The notes beneath the pieces were generated by a model, which was given only the letters and a program-made list of their open reading frames with translations, made no database searches and was not told where the DNA came from. 64,000 nucleotides of DNA from Spirulina subsalsa PCC 9445. Its GTDB lineage: Bacteria; Cyanobacteriota; Cyanobacteriia; Cyanobacteriales; Spirulinaceae. The stretch covers positions 796,530 through 860,529 of the forward strand of contig NZ_JH980292.1 in the NCBI RefSeq assembly GCF_000314005.1, given 5' to 3'. The translations under genes and the position numbers were made by a program. The stretch's first letter is position 1. Each line of letters opens with the position of its first letter. Positions 1-64,000 of the stretch are shown piece by piece.

Positions 1-258
1 ATTAGTAAGGCAATTACAAAGCGTCTCTTGTCATTTATCTCCCCTGATACACCAGAAGACAAAATTTTATTAGAAAACGTGGGATTAGAGTGTGAAGTGT
101 TAATGGTTAGTAATCCTGCCCCCGGTTGGCAAAAGGGAAAAGTTCGCGCCAAAGTCGTGTTAGAATTTTGTCCAAATGAACCAGATGCAGCCCCTCCTCA
201 AAGGCAACAACAGCCTGAATCTGTTTTAGATGATTTGCGTAATTATCGCGGAAACTAA
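1..258 (+). CDS. 3' part of a hypothetical protein. The frame is open from the window edge, and the listed 28..258 ORF begins at an internal TTG.
   Basis: No stop codon between base 1 and 258 in this frame. The product is not recognised from its sequence. Confidence 0.3.
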   Translation: MSKAITKRLLSFISPDTPEDKILLENVGLECEVLMVSNPAPGWQKGKVRAKVVLEFCPNEPDAAPPQRQQQPESVLDDLRNYRGN

Positions 259-261
259 GAC

Positions 262-285
262 AGAAGAAACCCGGTTTCTGTTACC
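262..285. terminator. Near-perfect palindrome AGAAACCCGGTTTCT just after the first ORF. Possible terminator or protein-binding site.
   Basis: Inverted repeat read directly, 4 nt after the stop of the 1..258 ORF. Confidence 0.3.
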
Positions 286-296
286 ATAATTTAGCT

Positions 297-334
297 CCGT
301 AGGTTGGGTGAAGCGAAGCGTAACCCAACCTACG
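297..334. repeat. REP-like hairpin CCGTAGGTTGGGT-GAAGCGAAGCGTA-ACCCAACCTACG with a 12-bp stem. Family member 1.
   Basis: Perfect inverted repeat. The same core (GTAGGTTGGGT ... ACCCAAC) recurs at 6943-6978 and twice in tandem at 32779-32849. Confidence 0.6.
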
Positions 335-377
335 AATTACTACGCTTTCAAATCTGGGAAGTCGCCCTCAAATGACT

Positions 378-1658
378 TCAGGATTCAATGATTCCTAAAA
401 CGACTTTGGGATCTAATTTTTCCTTAAACCAAATCACCCTAGCGGGAACTTCACTAGCTTTAATCCCTGACTTTTCTAAATTTAAACGCTCAGAAATAGC
501 TAAAATTAAATTATCCACATCGGCATGATGGACTTGATAGAACTTTTTGCGTAAATAATCCGGCCGCCAAAAGCCAATAATTTCTAAAATATAATCTCGC
601 CCGTCAGGATGAACGAGACGAAAATCAGGAATCATTACACTTCCGGGAATCGGGATTAGATTAACTTCTCGCTCTAAAATCCAGTCTGTTTTTGTCTTTT
701 CCCACCGTTTCGCAAAGGCTTCCTCTAACAGACTATCATAGGTTTTTCCCCTAGAATAATGACTCACTAAATCACATTGATCATCTAAACTAAAATAGCC
801 CTTTTTGGTTGCTCCGGTATATTGATCTTTCTGCTCTAAGGTGGCTTTTAAACTCCATTTCGTGACATGAAGAAGGGCGGGGATCATTTTAGCAAAGGCT
901 AATCCGTAGCGGGTACTAGATTTAAATAAACTGGTAGGGCCGTCTAGGGTAATGGTAAAGCCATGATCAACGTCTCCCTCAATATAAAACATCAGTTGGA
1001 AGAGTTTTAAATAACGAAACAATAACTTATATTCTCCCGGAACGTTGCGATGAGCGTTTAAGATAACTTGACTGGCACGATAAAAAATACCTTGAACTTG
1101 TGAGAGGTTGTAACGATGGATGAGGGTGGTGGGGGCGGGGGCTTCAAATTGGGTTAAAATACGGTTTTCTTGTAAGTCTGCATAAAGGCCTTGTAAAATA
1201 TCACTGGGGAGAACTTCTCGGTTTAGTTCTTGGCTGAGAGTAGAACAGAGACTTTGTAAGGTATTGTTACGTTGATGAGGAAGTGGGGGAGTTTTTGCGG
1301 CTTCGGTAAAGACGCGCTGCCTGAGTAATTGGGGTTCTAGAGGACTGACGATTTCAAAGGTACTAAAACTATTCTTAAGTAGATGAGCTAGACCGCGTTT
1401 AGTGCGATAATTAGGACTGTCTCCTTCTAAATCATGGAGTTGTTTGTCTAATTCCCCTTGGGTTTTTCCGAGGCAGTTTTGAAAACATTCAATTTGTTCA
1501 TTAGCGATCGCAATTGTTGCATCATCTAGGGTTAAACGCTTGGGAATAATGGCTTCACCGCGTAGGCGATAACTGAGTAAATCACTGGGTAACATGGGGA
1601 ATTTTGAGTGAACAGCAGCCCGTTGCAAAAATAAAAAATAATTAGGGGTGGGTTGCAA
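378..1658 (-). CDS. DUF790-family (Bax1-like) predicted nuclease
   Basis: 426-aa ORF with a C-terminal region (IPDFRLVHPDGRDYILEIIGFW) resembling PD-(D/E)xK-type DUF790 proteins. Assigned from memory of the family, not searched. Confidence 0.45.
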   Translation of the reverse strand: MQPTPNYFLFLQRAAVHSKFPMLPSDLLSYRLRGEAIIPKRLTLDDATIAIANEQIECFQNCLGKTQGELDKQLHDLEGDSPNYRTKRGLAHLLKNSFSTFEIVSPLEPQLLRQRVFTEAAKTPPLPHQRNNTLQSLCSTLSQELNREVLPSDILQGLYADLQENRILTQFEAPAPTTLIHRYNLSQVQGIFYRASQVILNAHRNVPGEYKLLFRYLKLFQLMFYIEGDVDHGFTITLDGPTSLFKSSTRYGLAFAKMIPALLHVTKWSLKATLEQKDQYTGATKKGYFSLDDQCDLVSHYSRGKTYDSLLEEAFAKRWEKTKTDWILEREVNLIPIPGSVMIPDFRLVHPDGRDYILEIIGFWRPDYLRKKFYQVHHADVDNLILAISERLNLEKSGIKASEVPARVIWFKEKLDPKVVLGIIES

Positions 1659-1704
1659 CGTATGATTAGAGATTGGGTAAAATTATTACGGTGACTGTTA
1701 TTTT

Positions 1705-2883
1705 ATGACTAGCACAATCTTTAGGCCGTTGGAAAGCAGACCGGATAGTTATAAAGCTTTGTATCAGCAAGGTGAAGCGTTGCGAGATCGGCGGCGCTAT
1801 GAGGAGGCTTTAGTTTATTATGATAAGGCGATCGCCTGCAACCCCGAGGACTTTTGGGCATGGTATCGCCGAGGCACGGTATTAGAAGAATTAGAGCAGT
1901 ATACAGAGGCTGTAGAAAGCTATCAGATTTCAGTAGAGTTAGACGAAAAGGCTTACTGGGCTTGGTATAGTTTGGGCTGTATTAGCTTGGATGAGTTGGC
2001 GGAATATGAAAATGCGATCGCCTATTTCGGGAAAGCAATTGAAATTCAGCCCGATGATTATTGGAGCCATTACCGTCAAGGGGAAGCTTGGCGACGTTGG
2101 GGGAATCCGGAGCAGGCGATCGCTTGTTTTGATCGAGCGCTAAAATTACGTCCGGGAGACTATTGGGCTTCCTACCGTCGGGGGGATGCCTTCCGCCAAG
2201 GGGGGGAACTCGAAAAAGCCCTCTGGAGTTACGAACAAGCGGTACAAGCCAAGCCTCGGGACTATTGGGCATTATATCAATGTGCCAAAATGTTCAAACA
2301 TTTAGGCAATTTTTCCGCCGCGATTAACAGTTATGAACAAGCCCTCAAGGTGCGCCCGGATGAGGATGCAGCTTGGTATGAGTTAGCTATTTGTTATGGC
2401 ATGGTGGATGATTTACGGGGAACAGTTCGTGCGTTAGATGAGGCGATTTATCTTTATCCCAGTAAGTATCAAGAATTAGCCCGCACAGAAATTATTTTTA
2501 AACGCTTTAATGATGAGCGAGATTTTCAGTGTTTGTTTGATTATTGGGATGATGTTTCCTGTGAGGAAAATAATCCTGACAATGAGGCGTTAGATCCAGA
2601 AGCAAATCAGGAGTTAACGACAAGTACATCTTCCGAATTGTTAGGGGATTTGGATCGGGAAGTGCCAACAGAATCGGAGTTAGTGGCGGAGGACGTTGTA
2701 GCCGAAAGTGCTGATTCTGTGCCGAATGTGGCAGATGTTCAGGCTGAATTATCTCTAGATACTGAAGTAGAACCACCTGCTTCTGTAGGAGCAGAGAAGG
2801 ATAGTAAACTGGATGTGCTAACGGTGAGTCAGTCTTCAGAATCTGTGGGAGATTCTGTTGAAAGTGACGGGGAAGAAAAGTAG
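1705..2883 (+). CDS. TPR-repeat protein with a long acidic, low-complexity C-terminal tail
   Basis: Repeated W/Y-rich 34-residue units (AWYRRG, YWAWYSLG, YWSHYRQG, YWASYRRG, YWALYQ). The C-terminal 90 aa are rich in D, E and S. Confidence 0.7.
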   Translation: MTSTIFRPLESRPDSYKALYQQGEALRDRRRYEEALVYYDKAIACNPEDFWAWYRRGTVLEELEQYTEAVESYQISVELDEKAYWAWYSLGCISLDELAEYENAIAYFGKAIEIQPDDYWSHYRQGEAWRRWGNPEQAIACFDRALKLRPGDYWASYRRGDAFRQGGELEKALWSYEQAVQAKPRDYWALYQCAKMFKHLGNFSAAINSYEQALKVRPDEDAAWYELAICYGMVDDLRGTVRALDEAIYLYPSKYQELARTEIIFKRFNDERDFQCLFDYWDDVSCEENNPDNEALDPEANQELTTSTSSELLGDLDREVPTESELVAEDVVAESADSVPNVADVQAELSLDTEVEPPASVGAEKDSKLDVLTVSQSSESVGDSVESDGEEK

Positions 2884-2919
2884 TTTTAGGTTCGTTTTAA
2901 GACTCAATTTTAGAGGGGA

Positions 2920-3010
2920 GTCGGGAATAGGTAATAGGTAATAGGTAATAGACATCTCCCCCTCTCCCCTGCTCCCCCTCTCCCCCTATTCCCCGTTCCC
3001 TGTTCCCTTA
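2920..3010. repeat. Intergenic heptamer array (GGTAATA)x3 followed by a C-rich module (CCCCCTCTCCCCTGCTCCCC...GTTCCCTGTTCCC)
   Basis: Tandem units read directly. The same modules recur at 3816-3990, 4994-5160, 22985-23040 and 49555-49650. Confidence 0.7.
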
Positions 3011-3096
3011 ACTTGTCAAGATTGGGACTTGCCTGTTGAGCAAGGATCACGCTATGATGGTGAATTGTGTCGAATAAGTAGAATCGAAGCGAATTC

Positions 3097-3297
3097 ATGC
3101 CTAAACTAAAAACCCGTAGAGCGGCAGCCAAGCGGTTTAGAGCGACTGGAAGCGGCAAAATTCGCCGTCGCAAGGCGGGGAAAAACCACTTACTGCAACA
3201 TAAAAGCTCTGAACAAAAATATCGCCGCTTGTCCCAATTGTCTTTAGTCAGCGAGTCAGATGAGCCGAATGTGCGTCTGATGTTGCCCTATATGTAA
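3097..3297 (+). CDS. rpmI: 50S ribosomal protein L35
   Basis: [33 protein letters not shown] is the canonical L35 N-terminus. Length is 66 aa. Confidence 0.9.
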
Positions 3298-3395
3298 TCA
3301 ATTGCCCATTGATTGTCAAGAGTCTAGTGTCAGAGTTCACTGATCTAGCCTGTTGTTGCCCAAATCTAACTTATCCAAAACCCTAATCAACTGCT

Positions 3396-3743
3396 ATGAC
3401 AAGAGTAGTAAGGGGCAATGTTGCCCGGAAACGTCGTAAAAAAATCCTCAAACTCGCCAAAGGGTTTAGAGGTTCTCATTCTAAACTGTTCCGCACCGCG
3501 AACCAACAGGTGATGAAGGCTTTGCGGAATGCTTATCGCGATCGCCGCAAACGGAAACGCGATTTTCGTCGTCTGTGGATTGTACGCATTAATGCGGCGG
3601 CTAGACAACATGGTATTAGCTACAGCCAACTGACGAACAAGCTAAAACAAGCTAACATTCAACTCAATCGTAAGATGTTGGCTCAGTTAGCCGTTTTAGA
3701 TCCCGAAGCTTTTACTAAAGTGGTGGAATTGGCGACGAAATAA
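3396..3743 (+). CDS. rplT: 50S ribosomal protein L20
   Basis: [35 protein letters not shown] is the canonical L20 N-terminus. The gene sits immediately downstream of rpmI. Confidence 0.9.
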
Positions 3744-3777
3744 GCCGAGAATGACCAAAATCAAGGTTTTTCCTGAG

Positions 3778-3808
3778 AAAAGGGACAAGATTTGTCTTGT
3801 CCCTTTTT
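3778..3808 (+). terminator. Rho-independent terminator after rplT (stem AAGGGACAAGA / TCTTGTCCCTT followed by TTTT)
   Basis: 11-bp perfect stem, 4-nt loop and a T-run, located 35 nt after the rplT stop. An A-run upstream means it could also terminate the convergent ctaB transcript. Confidence 0.6.
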
Positions 3809-3815
3809 GGTGTTT

Positions 3816-3990
3816 AGAGAACAGGGAACGGGAAGGGGAGCAGGGGAGAGGGGGAATAGTGGGTAGTGAATAGCCGAAAGTCTTGACTATTGCCTTTTCC
3901 CGATTCCCGACTCCCTAGGGCGCAAGCATTGCGCCCCTACACCGACTCCCGACTCCCTATTCCCGATTCCCTCCCCAGACAAAACCTAAC
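3816..3990. repeat. Composite intergenic repeat block: GGGAACA-type heptamers, a C-rich module in reverse orientation, and a 45-bp hairpin unit at 3906-3950
   Basis: The 45-bp unit CCCGACTCCCTAGGGCGCAAGCATTGCGCCCCTACACCGACTCCC recurs as its reverse complement at 5003-5047, on the other side of ctaB. Confidence 0.65.
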
Positions 3991-4933
3991 TCAAGCCACC
4001 GTGAGTTAAAAAGGCGATCGCCTGATGGGTAACAGGTAAGCTATCCACTACCATCCCAGTACAAAGTAGCATCATGTACAAGATGGAATATTTAAACATG
4101 GACTTGGCTAATTCTTTATCTGTCGGCGCTTGATAGAGTTGCCAAGCTTTGCGGATAAAGATCACCCCCAAAAGGGCGGCAATCGTGCCGTAAACGACAC
4201 CAGACACCCCCAAGGGATAAATCAACAAGAAGCTACAAGGAACCACCAACAGGGTATATAAACCAATCTGTTGAACGGTTTTTTCTTCCCCCACAATCAC
4301 GGGCAACATGGGAACATTGACCTGGGCGTAATCATCGCGAATCATGAGGGCTAAAGCCCAGAAGTGGGGGGGAGTCCAGAGGAAGATCAGGCCAAACAGC
4401 AGCCAAGCGGGCCAAGCCAGTTCCCCGGTGACGGCTGTCCAGCCTACGAGGGGGGGAATAGACCCGGCCGCCCCACCAATGACGATGTTTTGGGTGCTAT
4501 GCCGTTTCAGGAAATGGGTGTAGATGACCATATAAAAGGCGATGCCGGACAGGGCGAGGAATCCACTCAAAAGATTGACGAAGAGGGCAAAGAGGCTAAA
4601 AGAGAGGACTCCTAGGGCGATCGCAAAAATGAAGGCATGGCGGGGCTGAACACGACCAGAAGGGATGGGGCGTTTCCGCGTCCGCACCATTTCGTAGTCA
4701 ATATCTTGATCATAAATGCAGTTGAGGGTCTGGGCTGAAGCCGCCGCTAGTGTTCCCCCTAACAAGGTGATGAAGAGGAGAAACGGATCCACTTCTCCCT
4801 CGGAGGCAATCCACATCGCGGCCGCTGTGGTAATCAGCAGCAAGGGGATAATCCGAGGTTTCGTTAATTGGTAGTAACTTTTGAGAACGTCTAAGAAATT
4901 CTCGTGTCTGGGCGAGTAACTGGTCCCAATCAT
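3986..4933 (-). CDS. ctaB: Protoheme IX farnesyltransferase (heme O synthase)
   Basis: 315-aa polytopic membrane protein with UbiA-family motifs (DxxxD region, [12 protein letters not shown]). Sits next to ctaA and ctaCDE. Confidence 0.85.
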
Positions 4934-4993
4934 TCAGTTCTTTTCCTTGTTCTAGGGTACAAAATTGATCATTGATAATTGAGGCTTGTTGAC

Positions 4994-5160
4994 TAGGGAA
5001 TTGGGAGTCGGTGTAGGGGCGCAATGCTTGCGCCCTAGGGAGTCGGGAGTCGGGAGTTGATTAGTATTCCCCATTACCTATTACCTATTACCTATTACCT
5101 ATTACCTATTACCTATCCCCTGTTCCCCGTTCCCCGTTCCCTGTTCCCTTCTTCAACAAT
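4994..5160. repeat. Composite repeat block: inverted copy of the 45-bp hairpin unit, (CGGGAGT)x2, (TTACCTA)x6 and GTTCCCC/GTTCCCT heptamers
   Basis: Tandem heptamers read directly. Reverse complement of the 3906-3950 unit. Confidence 0.7.
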
Positions 5161-6094
5161 TACTGGTTGTTTCCTGTTGTGGGATTTGACGATTGCGAAT
5201 CCCTAAGACGGTGAAGCAAACGAGACTACCCAGTAGGGCGGCCCCGATGGCTTGGTGGGAGATGGTGAGGGGTTCAATTTGCAGGTGGAGGTAGTAGGTG
5301 CCAACTCCTAAGAGAATTTGTAAGAGGAGTAAGGCCCCGGTGATTTGGGCTAGAGTCCGTAAACCGCGAGGGAGGGCAGGGGTGCGCCAGGCCAGAATCA
5401 CTAGGGTTAGGGTGGCAATGGTGGCGGGAATGACTCCCACCAGGTGGCTATACATCACTGCACAGAGTTGGGAACCGGCTAGACATTGGTGCAAAGCCCA
5501 CCGGGACCCAACTAAACCGCCGAGAAGACTTTGTAAGTAAATCAACAGGGCGGCTAAACCACTAACCCAGGGTAGGTTTTTCCCGACTCCGGTTCTTTGT
5601 TGGGGGAGGAGGAAACAGCCCATCACTAAGAGGGTGGAGAAGAAGAGGAGGGCGGTTCCGAGGTGGGCGGTTACGATGTCAAAGCGGAGGAGTTGGGTAA
5701 CGGTGAGGCCGCCCAGTAACCCTTGCACGAGGATGAGGGCGAGGGCTAGGGTGGAAGCCCAAGGCACCCAACGGGGGAGACGCTGCCGCCACCAGAGGGA
5801 GAGTCCCAACAGGGCGATCGCACTTAAACCAATTAAGGCCGCGTCTAGGCGATGAAACCACTCTAGAAAAACTTGTAGATTCATCTGTTGGGCGGGTATC
5901 CATTGGCCATAACAGAGGGGCCAATCGGGACAAGCTAATCCCGCATTCATCACGCGGGTAGCACTCCCCACGGCCATTAAGAGAAAGGTTGCGATCGCCA
6001 TTTTCCACAGTAAACGGCGAATCTGATCTTGAGGTTGTGCCACCTCTGGGGAAGTTGTAGGCGAATTTTGGGGGGGTAAAACCGATTCTGTCAT
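5153..6094 (-). CDS. ctaA: Heme A synthase (COX15/CtaA family)
   Basis: 313-aa membrane protein with the CPDWPLC motif and paired Cys/His segments. Lies between ctaE and ctaB. Confidence 0.75.
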   Translation of the reverse strand: MTESVLPPQNSPTTSPEVAQPQDQIRRLLWKMAIATFLLMAVGSATRVMNAGLACPDWPLCYGQWIPAQQMNLQVFLEWFHRLDAALIGLSAIALLGLSLWWRQRLPRWVPWASTLALALILVQGLLGGLTVTQLLRFDIVTAHLGTALLFFSTLLVMGCFLLPQQRTGVGKNLPWVSGLAALLIYLQSLLGGLVGSRWALHQCLAGSQLCAVMYSHLVGVIPATIATLTLVILAWRTPALPRGLRTLAQITGALLLLQILLGVGTYYLHLQIEPLTISHQAIGAALLGSLVCFTVLGIRNRQIPQQETTSNC

Positions 6095-6164
6095 AGTCTC
6101 TCAAAGGGTAGGGCGTGAACTCCCCCACCCTGCCACAGGGTAGGGTGGAGCTTCGGGATTCAAC

Positions 6165-6782
6165 TTAAAGGTGGGTGAGGATATACAGCAGGGCGAATAA
6201 AACAATCCAGATGATATCGACGAAGTGCCAGTAAATCTCCGCCATCTCTACTCCGGTATGTTTGGACTCGTTGTAATGTCCATCACGGCGCGATCGCCAA
6301 ACCACGCCCAAAATGAGTAAAACCCCCACCAATACATGGAGGCCATGAAAGCCCGTCATCACATAAAAACAGCCGGAAAAAACATTAGTAGACAGGCCAT
6401 AACCCAGATTCAAATATTCATAAACCTGTCCCCCCAAGAAGATAATTCCCATCAGGGCTGTAGCGACATACCAAAAGCGCATCCCTCCCACATTATTTTT
6501 CTTAATGGCGCTATCCCCTTGGTGAATGACAAAACTACTGGAGATCAGAATAATGGTATTGATGGCGGGGAGTAATAACTCAACTTCTGTTCCTTCCGGT
6601 GGCCAAGTGGTAGTCGAGGCTCTATAGATTAAATAGGAGGCAAATAAGCCCCCAAACATGAGGGATTCTGAGGCTAAAAAGATGAGTAAGCCCAATAAGC
6701 GATAATCTTCATGTTCCCCATGACTTTCGCTATGGGCAACAGGTTTACCGCCATTTTTTGAAGCATCAATAATTGTGGTCAT
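6165..6782 (-). CDS. ctaE: Cytochrome c oxidase subunit III
   Basis: 205-aa protein with seven hydrophobic segments and subunit-III-like sequence (FHGLHVLVG). Downstream of ctaD. Confidence 0.85.
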   Translation of the reverse strand: MTTIIDASKNGGKPVAHSESHGEHEDYRLLGLLIFLASESLMFGGLFASYLIYRASTTTWPPEGTEVELLLPAINTIILISSSFVIHQGDSAIKKNNVGGMRFWYVATALMGIIFLGGQVYEYLNLGYGLSTNVFSGCFYVMTGFHGLHVLVGVLLILGVVWRSRRDGHYNESKHTGVEMAEIYWHFVDIIWIVLFALLYILTHL

Positions 6783-6889
6783 GCTGTATTGTCCTTTTGT
6801 AATTTACGGCATTTATTCGGAGAGAATTGGGCTAATTTAGCCTAAGTTTTTCGCCCATTTTGTTATTTTTAAAACATCTCCTGTGATTG

Positions 6890-6990
6890 ACGAATGATTC
6901 CCCGTAGGGGCGGATTGCATCCGCCCATGAGGTTAGGGTTTTGTTGGGTTTCGCGCTTGGCTGCACCCAACCTACGGGTCAGTTTGAGGG
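6890..6990. repeat. Two adjacent hairpins in the ctaD-ctaE spacer: GGGCGGAT-TGC-ATCCGCCC, and the GTTGGGT...ACCCAACCTACG REP-like element
   Basis: Inverted repeats read directly. The second is a member of the REP-like family seen at 297-334 and 32779-32849. Confidence 0.55.
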
Positions 6991-7005
6991 CGAAGAAATT
7001 CCGCC

Positions 7006-8694
7006 TTAACTGACCTCTGCTTTCACTTCTTCCAGCATTTCCTCGACGGTTTCCTCTGCTGGGCTTTGGGTATCAATGCCATAGTCATAGGGGCCAGCCC
7101 AGAGAATGGGTTCTTCGTCGAAGTTTTCGATGGCCGGGGGGGAGGTGGTTTGCCACTCCAAGGTTAAAGCGCGCCAAGGATTGCGCCCGGCCGGTTGACC
7201 TTTCATCCAACTCCAAACCATATTCACGATGAACGGCAACACCGAAAAGCCCAATAACATGGAACCATAGGTGCAAATTTGATTAATGGTGGTGAATTGG
7301 GGGTCATACATGGCAATCCGCCGAGGCATCCCTTTTAAGCCCAATTCGTGCATGGGTAAAAAGGTTAAATTCGCCCCAATGAAGGTTAAAACAAAGTGAA
7401 TGCGACCGAGGGTTTCGTTATACATCCGCCCGGTGATTTTGGGGAACCAGTGATAAATGGCCGCATAGATACCAAACACGGAACCGCCGAATAAGACATA
7501 GTGGAAATGCGCCACGACATAGTAGGTGTCGTGAACGTGGAGGTCAAAGGGGGCAGTGCCTAATGTCACTCCACTCAGTCCACCAAACACAAACATGGCC
7601 AACAAACCCACCCCGAAGAGTAAGGGGGAAGTGTAGCGGATTTTGCCACCCCAGAGGGTTGCAACCCAGCTAAAGATTTTAACCCCTGTGGGGACGGCGA
7701 CAATGAGGGTTGAGATGGTGAAAAACATCCGCATCCAGGGGGGGGTGCCACTGGTGAACATATGGTGAACCCAGACAAATAGCCCCACAATACAAATGGC
7801 GAGACTGGAATAGGCGATCGCCTTATAACCAAAAATCGGCTTACGGACATGGGTAGGAATGACTTCCGACATGATGCCGAAAATGGGCAGAATCATCAAA
7901 TAAACGGCCGGGTGGGAATAAAACCAGAATAAGTGCTGATAAACCACCACATTTCCCCCCATTTCTGGGCGAAAGAACCCTGTCCCGAAGTTAATATCAA
8001 ACAACAGCAGGATTAAACCCGCCGCTAAAACCGGGGTAGAAAACAGGGCTAAAATGGAAGTTGCCACCATTGCCCAACAAAATAGGGGCAGTTGATCCCA
8101 ACTCATGCCGGGGGTGCGCATTTTGAAGATGGTCACTAAAAAGTTGAGTGACCCCATAATGGAGGAACTCCCCACCAACACAATGGCCAAAATCCAGAGG
8201 GACTGACCGACATTATTGGTGATTAAACTCAAGGGGGGGTAAGAAGTCCAGCCCGATTGAGCGCCGCCGAAAAATAGGCTGATGATCAGTAATAATCCGG
8301 CCGGGGGGTTTAACCAAAAGGCGATCGCATTCAAATTCGGGAACGCCATATCCTTCGCCCCAATCATCAAGGGAATCAAATAATTCCCAAACCCCCCAAT
8401 AGCCGCCGGAACAACCCAGAAAAAGATCATCATTGTTCCGTGATTGGTCAAAAAGGCGTTATACAACTCCGGGGAAAGTAGGTCAACATCTGGGGTCGAT
8501 AATTCCGCCCGCATAAAGAGCGCCATTACCCCACCAATCAAATAAAACAGAAACGACGTAACCAGATATTGAATCCCAATCACCTTATGATCGGTGTTGT
8601 ACCAAAAATAATGATACCAAGACCATTTTTCCGGGTGCTGATGACCCGTTGGCTGGCTAGGTGGTGTATCTAAGGGTAATTCTGCTTGTGTCAT
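7006..8694 (-). CDS. ctaD: Cytochrome c oxidase subunit I
   Basis: 562 aa with typical heme-copper oxidase subunit I sequence (WFFGHPEVY-like YQHLFWFYSHPAVY, HHMFT, WAHHMF region). Confidence 0.95.
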   Translation of the reverse strand: MTQAELPLDTPPSQPTGHQHPEKWSWYHYFWYNTDHKVIGIQYLVTSFLFYLIGGVMALFMRAELSTPDVDLLSPELYNAFLTNHGTMMIFFWVVPAAIGGFGNYLIPLMIGAKDMAFPNLNAIAFWLNPPAGLLLIISLFFGGAQSGWTSYPPLSLITNNVGQSLWILAIVLVGSSSIMGSLNFLVTIFKMRTPGMSWDQLPLFCWAMVATSILALFSTPVLAAGLILLLFDINFGTGFFRPEMGGNVVVYQHLFWFYSHPAVYLMILPIFGIMSEVIPTHVRKPIFGYKAIAYSSLAICIVGLFVWVHHMFTSGTPPWMRMFFTISTLIVAVPTGVKIFSWVATLWGGKIRYTSPLLFGVGLLAMFVFGGLSGVTLGTAPFDLHVHDTYYVVAHFHYVLFGGSVFGIYAAIYHWFPKITGRMYNETLGRIHFVLTFIGANLTFLPMHELGLKGMPRRIAMYDPQFTTINQICTYGSMLLGFSVLPFIVNMVWSWMKGQPAGRNPWRALTLEWQTTSPPAIENFDEEPILWAGPYDYGIDTQSPAEETVEEMLEEVKAEVS

Positions 8695-8768
8695 GAGTTA
8701 ATGCTTTCTACTGTTCTCGTCAATTCACGAACTCCCTCTCAGGAGTCCCCATCAGGACTGGTGTCCTC

Positions 8769-9761
8769 TCAGTGCAGATGTTGCAACGCCGTCAGGGTGT
8801 CTTCATTCACCCCCATTTGTTCCACAAAAGGCTCCAGAAAAGCCCCATTGGAATCATCCCGTTGCACCGCCACCGCTTGGTTTAAATCCGGCACCGTGGC
8901 GATTTGATTCTCTGCTACCCACTGGTTATATTCCTCTTGGGTGTGAACAATCACCTCCGTCCGCATCGCACCGTGATAGGCCCCGCACAACTCCGCACAG
9001 ACGACGGGATAATGTCCCGTTTGAGTCGCCACAAAGCGCAATAGGGTTTTCTCTCCCGGAATGGCATCTTGTTTAATGCGGAACTGGGGCAACCAGAACG
9101 AATGAATCACATCTTGGGCTTCAATACTTAGCTGGACATCTTTCCCCACAGGAACATGGAGTTCCCCCGCTACAATCCCGGTGTCAGGATAGTTAAACAG
9201 CCAAGCGTATTGAATCCCGGTGACATTAACGGTTAAATCTGGGGGTAACTTCCCCTCTACCGGGGTGGCTCCGATGCCATATTCTCGGTTATCTCCTTGA
9301 GCCATCAATAAATTAGCTTCACTGCCGGGTAAACTAGCAATCTCAACAGAATGATGGCTGTGATTGTGGGCAAGGCCAGACCCAATGGCATCAAATCCCC
9401 CCATTTGGCTATAGACATCCACGCTGTAGATGCCTAAACCAATCACAAGAAAAGCCGGAATAGCCGTCCAAAAAATTTCTAGGGGTAAGTTTCCCTCCAC
9501 ATAAGGCGCATCGGTTTCATCCCCCTTTTTGTGCCGAAATTTAATCATGGTGAAGAGAATCGCCCCTTCTACTAATAAAAAGAGGGCTGTCCCAATTGTT
9601 ACCATCACTTGAAAAAAATCATCCACTAAGGGGGCTTGTTCCGAGACTTGTTCCGGTAATAGACCATTATTTTGACCATACCAAAAACTAATCCCGGTGA
9701 CGGCAATCCCCAAGGTTAATGTAATCAGTGAAATGGGAACGGTTTCTTTTTCTTTTGCCAT
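8769..9761 (-). CDS. ctaC: Cytochrome c oxidase subunit II
   Basis: CuA-site motif CAELCGAYHGAM and HSFWLPQF. Two N-terminal TM helices. Upstream of ctaD. Confidence 0.9.
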   Translation of the reverse strand: MAKEKETVPISLITLTLGIAVTGISFWYGQNNGLLPEQVSEQAPLVDDFFQVMVTIGTALFLLVEGAILFTMIKFRHKKGDETDAPYVEGNLPLEIFWTAIPAFLVIGLGIYSVDVYSQMGGFDAIGSGLAHNHSHHSVEIASLPGSEANLLMAQGDNREYGIGATPVEGKLPPDLTVNVTGIQYAWLFNYPDTGIVAGELHVPVGKDVQLSIEAQDVIHSFWLPQFRIKQDAIPGEKTLLRFVATQTGHYPVVCAELCGAYHGAMRTEVIVHTQEEYNQWVAENQIATVPDLNQAVAVQRDDSNGAFLEPFVEQMGVNEDTLTALQHLH

Positions 9762-10220
9762 ATCGTCGTTGACCTCTGGTAATCATCTAATGTAGCCACT
9801 ATTTCCCATGTAAACACTGAGTTAAGGGAAAGTGCGGCAAAATTCTACATTTTTTCATAACTGTTCCCGATAGCCGTTACATCAATCAATCCCCAACCAA
9901 TCAATCTCAAACCGATCAATCTTTGATGGGTTGGTATTTAATGGTTCTGTCAAGGCATTGTAGCGTATCTCCTCGATTTGCAACTTGTCAGGACTCACAA
10001 ATTGCCATGAAATCTCTAAATCTGAATTTTGTATTAAAAAACAACAATAATTCTCGAAAAAATATTATATTTTCTTTAGATTTGCGGCGGGGTGATGGGT
10101 TAAATCAGTGCATCCCAACGGTTCAAACCTGCCAGAATTTTCTGGAATCAAGCCCCGTGGCGTTGGATCTATGCCCAATGGCGATATGACATTCACTCTG
10201 AATCCAAGGGAGACAAGCCG

Positions 10221-12119
10221 ATGCTCGAAGGATGGTTAGATTGGCTGGGAGACAGGAATCCCCAACTGTTCCGGGAACTCAAAGGTCGTTTAAAACCCCG
10301 TAACATCCTGTTGGCCGTGGGGGCTTCCTTGATGGGGCAATTGTTGCTGGTCTTACTGGCATGGCAACGCTTTGAGAACTTCATCCATAACGTTCAACAA
10401 GACTCCGCCTATTGTCAGGCAAGTAGTCCCGCGCTGCATCAACTGATAGACCTGAATCGACAGAATCAAATTTTAACGGAGAAACTGAATCAAGCTTACG
10501 GCATCATGGAGGCAGATCAGGCGACCATCAATGCCTTATCGGCTCAACTGGGGGAAGTCCAAGAGCAAATTCAACAACTGGCGGCTCCTTGTCCTCCTGA
10601 GAGTATTAATACCGTCCTGTGGTGGGTTGATCAGACTCCCAGTTACTTTGCGACGTTAACCCTCATTAGTTTAGTCATCCTGTTGGTGGGGGGGGTTTAT
10701 CTGCTGATTCAAAATCTGGAACAGGAAGAGAAAAAAGGCACCCTCACCTTTCTCCGTTTGTGTCCCCAATCCACGCCGCAATTAATGCTAGGTAAGTTGC
10801 TGGGGGTGCCGATTGTATTGTACTTCGCGCTGGCTTGTGCCTTACCCCTTCATGTTGGGTTAGCCCAACTTTCTGGGATTCCCTTGGGGGTGTTATTGCT
10901 GTTTTATGGGGTGTGTATAGCGGGGTGTGGTTTCTTCCTGACGGGAGGGATCTTAGTGGGTTTATTGACTCAGACCTTGCAGCAGGTGGGGTTCAAGGGG
11001 TTTCAGGCTATTGGTGGGGCTTTTGGGATGGCGATCGCACTGAGTTCTCTGTTCGGTGCCCTAATGGACTACCAACCCGAACCCAGCGCTATGATGATCT
11101 TCCATCTTTTAAATCCCTTTGCTTGGTGTCATGCCTTGATGCCGCAAGCCTTCAGTTTCTTTAATTCAACCTCATCATGGTTCGATCCGACCCTCTCAGG
11201 AGACACCCCCCAAACCTTTTTAAGGATGCTCCATTTTTATCGTCTCCCCATTGGGTCTAATCCGCTCCTGCTAGCCCTCTTTTTGATCGCCAATGCTCTA
11301 TTCTGGAGAAAATGGTTAGGTGGCATGATTGAGCGTTGTTTCCGCAATCCTAACGGCAGTTTATTGAGTAAGCGTCAATGGTATGGCTTGATGCTGTCAT
11401 TTCAGATCATCTTTTTAGGGTTAGTTTTAGTACCGAGAGGGGTTTCTGAGGGGGATTTATACTTAGATGATTTATTTTGGACATTTTTCCTGCTAATCCT
11501 GATCAACACCTTCTTGTTAGTGTGGGCTATTTTAACCCTCACCCCACGACGACAAACCGCCATAGATTGGGCGCGCTATCATCATCAAAAGAGTAACACT
11601 GGGCTAGTGGAGTGGTTAGAAGGAGAAAAAAGTCCGGCATTAGGGGCGATCGCACTTTTACTCCTCATCGCCGCCATCTTCTTCCTCCCTTGGCTGTGGC
11701 TCATGTCTCATCATATCTCCCTCGTCGCTAATCCCAACGTTGCCCCCAAACTCCTAGTCCTCGTCGCAGGGGTTGCCTTTTATGGCTTGTGGCTGCTGAT
11801 TTACGCCAGCATCACCCAACATATTTTTCTCTTCTCCTTCAAACAACCCCATCTTTGGGCATTTGTGGTCAATAGCAGTATTTTCTTCTTCCCTCCCCTG
11901 CTCCTCACCATCTTGGAATCCCAAAACAATTGGTCTGATAATCGGGGGATTTGGCAGTTTTCCTCCTTACCTTGGGTTTACTTAGATTCAGCCAGTCCTT
12001 TAACCCTTGGCTTATCTTTACTGACCCATACCTTAATCGCGGCCGTTTTAGCCCAAGTATCCCTCTCCCGTATCCGTTACCTCGGAAAATCCACCACCCA
12101 AACTCTGTTAAATCGATGA
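10221..12119 (+). CDS. Hypothetical polytopic membrane protein. It has an N-terminal cytoplasmic coiled-coil of about 130 aa and at least 10 predicted TM helices.
   Basis: Hydrophobicity pattern of the translation. No recognisable family. Confidence 0.45.
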   Translation: MLEGWLDWLGDRNPQLFRELKGRLKPRNILLAVGASLMGQLLLVLLAWQRFENFIHNVQQDSAYCQASSPALHQLIDLNRQNQILTEKLNQAYGIMEADQATINALSAQLGEVQEQIQQLAAPCPPESINTVLWWVDQTPSYFATLTLISLVILLVGGVYLLIQNLEQEEKKGTLTFLRLCPQSTPQLMLGKLLGVPIVLYFALACALPLHVGLAQLSGIPLGVLLLFYGVCIAGCGFFLTGGILVGLLTQTLQQVGFKGFQAIGGAFGMAIALSSLFGALMDYQPEPSAMMIFHLLNPFAWCHALMPQAFSFFNSTSSWFDPTLSGDTPQTFLRMLHFYRLPIGSNPLLLALFLIANALFWRKWLGGMIERCFRNPNGSLLSKRQWYGLMLSFQIIFLGLVLVPRGVSEGDLYLDDLFWTFFLLILINTFLLVWAILTLTPRRQTAIDWARYHHQKSNTGLVEWLEGEKSPALGAIALLLLIAAIFFLPWLWLMSHHISLVANPNVAPKLLVLVAGVAFYGLWLLIYASITQHIFLFSFKQPHLWAFVVNSSIFFFPPLLLTILESQNNWSDNRGIWQFSSLPWVYLDSASPLTLGLSLLTHTLIAAVLAQVSLSRIRYLGKSTTQTLLNR

Positions 12120-12205
12120 GGGTCTTTTATTTGAACAAAAATAGCGACGCCCCCCCACTTTGCACCCTCGCACGTGGGAAGAACGTCATCTGAAAAAGCG
12201 GTCTA

Positions 12206-12241
12206 GTCATTGAACCTCCCATCGCTGAAAGCGAGGGATTC
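12206..12241. repeat. Copy 1 of a 36-nt hairpin-containing motif GWCATTGAMMCTCCCRTCGCTRAAAGCGAGGGATTC
   Basis: Near-identical to 20600-20635. The core stem is CGCT-GAA-AGCG. Confidence 0.5.
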
Positions 12242-12260
12242 CCATATAGACTCTTATCTA

Positions 12261-12420
12261 GGGTCTGCTGAATAACACCAGATGCTAGGCTCAACAAGGG
12301 AACAGGGAACTCTTAACAGGGAACAGATTATCTAAAACTGGCACGATTGCCTATTCCCGACTCCCGACTCCCGACTCCCGACTCCCGATTCCCCAACTCT
12401 CGGACTTATTCAGCAAGCCC
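12261..12420. mobile_element. MITE-like element, copy 1 (160 bp). Terminal inverted repeats are GGGTCTGCTGAATAA and TTATTCAGCAAGCCC. It carries internal (CGGGAGT)x4.5 and GGGAACA units and is flanked by TATCTA on both sides.
   Basis: Its reverse complement is about 95% identical to 22818-22999 apart from heptamer copy number. TIRs and a 6-bp flanking duplication were read directly. Confidence 0.7.
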
Positions 12421-12423
12421 TAT

Positions 12424-12642
12424 CTAGACCGAAGTCCCCGACAGAACGCCATTACTGGGCTGTTTGACCACGGGCGCACCGACCGCAGTTAATCCGCGCT
12501 GTTTTACGATCATTGAAGCAGCAACATCCCGATCCACGGTGTAGCCACATTCAGAGCAAGAGTGAACCCTTTGAGAGAGTTCTTTCTGACCTGTATGGGT
12601 TCCACATTCAGGACAAACTTGAGAGGTATAGTCTGGAATAAC
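12424..12642 (-). pseudogene. Remnant of an IS200/IS605-family TnpB (OrfB): the C-terminal zinc-finger region only, about 60 codons
   Basis: The minus-strand translation VIPDYTSQVCPECGTHTGQKELSQRVHSCSECGYTVDRDVAASMIVKQRGLTAVG matches the conserved TnpB C-terminus (YTSQ.C..CG...R...C..CG...DRD.NAA.NI). There is no upstream RuvC-like region because it is truncated by repeats. Confidence 0.65.
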
Positions 12643-12665
12643 TAAAACTCCTACCTATTACCTAA

Positions 12666-12690
12666 CCTTAACAAGTTAAACTTGTTAAGG
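12666..12690. repeat. Perfect 12-bp-arm inverted repeat CCTTAACAAGTT-a-AACTTGTTAAGG between the hcp stop and the TnpB remnant
   Basis: Read directly. No flanking U-run on either strand, so it is not a canonical intrinsic terminator. It could be a subterminal IS structure or a binding site. Confidence 0.4.
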
Positions 12691-12705
12691 TTGGGGAAGC
12701 CCTAA

Positions 12706-14358
12706 CTAAACCCCAAGACAAGCGGCTAAATCTGCCTCGGGTGTGGTAATGGCTTGCAGATGATAATGATCCGACAACAACTTAAACACATTGGGCGAAA
12801 TAAACGCAGGTAACGTCGGACCCAGACGAATGTTTTTAATCCCCAAATACAACAGCGTTAATAAAACCGCCACCGCTTTTTGTTCATACCAAGATAAAAT
12901 CATGGATAAGGGCAAATCATTCACCCCCACCTCAAACGCATTAGCGAGTCCCAAAGCAATTTGAATAGCAGAATAGGCATCATTGCACTGTCCCACATCC
13001 ATTAAGCGGGGTAATTCACCAATTTGACCTAAATTTTTGTCAAAAAAGCGGAACTTCCCACAAGCTAGGGTTAAAACAATACAATCCTCCGGCACTTTTT
13101 CCACAAATTCGGTGTAGTAACTGCGTCCCGGTTTCGCCCCGTCACAACCGCCGACTAAGAAGAAATGACGGATTTTTCCTTGTTTGACGGCTTCAATCAC
13201 CGTATCGGCAACACTTAAAACCGTATTGTGAGCAAATCCTACCATCACGTGACGGGCTTCTGATTCTTCCGTAAAACCAGAGAGACTATTCGCTTTTTCA
13301 ACCACGGGACTATAGTCTACATTCCCTTGTTCGTCAGCCGCTAAATAGTTAAGACCCGGATAACCCACAGGCCCCACCGTAAACAGTTTTTCCTCGTAGG
13401 TTTCATGGGGCGGCATTAGACAATTTGTTGTGACAACAATTGCCCCGGGGAAACGGTGAAAATCTTTCGTTTGGTTCTGCCATGCTGTGCCGTAATGGCC
13501 ATAAAAATGGGCATACTTTTCTTTTAAACGGGGATAACCATGAGCGGGTAAAAGTTCCCCATGGGTGTAAACGGTTAACCCTGTGTTAGCGGTTTGTTCG
13601 AGAATGGCTGAGAGTTGTTTAATATCATGACCTGACACTAAAATGGCTTTACCTAATCGGGGATTCAGGGGGACAGAGGTAGGGGTAGGATGACCATAGG
13701 TGCTAGTGTGTCCCTGATCTAAAAGTTCCATCGCCCGCAGGTTAATTTCTCCGACTTTAAGGGCTAAATCTACCCAATCGGGTAAACCTAAATCATCCCG
13801 ATCAATAGCGGCTAAGGCTTCATGAATGAAGGTATAAACCGCATCATCTTCTTGCCCTAATTCGTAAGCATGGAAGGTATAAGAGGCTGCCCCTTTAATG
13901 CCGTAGATAACCGTCAGTTTTAAGGAAAATACATCAATGTTGTGATCAATTTGACTCAGAAATGGTAAAGCGGCTTCCTGCCCTTGGGTCACTAAGCTTT
14001 CATCCCAATTGGGTTGATAATTGGAGAGTTCTGACCACTGGGCATTTTCCGGGCTAAGGGCTTTAATTTGTGCCTTGAGTTGTTCCCGTTTTTCAATACA
14101 TTGCTGAATGTAATTTGTAAAGCGTTTGCTATTAAAGTTAACATTCGTCATGGTAGCAAATAGGGACTCACAGGTAAACACATCTAAATCGTGAGTATTA
14201 ATGCCCAATTTTTTGGCGGTTAAAACAATGGGAGCAACTCCTCGCAAACAATAGACTAAAATATCTTGAGTGGTGTTGACTTCAGGACTCTTTCCACAAG
14301 CTCCCCATTGATGACAACCGTCTCCACTCGCGGTTTGTTCACATTGTTCGCAAAACAT
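12706..14358 (-). CDS. hcp: Hybrid cluster protein (hydroxylamine reductase)
   Basis: N-terminal Cys cluster MFCEQCEQTASGDGCHQWGACGK. At 550 aa the length and overall sequence are typical of Hcp. Confidence 0.9.
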   Translation of the reverse strand: MFCEQCEQTASGDGCHQWGACGKSPEVNTTQDILVYCLRGVAPIVLTAKKLGINTHDLDVFTCESLFATMTNVNFNSKRFTNYIQQCIEKREQLKAQIKALSPENAQWSELSNYQPNWDESLVTQGQEAALPFLSQIDHNIDVFSLKLTVIYGIKGAASYTFHAYELGQEDDAVYTFIHEALAAIDRDDLGLPDWVDLALKVGEINLRAMELLDQGHTSTYGHPTPTSVPLNPRLGKAILVSGHDIKQLSAILEQTANTGLTVYTHGELLPAHGYPRLKEKYAHFYGHYGTAWQNQTKDFHRFPGAIVVTTNCLMPPHETYEEKLFTVGPVGYPGLNYLAADEQGNVDYSPVVEKANSLSGFTEESEARHVMVGFAHNTVLSVADTVIEAVKQGKIRHFFLVGGCDGAKPGRSYYTEFVEKVPEDCIVLTLACGKFRFFDKNLGQIGELPRLMDVGQCNDAYSAIQIALGLANAFEVGVNDLPLSMILSWYEQKAVAVLLTLLYLGIKNIRLGPTLPAFISPNVFKLLSDHYHLQAITTPEADLAACLGV

Positions 14359-14593
14359 AGTTTTTGTCCTTTTCGTTGAGTATATATGCTTAAGATTGAC
14401 CTATTTTTCACTTGAATACACTTGAGGGCGCAATCTTAAAGAAGTTGAAGCAAAATTTAGAGAAACTGCTGCTTTTTTTCGCTGGGAATGTATAGCCGAC
14501 TAAGGTTTATTGTAGTTGTTTTGATAGAGGATTTGCGGCAATATTTGCTAAATATTCTTTAAATTCGTTTAAGTTTAGTAAAGTTAGGGGTAA

Positions 14594-15184
14594 CTACCCC
14601 TGAGTGCGGTCGAAGAGGGCTAACCAGAGCCGCCGATGTCCATTTACGGCACTATAAAAAAGTAAATCAATTAACAGTTTAAAACTGAGATCCCTTAAGG
14701 CATCTGGGGTCAGATCCTCATCATTGCCCCGGCGCTCTAAATAAGTGTTGCTGAAGGTGTCAACATAATCCCCAAGTAATGCCACCCGGCAGGGATCTTG
14801 TTCTTGGGCGGTCATTTGTTCTAATAGCATGATCCCCCGTCGGACTAATTCTTGCTCTTGGTGGGCGAGATGGCAAATCACGAGGACGAGGGCGCGGGCT
14901 TCTTCTACGTCGAGCTTTTTCCGCCCCCCGGAACTTTTGCGTTCGGGGTTGGATTGCCGCAAGCGCCACAGGGCTACGCGATCGCCAATTAAATGTTCTA
15001 GCTTAAAATAGGCGACAGCTTGAAGAATCTCTTTAGAACCGATCCCAGAGAGAGATTCTAGGGCAAGGAGAAGTAAATCTAGGTGGGTTTTAATGTTGTC
15101 CAGTTGTCCCGCACTGGGGGAGGACTGGAGGGAAAGTTCTTCCCAAGGGGAAGTCGGGGAGGACTGCTCAACAGTAGAGTACAT
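14594..15184 (-). CDS. Hypothetical protein (196 aa), 4 bp downstream of the REC-GGDEF-EAL gene and probably co-transcribed with it
   Basis: ORF with no recognised family. The tight spacing suggests an operon. Confidence 0.4.
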   Translation of the reverse strand: MYSTVEQSSPTSPWEELSLQSSPSAGQLDNIKTHLDLLLLALESLSGIGSKEILQAVAYFKLEHLIGDRVALWRLRQSNPERKSSGGRKKLDVEEARALVLVICHLAHQEQELVRRGIMLLEQMTAQEQDPCRVALLGDYVDTFSNTYLERRGNDEDLTPDALRDLSFKLLIDLLFYSAVNGHRRLWLALFDRTQG

Positions 15185-15188
15185 GGCT

Positions 15189-17057
15189 TTATTTGAGAGA
15201 ACAGGCTAGAGTTCCTTGGAGGAATTCTGTCGCATTTTCAAGGGTTAGGGGTTTGGCAAATAAATAACCTTGTCCTAAGTCACAATTCATGGTTTGTAAT
15301 TGGGCGAGTTGCGCGGGGGTTTCTATGCCTTCTGCAACAACGGTCATGTTTAAATTACGCGCTAGGGTGAGAATATTCTGGACAATGGCCTGACTTTCTG
15401 ACCCTTCATCAAGACGGTTAATAAAAGAGCGGTCGATTTTCAGGGTGGTTACGGGTAGATTATGCAGACGACTGAGGGAGGAATATCCGGTGCCGAAGTC
15501 ATCGATACAAAGTTCAATACCTAAATCTGCAATTCGCCGCAAGCTGTGCATTCCTTCGGCGGTGGTCGCCCAGAAACCTGTTTCTGTAATTTCTAGTTTT
15601 ATAGCGGCTCGACTTCCTTCTTGAAGATAGTCTGACCAATTGATTTGTTCCAACGCTTCTAAACATTGACGATGGACGTTAGAAATATTAACGTTCATTG
15701 TCAAGCTGGCTGCATTTTTAAACTGTTGCTGCCATTTTTGCAGTTGTTGACTGGCGGTTTTTAATGCCCAGATATCGAGTTTATGAATGAGTCCAATTTC
15801 TTCGGCAATGGGAATAAATTTATTGGGAAATAGTAAGCCTTTTGTGGGATGATGCCAGCGAATTAAGCTCTCAAAACCGACAATTTTAAGGGTCGATAAA
15901 CAAATAATCGGTTGATAGTGTAAACAAAATTGTTCTTGTTCTAAACCTGTTCTTAAGTCGGTTTCAATTTGAATCCGTTCTAGGGTTTGGGTTTTGAGAT
16001 GAGGGGTCAGGAAGGAATAAGACCCTTTGCGATAGTTTTTGGCATGGTGGAGGGCAAAATCCGCGTCACGCAGGAGTTCCATTGAGTTTGGATAGAGATC
16101 CACTTTGGGAATAATGCCCAGACTAGCATTAAGGGCAATGTGATAATGTTCGATATTAAAGGGGCGTTGAATGTCAGCTAGGAGAATTTGTGCGAGGTTT
16201 TCGAGGCTGGCGAGATTGTCATGGGAGCGCAATAATATGACAAATTCATCTCCTCCCAAACGGGCAATACTTTCTGGGGGGGATAAATACCATTGAATGC
16301 GTTCGGCGAGTTGTTTGAGCAGTTGATCTCCGACAAAATGACCGAAGCGCTCATTGACGTTTTTAAAGCGGTCTAAATCTAACAGAAAAATGCTCCAATC
16401 TTCGCCTTTTTCCTGTAACACTCGCTCTAAAGAACCGAGTAACCAAGAACGATTCGGTAAACCTGTTAAGAGGTCATGGGTGGCTTCATAGCGTAGTTGT
16501 TCTTCTTGGTGTTGGAGTCGTTGGAGGGCTTGGGAGAGTTCTTGGGTGCGATCGCCAATTCGTTGTTCTAACTCCTGATTGAGTTGCCTAAGTTGCTCTT
16601 GGGCTGCCTGTTTAGCCGCAATTTCTGTGATTAATTGTTTATTTTGTGCCTGTAATTTTTGTTGCAACCGACTGAGGTTTAGATGCAGTCGTAAACGGCT
16701 TAATACTTCCTCTTGTTGGAAGGGTTTACAAATAAAATCAACGGCTCCGGTGGAGAGTCCTTCTAATTTATGTTGTAAATCTGATAAAGCGGTTAAATAA
16801 ATAACCGGAATGTCTTGGGTTTTGGGATCATCTTTCAGTCTTCGACAGATTTCAAACCCGTTCATTCCGGGCATAGCAATATCCAGTAGAATTAAATCTG
16901 GCTTGATACTTTGTAGTTTCTGTAAAGCCGTTTGACCATTTTGGGCGACCAATACTTTAAATCCAGCTGCTTTTAAGAAGCCCAAGAGAACCCTTAAATT
17001 AATCGGATTATCATCCACCACGAAAATTGTAGCCTTTTCCTCAACTAAGCTATCCAT
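15189..17057 (-). CDS. Response-regulator receiver, coiled coil, GGDEF and EAL domains (c-di-GMP turnover protein)
   Basis: REC N-terminus (VVDDNPINLRVL...D...PGMNGFE), RLGGDEFVILL (GGDEF), and an EAL region with ESLIRW and QGYLF motifs. Confidence 0.85.
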   Translation of the reverse strand: MDSLVEEKATIFVVDDNPINLRVLLGFLKAAGFKVLVAQNGQTALQKLQSIKPDLILLDIAMPGMNGFEICRRLKDDPKTQDIPVIYLTALSDLQHKLEGLSTGAVDFICKPFQQEEVLSRLRLHLNLSRLQQKLQAQNKQLITEIAAKQAAQEQLRQLNQELEQRIGDRTQELSQALQRLQHQEEQLRYEATHDLLTGLPNRSWLLGSLERVLQEKGEDWSIFLLDLDRFKNVNERFGHFVGDQLLKQLAERIQWYLSPPESIARLGGDEFVILLRSHDNLASLENLAQILLADIQRPFNIEHYHIALNASLGIIPKVDLYPNSMELLRDADFALHHAKNYRKGSYSFLTPHLKTQTLERIQIETDLRTGLEQEQFCLHYQPIICLSTLKIVGFESLIRWHHPTKGLLFPNKFIPIAEEIGLIHKLDIWALKTASQQLQKWQQQFKNAASLTMNVNISNVHRQCLEALEQINWSDYLQEGSRAAIKLEITETGFWATTAEGMHSLRRIADLGIELCIDDFGTGYSSLSRLHNLPVTTLKIDRSFINRLDEGSESQAIVQNILTLARNLNMTVVAEGIETPAQLAQLQTMNCDLGQGYLFAKPLTLENATEFLQGTLACSLK

Positions 17058-17234
17058 AGATATTATTAGGGCAGGATCACTGTGGATTCACGCACGGGAT
17101 TCACGCATTCAATGCACGCACTCAATTCACGACCTGTTCTTTGAGGAAATCTAGGTGATCTCAAAACCGGACGATTGGACTGTGGAGATCAGGAATTTAT
17201 TCCTATTTTAGAACATTTTGAGTTTAAGAGCAGT

Positions 17235-19652
17235 TTAACGGAAGTCTGTGAGGACTCCGTAAATGCTCCAAATGGCTAGAGCGCGCAAATAATGACTTGC
17301 CCGGAAGGTGCCAAGGGCGGTAATGGCTTCTGGGGTGCGGAATTGCAGTCCATTCTCATAGACTTGTTTAACCACTTGTTCTGTTAGTTTCATCCCTTCT
17401 TCTTTCATCCCTAAACGGATTAAGTAGGCCGCTAGACCAAAATTAATCCCGGTCCAAACTTCGAGGGGGTGGGTATCGTTAGGATTCAGGGGACTGCCAT
17501 CAGGTCTGACACCGTTGGCGGCTCCGAATTGGCCGTTATGAAATTTTAAGAAACAGGCCTCATAGACCTTTTTGAGGGCGGACTCAGCATATTCTGGGGC
17601 GACGACATGGGGCAAACCGAGGAGTTGGGCGTAAAATTGCCCACACATTTGGTCGGCCATCACCACATCGGAGTTGCTCTCACTATCAAGGCGGAAATAT
17701 TCCCCATTCCAGAGTTTTTCGAGGTAAATCGGGCGAGATTGGTCGAGCCATGTTTGATAGGTGCGGATTTCGTCTTCTAAACAGGTGGGGTAATTGGGGG
17801 GTTCTAAGGCGGGGTTCTGGGGCGGGTTTTGCTGTAAAATTTGGGCAATGGCGATCGCGGCTTCCAAGGCGGCAATCCACAAACCCCCACAGTAAGCACT
17901 CACTCCCCGCAATTGCCAATCATCAAAAGTCTGGTCGGGTGCGCCGGAATTTTCGGGAATGCCATCCCCATCTAAATCAAACCCCTTGAGGTAGTGTAAT
18001 GTCACCGGAATGGCCGCCCAACATTCCCACAAAAAAGCAATATCCGTTTCTCCCGTCAGTCGATAATCTCGATAAACTTGGAGGACAAAATCGGCGGGTA
18101 AATCCTTCCACTGATTGCAGTCTTGATAACTGGTGTAATTGGTTTTTTCCCAAGGATGCTCATTGGGTGCGCCGAGGTCGTGGGGGGTGGCTCCGGTGGC
18201 TTTGCGAATGGCGGGGGCTTGATTATAGCCAATGATGCGGGGGGTATCGTCTCCGGTGGGAATGGCTCTCGCAAAGGCTTCTAACACTGCTTTATCCAAG
18301 CGGGGGAATAACATCAGGGTGGCAAAAGACCCATATAAACGAACATCTAGGCTTTCATACCAGCGATAGTCCATACATTCCAACAGGCCAAACTGTCCCA
18401 CCGGGTCGTTTTCCGTGGCCGCTGTCCAGAGGGTGCCACCATCGACTAAGAGATATAACTCGTTGAACAGCGCCATTTTAAACCAGTCGGGCAGGTCAGT
18501 TCGTTGGAGGATGGGCTGTTGCCAGTTTTGGATTTTCTCTCGCCAGACATCCCCATGCTTTAAGGCCGTGCGGACAACGGTCCAGGCATTATTCCCCGTG
18601 CGGGCGAAAAAGTCGGTATGACGGCGGTAGTAGTTCACTCCCTCGGCAAATTCGGTGACGGGAAAATCCCAAGAGAGGATAAAGGGGATTTTGCGGGTTT
18701 TGCCGGGACGCACTGTAAAGCGAATGGCAAAGGCTCCGGCAATTTGTTCACCGGGGGAGGCGGGGGTTTCGTCTTGTTTATCGGGTAGGGAGCCGTCCAT
18801 GGCGAAATGATCCCAGATTTCGCTACCATCTCCCAAGGGGTTCCAACGGGTATGATAGAAGGCTTCTAGGGTAGGATTGATGATACTGGCGATCGCCATT
18901 TGACCTTCCCCTTCCTGTAATTCCTCATGGGGCCGCACCCGATTAAACAAACACCCCACCCGGTAATTATCTGTAATCCACTGGTTATAATTCCCCATAC
19001 TATCTCCCCATTTGGGTTGATAGTCGTAGACCGGACTCCCATCATCCCGCACGGTAACGGTGGGTTTTTTCACCGCATTGGTAAACCAGCCCACGGTATT
19101 CTGCCAAGTCCATAAAATGCTTAAGGTGATGGGTTTATCGGTGGGATTATGCACCGTCCATTCAAAAATCCCCACCGGATAGCTGGATTCTTGATAGCAA
19201 TTGGGCCAAATGGGGGAAAACTGCTCGCAAATAATCTCACTTTTAAACACCCCTTCATATTTGAACCAACTACGGGGATAGAGGGCGTGATAAGTCCCCT
19301 TTTCGGCCGGATACCAACGCCAACGGGAAAGACTACCATCCTGGGGAGCTTCTGTCCCTAAAGCATAAACTTGGGCTTCTTCTCCTTCGGATTGTTCAAA
19401 AATACTGAACTGACAAGCGGGCAAACTGCGAAAGATATGTTCTCCTCCGTCCAGGTGCCAGAGATTGAAATCCCCGCGATGGGAACGGCCAATACATCCG
19501 GCTCCCAATCCCCCCAAGGGCATCCCATGCCAAGGCCCATCATCTAGGTTACTGGCATAACGCACGGTGTAGGGGTTCTCCCAGCCCAAACCGATGGCGC
19601 GTTGCCACGCACAGGAGGGAATTTCTGGGAGGGGGATTTGAAAGTTCATCAT
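17235..19652 (-). CDS. GH116-family beta-glucosidase (GBA2-type non-lysosomal glucosylceramidase homologue)
   Basis: The N-terminus MPLGGLGAGCIGRSHRGDFNLWHL matches the GBA2 PLGGIGGGTI.RGWRG.F..W.L signature. Length is 805 aa. Confidence 0.7.
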   Translation of the reverse strand: MMNFQIPLPEIPSCAWQRAIGLGWENPYTVRYASNLDDGPWHGMPLGGLGAGCIGRSHRGDFNLWHLDGGEHIFRSLPACQFSIFEQSEGEEAQVYALGTEAPQDGSLSRWRWYPAEKGTYHALYPRSWFKYEGVFKSEIICEQFSPIWPNCYQESSYPVGIFEWTVHNPTDKPITLSILWTWQNTVGWFTNAVKKPTVTVRDDGSPVYDYQPKWGDSMGNYNQWITDNYRVGCLFNRVRPHEELQEGEGQMAIASIINPTLEAFYHTRWNPLGDGSEIWDHFAMDGSLPDKQDETPASPGEQIAGAFAIRFTVRPGKTRKIPFILSWDFPVTEFAEGVNYYRRHTDFFARTGNNAWTVVRTALKHGDVWREKIQNWQQPILQRTDLPDWFKMALFNELYLLVDGGTLWTAATENDPVGQFGLLECMDYRWYESLDVRLYGSFATLMLFPRLDKAVLEAFARAIPTGDDTPRIIGYNQAPAIRKATGATPHDLGAPNEHPWEKTNYTSYQDCNQWKDLPADFVLQVYRDYRLTGETDIAFLWECWAAIPVTLHYLKGFDLDGDGIPENSGAPDQTFDDWQLRGVSAYCGGLWIAALEAAIAIAQILQQNPPQNPALEPPNYPTCLEDEIRTYQTWLDQSRPIYLEKLWNGEYFRLDSESNSDVVMADQMCGQFYAQLLGLPHVVAPEYAESALKKVYEACFLKFHNGQFGAANGVRPDGSPLNPNDTHPLEVWTGINFGLAAYLIRLGMKEEGMKLTEQVVKQVYENGLQFRTPEAITALGTFRASHYLRALAIWSIYGVLTDFR

Positions 19653-20199
19653 GATTAATGGTTCATTTAAACAATTAATAAGTATTTATTCTCAATACTC
19701 AATAGAAACTAAGTATTGATACTCAATGAGTGAGGGAGGAAAGGAAAGAGCAAGACTGAACGAGTCCTGCTGTTTTTGGGACATCTGCGTGATCTTCATC
19801 ACAGGTCTGGCAACTAATCTATCACTGGTTTGCCTTGAGAGCATCACTTTGAGTGTTTATATCTGTCACGAGTTTGTCTTTTTGTTGTCACTGCCCGGAT
19901 GGGTAATTTGACCAATAGTAAAAGAGTGGCAGCCACGGATCGGGTCTTGTGCTGGTGCTTTGAGGTCTTTAATGAGAAATTCTGGAAAAAATTATGAATC
20001 GGGTGTGCTTGCTAGTTTTGGGAATTGTGGGTGGGTTTCTAGGCTTAGATGCTATAGAAACCCAATATCATCGTTTACAAGGATGGGAAAGCCGATTGAG
20101 TGAGCTTTCCCTGATGATGATCTCCTCTGAGGGGGAATGGGATGGTTCGGCACCTGTTGAAGGAAAACCTTGGCTTGCACCTGATCGAGGTGGGCCTGA

Positions 20200-20577
20200 T
20201 TATAGTTTACCCACCGGGACGCGCTGAGGAAGAGAGGTCAGGACAAGATTTTTGAGTTGGGGAAGATGGCGCTGAAACTGGCTGTAGCCATAGACGGCGC
20301 TGAGGTTAACGGAGAGGCACAAAAGCCCTAAACCACTGAGAATAAAGGTAACGGGGGTAACAACTCCGATGGTGAACCAACTGCTGATATGGAGAAAAAT
20401 CAGCAGGGAAACGGTACAAGCGGCGATCGCACATCGAGTGACCATTTTAGGGCGTTGTGTGACTAGCCAGAAGAGGGTACACCCGGTTAGGGTTAGGTCA
20501 AGCGGGATTAAAAAGGCGCAAATCCCCACACAGTAAGTGCGCGAGAGGTCAGCTAAAGTAGAAATAAGTTCGCTCAC
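20200..20577 (-). CDS. Small hypothetical membrane protein (125 aa, 3-4 TM helices, GTG start)
   Basis: Hydrophobic ORF with AGGAA upstream of the GTG. No family recognised. Confidence 0.3.
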   Translation of the reverse strand: MSELISTLADLSRTYCVGICAFLIPLDLTLTGCTLFWLVTQRPKMVTRCAIAACTVSLLIFLHISSWFTIGVVTPVTFILSGLGLLCLSVNLSAVYGYSQFQRHLPQLKNLVLTSLPQRVPVGKL

Positions 20578-20599
20578 AAATGATTCCTAGTTGTTTGAC

Positions 20600-20635
20600 G
20601 ACATTGACACTCCCGTCGCTAAAAGCGAGGGATTC
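20600..20635. repeat. Copy 2 of the 36-nt motif GACATTGACACTCCCGTCGCTAAAAGCGAGGGATTC
   Basis: Same orientation and about 85% identity to 12206-12241. Confidence 0.5.
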
Positions 20636-20883
20636 TTGGTTCACCGAGTTTCCTTAACTTGACAGGACGTATCCAACCAAGCCAGAGGGAATCTCTCCCC
20701 AAGCGTATTAGTTTCCGTGTGTCCCACGGTACTTAGTCCTCATGGTATAATGTGAAAACAAAAAACAACCCCGTGATTGTCGCAAGGTGAGACAACGATA
20801 TCCCGAAAGGCATTCAGGAGTAAGCAGACAGCGAGAAGAGTTGGTCAAGTGCATGGCACTCTGTTTAATCCAATCTCGTGGGT

Positions 20884-21324
20884 TCAACGATTCCCCATAA
20901 TCTGTAATAATAATTCCCGAGGACGAGGGCCGTCTAATTCCACAAATAACACCGACTGCCACTGACCGAGGGCAAGTTTTCCATTAATCACCGGAATGGT
21001 TTCGCTGCTACTGAGAGTCATGGCCATCAGGTGAGAATGGGCGTTTTCGGGTTCCTCGGGGGGAACATCCCGCAAGTGGAGATCATTGTGTAGATAGGCC
21101 TCATCGAGGGGAGCCAGTTTCGTGAGATAGGTTTTCAAGTCTGCCCAGAGGCGTTCCTCATTTTCATTAATGGCGATCGCCGTAGTGGTGTGTTGGGAAA
21201 AAACCACAATATGCCCCTGATGAATACCGGAATGGGCTAATTTGTCCTTAATGTCTGAGGTGACATCATAGACCTGAATTCCCGCATCCGTTTGAATATC
21301 TAGAGTGGTGTTAACGATGTGCAT
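20884..21324 (-). CDS. YjbQ/UPF0047-family protein (secondary thiamine-phosphate synthase enzyme family)
   Basis: 146 aa. The pattern HTTTAIAINENE...NAHSHL...GQWQSV...ELDG mirrors E. coli YjbQ. Confidence 0.7.
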   Translation of the reverse strand: MHIVNTTLDIQTDAGIQVYDVTSDIKDKLAHSGIHQGHIVVFSQHTTTAIAINENEERLWADLKTYLTKLAPLDEAYLHNDLHLRDVPPEEPENAHSHLMAMTLSSSETIPVINGKLALGQWQSVLFVELDGPRPRELLLQIMGNR

Positions 21325-21604
21325 TAAGTTCCGATTCCTTCACGGCTTTGTGTTTGTTTGACAGTCATAGCGTATACTCTGTTAGCCCTTGAGTCTTAAG
21401 GCGATTGTATCGCGCCCTGGGTAGAGAACGGTATTTTGGGGTCAGGGATCTTGCTATCTATCCCCTCCCTCGCGAAGAGAGGGAGGGAATGGATAGCAAC
21501 ATTTTTGTTAAATTGACGACATTTGCCGAAAAACGATTGATTTAAAATCAGGTGCTGCATTCTCCCCGCCCACCCTCCAATTCTCTATAGGCAGCGATTC
21601 AACC

Positions 21605-22777
21605 ATGACTAAAAACAAGCCCTTTCGGTTCTCCCGTCGTCAAGTGTTACGCGGTTTACTAGCAACGACGGCCTTTGGTGTTACGGCCAAACTGGGAACA
21701 GGTTGTACACCCCAAGGCCCTCGTGGTGGGGCCAGCGGGGATGATTTGGTGATTGGCTTTATTTATGTCGGACCGAGGGATGATTTTGGCTACAATCAAG
21801 CCCATGCAGAAGGGGCAGCGGCGATCGCACAATTACCCGGCATTAAAATAGTCGAACAGGCCAGCGTCCCGGAAACCACAGAAGTAGAAGAAGCCATGCG
21901 CAGTATGATTGAACTAGACGGCGCAAAGGCGATTTTTCCCACCTCTTTCGGCTATTTTGACCCCCACATCCTGAAGATTGCCGAAGAGTTCCCCGAGGTG
22001 CAATTCTTCCACGCAGGAGGCCTGTATAAGGAAGGAGAAACCCCCCGCAATGTGGGGAGTTATTTTGGCTATATTGACGAAGCCCAATATATCGCCGGGA
22101 TAGTGGCTGCTTACACCAGCCAAACGGGAAGACTCGGCTTTGTGGGGGCTAAACCCATCCCCCAACTCCTGCGTAACGTCAACAGCTTTACCCTAGGCGC
22201 TCGTACCGTTCAACCGGAGATTACCACCCGCTTGATTTTAACTGGAGATTGGTCGTTACCCGTGAAGGAAGCCGAAGCGGTGAACAGTATGGTAGATCAG
22301 GGCATTGATGTTATTACCTGTCATGTAGACAGCCCGAAAATTGTCATTGAAACCGCCGAACGACGGGGGGTGTACTCATCTGGATACCATGCCAATCAAG
22401 CCGCTCTCGCTCCCCGAGGCTTCCTCACGGGGGCGGAGTGGGACTGGACAACGGTTTACACCCAATACGCCCAACAACTCCAAGCGGGCAAAACCTTGAT
22501 GAATGGGGAGATTCCCCATATTGTCCGGGGGGGATTAGAGGCGGGATTCTGGAAACTCTCTCCCTTTGGTCCGGCCGTCAGTGATGAGGCGAAACAAGCG
22601 GCAGAGGCGGTTAAGGCGGAATTTGCCCAAGGGTCTAAGCGCATTTATCAAGGGCCTTTACGCAATAATCAAGGGCAGGAAATCCTTGCGGCCGGACAGT
22701 CCTATGAGCAAACGGCCGTAGAGTTGGAAACCATGAATTGGTTGGTGGAAGGGGTAGATGGTCGATTAGAAAGTTAG
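21605..22777 (+). CDS. BMP-family (PnrA/Med-like) ABC transporter substrate-binding protein with a Tat-type signal peptide
   Basis: N-terminal SRRQVLRG followed by a hydrophobic stretch and a Cys. The mature region resembles the BMP nucleoside-binding fold. Confidence 0.6.
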   Translation: MTKNKPFRFSRRQVLRGLLATTAFGVTAKLGTGCTPQGPRGGASGDDLVIGFIYVGPRDDFGYNQAHAEGAAAIAQLPGIKIVEQASVPETTEVEEAMRSMIELDGAKAIFPTSFGYFDPHILKIAEEFPEVQFFHAGGLYKEGETPRNVGSYFGYIDEAQYIAGIVAAYTSQTGRLGFVGAKPIPQLLRNVNSFTLGARTVQPEITTRLILTGDWSLPVKEAEAVNSMVDQGIDVITCHVDSPKIVIETAERRGVYSSGYHANQAALAPRGFLTGAEWDWTTVYTQYAQQLQAGKTLMNGEIPHIVRGGLEAGFWKLSPFGPAVSDEAKQAAEAVKAEFAQGSKRIYQGPLRNNQGQEILAAGQSYEQTAVELETMNWLVEGVDGRLES

Positions 22778-22817
22778 TGATCACAGGGAATAGGCAAGAG
22801 GCAAAAGGTAATAATTA

Positions 22818-22999
22818 GGGCTTGCTGAATAAGTCCGAGAGTTGGGGAATCGGGAGTCGGGAGTCGGGAGTCGGGAGTCGGGAGTCGGGAGTCGGGAGTC
22901 GGGAATAGGCAATCGTGCCAGTTTTAGATGATCTGTTCCCTGTTAAGAGTTCCCTGTTCCCTTGTTGAGCCTAGCATAGGCGTGTTATTCAGCAGACCC
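22818..22999. mobile_element. MITE-like element, copy 2 (182 bp, inverted relative to copy 1). It has the same TIRs, a longer (CGGGAGT)x7.5 array, and TAATTA on both flanks.
   Basis: Aligned by eye to the reverse complement of 12261-12420. The TAATTA flanking direct repeat was read directly. Confidence 0.7.
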
Positions 23000-23072
23000 T
23001 AATTATCAATTATCAATTCCCCCTCTCCCTGTTCCCTATTTCCTAGCCCACTGACTGGTATTAAACCATCAA

Positions 23073-24419
23073 TTACTCCCCTTTTTTGAGAGGTAAACGC
23101 AGGGTGAATAGACTCCCTTGATCTACATGGCTTTGGACTTGGATAGACCCTTGATGACTGTGGGCGATCGCCTGAGCAATGGCTAACCCTAAACCTGCAC
23201 CGCCTGTATGTCGCGCCCGGTCTTGAGCTACTCGATAGAAACGCCCAAAAATTTTCGACTGTTCCCCAAGGGGGATCCCAATGCCTGTATCCTGTACCGT
23301 AATCACCGCCTCCTGTTCGCTACGGGCTAAAGTGACTGTGATCATGCCTCCTGGGGGGGTGTAGTGGATGGCATTAGTCAAAAGATTCGCCAAGAGACGA
23401 TAAAGCTGTTCTTCATTGCCCAACATCTTGAGGATTTCAGAGGGATAATAGGCTGTTAAGGTCAGATCGGCTGCGATCGCCAACGCAGAAAATTCCTCCA
23501 GCAAATCCTCCATCAACACATTTAAACAGCAGGACTCCCGAGCCGGAGTTTGATTTAAGTCCAGTCGCGATAGTAATAGTAGATCCTGAACCAGATGGGT
23601 CAGACGGTTATTTTGCCGTTCAATCACCCGCAACGTTTGGCGCACATCCGACTCTGAAAGTTTGGGTTCATCGAGGGTAAATTCTACCGTCGAACGAATA
23701 GCCGCGAGGGGCGTGCGTAACTCATGGGCAGCATCGGCGGTGAACTGTTGGATCTGCCGATAGGCTTGGTAGGCGGGACGCATCGCTAAACCCGATAACC
23801 ACCAACTCGAACCCACCACCAAAATCATCGTCGTCGGTAAAATCACCATTAATTGCCACCGCAATCTGGTTAAATGGGCTTCATATTCAGAGAGCGATCG
23901 CCCCACTTGGATATAGCCCCAAGATTGGTGATTTTGGGTTTTAAGAAATAACGAAATTTCTCGATAACGTTCCCCCTGTGCATCTTGCAGCGTTTGCCAA
24001 GGGGTATGGTCCGGGGGCATAGTCGCCCGGAGATTCTCTGGTATAGATCCTGCGATCGCCAAAACACGACCCCCAGGATCCACGAAACGCACATAGTAAT
24101 CCTCCTGCTGAATCACCCCTGCAATATGGCGTTCCCCCGACGACTCAGGCGGACACACTCGACCATTCACACAAACTACACCGGGGAGAAAATAGCCCAC
24201 AATCGGTTCAACCTGACCCACCTCTTTCAAAGCAGGCTCAATTCCATCATGAAGTGTTCCCGCAACTGTCGCTAATTTAAGATTTAGAGACTGCCATTGA
24301 TCACGGGCAATTAATTCATAAACACTCACCCCGCAAACGAGCAAAATTAACCCCATTGTGGCTGCATATAACCCAGCCCAACGCTTACGAGTGGTCAAAA
24401 ATGCCGAATTATCATTCAT
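23073..24419 (-). CDS. Sensor histidine kinase (two TM helices, periplasmic domain, HisKA, HATPase). CopS/CusS-like by context.
   Basis: H-box AAHELRTPLAAIRS. N/G-box GGAGLGLAIAQAIA. Overlaps the upstream OmpR-type response regulator by 8 bp. Confidence 0.85.
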   Translation of the reverse strand: MNDNSAFLTTRKRWAGLYAATMGLILLVCGVSVYELIARDQWQSLNLKLATVAGTLHDGIEPALKEVGQVEPIVGYFLPGVVCVNGRVCPPESSGERHIAGVIQQEDYYVRFVDPGGRVLAIAGSIPENLRATMPPDHTPWQTLQDAQGERYREISLFLKTQNHQSWGYIQVGRSLSEYEAHLTRLRWQLMVILPTTMILVVGSSWWLSGLAMRPAYQAYRQIQQFTADAAHELRTPLAAIRSTVEFTLDEPKLSESDVRQTLRVIERQNNRLTHLVQDLLLLSRLDLNQTPARESCCLNVLMEDLLEEFSALAIAADLTLTAYYPSEILKMLGNEEQLYRLLANLLTNAIHYTPPGGMITVTLARSEQEAVITVQDTGIGIPLGEQSKIFGRFYRVAQDRARHTGGAGLGLAIAQAIAHSHQGSIQVQSHVDQGSLFTLRLPLKKGE

Positions 24420-25113
24420 AGTCCGTCGCGCAATTCAGACGATAGCCGATGCCATGCACCGTTTCAATCAAGCCCTCACAACCTGCATCCAACAATTTAC
24501 GCCGCAGAAGTCGGATCTGAGCCGGAACGACATTACTCATCGGCGTTGCGTCCATTGCCCACACCTGATTCATGATCTGATCACGGCTCAAAATTTGACT
24601 GGGATGCTGCATAAAATATTCTAAAAGTTGGAATTCCTTGGTGGTCAATGTTAAGGCTTTGGCTTGGGGAGGGTGATGAATTGTAATGGTAAAGGTTCTG
24701 TAATCAAGGGTGAGTTTGCCAACCGTTAATTGGCTAGGTTGTAGATGGGGCGAGCGCCGTTGTAATGCCCGAATTCTGGCTAACAATTCCGCATTACTAA
24801 AGGGTTTGACGAGATAATCATCTGCCCCGGCATCTAAACCCTTTACCCGATCTTCAATGCGGTCTTTAGCGGTCAACATGAGGACGGGTAATGTCTTTTG
24901 GGTGGCTCTTAATTTTTGACAAAGTTCTAAACCGGATAAACGGGGTAATAACCAATCAAAAACCCCCACAGTGTATTGTGTCCAAGGCTGTTGTAAACAC
25001 TCCCAAGCTGTTGCGCCATCCATGACCCAATCGACAATATATTTTTCCCGTAACAGGGTTCGTTCAATGATTGCGCCTAAATCGGGTTCATCTTCGACTA
25101 ATAAAATTCGCAT
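24412..25113 (-). CDS. OmpR-family response regulator. CopR/CusR-like by context.
   Basis: REC domain (MRILLVEDEPDL, D...LPRLSGLELC, KDRIEDRV) plus a winged-helix C-terminus (GIGYRL). Confidence 0.85.
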   Translation of the reverse strand: MRILLVEDEPDLGAIIERTLLREKYIVDWVMDGATAWECLQQPWTQYTVGVFDWLLPRLSGLELCQKLRATQKTLPVLMLTAKDRIEDRVKGLDAGADDYLVKPFSNAELLARIRALQRRSPHLQPSQLTVGKLTLDYRTFTITIHHPPQAKALTLTTKEFQLLEYFMQHPSQILSRDQIMNQVWAMDATPMSNVVPAQIRLLRRKLLDAGCEGLIETVHGIGYRLNCATDYE

Positions 25114-25197
25114 CGCTGGTTTGATTTCATTCTGATTTCATAATTGACTGATATCATCCCCAACAACAGTGTAAATCATCCTTAAGGCACAACTCCC

Positions 25198-26799
25198 ATG
25201 CGTTCCAGTCCTTCCGTTTCCCGACTTTTGACTGGCTCTCTGCTCGGCCTCATGGTGCTGTCACTCCCTACCCTGGGGGTCGCTCATGTTGGTCATGATC
25301 ATGGGGCAGAGTTTCAGTCAGGCACGAGTCAGCCCGCTAGTGGTGTTCGAGTTGATAATGTAACAGCAGAACGGCTGGGTATTCAAATGGAACCTGTGGG
25401 GAGGCGATCGCTCAATGTCGGGATTCGGACGACGGGGGAAGTGGTCACTCAGCCGGATCAAATGGTGATGGTCAATGCGCCGATCAATGGCACAGTGATG
25501 GAACTATTGGTACAGCCCGGGGATCGGGTGCGCAAAGGACAGGCACTGGCTCGGATCATTGCTCCAGAATTGATTGAACTGCGGGTATCGTCCCAGAGTA
25601 ATCGGGTTGGGGTAGAGGCAGAGCTACGAGCAGCGCAGGCCAATCTCACCTTAGCACGGCGTAACTACGAGCGACAGGTGGCAATGGCAGAGGCAGAAAT
25701 CACGGCGGCTCAACAGCAGATGAACCAAGCGCAGGAACGGTTTCGGCAAGACCAGTTTCTCGCTGAGGCAGGGGCGATCGCCCGTCAACAACTCTTAGAC
25801 TCTGAATCCCACTTAGCGACAATCCGTAGCCAACTCACCCGCGCAGAAAGTCGTCAGGCGGTACTAGAAGCCCAGGCCGAGTTAGAGCGATCGCAAGTCG
25901 CCGTCGAAGCGGCCCAATCCCGTCTCCAACTGAGTTCCGCCACCTATCAAGCGCGTTTACAACAACTCAACAGTACCGCCACAGAGCAGGGATTAGTGAC
26001 CATCTCCGCCCCCATTGCTGGACAGGTGGCTGAACGTCCCGTTACCCTCGGAGAGGCCGTCGAAGCCGCCACTACGCCGATTGTTAGCATTGTGAATGGC
26101 GATCGCCTGCGCATTACCGCCAACGTCCATGAAAAAGACCTCGCCCAAGTGGTCAAAGGGCAGTCGGTGCGGGCGAGAGTGAACAGCCTACCTGACCGCA
26201 TCTTTACCGGACGGGTCGTAACCATAGGCGCAAAGGTCGATGGTGAAACCCGGGTCATTCCCGTGACCGCCGAATTAGAGAATGCTGCGCCCTTAAAACC
26301 GGGTATGTTTGCCGAACTGGAAATTTTAACCGCTCGTACCCCTGAGAGGGTGCTGACTATTCCCGCCAGTGCCTTGGTGGATGCTGACGGTCGCCATCTG
26401 GTATTTGTCCAAAATGGCAGCGCCTTTGAGCCAGTGGAAATTAACATCGGTCGTCGTGACGGAAACCAAGTCGAAATTGAGAGCGGTTTATTTGAAGGCG
26501 ATTATGTGGTGGTGCAAGGGGCCTTGCAACTCTACGCTCAGTCCTTGCTGGGTGGCGGTAAGACACAACCCTCCGCAGAAGCAGAACTTGATGCCCCTGA
26601 AAATGCCCCATCCGTTCCCAATTGGGGCTGGGGTTTAGGGGGGTTGGCGATCGCCCTCATTGCCTTCTCCCTCGGTCGTCGTTCCCGTCCTGAAGTGATG
26701 GGACTGAATCACTACCCCCTTGATCCCGCGCCGGATCTCGCCCTCACCACCAGCCACCACGAGGCCATCCCGACCGAAGTCGATTACAACCGCTCCTAA
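25198..26799 (+). CDS. RND efflux periplasmic adaptor (HlyD/CusB/CzcB family) with a His-rich N-terminus and an unusual C-terminal hydrophobic segment
   Basis: Signal peptide, HVGHDHGAEF, a long coiled-coil, beta-barrel and MP domains, and C-terminal GLGGLAIALIAFSLG. Confidence 0.75.
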   Translation: MRSSPSVSRLLTGSLLGLMVLSLPTLGVAHVGHDHGAEFQSGTSQPASGVRVDNVTAERLGIQMEPVGRRSLNVGIRTTGEVVTQPDQMVMVNAPINGTVMELLVQPGDRVRKGQALARIIAPELIELRVSSQSNRVGVEAELRAAQANLTLARRNYERQVAMAEAEITAAQQQMNQAQERFRQDQFLAEAGAIARQQLLDSESHLATIRSQLTRAESRQAVLEAQAELERSQVAVEAAQSRLQLSSATYQARLQQLNSTATEQGLVTISAPIAGQVAERPVTLGEAVEAATTPIVSIVNGDRLRITANVHEKDLAQVVKGQSVRARVNSLPDRIFTGRVVTIGAKVDGETRVIPVTAELENAAPLKPGMFAELEILTARTPERVLTIPASALVDADGRHLVFVQNGSAFEPVEINIGRRDGNQVEIESGLFEGDYVVVQGALQLYAQSLLGGGKTQPSAEAELDAPENAPSVPNWGWGLGGLAIALIAFSLGRRSRPEVMGLNHYPLDPAPDLALTTSHHEAIPTEVDYNRS

Positions 26800-26828
26800 A
26801 CCCCCTTCGATCTCGTTCACTGCTGCCC

Positions 26829-29800
26829 ATGCTCAACGCAATTCTCAAATGGTCGATCGCCCGACGCTGGATTGTCCTGATCGCCACTGTTCTAATCACC
26901 CTCTACGGTCTGCGCACCCTCGGCACAATGTCCTTGGATGTCTTTCCCAGCTTTGCCCCGCCCCAAGTCGAAATTCAAGCGGAAGCCCCCGGTTTAGCTC
27001 CAGAAGAGATAGAGTCCTTAGTGACACTACCCATTGAGAGCGTTGTTAATGGAACTCCGGGCGTGACGGCGGTGCGCTCTACCTCCGTCCCAGGCGCAGC
27101 AGCCGTGCGAATCGTCTTTAGCTGGGATACCGATATCTACCAAGCGCGTCAGCTAATCACCGAGCGGTTACAACAGGCTCAAGCCCGCCTCCCCGATGGC
27201 GTAGAAGCACCTCAGCTGGCCCCCCTTAACTCCCCCCTCGGCATCGTGTTGGAATACGCTTTCACCGCGAAAACAACGCCCCTGATGGAAGTACGGCAGT
27301 TGGTTGATCGGCAAGTGACCAACCGACTCCTAGCCGTCCCAGGCGTAACCCAAATCATCACCTTCGGCGGCGAAGAGCGACAGTATCAGGTCTTAGTAGA
27401 CCCCGCGAAACTTAACGCCTTTGGCATCACCCTAGCGGAAGTTAGCGCCGCCGCGGCCGCCGCCAACCAAAACGGGGCGGGGGGCTACTTGATCGATGCC
27501 GACCAAGAACTTCTGATTCGCGGCATTGGTCGCCTGGAAACCATCGAAGATTTGCAGCGCTCTGTGGTGACGGCGCGGCAGGGAACACCTGTGCTATTGC
27601 AAGACGTGGCCACGGTGACAATTGGACCAGCCCTCAAGCGAGGGGATGGCAGCCTCAATGGTCAACCCGCCCTCGTGATGTTAATTAACAAACAGCCTCT
27701 GGCAGACACACTGACAGTTACCCAACAAATCGAAGCTGCCCTAGAAGAAGTTCGTCCCAGCCTGCCTGAAGATGTCACCATTACCCGCACCTTTCGTCAG
27801 GCTGACTTTATTGAGGCTTCAATTCACAATGTACGGGACTCCCTACGGGACGGGGTGTTGATTGTGTCGGTGATTTTGCTGCTGTTTCTCATGAACTGGC
27901 GCACGGCGGCGATTACCCTCAGCGCAATTCCCCTGTCCATGCTGATCTGCCTGATCTTGTTGCACTGGCTCGGTCTAAGCGTTAACACCATGACCCTTGG
28001 GGGTCTAGCGGTTGCCATTGGCTCAGTGGTAGATGATTCCATTGTGGATATGGAGAACTGCTATCGAGGGCTACGCCGTAACCGTCAATTGGGCAACCCC
28101 AAGCATCCCTTTCAAGTGGTCTATGATACCTCGGTGGAAGTGCGCACCAGTGTCCTTTTTTCTACGGTGATCATCGCCGTGATTTTTGCGCCGATTTTTA
28201 GCTTGAGCGGGGTGGAGGGGCGCATTTTTGCCCCTATGGGCATCGCCTACCTTGTGGCTATTTTTGCCTCTACTCTGGTGGCACTGACCCTCTCCCCAGC
28301 CCTCTGTGCGTTTTTATTGGCCTATGCTCCCCTACCAGAGGATGATACTTGGGTGTCCCGTTGGAGTCAGAAACTCTATCAGCCTGCTCTAGGGTTGGCT
28401 CTGGGGAATTCTCGGCTCGTGCTATTGGTGGCACTCGGAACACTGGTGGCATCCTTGGCTATTGTGCCGGGTCTTGGGCGAGTGTTTTTACCGGAGTTTC
28501 AGGAGCGATCGCTGGTGGCTTCCATGAATCTATTCCCCGGCAGTTCCTTGGCGGCGACTAATCGGGCTGGATTAGCGGTGCAGGATGCTCTGAAGGATGA
28601 CCCACGCTTTGAAACGATTCAAATGCGCTCGGGTCGTTCCCCAGGGGATCCCCATATCGTCGGCTCTAACTTTGCGGAGTTGGATATCGAACTGAGTGAT
28701 CTGGGGATGCTAGATCGAGAGGATACCCTAGAAGCCTTGCGGGCGGAGTTGGAAAAACTTCCGGGAGCTCCCACCAGTGTGGGGGGCTTTATCTCCCACC
28801 GCATGGATGAGGTGTTGTCGGGGGTGCGTAGTGCGATCGCCGTTAAAATTTTTGGCCCCGACCTAGCCGAACTGCGCCGCTTGGGTACGGCCGTCACCGA
28901 GATCATGGCGAATGTCGAAGGGGTGGTTGACCTACAGCTTGCGCCCCAGCTACCCGTGCGTCAAGTTCAGATACACTTTGACCGAGATGCCTCCGCCCGC
29001 TATGGTCTAACCATCAGTACCCTAGCCGAAACCATCGAAACCGCACTGAATGGGCGTGTGGTTTCCCAGGTGCTAGAAAATCAGCAGCTTTTTGACTTAG
29101 TGGTGTGGTTTGACCCTAACGCTCGCCAAGACCTTGACAGTCTGCGCAACCTGTTAATCGATACCCCTAACGGACAACGCATTCCCTTAGCACAACTGGC
29201 TCAGGTGGACTATGGCACTGGCCCCAACTCCATCAGTCGAGAGAATGTGTCGCGGTTAATTGTCGTCTCGTCCAATGTGGCTGACCGCGATCTGGGTTCG
29301 GTGATTGCTGATATTCAAACCCAAGTCCGTCAGCAGATTACGCTGCCATCGGGCTATTTCATCCAGTATGGCGGTCAGTTTGAGTCGGAGCAACGAGCCA
29401 CCCAAAACCTGCTGATGTTCGGGGCGTTGGCACTGGTGGTCATTTCTGTGCTGATGTATTTTACGGTCAAGTCAGTTCCAGCAACGGTGATGATTATGTT
29501 GAATCTGCCTTTGGCCATCGTGGGGGGGATGTTCTCGGTGGCGATTAGCGGCGGTGTGCTTTCAGTGGCATCATTAGTCGGATTTATTACCCTGTTCGGG
29601 GTAGCGGTACGCAATGGCTTGCTCTTGGTCGATAACTATAACCAAAAGCTGGCGATGGGTATGTCTCTCCCTCATGTTCTCTCTACAGGGTCAATGGAAC
29701 GGCTCAATGCTATCTTAATGACCGCGTTCACCTCGGCTCTGGGGATGCTGCCTTTAGTCATCAATGCTGGTCCAGGTCGGGAAATCTTACAACCTCTAGC

Positions 29801-29966
29801 GGTGGTGGTTTTAGGGGGATTGTTCACCTCCACAGCCCTGACTTTAATGGTACTACCATCCCTCTATGCAGAGTTTGGTCGCTATTTGCTGCCGACGACC
29901 CGTTATAACACCATTCAAGTGGAGGCTGAAATAGAAAGGCCAAACCAACCCATTCATCCCACCTAA
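26829..29966 (+). CDS. Heavy-metal efflux RND pump (CusA/CzcA family)
   Basis: 1045 aa with 12 TM helices and two large periplasmic loops. The MLNAILKWSIARRWIVLIATVLI N-terminus is typical of HME-RND pumps. Confidence 0.85.
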   Translation: MLNAILKWSIARRWIVLIATVLITLYGLRTLGTMSLDVFPSFAPPQVEIQAEAPGLAPEEIESLVTLPIESVVNGTPGVTAVRSTSVPGAAAVRIVFSWDTDIYQARQLITERLQQAQARLPDGVEAPQLAPLNSPLGIVLEYAFTAKTTPLMEVRQLVDRQVTNRLLAVPGVTQIITFGGEERQYQVLVDPAKLNAFGITLAEVSAAAAAANQNGAGGYLIDADQELLIRGIGRLETIEDLQRSVVTARQGTPVLLQDVATVTIGPALKRGDGSLNGQPALVMLINKQPLADTLTVTQQIEAALEEVRPSLPEDVTITRTFRQADFIEASIHNVRDSLRDGVLIVSVILLLFLMNWRTAAITLSAIPLSMLICLILLHWLGLSVNTMTLGGLAVAIGSVVDDSIVDMENCYRGLRRNRQLGNPKHPFQVVYDTSVEVRTSVLFSTVIIAVIFAPIFSLSGVEGRIFAPMGIAYLVAIFASTLVALTLSPALCAFLLAYAPLPEDDTWVSRWSQKLYQPALGLALGNSRLVLLVALGTLVASLAIVPGLGRVFLPEFQERSLVASMNLFPGSSLAATNRAGLAVQDALKDDPRFETIQMRSGRSPGDPHIVGSNFAELDIELSDLGMLDREDTLEALRAELEKLPGAPTSVGGFISHRMDEVLSGVRSAIAVKIFGPDLAELRRLGTAVTEIMANVEGVVDLQLAPQLPVRQVQIHFDRDASARYGLTISTLAETIETALNGRVVSQVLENQQLFDLVVWFDPNARQDLDSLRNLLIDTPNGQRIPLAQLAQVDYGTGPNSISRENVSRLIVVSSNVADRDLGSVIADIQTQVRQQITLPSGYFIQYGGQFESEQRATQNLLMFGALALVVISVLMYFTVKSVPATVMIMLNLPLAIVGGMFSVAISGGVLSVASLVGFITLFGVAVRNGLLLVDNYNQKLAMGMSLPHVLSTGSMERLNAILMTAFTSALGMLPLVINAGPGREILQPLAVVVLGGLFTSTALTLMVLPSLYAEFGRYLLPTTRYNTIQVEAEIERPNQPIHPT

Positions 29967-30019
29967 TGTCGGGATATTTCTGTTTTTTATACCTTTTTTC
30001 TAACTTTTGGAGATAGTTT

Positions 30020-30505
30020 ATGAATTCTCGGTTTTGCCAAGCTCTTTTGATTACTGGAGTTGTCGCCCTAACGGCCTGCGGTAATGCCAACATGGTCACG
30101 GATTCTAATGACACGGTTGAAGCAAATTCAACTGCAACACCTTCAACTGAAACAACTGCGGCGGAGGCCCCCACCCCTGATCACAGCGTTCCTAGCTTTG
30201 GCGGTCAAGTGGTGGAAACTGGTGCTTATCATTTTGAGTTAGTCCCGGTGCCTGAAGCCAATGGGATTCACTTGGATCTGTATTTACAAACGGGTGATAC
30301 CCATGAAGCGATCGCCGATGCCCAGGTGGTGGCTCAGGTACAGCTTCCTGATGGTACGTTCAAAGAAATTCCCATGGAATATGATGTTGCTGGGGAACAT
30401 TTCTTTGCGTTTTTCCCAACTTCGGGAACTGGGGAATACAAAACCGTGATTCAGACGGATATCCAAGGGGAGAAAGTCAACGCTCGGTTCAGTTTTTCCA
30501 AATAA
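30020..30505 (+). CDS. Small periplasmic lipoprotein downstream of the RND pump. Possible metal-binding accessory protein (CopC-position gene).
   Basis: Lipobox LTAC, an S/T-rich linker, and a beta-rich domain of about 100 aa. The functional call is from operon context only. Confidence 0.45.
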   Translation: MNSRFCQALLITGVVALTACGNANMVTDSNDTVEANSTATPSTETTAAEAPTPDHSVPSFGGQVVETGAYHFELVPVPEANGIHLDLYLQTGDTHEAIADAQVVAQVQLPDGTFKEIPMEYDVAGEHFFAFFPTSGTGEYKTVIQTDIQGEKVNARFSFSK

Positions 30506-30528
30506 ATGGCTCTTTGTCCAAAAATGGC

Positions 30529-30572
30529 GACGCACTCCCCCACCTCGCGCTCTCCCAGGTGGGGAGTGCTTC
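30529..30572. repeat. Hairpin GCACTCCCCCACCT-loop-AGGTGGGGAGTGC between the convergent lipoprotein and HD-domain genes. Likely bidirectional terminator.
   Basis: 13-14 bp stem read directly. Paralogous to 49676-49716. Confidence 0.5.
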
Positions 30573-30652
30573 GTGAGCCACTTCTGCACGGTATTTTCAT
30601 GTTTTCCGGCAGAGAATGCGATCGCACTGACCGTTCAAGCATTTTCTACAAA

Positions 30653-31138
30653 CTACCAGTCAAAACCCCCCAAAATTATTGTAATCTGGGAGAACAGGAA
30701 TCCAGCCTCCTTTGACTTTAAACGGGGTAGGACTTGCTGATATTTCTGGAGTCGGCGATAGTCCTTTTCGGTGGGTTGTGGGATGCGGCTAATGTCCATA
30801 TTGTCGGTCATATCGGCGATTTTGACTCCTAGGGCGATCGCATTTTCCATCACACGCTGTAAATACTGCTCATAGTCTTCTCCCGGTCGTTTGGTAATAG
30901 CATCCAAGGCTTGAATCACCGGGTCAGAAAACCCTAAATCCCTTAACTGGTCTAGGGTCAAGTCGGAATCCTCAACCGCATCATGTAACACACCAACGAT
31001 TTTTTCCTCCAGTGAGGGAAGGGCGGCCATCACCCGTAAAGGATGGTCAATATAGGGTTTTCCGGCCTTATCCACCTGTCCAGCATGACATTGTTTGGCC
31101 AAGGCGATCGCGTTTTCCAGCCCAGAATCTTTACTCAT
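30653..31138 (-). CDS. HD-domain phosphohydrolase (small RelA/SpoT-like hydrolase type)
   Basis: H...HDxxED motifs (YIDHPLRV, LHDAVED) and IADMTDNMD. The start is most likely the internal ATG MSKDSG rather than the upstream TTG. Confidence 0.6.
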   Translation of the reverse strand: MSKDSGLENAIALAKQCHAGQVDKAGKPYIDHPLRVMAALPSLEEKIVGVLHDAVEDSDLTLDQLRDLGFSDPVIQALDAITKRPGEDYEQYLQRVMENAIALGVKIADMTDNMDISRIPQPTEKDYRRLQKYQQVLPRLKSKEAGFLFSQITIILGGFDW

Positions 31139-31252
31139 TCGTACCCTCAAAATCATCTTTGTCTATACTGAAGTTAATCGGTTTAACCGTCCAGAAGTAG
31201 ACCCCGCACCATCCTTTACGGCACATCATTCAACCTAGGGGGAAAAGCCGCC

Positions 31253-32749
31253 GTGACCAAAAAAATCGTCGAAAATCAATACTTACAAGAAGTTCTCGAA
31301 GAACAGCAACAACTCGATCGTCAACTCAACAAAAGAGCGCGTAGATCCCCTCCCCCTCCCCCACCACAAGCTGCCCCGAAACCCGGTGCGCCAACCGTTG
31401 AGCCAACCGATGAATTATTTGCGATCGCCGAAGAACCTCTATTGAGTCAACCCTCTCCCAGTACCCCCCCTCCCCTCAACATGGACAAAACTCCTAGCCG
31501 TGCCATTGATTACAAAGTCGTCGGTTTTTTATGGTGGAAAAGTGTCATTGTTCCCCCCAATGCCTACGTCATCCATACCCGCCGAGGTCATAGCCAACCC
31601 ATCCATCTCGGACGAGGAATTTCCTTCCGTTTTAATCCCCTGACTGACGCTTTTTTAGTCATTCCTTCCGCCGTCCAAACGATTTTAATTAACGCCCGAT
31701 GTATTTGTTTAGAAAAACAAGGAATTTTAGTTCAAGCCTATGTTCAGTGGATTATTGACGACCTTCAAACCGCTTACTGGAAACTCGATTTTTCCGACCC
31801 CGAAGATCCGATGGGCATTGTTAATCTACAACTCCGAGAACAAGCCGAAGCCGCCATTAAAGACAAAGTAGCGACCCTCAGTATTGATGAAGTTTTAAGC
31901 GACAAACAGCCCATCATCGAAGAGTTAACCTATCGTTTACGAACCGTGGCAGAAGGGAGCGCCGAAGATGGGGGAAACGCCCAAGGTTTAGGCTTAAAAA
32001 TCGTCACCGTTCAGATTAAAGATGCTGTAGTTAGCTCTACCACATTATGGGAAAATTTGCAAGTTCCTTTTCGGTCAGAACGGCAAAAACTCGCCCGTTT
32101 AGCCGAACTAGAAAATGAGCAAGTTGTCAATGATTTAGAGCGAGAAAACCGACTGAGGAACGAGCGCGCAGATTTAGAAGTAACCAGTCAATTAGAGCAA
32201 CTCAAAGCGGAGCAAGAACAAGCCCAATATAATCGCGAATATGCCGAACGAAATCGCCGTCAACAGATGGAAGAAACAGCCGCACGTCAAAAGCTGGCGG
32301 AAGAAAATGCTACCGCACAAGTGCGTCAGGAAGGGGAGTTAGAATTAGCCTTACAAGCATTAGCCTTAGAACAGCGTCGTCTGACGGCAGAAATGGAAAA
32401 ATTGCGCCAACAAATGCAGTTAGATGCACTACAATCTGAACAAAATCGCGCTTTATTGACCACAGAATTAGAACTGGCTCAAATGCGAGATTTTGCCCAA
32501 GTTCAAGCGGCACAACGACAGTTAGAATTAGAACGACAACGGAGGGCGATTGAAAATGATCTCTCAGAAGCGCATCTCAAAGCCCGACTCATTGCGGAAT
32601 TACCGAGTATTGCCGAAAATCTCCCCGCTCCCAATCAACAAAATATGACCATAATTAGTACCGATGGACAAGAAACGGCTGCTAATTCGTTATTGAGTTT
32701 TTTGTCAACGGTTTTGAGTTTATTTCCAAGTCAAAACCCGGAAGACTAA
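31253..32749 (+). CDS. SPFH/band-7 (flotillin-like) protein with a Pro-rich N-terminus and a long E/Q/R/A-rich coiled-coil
   Basis: SPFH-like core (YVIHTRRGH..PIHLGRGISFRFNPLTDAFLV...LVQAYVQWIIDD) followed by about 200 aa of predicted coiled coil. Confidence 0.4.
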   Translation: MTKKIVENQYLQEVLEEQQQLDRQLNKRARRSPPPPPPQAAPKPGAPTVEPTDELFAIAEEPLLSQPSPSTPPPLNMDKTPSRAIDYKVVGFLWWKSVIVPPNAYVIHTRRGHSQPIHLGRGISFRFNPLTDAFLVIPSAVQTILINARCICLEKQGILVQAYVQWIIDDLQTAYWKLDFSDPEDPMGIVNLQLREQAEAAIKDKVATLSIDEVLSDKQPIIEELTYRLRTVAEGSAEDGGNAQGLGLKIVTVQIKDAVVSSTTLWENLQVPFRSERQKLARLAELENEQVVNDLERENRLRNERADLEVTSQLEQLKAEQEQAQYNREYAERNRRQQMEETAARQKLAEENATAQVRQEGELELALQALALEQRRLTAEMEKLRQQMQLDALQSEQNRALLTTELELAQMRDFAQVQAAQRQLELERQRRAIENDLSEAHLKARLIAELPSIAENLPAPNQQNMTIISTDGQETAANSLLSFLSTVLSLFPSQNPED

Positions 32750-32758
32750 ACCATTACC

Positions 32759-32849
32759 CCTCGTAGGTTTCTATCTCTCGTAGGTTGGGTGAAGCGAAAG
32801 CATAACCCAACAAAGCACTAGGTTGGGTGAAGCGAAAGCATAACCCAAC
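32759..32849. repeat. Tandem array (2 full units plus 1 partial) of the REP-like unit TAGGTTGGGTGAAGCGAAAGCATAACCCAAC
   Basis: Direct repeat with a 36-bp period, each unit a hairpin. Same family as 297-334. Confidence 0.65.
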
Positions 32850-32907
32850 AAATCACCCAAAAACTATAGCCAAAACTTCAACCAAAGCCAAACAACCAAT
32901 CTAACGT

Positions 32908-34338
32908 TTATTGATTCAAGGGCAGCTTAATCACAAACTCAGAACCTTCTCCCAAAGTAGAAGAACAAGTCAAAGTCCCTTGGTGTTTCTGGGTAATAAT
33001 ATCATAACTAATGGATAGACCCAAACCTGTCCCTTTTCCCGTGGGTTTTGTCGTAAAGAAAGTGTCAAAAATGCGGTTTTTGACTTGAGGAGACATTCCC
33101 ATTGCATTGTCAGCAATACGAATCACTACATCATCCCCTTCTGTTAGAGTTTGAATGTGAATAGTGGGACTTTTACCTTGGGTAAAATGACCTTTTAGCT
33201 GGGCTTCATCGAGGGCATCAATGGCATTGCCCAGTAAATTCATAAAGACTTGATTCAGTAAGCCACTGTAACAGAGAATATCCTCGGGTAATTGTCCGTA
33301 ATCTTGAACGACAATGATTTCAGGATGGTCATTTTTAGCTTTTAAACGAGGTTTTAAAATCATCAAGGTTGAATCTAGACCTTGATGAATATTGGTAGGT
33401 TTCATCACCTCATCATCTAAGCGGGAAAAATGTCTTAACGATTGGACAATTTGACGAATTCTTTCCGTCCCCACTTGCATTGAGGTCAAAGTTTTAGGAA
33501 AATCTTCCATCAGGAATTCTACATCAATAGCTTCCGCTTCCTCGGCAATTTCAGCATGAGGTTCTGGATAATGCTGTTGATAAAGTTCCAACAACCCAAT
33601 CAAATCGTTAGCATATTCTAAGGCAGGATTCAAGTTACCGTAAACAAAATTAACGGGGTTGTTAATTTCATGAGCGACTCCAGCCACCAATTGACCTAAA
33701 CTGGATAATTTTTCACTTTGAACCAGTAATGATTGAGTTTGATGGAGTTGGGTTAGGGTTCTTTTAAGTTGTTCAGTTTGGGCTTTATAGCGGCGCTCTG
33801 ATTGTTTTAAAGCTTGTTCGGTTCTTTTGCGTTCTGTAATATCAATGACAAAGCCTTCATAAAAACAAATATTACCCGCCGTATCTCGAACAACTTCGGC
33901 ATTTTCAGAAATCCAAATAATCTCACCAGAATAGTGATAAACCTGCACCTCAAAATCCCGGACATAGCCTTGTAGATACATCAACTCAACAAACTCTTGT
34001 CGTTTCTCCGGGTTGACATAAAGCTGTGTTTGAACGTCTGTTAAACAACTTAGGAGATGTTCGGGGGAAGTATAACCATAAATCCGGGCTAGGGCGGGAT
34101 TTGCTTCTAATAGTTTGCCATCGGGTGTTGTTCTAAAAATTCCCACATTAATGTTATTGAACAAACTGCTATACTGCTGTTCTAACTTACAGTTTTTCTG
34201 AATCGTTTTGGAGAGAGCTTGTTCAAGTTTAGCGATTTGCGGTAAATCAGGGCTGTTGGCAGGAGGAGAGTGGCAAGAACTCGCTACTCTCTCAAGGGTT
34301 TGATTACCAAATAGGGGCTGATCATTGTCAATAAACAT
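32908..34338 (-). CDS. PAS-domain sensor histidine kinase (cytoplasmic)
   Basis: PAS region, H-box VAHEINNPVNFV, and HATPase motifs GTGLGLSISYDI. Confidence 0.85.
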   Translation of the reverse strand: MFIDNDQPLFGNQTLERVASSCHSPPANSPDLPQIAKLEQALSKTIQKNCKLEQQYSSLFNNINVGIFRTTPDGKLLEANPALARIYGYTSPEHLLSCLTDVQTQLYVNPEKRQEFVELMYLQGYVRDFEVQVYHYSGEIIWISENAEVVRDTAGNICFYEGFVIDITERKRTEQALKQSERRYKAQTEQLKRTLTQLHQTQSLLVQSEKLSSLGQLVAGVAHEINNPVNFVYGNLNPALEYANDLIGLLELYQQHYPEPHAEIAEEAEAIDVEFLMEDFPKTLTSMQVGTERIRQIVQSLRHFSRLDDEVMKPTNIHQGLDSTLMILKPRLKAKNDHPEIIVVQDYGQLPEDILCYSGLLNQVFMNLLGNAIDALDEAQLKGHFTQGKSPTIHIQTLTEGDDVVIRIADNAMGMSPQVKNRIFDTFFTTKPTGKGTGLGLSISYDIITQKHQGTLTCSSTLGEGSEFVIKLPLNQ

Positions 34339-34775
34339 GGTCTTTGGGGAATTCTGCTGTTTTTCGTTTGGGTTTAGGAAATAGAGTTTAAGAGATGGTT
34401 TTAAACTCGGTTAAGTTATGCTATTTAACTTAATCATGTAATCACTCAACTGAGTCATTTTTAGATGGCGTGTTAGTCAATTTTTCTCAGTATCACAGGT
34501 AGTCTCTTCTGTCCTAAATTTTCGACTATTTCCCAAAACGTAAACGCTCTATATTCATTATCAACCCATGAGAGGAAATTGAACGTGATATCTATCCAGA
34601 ATTAGACGTGATGGAATCCCTAAATTGCCGTGATTTGTGAACTCATTTGTTGTGATCTAAATCATAAGAAGTGGGCAAGGTTCAATCAATCTCTTGTGAG
34701 TTCTGGAAGAAGACCCGAGGGAAAAGTTCAAATTCTCTCTCCCCCTTGGGGGGATGATAGTCTAGAATATTGAGC

Positions 34776-34819
34776 GCGAATGGCTAGGCAACGCTTCGCG
34801 AATGGCTAGGCAACGCTTC
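34776..34819. repeat. Perfect 22-bp tandem duplication (GCGAATGGCTAGGCAACGCTTC x2) spanning the dnaA 5' region
   Basis: Read directly. It creates the upstream in-frame ATG at 34802. Confidence 0.8.
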
Positions 34820-34846
34820 GCGAACGCAGTTCACCCCTTTGGCGAC

Positions 34847-36199
34847 ATGACCCCTGAACAACTCTGGAATCAAGTTTTAATCCGTTTGGAACATCAGTTA
34901 AGTCGTCCAACCTTTGACACTTGGATTAAAAGCATCACCGTACAAGTTTGGCGCGATCGCCTTTTAGTCCTCTGCGCCCCCAATCCCTTTGCTCGCAACT
35001 GGTTACAGAAACACTATCTCGGCATCCTGACCGAAGTCGTCACCGACATTTTAGGTTACGACGTGGAAATCCAACTTACCAGCCACTCCGAAGACGGTCA
35101 AGGCATTGTCTGGCCCGTACAGGATGCACCCCCCGCCGAAAACGAACGCGATCGCCCCTCAGAAGACCACCAACCCCGTCCCACCCCCTTTAACCTCAAA
35201 TATAGCTTTTCCCGCTTTGTCGTCGGTTCTAACAACCGCATGGCCCACGCCGCCTCCTTAGCCGTTGCCGAATCCCCCGGCCGAGAATTTAACCCCCTCT
35301 TCCTCTGTGGAGGAGTTGGTTTAGGCAAAACCCACCTCATGCAGGCCATTGGTCACTATCGCCTTGAAATTAACCCCGACTCCCGCGTATTCTACGTTTC
35401 CACCGAAAAATTCACCAACGACCTCATCACCGCCATTCGTCAGGACAGTATGCAGAGTTTCCGCGACCACTACCGGGCCGCCGATGTTCTGTTAGTCGAT
35501 GACCTGCAATTCATCGAAGGCAAAGAATACACCCAAGAAGAATTTTTTTACACCTTTAACACCCTCCACGAAACTGGAAAACAAGTCGTTTTAGCCGCCG
35601 ACCGTCCCCCCAACCAAATCCCCCGCTTACAAGACCGTCTCTGTTCCCGTTTTTCTATGGGATTAATCGCCGACATTCAACTCCCCGACTTAGAAACCCG
35701 TATGGCCATCCTCCAGAAAAAAGCCGAAGACGAAAAAATGCGCCTCCCTCGGGACATTGTGGAATTTATCGCCACCACCTACACCTCCAACATCCGGGAA
35801 CTCGAAGGCGCCCTCATACGCACCTTAACCTATATATCTATTTCCGGTTTACCCCTGACCGTAGAAAACATTGCCCCCATCCTCAACTCCCCCATCGAAA
35901 AAATCACCGCCTCCCCCAGTGCTATATTGAACGCGATCGCCGAAGTGCTAAACGTCTCCATAGAAGACCTGCGCAGCAACTCCCGACGACGGGAAATCAG
36001 TTGGGCCCGGCAAATCGGAATGTATTTAATGCGTCAATATACCGATTTGAGTCTACCCCGCATTGGGGAAGAATTTGGGGGAAAAGACCATACAACCGTT
36101 CTCTATAGTTGTGAAAAAATTGCCCAACTCAAGCAGAAGGATAGCCAATTGAACGAGATTTTACGCCAAGTGAGCGATCGCATTGCCCTTAAGACTTGA
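34847..36199 (+). CDS. dnaA: Chromosomal replication initiator DnaA
   Basis: [16 protein letters not shown]-terminus, AAA+ Walker [11 protein letters not shown], and a C-terminal DnaA-box-binding domain. The preferred start is 34847, not the 34802 ATG created by the duplication. Confidence 0.9.
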
Positions 36200-36320
36200 T
36201 TTGACCCAACCCAGTTACAAAACTTAACCCTCCAAACCCAGAGAATCAGTCAATCTCTTCCTAACTGACCCTCCGAGTCGCTAAACTGATTGAAGTTATT
36301 TTTTGATTAATCCCGATAGT

Positions 36321-36806
36321 ATGAGCGTCGTTAGCCAAGTTATTCTCAAAGCAGATGATGAACTCCGCTACCCCAGTAGCGGAGAACTAAAAAGCATTGG
36401 TGCCTTCCTAGAAACAGGAGTGCAACGGATGCGCATTGCCGAAACCCTAGCCGAAAACGAGCAGAAAATTGTAGACAAAGCCAGCAAAGAACTCTGGAAA
36501 AAGCGGCCAGACTTCATTGCTCCAGGCGGCAACGCCTACGGCCAACGTCAACGAGCGCTATGTTTACGTGACTATGGATGGTATCTCCGTTTAGTCACCT
36601 ACGGAGTCCTGGCCGGAGACAAAGACCCCATTGAAAAAATCGGTTTAATCGGAGTCCGCGAAATGTACAACGCCCTCAACGTTCCCGTTGTCGGCATGGT
36701 TGAAGCCATTCGCTGCCTCAAAGACGCTTCTTTAGGTCTACTCAGTACCGAAGACGCTCAAGAAGCCGCCCCTTACTTCGACTACATTATTCAGGCGATG
36801 TCCTAA
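36321..36806 (+). CDS. apcD: Allophycocyanin alpha-B subunit
   Basis: [26 protein letters not shown]...[25 protein letters not shown]...[12 protein letters not shown] closely matches ApcD. Confidence 0.8.
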
Positions 36807-36904
36807 GCAAACATCTACCCTGTGGACTATGCTGTTTTTTCCTACGTCCAGATTCTCTCTAGAATAAGGACGTAGGAATCCCAAGTTAACTTCATGGAGT
36901 CCCC

Positions 36905-37339
36905 TTGTTTGCCCGACTGCCGACCCGCTCTCTTTTCCTCCTCTGGCTCATTTATAGCGTTTTTGGCTGGTTACTTCGCCGCATGACCCCTCAATGGCAA
37001 CATTGGGCTTTAGCCGCCTCCCTCATTGTCCTCATGGCCTTAATGTTCACCGCTCCGAGCAGTATCGTCCGAAAATTTTTTAATCATCTCCTCGAATCAG
37101 ATTCCCGCGCCTTTCTCTCCATTGCACTCCTCGCCTTTATCGCCGTCCTCATCCTGACCTGGATTTCCCACTTCATCCAAATTATCCTCCTAGTAGCCGC
37201 CCTTGCCCTAGCCCGCCTAGAATTACAAGGATTAGGTTACAAAGAATGGCCTTGTTTTCTCATTTTAGTGCTGATTTGTCTGGGCGGTTTTGCTCTAGGA
37301 TTAGGCGCTCATCATTGGTATTTAGGGTTTGCTGAATAG
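36905..37339 (+). CDS. Small hypothetical membrane protein (3-4 TM). The true start may be the ATG at about 36983.
   Basis: Hydrophobic ORF. No family recognised. Confidence 0.35.
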   Translation: MFARLPTRSLFLLWLIYSVFGWLLRRMTPQWQHWALAASLIVLMALMFTAPSSIVRKFFNHLLESDSRAFLSIALLAFIAVLILTWISHFIQIILLVAALALARLELQGLGYKEWPCFLILVLICLGGFALGLGAHHWYLGFAE

Positions 37340-37384
37340 GGGAACAGGGAACTAAAATCAAGACATTTAGAGAGATATTCAGTC

Positions 37385-37858
37385 ATGGAATCGCCAGTTA
37401 AAGCCAAATCCCTTGGATTATACGACAGAGACTATCAACTGTGGTTAGAGCGCACCGTTGCCCAGTTGAAAGCAGAGGATTTTAATAGCCTTGATCTAGA
37501 AAACTTAATTGAGGAGATTGAGAGTTTGGGTAGAAGCGAAAAACGAGCCATTGCTAGCTACCTGATGCGGTTATGCGAACATCTGCTTAAGATAAAATAC
37601 TGGGAATCTGAACAAGAAACCTGTTTTAGAGGGTGGAATCTCGAAGTTACTACTTTTCGTTTCCAGATTCAAGCCATTTTGCAAGATAGCCCTAGTTTGA
37701 AAAACCATCTCCGCGCCAGTTTTTTGGCAGAGTATAACAAAGCTAGAACGCTTTTTATCAAAGCCAGTCAACTCCATGCTAACTTAATCCCCCAAGAGCC
37801 TGAATTTACCCTAGAGCAAGCCTTAGATGAGGATTGGCTACCTTGGCGGCCTCAATAG
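37385..37858 (+). CDS. DUF29-family protein
   Basis: LYDRDYQLWLERTVAQLKAEDFNSLDLENLIEEIESLGRSEKRAIASYLMRLCEHLLK matches the conserved DUF29 N-terminal helices. Confidence 0.6.
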   Translation: MESPVKAKSLGLYDRDYQLWLERTVAQLKAEDFNSLDLENLIEEIESLGRSEKRAIASYLMRLCEHLLKIKYWESEQETCFRGWNLEVTTFRFQIQAILQDSPSLKNHLRASFLAEYNKARTLFIKASQLHANLIPQEPEFTLEQALDEDWLPWRPQ

Positions 37859-37963
37859 TTCGCTCCCAAGATGCGATCGCTAGAAATAATTGACTGCCAT
37901 CACCGCACCAAGGATCAGCAGAATAATAAACCGAGTCTTGACCGACTGTGTTTATTGAAAATT

Positions 37964-39094
37964 TTAAGATGATTTTCCCAGCAAGTTATCTTCTTTTATT
38001 TGTATTTTTTGTAACTCCGCGTTAAGTTTCTCTTTAGAAGATTCTATTTCCTTCATGGCATTGTTTCGCGCCGTGTTGATCTGTTCAATTAAACGAGCAT
38101 AGGTACTATTTGAGTCATTTTCAAACTTTTCATAAAGTTTAATTCTTTTTTGTTTAATCTCTACTTGTTGCGACAATTCTCTGTTCTTACTTTGTAAATC
38201 ATTCCGTTGTTTTTGCAATTCCTCGATTCTCTGTTTTAAATTATTTTCAGTGAAATTGAACCATATATAATGACCCGCCATGCTAATTAATAAACCGATT
38301 AAAAATGCGACAATAATCGGTAGCCATTTTTTCAGGGTAGATGTTTCCTGATTTCCTGTACCATTTCTTGAATAAGCCGACGAAGTAGCTGTTGGTAAAA
38401 CAGAAGCAGATGTTGAAGTATTTGTAGATTTGGACGGTTGACGAAAATTATCACCTTTATCCTCCGACAACAGAATCCACTCATCATCAGATATTGTCTC
38501 TGATAAACCGCGCCAAACTTTGTTTTGTTTCAGCTTAGATTCTGATACCGTTGCAGACACCACAACTAACATCCCGTCATATTTAGGCAAAGAATATTGA
38601 TTCAGATCGCGAATGAGGTCATTTTTACAGATGGAGAGATTGCCGATTTTACCAGAGTCAGCCGGATTATTTTGAACAGACATAAGACCAAGATTTTCCG
38701 GTGTTAATTCCTCAAAACTCACCTTAAAGCCTTGAGCGTTATTTTCAGAAACAACCGCTTGATCTACTCGATTGGCTAATTCTCCATTCAAGGCTTGAAT
38801 TGCAATGGCGCGTAAAGTCGCTTCATCCGAATTATTCCCAACCCATAAAACCGAATTAAAAATTTTCCGAGTTCGGTTGTCAATGCGATCTTTTGAGGGT
38901 AATCCTGTTACCAATAGCAAAAGCCTATTTTGTTGATCTTGAGAACGATAAAGAACCACCGAAAAATAATCGCTATCTACCATTTTTAGCATCGGTTCTA
39001 GGTCATCATCAGGTAGATCATAAAGTATTATCTCTGGTTCTTTTAACCAACAATATTCTTTAGAAACTCCGCAACTTTGTACAAACAATTCCAT
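37964..39094 (-). CDS. Single-pass membrane protein: 274-aa cytoplasmic domain, one TM helix, and a C-terminal coiled-coil of about 80 aa. Third gene of the dynamin-like operon (LeoC-like position).
   Basis: TM segment WLPIIVAFLIGLLISMAGHYIWF, followed by heptad-rich KQRIEELQKQRNDLQSKNRELSQQ. AAGGAGA ribosome-binding site 7 nt upstream. Starts 11 bp after the upstream GTPase gene. Confidence 0.5.
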   Translation of the reverse strand: MELFVQSCGVSKEYCWLKEPEIILYDLPDDDLEPMLKMVDSDYFSVVLYRSQDQQNRLLLLVTGLPSKDRIDNRTRKIFNSVLWVGNNSDEATLRAIAIQALNGELANRVDQAVVSENNAQGFKVSFEELTPENLGLMSVQNNPADSGKIGNLSICKNDLIRDLNQYSLPKYDGMLVVVSATVSESKLKQNKVWRGLSETISDDEWILLSEDKGDNFRQPSKSTNTSTSASVLPTATSSAYSRNGTGNQETSTLKKWLPIIVAFLIGLLISMAGHYIWFNFTENNLKQRIEELQKQRNDLQSKNRELSQQVEIKQKRIKLYEKFENDSNSTYARLIEQINTARNNAMKEIESSKEKLNAELQKIQIKEDNLLGKSS

Positions 39095-39105
39095 AGTGAA
39101 TCTCC

Positions 39106-40077
39106 TTACAATTTCAATAGTTCTAGACCTTGGACAATTTCAACCTCGTCGGGTCTTGGTTCTGTAAATCGACTCACGGCATTTCGCAACCCCGAATTTC
39201 TCCCCAGAACATTCCAAATTTTCTTAAAGATAGAAGCCCTTCCGTTATCTAGATGCAGCTTCAACAAAAATCGTAGCAGATACCGTAGGGGAACTTCAGT
39301 ATTTTTGGGTTTATAAAGACTATTAGGTTGAGGTTTCCGATAGAAGAATGTTGGTTCACCATTGTTATCGAATTCAATCCGTGAAAACACGACACCACCT
39401 AAAGTTTGAACCGGAGTAATGATCACTGAAACTTTCGAGACGAGCTTTTCAGATGCAAATTGATTGAGGAGTTTCTGATAGCCTTCTCTGACCTTTCTAA
39501 ATAATTCCGAAGGATCATCCTTGATATATTTTTCACATTTGATGGGAGCCAAAATCACCAAGCGAGGAGAATCCAAGTCCTTATAGACTTTTTTAAATAA
39601 ATCATTTATTTCTGTTGGTTGATTCAATTTATCATGATATTTTCCTTCCCCTTCCATTAATATCGGAGTATCAATGGGAATCAAAACAGCGACCGATTGC
39701 CTGATTAAGTCTTCTACTTTTTTCTGCTGGCTATCCTCTTCCAGCCATCCCCCTGGATAATCCTGAAAATTAATTTGTAAAGCGGGATTTGTTCCAGTTT
39801 GCCCAAACCAAAACTTAAATGAGCGATAACCCTTAGTTTGTGTAAAACTTGGGCGATATTTTATGCTATCACCAACGGTTTTCAGTTCCTGTAACCGCTT
39901 ATTCAAATCAGATTTACTTTCGTCATCCGCCTCTAGTTGTAAATCCTGACTAACATTAGCAAACTGATCATACATGGCGGCCAACAAGCTAGTTTTGCCC
40001 ACACCCCTTGGACCCAGCATCGCTACGTTAAGAGTGGGTAAATTTTCTTCAGAATTAAATGGCCAAAAAGATTTCAT
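39106..40077 (-). CDS. Small P-loop GTPase (LeoB-like position)
   Basis: Walker A/G1 GPRGVGKTSLL, G3-like DYPGG, and no further recognisable domains. Starts 34 bp after the large GTPase gene. Confidence 0.55.
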   Translation of the reverse strand: MKSFWPFNSEENLPTLNVAMLGPRGVGKTSLLAAMYDQFANVSQDLQLEADDESKSDLNKRLQELKTVGDSIKYRPSFTQTKGYRSFKFWFGQTGTNPALQINFQDYPGGWLEEDSQQKKVEDLIRQSVAVLIPIDTPILMEGEGKYHDKLNQPTEINDLFKKVYKDLDSPRLVILAPIKCEKYIKDDPSELFRKVREGYQKLLNQFASEKLVSKVSVIITPVQTLGGVVFSRIEFDNNGEPTFFYRKPQPNSLYKPKNTEVPLRYLLRFLLKLHLDNGRASIFKKIWNVLGRNSGLRNAVSRFTEPRPDEVEIVQGLELLKL

Positions 40078-40111
40078 TGATTACCCTCACAATTTTACTT
40101 TCTTAGGATTT

Positions 40112-42289
40112 TTATAGCTGCTTTAAAGATTGTTCTAACTGCTCAATCTGAGCCGTGACAGAAGTGAGAAGATTTGACCAGTCTTGAACAGCGTTCACTT
40201 GAATTTGCAGTTTTTCAAACTTGTCCCAAATCTGATGTCGTTTGCTGCGTAAGAATCGTTTCCATTCTTTTTTCGCATTTTTAGCTCGCAGTACACGGTC
40301 AGCAAATTCTTCAACAATAGCAAAAGATGCTTGGCTGGGTTCTGACAAAAATCCAGTTAAAGCCCCTTCACAGTTATAAATAGTTGACTTGTATTCTTCC
40401 TCTAGAGAGTCTAAAATATCTTGAGCCTTAGCTCCTAATTTAGGCCGTGACGTTAAATCTGGGGTTAACCCATTTAACTGTGAACGAATACGGTGTTGAA
40501 TTAAGCCTCGATACGACAGATTAAATTCTGACAAAATCTCAAACCCTTTTTTAAGTTCGGTGTATTCTGGCACGGGCGGAATTTGATTAGCCACTTCAAC
40601 TAAAAACTGTGATTGTCGGGATTCTGAGAGTCCGCCCAAACCGCATTTTTCTACCAAAACGTCAGCTACTGTCGCTTTAATTTGCTCAATTGTTTTAGTC
40701 AATCCTTGCTCAATATCCAGAAATTTTCGGGATAAATTGGTTCTCAACTCTTGCAAATATTGATCATAAGTGCTGGCATAAGATTCTAGTTTGTTGCGGC
40801 GTCTTTCTATGTCTTTCAAACTTGGCATTTGCACATTTTTCCGACAATCGTCTAAAACTGTATCAATCTGATTTTTAAGGTTCTCATCCGGGTCGTCACG
40901 ATTCTGCATTAATTGCTTTTGAAACTCCGTCATTTCATTAGTAATTGTATCCCAAAATTCTTCAAATAAATCTTCATATTGATTAGAAATTTCATCATCA
41001 TCAATATTGGGTAATGCAATCTTAACTAGCTGTAATTGCTGGTTAAAATCCCTGAGACTAGCCTGCAAATCTGCTATTTTTTTCTGGGTATAATTGCGAT
41101 CTAATTCGGTCACATTAGAACTTAAATTACTCAAAACAGACTGAAGCACTTTAGTATTAGCATCGTCAGGGGAAGAACAGTCCGCAATGACACAATCTAG
41201 GACGGGCATTCTCACCTTACCTGAATTAATATCCTGTTGTAAAGACAGACAACTGGCTTGATTTTCCCCATTTTGATCGACATTAAGGACAAAGATAGAG
41301 CGAGAAGGCAAATCATTTAACGCTTTATTCGCTAAATCATAAAGTTTTGTATCACTTTGCTCAAAATTTGCCCGGTCTTTGGAGGGTTTGCGAATAAATA
41401 GAATAAAATCGACTTCTTGGGCAAGAGCTTCAATCACTAAACTCTCATCTCCTAACCGGAAATCGCCCAAACCCGGAACATCTACTAAGGCAATTGCACC
41501 AATTTCATGAACGGGAAAATCACAGGATATTTTAACGTGCTTAACGGCTAAACACTCATGGTTAATTAGTTCATAATCTTGATTATATTTTTGTGCCACA
41601 TAATTAGAGATTTGAGAGGGATCTTGAATGGTTAAATACCCTCGACCTAAATAGTCTTTGTACTTTTTCCCGTTGCTGTAATAATCATCTTTTAGTCGAT
41701 TATAAATGTTAATTTTTGTTTGATCTCTGTCCGAGGGTAGAGGTGGAATATCACTATGAACAAAGTCTTCAAAAGAACTGGGTTGGGGAGTCAGTCCTAG
41801 TTTTGTGTAATAGGGAATAATCACTTCCTCTAAAAATGAGTCGTGATCATGAAATTGAATTTCTGCGGTGGTAAAATTCCCCGGTTGATGACAAATGGTA
41901 CTCCGCGCTGCGGTACAAGCTTTTCCTTGTAGGGCTGGAATTACCTCGTTTTTTAGTCCAGTTAAACTTTGTAATAGGGTGCTTTTCCCTTGTCCCATGC
42001 GCCCAATTACGCCGATATTTAGGGTTGTACGGGAAAATCTGGCTTGGAGTCTATGAAGTGATCCTAGTTGTTCTTGGACTTTTTGCTTAAAACTTGCAAA
42101 TTCTAGCTGTTGCAGTTTGGATTCGGTGGGTTCATCTCCTGACCAATGCTGAAGTTGGCGATCGCGTTCTTGTTCTAATCGCTGGATCCAACCATACAGT
42201 GAAGATAACCCAGTTTCGATCTCTACCAGCTTTTCAGCAAGGGGCTGACGTTGGGCGATAATGCCCCGGATTTCTTGGCTTCTATTCAT
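40112..42289 (-). CDS. Large dynamin-like GTPase (BDLP/LeoA-like), 726 aa from the ATG at 42289
   Basis: N-terminal coiled-coil, G1 GRMGQGKSTLL, G3 DVPGLGD, then about 450 aa of helical stalk-like sequence. The 76 codons upstream in the track ORF overlap the cyclase gene and look non-coding. Confidence 0.6.
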   Translation of the reverse strand: MNRSQEIRGIIAQRQPLAEKLVEIETGLSSLYGWIQRLEQERDRQLQHWSGDEPTESKLQQLEFASFKQKVQEQLGSLHRLQARFSRTTLNIGVIGRMGQGKSTLLQSLTGLKNEVIPALQGKACTAARSTICHQPGNFTTAEIQFHDHDSFLEEVIIPYYTKLGLTPQPSSFEDFVHSDIPPLPSDRDQTKINIYNRLKDDYYSNGKKYKDYLGRGYLTIQDPSQISNYVAQKYNQDYELINHECLAVKHVKISCDFPVHEIGAIALVDVPGLGDFRLGDESLVIEALAQEVDFILFIRKPSKDRANFEQSDTKLYDLANKALNDLPSRSIFVLNVDQNGENQASCLSLQQDINSGKVRMPVLDCVIADCSSPDDANTKVLQSVLSNLSSNVTELDRNYTQKKIADLQASLRDFNQQLQLVKIALPNIDDDEISNQYEDLFEEFWDTITNEMTEFQKQLMQNRDDPDENLKNQIDTVLDDCRKNVQMPSLKDIERRRNKLESYASTYDQYLQELRTNLSRKFLDIEQGLTKTIEQIKATVADVLVEKCGLGGLSESRQSQFLVEVANQIPPVPEYTELKKGFEILSEFNLSYRGLIQHRIRSQLNGLTPDLTSRPKLGAKAQDILDSLEEEYKSTIYNCEGALTGFLSEPSQASFAIVEEFADRVLRAKNAKKEWKRFLRSKRHQIWDKFEKLQIQVNAVQDWSNLLTSVTAQIEQLEQSLKQL

Positions 42290-42443
42290 TCCAATGTACC
42301 TATGATATTGAATATTAAACCTAACCTTGAGGTTACACCAGAAAATATAAATAGGGTATTCAAACTTGGATTTCTTAATGAAATTTAAATGGACATTCAG
42401 CCATAATTTAGTTATAATTCGCCCCCAACGCGCTCTTTTCTCC

Positions 42444-43850
42444 CTATTTATTCCCCAGCAAAAAATATGTTTCCATCTCCCCTTTCCCTTTAACCTCAAC
42501 CTTCCCCCGCCGTTCAAAATTATACAGTCCTTGTAACCGTTGATAGGTTGCTTCTGTCACCTGAATTTTCCCCACCACCCCATGAGATTCCATACGACTG
42601 GCCACATTCACCGCGTCTCCCCATAAATCATAAATAAACTTTTTCTTCCCAATTACTCCCGCTACTACATTTCCTGTATTAATGCCAATTCGCATTTCAA
42701 GAGGGCCGTGGGAACAATCAATCTGATGTAGGGATTTCTGCATCGCTAAGGCCATTTCTGCAATGGCTTCCGCGTGATCTGGGCGGGGTGTGGGTAAACC
42801 CCCTACCACCATATAACTATCCCCAATGGTTTTGATTTTTTCTAGATTATAAAACTCGGTTAAATTGTCAAAACAGGAAAAAATACGATTCAGTAACTCG
42901 ACTAACTCCTCTGGGGGAATTTGACTAGAAAGTTGAGTAAAACCCACAATATCCGCAAATAAAATAGTTACTTCTTCAAATTCTTGAGCAATAATTTTAT
43001 TGCCCTGCTTTAACAAAGTCGCAATAGATTGTGGTAAAATGTTAAGCAAGAGTTGCTCAGATTTTTCCTGTTCAAGGCGAATTAATTCTTGGGCTTGTTT
43101 GCGTTGTTCAATTTCTTGAGAAACGCGCTTAAACATTTGATTAAATGCCTTCATAACTACGCCTAACTCGTCTTTACGCTGAGTGGTTAAGGCATAAAAA
43201 TATACAGAATTCTTGTCCTGATTTCCATTGCGACTTAAGATTTCTCCCGCGACGACGAGATCATCCCGTAACTGTAAAATGGGTGTAATGACAGTCACTC
43301 CCACAATAATTATGGTGGTGACGGTGACGACCAGGGCAATAATGACCACTAAACCAATAATTCGTAGAATGAAAAAATTTAACTCTCGTTGGACTCCTGA
43401 AGCATCTAAACGGGCGATTAAAATATAGTTAATGTTTAAAGATTGAGCCGACCAAGCAATATCATAGCGGTTTCGGTCTGGACTGCGTTGGCGAAGAATG
43501 GCTTTTCCTTGTAAGTCTTGGGGAGTTAATTGGGGAGACTCGCCAATAATTTCAATGGTTTGATGATTTTGGGTATAAATAGCCATGCCCAGAGTGACTG
43601 AAGAATCAGCGATTAAGCTCCGTATTTTGTCCTGTAATTCTTCGGTAGACATATCCATTTCACTTAAGGCCGCAATGAGGGTAACGGTGGCCTGAGAAAT
43701 ATTTTCGAGGTTATTTAATTGACGCTGTTCTTCTTTACGGTAGGAGGGAATTAAGATAATGGCTTCAATGATAACAAGGCTCAGAAAAACCCAAAAGGCA
43801 ATAGAGCGCGATAAACGGGCTTGACAAAGGCGAAAAGAATGAAACCACAT
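42444..43850 (-). CDS. Membrane-anchored class III adenylate/guanylate cyclase (two TM helices, periplasmic sensor domain, HAMP, cyclase domain)
   Basis: Cyclase motifs FADIVGFT, GDSYMVVGG and INTGNVVAGVIG. Confidence 0.8.
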   Translation of the reverse strand: MWFHSFRLCQARLSRSIAFWVFLSLVIIEAIILIPSYRKEEQRQLNNLENISQATVTLIAALSEMDMSTEELQDKIRSLIADSSVTLGMAIYTQNHQTIEIIGESPQLTPQDLQGKAILRQRSPDRNRYDIAWSAQSLNINYILIARLDASGVQRELNFFILRIIGLVVIIALVVTVTTIIIVGVTVITPILQLRDDLVVAGEILSRNGNQDKNSVYFYALTTQRKDELGVVMKAFNQMFKRVSQEIEQRKQAQELIRLEQEKSEQLLLNILPQSIATLLKQGNKIIAQEFEEVTILFADIVGFTQLSSQIPPEELVELLNRIFSCFDNLTEFYNLEKIKTIGDSYMVVGGLPTPRPDHAEAIAEMALAMQKSLHQIDCSHGPLEMRIGINTGNVVAGVIGKKKFIYDLWGDAVNVASRMESHGVVGKIQVTEATYQRLQGLYNFERRGKVEVKGKGEMETYFLLGNK

Positions 43851-44006
43851 TGGGGAATTACGGCAAATTAAGGGGTCATCAAGGATTGTTTTTTACCTGA
43901 TTCTATACCTCAAGAATCGGGAAAGAAAACGGAAATTCATCACCTCATGACACACCATGAGATCCTAAACCATTGCAATGCACCGCTATTTTTAAGGGAA
44001 ATTGGC

Positions 44007-47000
44007 TTATTTTTCTTCATCCATAATGGCACTCCGGTCTAAAATCAGCAAACTGCGCAGTTGATCGGTGTCCATTTCAGTTAACCATTGTTCTCCAGCA
44101 TCTACGGTTTGTTCGGCCAGTTGTTTTTTGCTTTCGATGATGTCGTTGATTTTCTCTTCGAGTGTGCCAGTACAGACAAACTTATGAACTTGAACGTTGC
44201 GTTTTTGACCGATGCGGAAAGCGCGGTCTGTGGCCTGATTTTCAACGGCAGGATTCCACCATCGGTCAACGTGGAAAACATGATTAGCGCGGGTAAGGTT
44301 TAATCCGGTGCCTCCTGCTTTGAGGGAGAGGATGAGGATTTGGGGGCCGTCGGGGTCGTTTTGAAAGCGGTCTACCATGATTTCCCGTTGTTCCCGTTTG
44401 GTGGAGCCGTAGAGGAACAGGACATCGGTATTGAGTTTATATTCTAGGTAGGGTTGTAGGAGTTTCCCCCATTCCGCAAACTGGGTGAAAATTAAAGCGC
44501 GATCGCCTTCTGCCATCACTTCCTCTAACATTTCCTGAAGACGTAAGACTTTCCCGGAACGATCTCCCCGTCCTAAACTCTTCTCTTTCAGCAACAGGGA
44601 GGGGTGATTACAGACTTGTTTCAGCTTCAATAACAGGGTGAGGATTAATCCATGTCGTTGGATGCCTTCTGCTTCCTCAATGGCCATCAGAGACTCGTCT
44701 ACTAGCTTTTGATATAACATCCCTTGTTCTGAGGACAGACCACAGAAAACGTTCATTTCCTGCTTATCCGGCAAGTCTTGGATAATGGCCTTGTCCGTTT
44801 TGAGGCGACGGAGGATGAAGGGTTGGACGAGAGAGCGTAAACTAGAGAGGGAATCGCGATCGCCATATTTCTCAATGGGAATGGCAAAACGATGTTGAAA
44901 GAACTGTTTTGTCCCCAAAAACCCCGGATTCAAAAACTCTAAAATCGACCACAACTCCGTTAAGCGGTTTTCCACTGGAGTTCCCGTTAAAGCAATCCGG
45001 AAATTCGCCGACAAACTCCGCACCGCTTGGGACTGTTTCGCTTGAGAGTTTTTGATATTCTGCGCTTCATCTAAAATCACCCCTTCCCATTGCAGCGTTT
45101 CCAGAGTTTCAATGTCCCGATACACTAACGAGTAACTGGTAATCACTAACTCTTTCTTCTGTGCCGCTTTGACAAAAGTTTTGCCCTTATCTCGTTTATC
45201 CCCATGATGAACCAACACCGATAAAGTCGGGGCAAATTTCCGTAACTCCCGTTCCCAGTTACCTAAAACCGAAGTCGGGCAGACTAATAACGTAGGATTT
45301 TTTAAGCGGTCGTCCTCTTTTAAACTGAGTAAAAAAGCAATAGTTTCAATCGTTTTTCCTAACCCCATATCATCGGCTAAACAAGCGCCCAATCCCCAAC
45401 GTTCTAAGAACCTTAACCATCCCACCCCTCGCGCTTGATAGGGGCGCAATTCTCCCTTAAACCCTGCCGGAGGAGCAGGAGATTCAATCCGTTTATTTTC
45501 TGTTAAATTGGCAATTAATTCTTTGAGTACCCCGGAAGCTTCAAACTTGACCACAGGTAACTTTTCTAAAACCTTTGTATCCCCTGTACTTAAGCGCAAA
45601 GCATCCTCAACCGTAAACGTTAACTCTTCATTTTTTGAGGATAAAATACTTTGAGCCGCCTTGACATCCGCCGGTTGTAAAGCCAACCATTCCCCATTCA
45701 CTTGGACTAGGGGGGATTTTTGCTCTAATAAACGCTCGAATTCTTCCGCCGAAACCGTTTGATCTCCGATAGCTAATTCTAACTTATATTTGAGTAAACT
45801 TTGTAACCCTAAACGATCCGCCTGTTTAGGACTGACCGCCGCCGAGAACTTAATCCCTAAGCGTTTTTCGTCCGCCCCTCCTGCCAGTCCGGGGGGTAAA
45901 TCTACCGTAAAACCCGTATCTTGTAATTGCCAATAACTTGACCGTAAAAAGGCATAAACCTGAATCGGATCTAAAACGCAACGAGTCGGATAAGGATGGA
46001 GTAAACTCTCTCGAATGGGTTCATAAATCCGGGCGGCAATTCCTAATCCTCTTAAGAGAATTTCTTGGGGGTTTTCAATCGTATACCCTTCTAGGTTTAA
46101 TTCCTCAACAGGATTTTCCCAAATGGTCGCCGCCTCTACCACAAAAGAGGGGTCATTCACCGAATGTAAATAATAATTTAATTTCCAGTCTAACTTGCCC
46201 CAATTAATTTCTCCCGTCGTGGGCGCTTGCAGAACAAAAGAGGTGCGAAAGGCATTCCCGGCCAACTTTTCATCTTTCGCGGTGACTAAATAATCTTGCA
46301 CCGGGGCTTTCCAACTGTCTAAAGCAGTTTTTAAGCGGTGCAAGGTTTCGGGAGATTCCCGGAGGGCTGTTAAAGGTTGAGCGAGGGATTCTAACCAAGC
46401 CGTGGCAATGACATCTGAAGAATGTTGACCTTTTAACTCCACCCATTGACGCAATTGACTGTCTACCATTGTGCCTAAAAAGGCAAACAAGAGAGTTTGA
46501 GGGGCAATCCAATCATCCCCCCAAGTGGGTTTTTCCCAACGTTCCTCCGGGTGGACATAAGCCCGACAAACCGAGGGCATCCACTCTAAAAAACGACTTA
46601 AACGACTTTGATCTAAGGCACTATCTAACAAAGGTTGCCATTGACTGTAAGCCTGATTATTATTATCAAACGTTAGGGCAGGTAAAAACTTCCCTCGGGC
46701 TAATAAATCCAAACTCCAGCGATACACTTGCGCCCAAAATTTGAGGGAGTCGCCTAAATAGACTTGTCGCAGTTGGATAGAACCGAGGGGAACCGATTGT
46801 AACAAGAGAATGGCGATCGCCGGATCCAACCGCAAACCCGGAAGCGCCCACCACTGAAGGGATAGGGACGAAATATCTCGAATCTCCTCACTATCCCCCG
46901 ACAGCACCGGAAAGACATCATCCCCCCCCGAATCAGCCCCCTTTTTCCCCCGCTTTTTCCGTTGTCCGCCCCGACTGGGTAAAGCCACCACCTGATAGGT

Positions 47001-47213
47001 CATCCAGTCGGCTCCATCCCCTTCTGGGAGAACTAATTTCCGGGATCTTGCACATTTGAGCACCTCTTCCCCACTCATCGCCAAGGGATGACTCGCCACC
47101 CCCTTCACCCCGGCTTTTAACTCCCCATCTCCCTGAGTCCGCCAAGTTTCTCCCCAGAGGAAAAAATACCCACTCTGGGCTTCTAAAATCCAACTGCCGT
47201 GTAAAATCGCCAT
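44007..47213 (-). CDS. SNF2-family helicase with a long N-terminal bacterial SNF2-associated region
   Basis: Motif I LADDMGLGKT, motif II DEAQNIKN, and the helicase C-terminal domain (LIFTQF...GGTGLNLTRANHV...QATDRAFRIGQ). Confidence 0.85.
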   Translation of the reverse strand: MAILHGSWILEAQSGYFFLWGETWRTQGDGELKAGVKGVASHPLAMSGEEVLKCARSRKLVLPEGDGADWMTYQVVALPSRGGQRKKRGKKGADSGGDDVFPVLSGDSEEIRDISSLSLQWWALPGLRLDPAIAILLLQSVPLGSIQLRQVYLGDSLKFWAQVYRWSLDLLARGKFLPALTFDNNNQAYSQWQPLLDSALDQSRLSRFLEWMPSVCRAYVHPEERWEKPTWGDDWIAPQTLLFAFLGTMVDSQLRQWVELKGQHSSDVIATAWLESLAQPLTALRESPETLHRLKTALDSWKAPVQDYLVTAKDEKLAGNAFRTSFVLQAPTTGEINWGKLDWKLNYYLHSVNDPSFVVEAATIWENPVEELNLEGYTIENPQEILLRGLGIAARIYEPIRESLLHPYPTRCVLDPIQVYAFLRSSYWQLQDTGFTVDLPPGLAGGADEKRLGIKFSAAVSPKQADRLGLQSLLKYKLELAIGDQTVSAEEFERLLEQKSPLVQVNGEWLALQPADVKAAQSILSSKNEELTFTVEDALRLSTGDTKVLEKLPVVKFEASGVLKELIANLTENKRIESPAPPAGFKGELRPYQARGVGWLRFLERWGLGACLADDMGLGKTIETIAFLLSLKEDDRLKNPTLLVCPTSVLGNWERELRKFAPTLSVLVHHGDKRDKGKTFVKAAQKKELVITSYSLVYRDIETLETLQWEGVILDEAQNIKNSQAKQSQAVRSLSANFRIALTGTPVENRLTELWSILEFLNPGFLGTKQFFQHRFAIPIEKYGDRDSLSSLRSLVQPFILRRLKTDKAIIQDLPDKQEMNVFCGLSSEQGMLYQKLVDESLMAIEEAEGIQRHGLILTLLLKLKQVCNHPSLLLKEKSLGRGDRSGKVLRLQEMLEEVMAEGDRALIFTQFAEWGKLLQPYLEYKLNTDVLFLYGSTKREQREIMVDRFQNDPDGPQILILSLKAGGTGLNLTRANHVFHVDRWWNPAVENQATDRAFRIGQKRNVQVHKFVCTGTLEEKINDIIESKKQLAEQTVDAGEQWLTEMDTDQLRSLLILDRSAIMDEEK

Positions 47214-47359
47214 GTTATCTGTGGTTAATGATCCGGGTAATAGGTTATGGGACTGTAGGCGGAGAAACCTTCCGAATTTCAGCGTTTCCCCAAGAGTCTA
47301 GAAGTGCTAGGATTGCGAAAGAAGAAGAAGAAGTCAAACAGAAAGGATAAGCACACAAG

Positions 47360-49507
47360 ATGCAAGAATTCAATAAGTCAATATCCTTTGACGGCCGGGA
47401 TATTCGACTGCAAACTGGTCTACTCGCTCCGCAGGCTGGTGGTTCGGTCTTAATCGAGTCAGGAGAAACTGCCGTAATCGTCACGGCAACACGCTCCACA
47501 GGCCGAGAAGGAATTGATTTTTTACCCCTCTTAGTGGACTACGAAGAACGACTCTACGCAGCAGGCCGCATTCCGGGGGGATTTCTCCGACGAGAAGGCC
47601 GTCCGCCAGAAAAGGTGACACTGACCTGTCGTTTAATCGACCGCCCCTTACGCCCTCTCTTTCCCCAGTGGTTGCGCGATGATATTCAAATCATAGCAAC
47701 TACCCTGTCGATGGATGAACAAGTCCCCCCAGATGTCCTAGCGGTGACAGGTGCATCCGTCGCTGTCCTGTTGGCACAAATCCCCTTTTATGGCCCGATG
47801 GCAGCCGTGCGAGTGGGCTTAGTTGGGGATGATTTTATCATTAACCCGACTTTTAAAGAAATTAAAGAAGGGGATCTTGATTTAGTCGTGGCCGGATCTC
47901 CTGATGGGGTGGTCATGGTGGAAGCTGGAGCGAACCAACTCCCAGAACAAGATATTATTGAGGCCATCGAATTTGGCTATGAAGCGGTTCAAGATTTAAT
48001 TCAAGAACAACGGGATCTCTTAGCCGAATTAGGCTTATCAATTGCGACCGAAGAACCCCCAGAGGTCGATGAAACCTTAACCCACTTTTTAGCCGAAAAA
48101 GCCAGCGTCTCGATTAAAAAAGTCCTCTCTCAATTCGACTTAGATAAAAATGCCCGGGATGAGGCCTTAGATGACATTAAAGCCACCGAAATTGATGCGG
48201 TTTTAACGGAATTACCCGAAGAAGACCCCCTCAAAGTGGCGGCCTCTGAACCGATGGTCGTTGCCGATGCCTTCAAAAAACTGACCAAGAAGTTAATGCG
48301 TCAGCAAATTGTTGAAGACGGCGTGCGGGTGGATGGTCGCAAACTCGATGAAGTGCGTCCCATCTCTTGTCGGGTGGGAGTCTTGCCGCGTCGTGTTCAC
48401 GGTTCTGGCCTGTTCCAACGGGGTTTAACTCAAGTTCTCTCCCTCGTCACCCTCGGCACTCCGGGAGATGCCCAGGAGTTGGATGATTTGCACCCCGACG
48501 AGCAGAAGCGCTATCTCCATCACTACAATTTCCCCCCCTTCTCCGTGGGCGAAACGCGACCCATGCGTTCTCCCGGCCGTCGAGAAATCGGTCACGGGGC
48601 GCTGGCGGAACGGGCGATTGTTCCGGTTCTCCCCCCCCAGACGGAGTTTCCCTATGTGGTGCGGGTGGTGTCTGAGGTCTTGTCGTCTAACGGGTCTACC
48701 TCGATGGGGTCGGTCTGTGGCTCTACCCTCGCCCTGATGGATGCTGGGGTCCCCATTGTTAAGCCTGTGAGTGGGACGGCAATGGGTTTGATTAAGGAAG
48801 GGGACGAAGTGCGGGTCTTGACGGATATTCAAGGCATTGAGGACTTCTTAGGGGATATGGATTTTAAGGTGGCGGGTACCGATAGCGGGATTACGGCCTT
48901 ACAGATGGATATGAAAATCACCGGGTTATCTTTAGATGTGATTGCTCAAGCGGTGAATCAGGCCAAAGAGGGGCGCTTACACATTTTAGAGGAAATGCTG
49001 GCGACTATTGACCAACCCCGTGAGGATCTTTCCCCCTATGCTCCTCGTCTGTTGACGCTGAAGATTGACCCGGATTTAATTGGTTTGGTTATTGGACCGG
49101 GTGGGAAAAATATCAAGGGCATTACGGAGCAAACCGGGGCCAAAATTGATATTGAGGATGATGGCACGGTCACGATTTATTGTCATGAACGGGACAATGC
49201 TCTGAAGGCGCAACGGATTATTGAGGGCATGACGCGCAAACTCAATGAGGGGGATGTATTTGTGGGGTGTGTGACTCGCATTATTCCCATCGGGGCGTTT
49301 GTGGAGATTCTGCCCGGTAAGGAGGGCATGATTCATATTTCCCAACTGGCGGAACGTCGAGTCGGTAAGGTGGAAGATGAGGTCGCTGTAGGCGATGAGG
49401 TTGTGGTGAAGGTGCGGGAAATTGATCAGCGCGGCCGGATTAATCTCACTCGTTTAGGGATTCATCCTGAGGAGGCGGCGGCGGCTCATGAGGCGGCTAG
49501 TCGTTAG
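47360..49507 (+). CDS. pnp: Polynucleotide phosphorylase
   Basis: Two RNase PH domains, a KH domain ([10 protein letters not shown]) and an S1 domain. 715 aa. Confidence 0.95.
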
Positions 49508-49675
49508 TTAGGGTTGGCTCAAAAAGTGGGGGGTCGGGAAAAGGGAATAATCCTTAATTCCCCCTCCCCCCTGTTCCCTAATCAAAAGGGAGTCGGGAGA
49601 TCGGGGGAATTAATAATTGATTATTATTCCCTCTTGCCTGTTCCCTGGCTGGGTCTAGGGTCTGATGTTAATGAA

Positions 49676-49716
49676 TGCTCCCCCACCTGTGTTCCGCGAG
49701 GTGGGGGAGTGCGTCG
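49676..49716. repeat. Hairpin GCTCCCCCACCT-loop-AGGTGGGGGAGTGCGTCG, paralogue of 30529-30572
   Basis: Read directly. It sits in the repeat-rich spacer after pnp. Confidence 0.5.
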
Positions 49717-49990
49717 TTATTTTTGTTCAGCCAACCCTAGATATTTGCCAAGGCCAGTTATGGAGTCCTCAGATGAAGCATCACTAACCATCCCTGAATA
49801 TTCGCCATTTAGGTCAGATGATGAGTATTAGAAGTGGTTTTCTCTCACCCAAGCGCGAAAGGCTTTCATCGTCTTATTTCTCCCCTCAATTTTACTTTGT
49901 TCTAGATATTGGGGAATTACTTCGCACAGGGGCAAACCCGGAAAATGGGAACTAGCTTCACACTGCATATATTCCCCATCTTGTAAGACA

Positions 49991-50104
49991 TTAATCTCTG
50001 TGGGGATAGGTTTGTTCTAAGATACTGGCGATCGCCTCCCCAATGTACTGAGCGGCGTTATAACTCGCCATAATGACGCTGATCTGGCCTAACTCATGGG
50101 TCAT
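49991..50104 (-). pseudogene. Truncated family-2 glycosyltransferase (N-terminal 37 codons only), overlapping the upstream gene stop by ATGA
   Basis: The minus-strand translation MTHELGQISVIMASYNAAQYIGEAIASILEQTYPHRD* matches the GT2 N-terminal signature (S.I.P.YN......AI.S.L.QTY) but terminates before the DxD region. Confidence 0.45.
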
Positions 50105-50478
50105 AATTCCCCACTTCTGCGCCCGAGTTCGTAGACAGCACAGCCCATACAGGCGAGAATGCCTAAACTAATTGACCAACTGCGCCCTAGGCTTAAATCG
50201 ACGCCATAATCACAGAGGATTCCGGCGGCGAGGAAGGGGAAAATACTAAAGATGGAGGCGTAAAAGGCGTTTTGGGATGCTCGGCTTTTGCGGGTGCGCT
50301 GAAGTTCGTCTTGGGGTAGGTAGAGGGACTCGGCAAAGTGAAACCAACGATCTAGTTGTTCGGTGATCCAGTAGCGCAGGGAACTACAGGCGATATAAAG
50401 GGCTAACGCCCAGAGACAGGTTCCGGCGATCGCAATTTTATTAATCGGTAGGGCAAAGGGTAAGATTTCGTTCAACAT
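50101..50478 (-). CDS. Small 4-TM membrane protein. Possibly GtrA-like, given the adjacent GT2 remnant.
   Basis: 125 aa and hydrophobic. The family assignment is inferred from context only. Confidence 0.35.
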   Translation of the reverse strand: MLNEILPFALPINKIAIAGTCLWALALYIACSSLRYWITEQLDRWFHFAESLYLPQDELQRTRKSRASQNAFYASIFSIFPFLAAGILCDYGVDLSLGRSWSISLGILACMGCAVYELGRRSGEL

Positions 50479-50544
50479 GAGTGCTGTGGGAGATGAAATA
50501 TTAACTCACTTGACTCATACTATCGTGTTTATTGCAAGTCTTTG

Positions 50545-51693
50545 TCACATTCTGTTACTAACAGGCAGGGTAAACCAAAAATGAGAACCTTTTCTGGGGG
50601 TGGAATTTAAGCCAATTTCGCCCCCGTGACTTTCGATAATTTGACGACAGAGGTATAAGCCTAATCCTAGCCCTCCTTTGCGTCGCAAGGATTCCCCTCG
50701 TTTGTAGAGTTCAAAAATCCCCTCACACATTTCTGGGGGAATGCCTACCCCATTATCGATCACAGAACACCGTAACCACTCGCCAGAGGGGGGCATCAAT
50801 TCGGCTTTTAGGGTAATCTCACCACCGGAGGGATTATGTTTGAGGGCATTAGCGGTGAGGTTTTCTAAGACGCGCCAAATTTTGTTAGCATCTGCCCAGA
50901 CCGGGGGCAAGTGGGGGGGGATTTCGTAGGCAAGGGTGACTTGATTTTTCTCTAGAATGGGCTGCCAATCGGCGATAAAATCCTGAGTGAGTTGATGAAA
51001 ATTCAGAGACTGACAATCTAGGGTAATGCCTTGTATATCAAACTCTCGGGTATCGAGGAGGGAGTTGATTAATTTTAACTGGCGATCGCAACTTATCGCC
51101 ATCCGTTCCACCAACGCCCTCGCCACAGGCAATTCCGCCCGCCCCGGATGAGACTCTAACAGACGATTTAACACCATATTTGTCCCAATAACCGGATTTC
51201 TTAAATCATGGGACACCGCATGGAGATATACCCTTAAGGCATCTTCCGTTTTCCGACGCACCTCTACCTCCTGTTCTAGTTTGGCATTTTGTTCCTCTAA
51301 TTGTCGTTGCAACAAACGAATTTTTAAATGACTTTCTACCCGTGCCAAAACTTCTGCCACATGGAACGGTTTACTAATATAATCCACCCCCCCCACATCA
51401 AAAGCTAACACCTTATCCATCGGGGCATCTAAGGCACTAATAAAAATAATTGGAATTTTGCGAGTTGCCGGATTATCCTTTAACGCTTGACAAACCTCAT
51501 AGCCCGTCATATCCGGCATCCGAATATCCAATAAAATCAAATCAGGACATCTCGCTTTCACCGCTTGTAATGCCCGTTCCCCATTAATCGCCTTCCGCAC
51601 TTTATACCCAGATTCTAACAACATAGTCGATAACAAACGTAAGTTATCCGGTGTATCATCCACAATCAAAATATCCGGTAGATAATGCTCCAT
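50545..51693 (-). CDS. Response-regulator receiver fused to a histidine-kinase core (REC-HisKA-HATPase)
   Basis: REC (ILIVDDTPDNLRLL, DIRMPDMTGYEV), H-box HAVSHDLRNP, and GGLGLGLYLCRQII. Confidence 0.8.
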   Translation of the reverse strand: MEHYLPDILIVDDTPDNLRLLSTMLLESGYKVRKAINGERALQAVKARCPDLILLDIRMPDMTGYEVCQALKDNPATRKIPIIFISALDAPMDKVLAFDVGGVDYISKPFHVAEVLARVESHLKIRLLQRQLEEQNAKLEQEVEVRRKTEDALRVYLHAVSHDLRNPVIGTNMVLNRLLESHPGRAELPVARALVERMAISCDRQLKLINSLLDTREFDIQGITLDCQSLNFHQLTQDFIADWQPILEKNQVTLAYEIPPHLPPVWADANKIWRVLENLTANALKHNPSGGEITLKAELMPPSGEWLRCSVIDNGVGIPPEMCEGIFELYKRGESLRRKGGLGLGLYLCRQIIESHGGEIGLNSTPRKGSHFWFTLPVSNRM

Positions 51694-51786
51694 TGTCGTC
51701 CTGTTATTTCGTGATAAATTTAAAGGGTCTGATTCGCAACTCTATTAACTGGGACTTGAAGATTAAACTTGAGTCGTTAACTCATT

Positions 51787-52512
51787 TTAAAGCACCTCTT
51801 GAGACTCTCCCAAAAACTCAAACTCCATTGTCACATCGGTGATTTGATCTAACCGGAAATTATCGGCTAAATGCCTCAATGTATCTATTAACTCTTGATG
51901 TTCTGGGGACAGTTGTTCCACTAATTGCAACACCGCCAGATCATCTCCCATCATGGCCGCTTGATGCAATTGATGCAGCCATTCCGGGGACATCATCTTA
52001 AGGGCATTGGCTTCTAAGGCGACAGTAGAAGAAAGGCTGACATCTTCTCCTAAAGATATCTCCTCTTTTTCCGCATAACAATAGGCAACCCCCAAATATT
52101 GGCTTAAGGTATCCCAGAGACTATTTTCATGGAAAGGCTTCCGCACCACATCATCACACCCGGCCGCCAAAATATCGGCTTTTTCCTCCTCTAAAGCACT
52201 AGCCGTAATTGCAATAATCTTCGTCGGGGTGAGATGTTGTGCTTGTTCTTGTTTCCGAATCTGTCGCGTTGCCATATAGCCATCCATAACAGGCATTCGC
52301 ATATCCATCCAAATCAAATCCGGGTGATATTGTTGCCATTTTGTAATGGCTTCTTGTCCATTTTCTGCCTCCCAAACCTCAAAGCCCACTTCTTCTAAAA
52401 GATGCCTTAATAATAGGCGATTTTCCTCAATATCATCCACCACCAAAAGGCGATAGGTGGGTTGATTGGGGGCAAGTTTAACCACCACGCGCTGCTGTTG
52501 TGGGGGAGTCAC
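51787..52512 (-). CDS. Receiver-domain ORF (GTG start), in frame with the upstream kinase and separated from it by one TGA. Most likely the detached C-terminal REC (plus helical tail) of a hybrid kinase.
   Basis: REC motifs LLVVDDIEENRLL, DMRMPVMDGY, KIIAITASA. See the finding on the in-frame stop. Confidence 0.7.
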   Translation of the reverse strand: MTPPQQQRVVVKLAPNQPTYRLLVVDDIEENRLLLRHLLEEVGFEVWEAENGQEAITKWQQYHPDLIWMDMRMPVMDGYMATRQIRKQEQAQHLTPTKIIAITASALEEEKADILAAGCDDVVRKPFHENSLWDTLSQYLGVAYCYAEKEEISLGEDVSLSSTVALEANALKMMSPEWLHQLHQAAMMGDDLAVLQLVEQLSPEHQELIDTLRHLADNFRLDQITDVTMEFEFLGESQEVL

Positions 52513-52566
52513 ATCATGGGCAGCAACTGGTTCAACTTCAATCGTAAACTCAAAACAACTGCCCTC

Positions 52567-55434
52567 TCATAACATACTTTTCACAAAAATTTCTCCCCCC
52601 ATCATCTGGACAAATTTCCGACTAATCGGCAATCCTAAACCTGTTCCTTGATGAGATTTTTGTCCCGATTGAGTTTGGGTGAAGGGGTCAAATAAACTGG
52701 GGATCTCTAGGGGAGAAATGCCAAAACCTGTATCTTCAATGGCAAAGTGAATCAGGACTTTTTTAGAACCCTCTCGTTCCTGGTCTGAAGGGATGGATTG
52801 AGTGTTTACGGATACCATAACCTTGCCTTTTTCGGTAAATTTAATTCCATTACTTAATAAATTAATTAGCACTTGACGCAGTTTAGGTTCATCAGTTTTG
52901 ATATATTGGGGAACGTTAGGAAACCGCTCAAAAATCAAATCTAAACCTTGGGATTGGGCTTTCAATAAAAACATCTCCTCTAAAGCATTTAAAAGCTGGT
53001 GTAGGTCAAAAGGTGCAGGGGTAAATGTGACCTTTCCCGCTTCAATTTTCGACATTTCTAGAATGTCATTAATTAATTCTAATAAATGCTCTCCACTCCG
53101 GTTAATAATGGCTATTTCCTTGGCTCCGTGACTCAAGGCAGGATTGCGCGCCATCAGTTGACTAAAGCCTAAAATGGCATTGAGGGGAGTCCGTAACTCG
53201 TGACTCATTTGGGCTAAAAATTCGCTCTTCGTCCGATTGGCAATTTCGGCCTGTTCCTTGGCTTGTTCGAGGGCGGCATTTTGTAGCGTTAATTCGACCC
53301 GTTGTTGTTGTTCTTGTTCGAGGAGTTGGGCTTGGGCGATCGCAATTCCTAACTGAGCCGCTACAGTCGTTAATAATTCTATCTCATCCTCCGTCCACTC
53401 CCGGGCTTTATAGCACTGTTCCAGCCGAATCACCCCGTTAGGCTTCCCTTGATAAGAAGTCCGAATTAACAACATTGACTCAATGTGTAAGCTGTCGATA
53501 ATCGCCTGTAAACAGGCAAAACGGGGATCTTCCCGGACTTGAGAAGCGGCCAATACCCGATCTTCTGCCAATACCCAAGTCATCACCTCATTATTCTCTA
53601 GGGGCATTTCTTGGGCGATCGCACGAGGAGATCCCGTTTCCACATATTCAGCCACACAAGGGATTTTCGGCTCAGAATCAGCCACATAGGTATAAATCAG
53701 ACAACGATTAACATGGAATACTCCCCCAATTTGATCGGCGGCCTTCTGGAAAATTTGCTGCACATCTAAACTAGAACGCAACTCCTCTGTGATACTATTC
53801 AACAAAACAATACGATGATATTGTTTCTCTAAATTAGCCTCGACCTGCTTCCGTTCTGTAATGTCGTTAGAAGTAGCTAAAACACAAACTTCGCCATTTA
53901 AATCAATTAATTCCGCCGACACTAAAGCCGTGCGAATTTCTCCCGATTTGGTGCGATAGGTGGTTTCATAGTTGCGCACCATCCCTTCTTGATCTAATTG
54001 TTTAATAATCCAATCCCGATCTTGAATATTGACCCAAAGATCCAAATCTGTGGGATTTTTGCCTAAAATTTCCTCTCGTTCATAGCCCGTCATCTTGACA
54101 TAACTATCATTCACCTCCAACAAAAGCCCGTCTTTGAGGGTACTAATCCCAATGGCACTGGGACTAGAACAAAAGGCTTTAGAGAACTTTTCCTCCGAGT
54201 TGCGCAGGGCTAATTCGGCTAGGGTGCGATCGCGAATTTCCTGCTGCAACTTCTCCGTTCGTTCCGCCACCGTTTGTTCTAAATTGCGGGAATATTCCTT
54301 AAGTAAAATCGGACGAGTCAGCCACCCCGTCGTCACAAAGCCCGCCCCTCCCGAAAGCACCAAAGCCGCCAGACACAATAAAATCGTATTACGGCGATTC
54401 CTTTCAACATTGTCCTGAAAATTATCTTCAGAAACAATCACCACCATTAACCAATCCAAATTTTGGCGATTTTCTAAAGATGTCACCTGAACAAAATGAC
54501 GGTTTCCTCCAACTAAAAAATCCAGAGATTTAGACCCTTCAATTTTATCCCAATCTTCAAAATAAATCTTAATTTTTTCAGCCGTTTCTTGAATGATCGG
54601 ATTATCACTATCCGCCGCTAAAATACGCTGAGTTCGATTTTGTCGCACCTGAAAAATCGGGTCTGGGGTAGAAGTTGCCACCAAACGCCCCGAACGTTCT
54701 ATAATAAACATCTCGACTTCATTTTCCGTCCTCCAATTTCGTAGAGATTCATTCATTCTTAACAGCAAAAAAGACGTTCCTAGAACGCCCTTAAACTCAT
54801 TGTCTTGATCATAAACCGGATGGGTCGCCGTAATAGCTAAACCTCGACCCACAAAATCCGAATAAATCTCACTCCAAATCGGGCTTTTTGCTTGCAATGT
54901 CGCCTTATACCAGGGTCGAGTGGTAGGATAAAAGCCCGGATTATCTTCGACTAATAGCCCCAATTCATTCGCCGAAAGATTTGGCACTTCATAAATTTTT
55001 AACCGATCAGATTCTAAATCCCGCCGCAGGATTTGTAAAGAATTATCCGTTGTCCGTTTTGCCCCCGCACAAAACCCCTCAACACTACAAAAGTATGTCG
55101 CACTAATCGAGTCAAAGGATTGGATTTGCCGTAAAAAATAACGTTCTTGCAAGTGAATGATATTCTCAGCTACATCCTCCGCCTGAATGCTTAACAACTC
55201 TGGAGCATTAGCATTCAGTTGATTAATTAAAACAGGAGTCATAGTGTAGCGTTGTAGTTGCTCCTCTAGACGAGCCGTTGTCGCTTCTCTTAACTCGTGG
55301 GCAAGATCATTAATGGCTCTTTTTCCATTGCGAATGGAAAACCATCCTGTCACCCCAACTACGACAACCACTTGTAACAAAAAAGGGATAATCAGGATGA
55401 GGCGAAACGGTATTTTTTTTATTTTTTGCTCCAT
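52567..55434 (-). CDS. Multi-domain sensor histidine kinase (TM, periplasmic Cache-like domain, TM, HAMP, PAS, GAF, HisKA, HATPase) ending at an in-frame TGA
   Basis: H-box MSHELRTPLNAILGFSQLM, GAF region, and GTGLGLPISRKF. The preferred start is the ATG at 55434 (MEQKIKKIP) rather than the TTG at 55446. Confidence 0.8.
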   Translation of the reverse strand: MEQKIKKIPFRLILIIPFLLQVVVVVGVTGWFSIRNGKRAINDLAHELREATTARLEEQLQRYTMTPVLINQLNANAPELLSIQAEDVAENIIHLQERYFLRQIQSFDSISATYFCSVEGFCAGAKRTTDNSLQILRRDLESDRLKIYEVPNLSANELGLLVEDNPGFYPTTRPWYKATLQAKSPIWSEIYSDFVGRGLAITATHPVYDQDNEFKGVLGTSFLLLRMNESLRNWRTENEVEMFIIERSGRLVATSTPDPIFQVRQNRTQRILAADSDNPIIQETAEKIKIYFEDWDKIEGSKSLDFLVGGNRHFVQVTSLENRQNLDWLMVVIVSEDNFQDNVERNRRNTILLCLAALVLSGGAGFVTTGWLTRPILLKEYSRNLEQTVAERTEKLQQEIRDRTLAELALRNSEEKFSKAFCSSPSAIGISTLKDGLLLEVNDSYVKMTGYEREEILGKNPTDLDLWVNIQDRDWIIKQLDQEGMVRNYETTYRTKSGEIRTALVSAELIDLNGEVCVLATSNDITERKQVEANLEKQYHRIVLLNSITEELRSSLDVQQIFQKAADQIGGVFHVNRCLIYTYVADSEPKIPCVAEYVETGSPRAIAQEMPLENNEVMTWVLAEDRVLAASQVREDPRFACLQAIIDSLHIESMLLIRTSYQGKPNGVIRLEQCYKAREWTEDEIELLTTVAAQLGIAIAQAQLLEQEQQQRVELTLQNAALEQAKEQAEIANRTKSEFLAQMSHELRTPLNAILGFSQLMARNPALSHGAKEIAIINRSGEHLLELINDILEMSKIEAGKVTFTPAPFDLHQLLNALEEMFLLKAQSQGLDLIFERFPNVPQYIKTDEPKLRQVLINLLSNGIKFTEKGKVMVSVNTQSIPSDQEREGSKKVLIHFAIEDTGFGISPLEIPSLFDPFTQTQSGQKSHQGTGLGLPISRKFVQMMGGEIFVKSML

Positions 55435-55442
55435 TGAAATTG

Positions 55443-56723
55443 TCAAAATTTTGAGGTTATAATGGGTCTTATTTTGTTCAACACAAAATACAAAAAAATA
55501 GCGAACAAAATTCCATAAATTGGCTTAACTCCCGGTGTAACATAAGCCAAAGCAGAGGCTAAGATATAAGCCGTAATACCTGACAGATTCCAATCCGCTT
55601 GAAGTGCGGTTAAATGGGGGAATTCTTCTCGATAATTAAGCCAAAAATCTGCAATAATTACCCCACCAATTGGTGGGATAAACGTACCTAATAACAGAAG
55701 AAAATTAAGAAATTGTTCACTGCCATAAATACCGCCAAAGGTTAACGCCAACGCAAAAGTTGCTCCTCCCAACACCATTAAATGGCGTTTTTCCGTGCGG
55801 AACGCATGACATCCAGCGACAGAGAAAGCATAAATGGTATTGTCCTGAGTCGTCCACATATTGAGGACAAAGAGCAAAACTCCTCCCATTAATAACCCTT
55901 GCTGCGCCATGACTTGCACAATATCCGCCTGATTATAGGCTAACGCACAGTAAGCACCACTGAAAATCAAAAACCCATTCCCCAAGCAAAAGGCGATAAA
56001 AGTGGCTATTGCCCCGATTTTACCTGAACTGGCAAAACGACTCCAATTCGTGGCTTGTGTGCCGCCAGAGACAAAAGTCCCAACAATTATGGTGATGGCT
56101 GCACTCAGGGGAAGTTCCTCACTCGGGACAAGATTTTGCATCCCACTCCATCCCCCAACATCTTGGGTCGCAATAGTTAAACTCCACAGCATCAAGATTA
56201 CAATGGCCGGGACGGCAATCCGACTTAACCAATCTAACCCCTTATAGCCAATATAGGCGGTGGCACAAAATCCGTAAGTGACGAGGAGAATTAATAGCCA
56301 GTTGAGGGATTCTGGAAAACCCACCAGTTGATTCAATAAATCGGCCATCAAACCAGAACCCCAAGCATACCAGCCAATTTGGGTAAAGCCCAAAATAAAA
56401 TCAACCCAACGAGAGCCTATATTACCAAAACTGAAGCGCGCCATTAAAACGGTATTTAACCCAGTTTTTCCGGCAATATAGCCTAAAAATGCGGAATAAA
56501 TCCCTAAAATAAGATTGCCGAATACAATCACAAGCAGCAAGTCCGGGAAAAAGCGAAAAGCCGGTCCGACTAATCCCCCCGCAAACAGGGTGCCGGAGTA
56601 GAGGGTAAAGCCAATTAATAAGGGGGCAAGAGAGATTAAACTTTTGCGACTTTCCCGAGGCACAGGACTGAGGGGATAGTCTTCGCTTTTTTCAACTTGT
56701 GCTAAGAGTTCAGGTTGTAGCAT
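55443..56723 (-). CDS. NCS1-family (purine/cytosine/allantoin-type) permease, immediately upstream of the kinase gene
   Basis: 12 TM helices with a CodB/NCS1-like sequence. The start is most likely the ATG at 56723 (MLQPELL). Confidence 0.65.
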   Translation of the reverse strand: MLQPELLAQVEKSEDYPLSPVPRESRKSLISLAPLLIGFTLYSGTLFAGGLVGPAFRFFPDLLLVIVFGNLILGIYSAFLGYIAGKTGLNTVLMARFSFGNIGSRWVDFILGFTQIGWYAWGSGLMADLLNQLVGFPESLNWLLILLVTYGFCATAYIGYKGLDWLSRIAVPAIVILMLWSLTIATQDVGGWSGMQNLVPSEELPLSAAITIIVGTFVSGGTQATNWSRFASSGKIGAIATFIAFCLGNGFLIFSGAYCALAYNQADIVQVMAQQGLLMGGVLLFVLNMWTTQDNTIYAFSVAGCHAFRTEKRHLMVLGGATFALALTFGGIYGSEQFLNFLLLLGTFIPPIGGVIIADFWLNYREEFPHLTALQADWNLSGITAYILASALAYVTPGVKPIYGILFAIFLYFVLNKIRPIITSKF

Positions 56724-56881
56724 CACCGATATTTCATGAGTTAATCTTGTTTGGCTTAGGCTACAGGAATTTGGGGACTGTGAACTGTTACAAAGTCCAC
56801 AAATCACTTGTAGCGATTAGTTTGAGTATGAGAGAATGTGGGTTATTTTGTCAGCGTTCGTTAGGGTCTGCTGAATATCCA

Positions 56882-56955
56882 TAGTTTGAGGAAACAGGGA
56901 ACAGGGAATAGAGCGTCTAGCAAAGGTCTACCTCATGAGTCACGAAAATACTATA
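56882..56955. repeat. Direct-repeat copy A (about 72 bp), covering the ureG 5' UTR, start codon and first 5 codons
   Basis: About 85% identical to 57617-57683. Confidence 0.75.
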
Positions 56956-57579
56956 GTATCGGAGTATCAGGAAATGACTGTCAAGAGTGCTTTTCGGATT
57001 GGGATTGCCGGGCCGGTGGGGTCAGGTAAAACGGCTTTATTAGAGGCCTTGTGTAAAAAGTTGCGGGACTCTTATCAAATTGCGGTAGTGACGAATGATA
57101 TTTATACCCAAGAAGATGCTCAGTTTTTGGTGCGGGCGGGTGCTTTGGCAGATGAGCGCATTTTAGGGGTGGAAACGGGGGGCTGTCCTCATACGGCTAT
57201 TCGGGAGGATGCTTCGATGAATTTGGCAGCGATTGAGGAGCTAGAACAGCGTTTTCAGCCTCTGGATTTGGTGTTTTTAGAAAGTGGGGGGGACAATTTA
57301 GCGGCGACGTTTAGCCCGGAATTAGTGGATTTAACTCTTTATGTGATTGATGTGGCGGCTGGGGATAAAATCCCGCGCAAAGGGGGGCCGGGGATTACGA
57401 AATCGGATCTTTTGGTGATTAATAAAATTGATCTTGCGCCTTGGGTGGGGGCGGATTTGGGGGTGATGGAACGGGATGCCAAAAAGATGCGGGGTGATAA
57501 GCCTTTTGTGTTTACGAATCTCAAGACTCAGGAAGGTTTAGAGCGGGTGGTTGAGTTTATTAAGCGACAGAAGCTATAA
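56935..57579 (+). CDS. ureG: Urease accessory GTPase UreG
   Basis: P-loop [10 protein letters not shown], with typical UreG length and sequence (ESGGDNL, NKIDLA). Confidence 0.9.
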
Positions 57580-57616
57580 CTATAGCAATTTCCCTACTGG
57601 CGAGATACAGAGTCTC

Positions 57617-57683
57617 TAGTTTGAGGGAACAGGGAACAGAGCGTTTAACAAAGGTCTACCTCATGAGCCACGAAAAGGCTATA
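57617..57683. repeat. Direct-repeat copy B, downstream of ureG. It carries a duplicated ATGAGCCACGAAAA start that opens a 24-codon ORF (57663-57737).
   Basis: Aligned by eye to copy A. Confidence 0.75.
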
Positions 57684-57804
57684 CCTTGTCTGTTCCCTCT
57701 TGAAGGTCAGCTATTTCTATACCCCACCGCCTAATGATTCAGGGAACGCGAGGCCCCAGAAAAGCATCTAGAATAAAAAACTAGAATCCCAGCTTGCTCA
57801 CGTC

Positions 57805-59103
57805 ATGACTCAACGATACATCACTAGCTTGTTACTTTGGCTCTGCTTGTTTCCCTTGTGCAGTGGGGCTCCCGCTTGGGCGCAACGGACGGAACGAATG
57901 TGGCCCGAGCGGACTCGACCGGAACGGATGGAACGGGAACGGGAGGAGAGGAAAGAGGAAGAGGAGGAGGATGATGGGGAGTTTTATAACCCTTTAGATA
58001 TGAAAGAGCGAGATCCGTTGATTCCCCTTGAGGTGTTTAATGAGCGGCGTTCTTTGTCCACACAGGAACAGGCGGAGTTAGGGGCATTGTTGGGGCCGAT
58101 GGCGTTGATGGCGGCGAATCTCTACGATGGGGGACAAACGGAGGAGGCTTTTGAGTTGTGGTACCGGGAGGCACGACTGCGCCGCTTTTTGGGGCCGCTG
58201 GCGGAGGTGGAAGCTTTGGGACGACTGGGGGAGGTGGCCTGGAATGAAAACCGCACGGAGGATGTGGTGGTGGTGCGGGAGCGTTTGCAGGGGATTCAGG
58301 AGGAGGCGACGAAGGGTCAGGAGAAGTCCCAGTTAGACCGTCCTCTCTATACGGCGTTGGGGCAGGCTTACGCGAGGATTCGGGCGCGTTATGATGCTTT
58401 GGCGATGTATGAGTTCATTCTGGCGGATGTGCGCGCTACGGGGGATTTAGGGGCTTTAGAGCAAACGTTGAATTTGATTGGGGTGTTTCATAAGGGGTGG
58501 TTTGATTTTTTGGCGGCGGCGCGGGTCTATGAGGAGTTGCTGGCTTTGGCTCAAGGTCAGTTTGATGTGGCGGGTGAGCGGCGTTATTTGGAGGAGTTGG
58601 TGTATATCTATGATGAGTCGCGGCAGTATGAAAAGGCGATCGCCGTTAAAGAACCTCTCCTGCTTAGTTATGCTCAAAAGGAGGAGTTTTTTAACAAAAT
58701 TGCCCCGGTGCAAATCTCTCTGGGTCAGGATTATTTACGCTTAGGGGAGAAGGAACAGGCGATCGCCAATTTGGAGGCGGCCTTTAATTGGGCTTGGGAT
58801 AATGAACAATGGGGCTATGCCAGCAATGCCCTAGAAGCCCTCGCAGCACTCTATGTCCAGTATGACCAGCTTGATTATGCCCTCCAACTCTATCAAGAAC
58901 AGCTAAAGGCGGCTCAATCAACTTACAATTTTTACGAAATAATGACCATCTATGACCGGATGGGAGAATTATATTTAAAATTGAATAATCAGCCCCAAGC
59001 CCTACAAGCGTTTCGGGAAGCCCTACGCTTTGCTGAAGCTATCCAACATCAAGAAGAATATTTTGAGGAAAAAATTACTGATATTCTTAATAATTTTCTT
59101 TAG
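57805..59103 (+). CDS. Secreted TPR-like helical-repeat protein with a highly charged (ERMERERE/E-rich) N-terminal segment
   Basis: Signal peptide LLWLCLFPLCSGAPAWA and repeated A/L/Y/E-rich helices. Confidence 0.5.
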   Translation: MTQRYITSLLLWLCLFPLCSGAPAWAQRTERMWPERTRPERMEREREERKEEEEEDDGEFYNPLDMKERDPLIPLEVFNERRSLSTQEQAELGALLGPMALMAANLYDGGQTEEAFELWYREARLRRFLGPLAEVEALGRLGEVAWNENRTEDVVVVRERLQGIQEEATKGQEKSQLDRPLYTALGQAYARIRARYDALAMYEFILADVRATGDLGALEQTLNLIGVFHKGWFDFLAAARVYEELLALAQGQFDVAGERRYLEELVYIYDESRQYEKAIAVKEPLLLSYAQKEEFFNKIAPVQISLGQDYLRLGEKEQAIANLEAAFNWAWDNEQWGYASNALEALAALYVQYDQLDYALQLYQEQLKAAQSTYNFYEIMTIYDRMGELYLKLNNQPQALQAFREALRFAEAIQHQEEYFEEKITDILNNFL

Positions 59104-59143
59104 CATTTTTTGCTAGCTTTTATGTATATGTCTAGCTAAAAAA

Positions 59144-62100
59144 ATGTCCTCTCATCAACCTTCTACCCAAAAATCTGCAAACTTTTATGTAGTTGGAATC
59201 GGTGCTTCTGCCGGGGGGTTGCGTGCGCTAGAGGAGTTTTTTGATCATATGCCCATTGATAGCGGGGCGGCCTATGTAGTGATTCAACATCTTTCACCGG
59301 ATTTTAAAAGTTTGATGAAAGAATTGTTAGAACGCCGGACGAGAATGCAGGTCTACCGGGTGGAAAATGGGATGGTTTTAAAGCCTAACTGTGTGTATCT
59401 TATTCCGCCGCGTAATAATTTAATTGTCGAAAAAAGACGATTAAAGTTAATTAAACAGGCAGAAAATCCCCGTCATCAACCGAATTTTCCCATTGATATT
59501 TTTTTACAATCTCTAGCGAAAGATTGTAGTGATCGGGCGATTGGGGTTATTTTATCGGGAACGGGGAGTGATGGGACAAAGGGACTGCAAGCGATTAGTG
59601 AGGTGGGGGGGATTACCTTTGTGCAGTCTCCGACAACGGCTGAGTTTGATGGAATGCCCCAAAGTGCGATCGCCACCGGAATAGTGGATCAGGTGTTATC
59701 CCCGCCCGACCTAGCCCGCATGATTTGTGATATGGTGCGCATGGGACGCAACGCCCCCCCCAATCATGATCTCTCCCTCACAGAAATTGAGTCGGATAAA
59801 TTGCGGACGATTTTAAATATTCTCAATGAAGCCGAAAAACTAGACTTTTCCTATTACAAACCTAGCACCCTGAGCCGTCGCATTTATCGCCGTTGTTCCC
59901 TCTCTGGGTGTAGTAGTTTAGATGAATATATCGAGCGCATGAAAACCTCCGTCGAAGAACGGTTATTATTGCGCGATGATTTAATGATTGGGGTGACACG
60001 GTTTTTCCGGGATACGAAAGCCTGGGAAGTTTTGGAAACTGAGATATTACCCAACTTAATTGGACAATTAAAAGACGGCCAACAATTGCGCGTCTGGGTA
60101 ACAGCTTGTGCCACAGGGGAAGAAGCCTATTCTATGGCCATCTTAATTGATGAAGTTCTAACCCGGTTGAAAAAGAACCTCAGCGTGAAGATATTCGCCA
60201 CAGATATTGATAACGGGGCTTTAGCTAAGGCCTCCGAGGGCGTTTATCCTGAGAGTATTATGAGCGATTTGTCGCGATCGCGCCTTGAAAAATACTTTCT
60301 TCTGCGCAACAAATCCTTCCATGTGGTGCGAAACCTGCGCCAGATGATTATTTTTGCCCCCCACAACCTCGCCAAAAACGCCGGATTTACCCGGATGCAC
60401 CTCATCACCTGCCGCAACGTCCTAATTTATATGCAGCCCTCCCTGCAACAGCACGTTTTGCGGATGCTACACTTTTCCTTGGTCCATAAAGGCTATCTCT
60501 TCCTTGGTTCCGCCGAAACCCCCGGCGACCTAATCGAAGAATTTACCACCCTCAATGAAAAGTGCAAAATCTACCAAAAACGGCGCAACATTCGCCTCCC
60601 CATTTCCGTTCCCACCTTTGATTATGTTGCTCCTTCCCCGGCCTATTCCGCCCTCCCCCGCAACAGTAGCACCCAACTCCACCCCGTCATTAGCAACGCC
60701 TTCAGTGCCTTTGTCCGCAAACGGAACTGTTCCTGCATCTTAGTCAACGCCCAACACGAATTATTCCATGTGGTGACAGATCCCCTCAATATCCTGCGCT
60801 TTCCAGAAGGACAGATGACCAAGGAAATCAGCGAATTAGTGCCAGATTCCCTGAAATTACCCCTTAACACCGCCATTCACCGCGCCAAACGGGAAAATAA
60901 CCCCGTTCTCTACACCGGAATTCAATTTGAGCAGAATAACATGGTTTGGAGCGTTAACTTAGAGGTTAGTTATCAGGCCGGAAATGCCCGAGTGGATGAT
61001 TACTTTCTCCTAGTCATTGAACCCGAAGAACGCACCGTCAAAACCACCTACGCCGAACCCTTTGATGTCGATGCCAAAACCACCCAACGCCTGTTAGACC
61101 TAGAATATGAACTGCAACAGACCAGGGAAAACCTCCAGGCCACCATTGAGGAACTCGAAACCACCAACGAAGAACAACAGGCCACCAACGAGGAACTTTT
61201 AGCCTCCAACGAAGAGTTACAGAGTACCAACGAAGAACTCCACTCCGTCAACGAGGAACTCTATACCGTCAATGCAGAATATCAGAGCAAAATCAAGGAA
61301 CTAACGGAACTCACCAACGATGTAGACAATCTGCTACGGAGTACCGATATTGGGGTAGTGTTTTTAGATCGTCATCTGCGGATTCGCAAATTTACCCCGG
61401 CCGCTACCTTGGCGATTAATTTAGTCGATACAGATTTAGAACGTCCCATTGAACATATTACCCATAACATGGACTGCCCCAATTTCCTCGACCTGTTGCA
61501 ACAGGTCGCTGAAACGGGCAAACCCTTAGAACAAGAGGTCATCATCCCCAAAACCCAAGACTTTTTACTGATGCGCTTGCACCCCTATTTACAGAGTAAT
61601 GATGTTTCTAACGGGGTGGTGATGACCTTCGTCAAGGTCAATGAAATGAAACAGGTGCAAGAACAATTGCGCAACCGGACTCAAGAAATTGAAAACCTCT
61701 ACGCTAATATTCCCATCGGTTTGGGGGTGCAAGATCACCAGTTGCGGTTTGTGCAGGTGAATGAGGTGTTAGCGCGCATCAATGGCTACTCGGTGGCGGA
61801 ACATTTGGGCAAAACGACAGCCGAATTGCTGCCAGATTTAACGTCGAGGATGGAACCCCTCGTGCGTCAGGTGTTGGAAACGGGAGAGGCCATCTGTAAT
61901 GTGGAAATTACCGGAACAACTCCCGCACAACCGGGGATTGAGCGACACTGGTTAATGAACTATTATCCCGTGAGTTTAGGAGAAGTTAGTTCAGAGGAAC
62001 TAATCAAAAATCCCAGCTTAGAGAAAGGGGTGGGGTGTGTGGTGATGGAAGTGACGGAATTGAAGCAAATGCAGGAAGCCATCCGCCACAATGAAGCCCG

Positions 62101-64000
62101 TCTGCGCTATCTTTTAACCTCTAGTCCGGCCGTGATCTTTACCTGCGAGCCTGATTATCCCTACGCGGCGATATATCTCAGTGACAATATTCAGGATATT
62201 GTGGGTTATAGTGCGGTGGAGTTCCTCAAAGATCGACACTTTTGGCGGACTCATCTGCACCCGGAAGATCGGGAACGGGTGTTAGGGGAACTGCCCCAAA
62301 TTTACCAACAAGGCACCTATAGCCAACAGTACCGTTTTCGCTGTGCCGATGGGGAATACCGTTGGTTATATGCTCAACTACGTTTAACGCGCAATGAGCA
62401 AGGGAAACCTCAAGAATGTGTGGGGTATTGGGTGGATATTAGCGATCGCGTCATCAGTCAAAATGCCCTCCGCTATCAGCTAAAACGCACGGTACTACTC
62501 AAACAAATTAGCGAACAAATTCGCCAAAGTTTAGACAGTCAGCAAGTGTTTGATACCACCGTGCAACAACTGACTCGTGTTCTCCATGTGGATCGTTGCC
62601 TGCTGCATATTTACCAACCGGATCAAGATACACCCTCCCCCCAAAACCTCCATCTGGTGGCTGAATATTGCGTTGAAGACTACCCCTCCTTACGGGGAGA
62701 AGCCCTCCAAATCCCCGTAGTCGATAACCAACACCTCGCCGCCCTCCTCAAGGGCGAAAAGGCCATTGTCACCCCAGATCCCACCACAGATCCCCTATTT
62801 GAGGGACTCACCCCCCTCATTGAACAACTACAGATTAAATCCATGTTGGCCATTTGTACCTTTTACCAAGGGAAACCTAACGGGGTGATTGGTTTGCACC
62901 AGTGCGATAAACCGCGAGATTGGACGACAGAAGATATAGAACTACTGGAATCCGTCGCCAGTCAAGTGGGAATTGCGATCGCCCATGCTCAACTCCTCGA
63001 ACAAAGCCAACAGCGTTCCCTCGAACTCGAAAAAGCCACCCAAGAAGCCAAAGCGGCCAACCTCGCTAAAAGCGAATTTCTCGCCAATATGAGCCACGAA
63101 ATCCGCACCCCCATGAACGCCATTCTCGGCTTTTCCGAACTCTTACAAGACCTAATCACCGACGAAACCAGCCAATCCTACCTGAACTCTATTATTAGCA
63201 GTGGCAGCACCCTATTAGCCCTGATTAACGACATTCTGGATCTCTCCAAAATAGAGGCCGGGAAATTAGAACTCCACTATGAACCCGTCAACCTCCATCT
63301 GTTATTACAGGAAATTCACCAAATTTTCTCCCAAAAAGCCGAACAAAAACAACTGGATCTCATCTTAGATGTAGCACCAACCACCCCCTGGGGAATCTAT
63401 ATGGATGAGGTGCGTTTACGGCAAATTTTATTTAACGTCGTCGGCAATGCCATTAAATTCACCGATCAGGGTTTTGTAAAAATTAAAGTCTGGTGTGAAG
63501 ACATCAAAACCCAGTCGCCTTGTCCCTCAGACTCCCATCCCGAGTTCATTTCCCTCAAAATCCAAATCGCAGACTCCGGCATTGGTATTCAAGATGATCA
63601 ACAAGACATTATCTTTGATGCCTTCCATCAAAACGAAGGACAAAACACCCGGTTATATGGAGGAACCGGCCTCGGATTAACCATTACCAAACGTCTCACC
63701 CTCAAATTAGGCGGCACCGTTACCGTTAACAGTCACCTCGGAGAAGGGAGTTGTTTTGAAATTACCCTGCCTCACGTCCAAGTTACCGAAACCCCACCCC
63801 CTCCCTCTTCCCCTCTGGCCCAACGGGAAGACTTTAATCAACTACAACCCGCTACCTTGTTAGTCGTCGATGATGTAGCCTCTAACTTAGAACTCATTGC
63901 GGGATACTTCAAAGACAGCCACCATCAGGTTTTCACCGCTCAAAATGGGTTAGATGCGATCGCCCAAGCCCAAAGCACCCCCCCCAACTTAATTCTACTC
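59144..64000 (+). CDS. Giant chemotaxis-type hybrid sensor: CheB methylesterase, CheR methyltransferase, (T/S)NEEL coiled-coil, PAS x2-3, GAF, HisKA, HATPase, REC. The ORF runs off the window end.
   Basis: Read contiguously with no stop. CheB ([19 protein letters not shown]), CheR ([20 protein letters not shown]), H-box [31 protein letters not shown], and [17 protein letters not shown]. Absent from the ORF track because there is no stop within the window. Confidence 0.85.

Follow-up and report, generated by a model that had tools for sequence, protein, structure and literature searches.

A probable MITE family with ISMae6/ISMich1-like ends and a heptamer-repeat interior in Spirulina subsalsa

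In this study, we followed up a pair of short inverted repeats in Spirulina subsalsa, and we are confident, with little room for doubt, that they are copies of a MITE that has the ends of ISMae6/ISMich1-like IS5 elements, an interior of heptamer repeats, and a history of mobilization in trans, the last of these being our reading of its ends. The structure itself, insertion at multiple unrelated sites, and ends and a target identical to those of the insertion sequence (IS) family were all observed directly. Judged from its sequence, the element would also be classed as a MITE on the usual grounds, namely, a size below ca. 600 bp, terminal repeats, a duplication of constant length, dispersed copies, and ends shared with an IS. 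The IS that shares these ends, which is ISMae6-like, was found in other cyanobacteria.

Results

The two complete copies, A and B, both lie in the window, which here means the whole 64,000-nucleotide stretch of S. subsalsa PCC 9445 DNA that was analyzed (Table 1). The original prediction held that copy A matches the reverse complement of copy B almost perfectly, and alignment bears this out: apart from the difference in length, the two are ca. 98% identical, with three substitutions and one 1-nt indel between them. The match spans the first G of GGGTCTGCTGAATAA through the last C of TTATTCAGCAAGCCC, and the nonrepetitive core, CTAAAACTGGCACGATTGCCTAT, is the same in both. A heptamer tract of variable length had been offered as the reason that copy B is 22 bp longer, and the difference is indeed made up by three additional CCCGACT units, which account for 21 nt, and by the 1-nt indel. 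The accompanying estimates of about 4.5 and 7.5 units hold for perfect units only, as Tandem Repeats Finder gives 5.6 and 8.6.

Table 1. Positions of the element, its parts, and its relatives (window coordinates unless a locus is named)
Feature	Position	Strand	Remarks
MITE copy A, complete	12261..12420	+	160 bp; ca. 98% identical to copy B, similarity ending exactly at both termini
Left flanking duplication, copy A (TATCTA)	12255..12260	.	Identical to 12421-12426; fits TANNTA of 11/11 parent insertion sequences
Right flanking duplication, copy A (TATCTA)	12421..12426	.	Identical to 12255-12260
Left terminal inverted repeat, copy A (GGGTCTGCTGAATAA)	12261..12275	+	nhmmer E = 3.9e-6; motif as at ends of ISMae6-like IS
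Right terminal inverted repeat, copy A (GGGCTTGCTGAATAA on minus strand)	12406..12420	-	E = 2.6e-7
G-rich heptamer units (GGGAACA type), left arm	12297..12326	+	Pair with C-rich right arm in predicted hairpin
Central short stem-loop, GGCA-CGAT-TGCC	12340..12351	+	Tip of predicted element-wide hairpin; stem kept in centroid structure
Heptamer microsatellite (TCCCGAC) x 5.6, copy A	12355..12393	+	Tandem Repeats Finder, 96% matches
MITE copy B, complete, inverted relative to copy A	22818..22999	-	182 bp; inverted-repeat pairs I2 and I3
Flanking duplication, copy B (TAATTA)	22812..22817	.	Repeated at 23000-23005
Flanking duplication, copy B (TAATTA)	23000..23005	.	Inside preexisting AATTATC/TGATAAT heptamer run, 23001-23018
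Heptamer microsatellite (GGGAGTC) x 8.6, copy B	22845..22904	+	Three units more than copy A; Tandem Repeats Finder, 98% matches
Solo left-end-like terminal repeat (GGGTTTGCTGAATAG)	37325..37339	+	E = 1.4e-3; TATTTA before, GGGAACAGGGAAC after
Element C, probable third, diverged MITE of same superfamily	49511..49737	.	227 bp; ends GGGTTGGCTCAAAAA and GGGTTGGCTGAACAAAAA; flanks TAGTTA/TAGATA; heptamer-like interior
Solo left-end-like terminal repeat (GGGTCTGCTGAATAT)	56864..56878	+	E = 8.4e-4; GGGAACA units after; upstream of ureG-like gene
L003 (FACHB-351), complete element	6264-6390 of L003		Same ends; flanks TAGCTA/TAGCTA
L004 (FACHB-351), complete element	306-414 of L004		Same ends; flanks TAGCTA/TAGCGA

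Terminal inverted repeats, which had likewise been predicted for both copies, are present in an imperfect form. GGGTCTGCTGAATAA and GGGCTTGCTGAATAA are complementary at 13 of 15 nt, and the 15-nt repeat of each copy shows a TC/CT dinucleotide that is swapped between its two ends. With up to three mismatches allowed, the end 15-mer occurs eight times in the window, where 1.8 occurrences are expected and none of 100 shuffles reaches eight. In the window, a profile of the ends (nhmmer) picks up both ends of copy A and both ends of copy B. Between the ends, folding predictions suggest that the entire element is an imperfect palindrome, with the G-rich heptamers of the left arm pairing with the C-rich heptamers of the right arm around the GGCA/TGCC stem. 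The predicted fold has an energy of -63.1 kcal/mol on the minus strand (z = -3.6 versus shuffles) and -44.8 kcal/mol on the plus strand (z = -2.7), and a long element-wide hairpin of this predicted kind is typical of MITEs.

As for coding potential, the longest internal reading frame of copy A has 26 codons, and tblastn found no similarity to transposases in the MITE copies. The suggestion that this is a nonautonomous transposable element thus stands, since it has no coding capacity together with the ends and the TANNTA duplication of ISMae6/ISMich1-like IS5 elements. Contigs assembled by Logan from SRR3926858 match the window exactly and break off within or close to the repeats; they were not counted toward copy number.

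Both copies are intergenic and lie between convergent genes. The neighbors of copy A encode an ABC permease and a hydroxylamine reductase, and those of copy B encode a BMP-family binding protein and an RppB-like kinase. This placement, the greater stability of the fold relative to shuffles, and the spacing of the (GGGAGTC)n tract, which is that of the G4-forming GGGNATC repeats (PMC4692102), would also suit structured intergenic elements that are maintained by the host (as 3'-end hairpins, G-quadruplex tracts, or protein-binding sites) and spread by recombination or gene conversion. We consider such an origin very unlikely: recombination would not make flanking duplications at each new site, and the ends and the 6-bp TANNTA duplication belong to a defined IS family. 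Moreover, a terminator scan returned no terminator-like site in copy A and a single weak match, at the expected chance rate, in copy B, and a search of the MITE region against Rfam families gave nothing meaningful. A secondary host function taken on after insertion is possible, but it would leave the origin of the element unexplained. A promoter scan gave matches at chance level only.

The direct repeats said to abut the two copies, TATCTA for copy A and TAATTA for copy B, are there to the letter on both sides, and copy B entered a TGATAAT run that was already present. Outside the duplicated hexamers, alignment shows the flanks of the two copies to be unrelated, which excludes a larger segmental duplication. 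One could still suppose that the pair arose within these 10 kb by a local duplication, segmental or inverted, and that the hexamers match by coincidence, in that the only two full copies that are nearly identical lie 10.4 kb apart in inverted orientation. The chance of this is negligible in our view, as similarity stops exactly at the terminal repeats, independent copies with duplications of their own occur in another strain and in metagenomes, and the same type of duplication is found at all 11 parent insertion sequences. The original prediction had named two ways in which it might fail, a lone pair of copies within a segmental duplication and hexamers that do not recur at other copies, and neither describes what was found. 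Complete (L003 and L004) and partial (L001 and L005) copies are present at unrelated loci of strain FACHB-351. Perfect 6-bp duplications, in turn, flank L003 (TAGCTA/TAGCTA), L014, L015, and L017 as well as copies A and B; imperfect ones are seen at L004, L013, and element C (5/6 positions each) and at L016 (4/6). Because every target is TANNTA, a 6-bp duplication is not formally separable from a 2-bp duplication with TA included in the element ends. We rejected a TA duplication of the IS630/Tc1 type, which would demand an internal NNTA NNTA repeat in every target; the associated transposase, in addition, is of the IS5 type.

The two S. subsalsa strains share 86 to 91% DNA identity and are rearranged at both insertion sites. 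Synteny with FACHB-351 after the hcp gene stops at window position 12716, beside copy A, and synteny after the BMP gene stops at position 22777. With synteny lost at both sites, no empty orthologous site could be recovered in FACHB-351 (loci L026 and L027). We also noted that a 7.9-kb segment of the window (22778-30722) is missing from the orthologous FACHB-351 locus (L026 4173-4199). This segment contains the RppB-like kinase gene, the adjacent upstream open reading frame (ORF), and ORFs of 533 and 1045 codons, and copy B sits 40 nt within its left edge.

Further copies were sought with the 20-nt right end in a scan that took a single genome for each species; it matched the four loci of S. 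subsalsa FACHB-351 and one locus of a Chroococcales metagenome-assembled genome. The Spirulina copies vary inside by the type of heptamer that they carry, and CCCGAYT-type heptamers adjoin the right end in all six Spirulina right arms. In the window itself, we count two full copies, one probable diverged copy (element C), and two solo ends. The ends of element C are individually weak profile matches (E = 0.5 and 23); its probable status as a third MITE is suggested by the inverted pairing of its ends, its TA flanks, and its 5/6 duplication. Element C also contains a hairpin, CTCCCCCACC...GGTGGGGGAG, which recurs at 30530-30570. Both solo ends (37323-37352 and 56862-56908) have TA before them and GGGAACA units after them and lie just 5' of gene starts (an ORF at 37386 and the ureG-like gene, respectively). 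No convincing right end was found for the former and no recognizable one for the latter.

A scan of metagenomes for end-to-end pairs 76 to 136 nt apart yielded five more MITEs with the same ends. Three of these have perfect duplications (TATCTA, TAATTA, and TAATTA) and two have imperfect ones. Heptamer repeats were seen in none of the five, so the heptamer interior belongs to the Spirulina lineage and not to the MITE type. On one metagenome contig (L015 6546-6730), a MITE is followed directly by the start of a second element with the same ends, and a single TAATTA is common to both; this pair is a tandem or nested insertion at a preferred target. A BLAST search of the plasmid collection found no full MITE copy, the matches being to heptamer tracts only, in an Oscillatoria plasmid, a Burkholderia replicon, and a Halotia plasmid. 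In the literature on S. subsalsa mobile elements, we found nothing specific.

The search for a full-length IS with matching ends, proposed at the outset, succeeded at the level of a family, the ISMae6/ISMich1-like IS5 elements of other cyanobacteria. The last 23 nt of copy A, TCTCGGACTTATTCAGCAAGCCC (12398-12420), recur unchanged as the right end of an IS remnant, L002, in another cyanobacterium. In this decayed copy, a C-terminal transposase remnant (...RNAIEGKFGVSKRRFSLNRVMAKL...) of the PF13586 type, the domain carried by its relatives, lies directly upstream of the identical 23 nt, so that the agreement continues into the subterminal sequence. Two metagenome contigs (L006 and L007) have the same transposase-then-end arrangement, and TAGATA and TAATTA then follow. 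Full-length parent elements were found by tblastn against plasmids, and our sample consists of 11 copies on ten cyanobacterial plasmids (from Allocoleopsis, Microcystis [annotated ISMae6], Oscillatoria, Nostoc, Anabaena, Gloeothece, and an Aphanizomenonaceae strain). Each of the 11 is 1.67 to 1.70 kb long, has inverted repeat ends of the GGGNYKRCTGWWWMA type, and is flanked by a perfect 6-bp TANNTA duplication. The parent transposase carries PF05598 and PF13586, scores 485 bits against NCBIfam NF033578 (IS5 family; cutoff, 275), and belongs to a family with at least 8000 homologues in cyanobacteria. Named members among the matches are ISMae6 and ISMich1; the former, 1686 bp long, is listed in the IS5 family and has 8 copies in the genome of M. 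aeruginosa NIES-843 (PMC2779907). The terminal repeat of this group, GGGYTTGCTGAAWAA, is present in the window element.

We found no ISMae6-like transposase gene in ca. 105 kb of S. subsalsa DNA, and Spirulina does not appear among the named homologues in the best 120 of the at least 8000. An autonomous partner in this genome is thus hypothetical, and the S. subsalsa copies could be relics.

Several other repeats were encountered in the window. A 25-nt GC-rich hairpin, CTAGGGCGCAAGCATTGCGCCCCTA, lies inside heptamer arrays at 3916-3940 and 5014-5038, and the arrays at 3898-3962 and 4991-5055 are 94% complementary and stand on either side of an ORF (3986-4933). A repeat of ca. 128 nt at 20604-20731 opens with a hairpin, CTCCCGTCGCTAAAAGCGAGGGA, and has no match in Rfam; a short copy of it (12208-12241) is located 20 nt upstream of MITE copy A, and in FACHB-351, inverted copies (L004 21-123 and 2401-2526) occupy both ends of a 2.5-kb contig with an ABC-transporter pair. 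A 38-nt hairpin unit, TAGGTTGGGTGAAGCGAAAGCATAACCCAAC..., is both tandem and dispersed in the two S. subsalsa strains (window 32781-32856 and 296-337; L026 4643-4921 and 6632-6774) and is a REP-like family distinct from the MITE. The ureG-like gene is flanked by a direct repeat of ca. 70 nt (56885-56955 and 57612-57683; 90% identical) that includes GGGAACA units. Finally, a 184-nt inverted repeat, 74% complementary and with its arms 9.3 kb apart (53306-53489 and 62829-63012), may represent paralogous genes.

Discussion

How might such an element have arisen and moved? Its IS-derived part is confined to ca. 16 nt at the left end and ca. 23 nt at the right end, and the interior is a long imperfect (predicted) hairpin composed of G-rich GGGAACA-type heptamers, a short central stem-loop, and a C-rich (CCCGACT)n microsatellite. 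Presumably, the terminal repeats, GGGYYTGCTGAATAA, are bound by a DDE transposase of the ISMae6/ISMich1-like group that is provided in trans, and this enzyme cuts TANNTA sites with a stagger of 6 bp to insert the element; repair of the cut would give the TATCTA and TAATTA duplications. After insertion, the length of the heptamer tract could shift by replication slippage, here by three units between copies that are otherwise 98% identical.

It had also been proposed that the element is a mechanism for spreading heptamer arrays around the genome. The proposal is right in part, in that arrays are carried and copied with the Spirulina element. We surveyed heptamer clusters in an unbiased S. subsalsa sample, consisting of the window, L026, and L027, and at four of the seven clusters, the best terminal-repeat match has 4 to 6 mismatches; this is no better than background, as 358 of 400 random 450-nt windows also have 4 to 6 mismatches. 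The nhmmer end profile has no match at those four clusters. Decayed terminal repeats were considered at the clusters at 2926-3008, 3897-3971, and 4963-5149 and were rejected, as the matches there are at the background level.

One alternative is that the MITE family is nevertheless the principal generator of the heptamer (STRR-like) arrays here and that most intergenic heptamer hairpins are decayed copies whose ends have eroded. Clusters outside the MITEs do share the interior architecture of the element (a G-rich arm, a short central stem, and a C-rich arm), and the sequence at window positions 4985-4999, AGGCTTGTTGACTAG, which is preceded by TAATTG, resembles a decayed end with its target (4 mismatches). 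GGGAACA units follow both solo ends, and the diverged element C is also heptamer-like inside. Set against this are the four clusters with end matches at background level, at which the end profile is silent, and the five metagenome MITEs that have the same ends and lack heptamers. Furthermore, the plasmid collection lists an Oscillatoria plasmid and a Burkholderia replicon that have similar tracts, and such repeats were generally not tied to mobile elements in the genomes studied by Rehm et al. 2015 (PMC4692102). On balance, we think it unlikely that the MITE is the main source.

The wider form of this idea is that in S. subsalsa, and perhaps in other cyanobacteria, this IS5-derived MITE lineage was the main agent that seeded and dispersed STRR-like hairpin arrays, with the arrays that now lack ends being eroded copies. 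It has, to our mind, an equally slim prospect of being correct, and we retain an eroded-MITE origin at this low level on account of the shared architecture of the free arrays and the one weak end-like motif at 4985-4999. Were it true, it would provide a concrete origin for the long-unexplained heptamer repeats of cyanobacteria. We infer instead that the MITE carries heptamer arrays to new intergenic sites and yet is not the main source of arrays in this genome.

With the MITE reading, S. subsalsa gains a defined MITE family whose parent IS group is identified and whose target is defined as TANNTA. The family should be useful for annotation and for explaining assembly breaks and strain rearrangements, and because its heptamer copy number varies, it could serve as a strain-typing marker. 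It also offers a clean bacterial case of a microsatellite that travels within a MITE, and thus of one way, though clearly not the chief one, in which such arrays arrive at new intergenic sites. Our current understanding of MITEs and of IS5-family transposition is unaltered, and we regard the finding as sound but fairly ordinary.

Among known elements, those nearest in their ends are ISMae6 of Microcystis aeruginosa and ISMich1 of Coleofasciculus chthonoplastes. The ISMae6 repeat, GGGTTTGCTGAATAA, is the same as GGGTCTGCTGAATAA and GGGCTTGCTGAATAA of the window element, and the 6-bp TANNTA duplication is common to the group and the window element. However, members of the group are ca. 1.68 kb long, whereas the window element is 160 to 182 bp long, has no transposase gene, and consists internally of heptamer repeats that are unrelated to the interior of ISMae6/ISMich1.

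With regard to the heptamers, tandem repeats of this unit length in cyanobacteria, known as STRR, were reportedly described by Mazel and coworkers in 1990. The units of STRR1 to STRR3 are CCCCAGT, TTGGTCA, and CAACAGT, and these are repeats of heterocystous cyanobacteria. As in STRR-type arrays, the window tracts are intergenic, are built of tandem 7-nt units that are G or C rich (GGGAATC and GGGAGTC are both present), and vary in copy number. The window units CCCGACT and GGGAACA nevertheless differ from those of STRR1 to STRR3, and the host, S. subsalsa, is nonheterocystous; the window arrays are only STRR-like. Elhai and coworkers are said to have reported, in 2008, small dispersed repeats (SDR) in Nostoc punctiforme, these being very small hairpins found within tandem heptameric repeats or minitransposons. 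By description, the hairpin inside the heptamer arrays at 3916-3940 and 5014-5038 is analogous; in contrast to the 21- to 27-nt insert of an SDR, however, the main object here is the minitransposon. Rehm et al. 2015 found that heptamer repeats of the GGGNATC type are G4 forming and, in the genomes under study, as a rule unconnected with mobile elements (PMC4692102). The arrays of that type were described as free-standing, whereas the array type in the window sits inside a transposable unit.

A cyanobacterial MITE of similar size is Nezha, from Anabaena variabilis and Nostoc PCC 7120, which is described as 130 to 170 bp long, with direct as well as terminal repeats and a hairpin that is stable (Zhou et al. 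2008, via PMC3184786 and PMC6042816), all of which have counterparts in the window element. The partner of Nezha is ISNpu3, an IS known from another species (PMC3184786), and not an ISMae6-like element. We had considered membership in the Nezha family and ruled it out on the basis of the one cited copy, which has a 10-bp direct repeat, CATTATCTAC (PMC6042816), as opposed to the 6 bp seen here.

BrickBuilt, a nonautonomous MITE of Porphyromonas gingivalis, contains a 23-nt minisatellite, and in most of its copies the ends are not intact or the duplications are not consistent (Klein et al. 2015, PMC4596501). Like the window element, it has IS5-family-like terminal repeats around a body that is a tandem repeat of variable copy number. 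The window element differs in having a 7-nt unit, intact ends, a regular duplication, a host from another phylum, and another parent IS. Even so, the concept of an IS5-type MITE that holds a tandem repeat has its nearest precedent in BrickBuilt.
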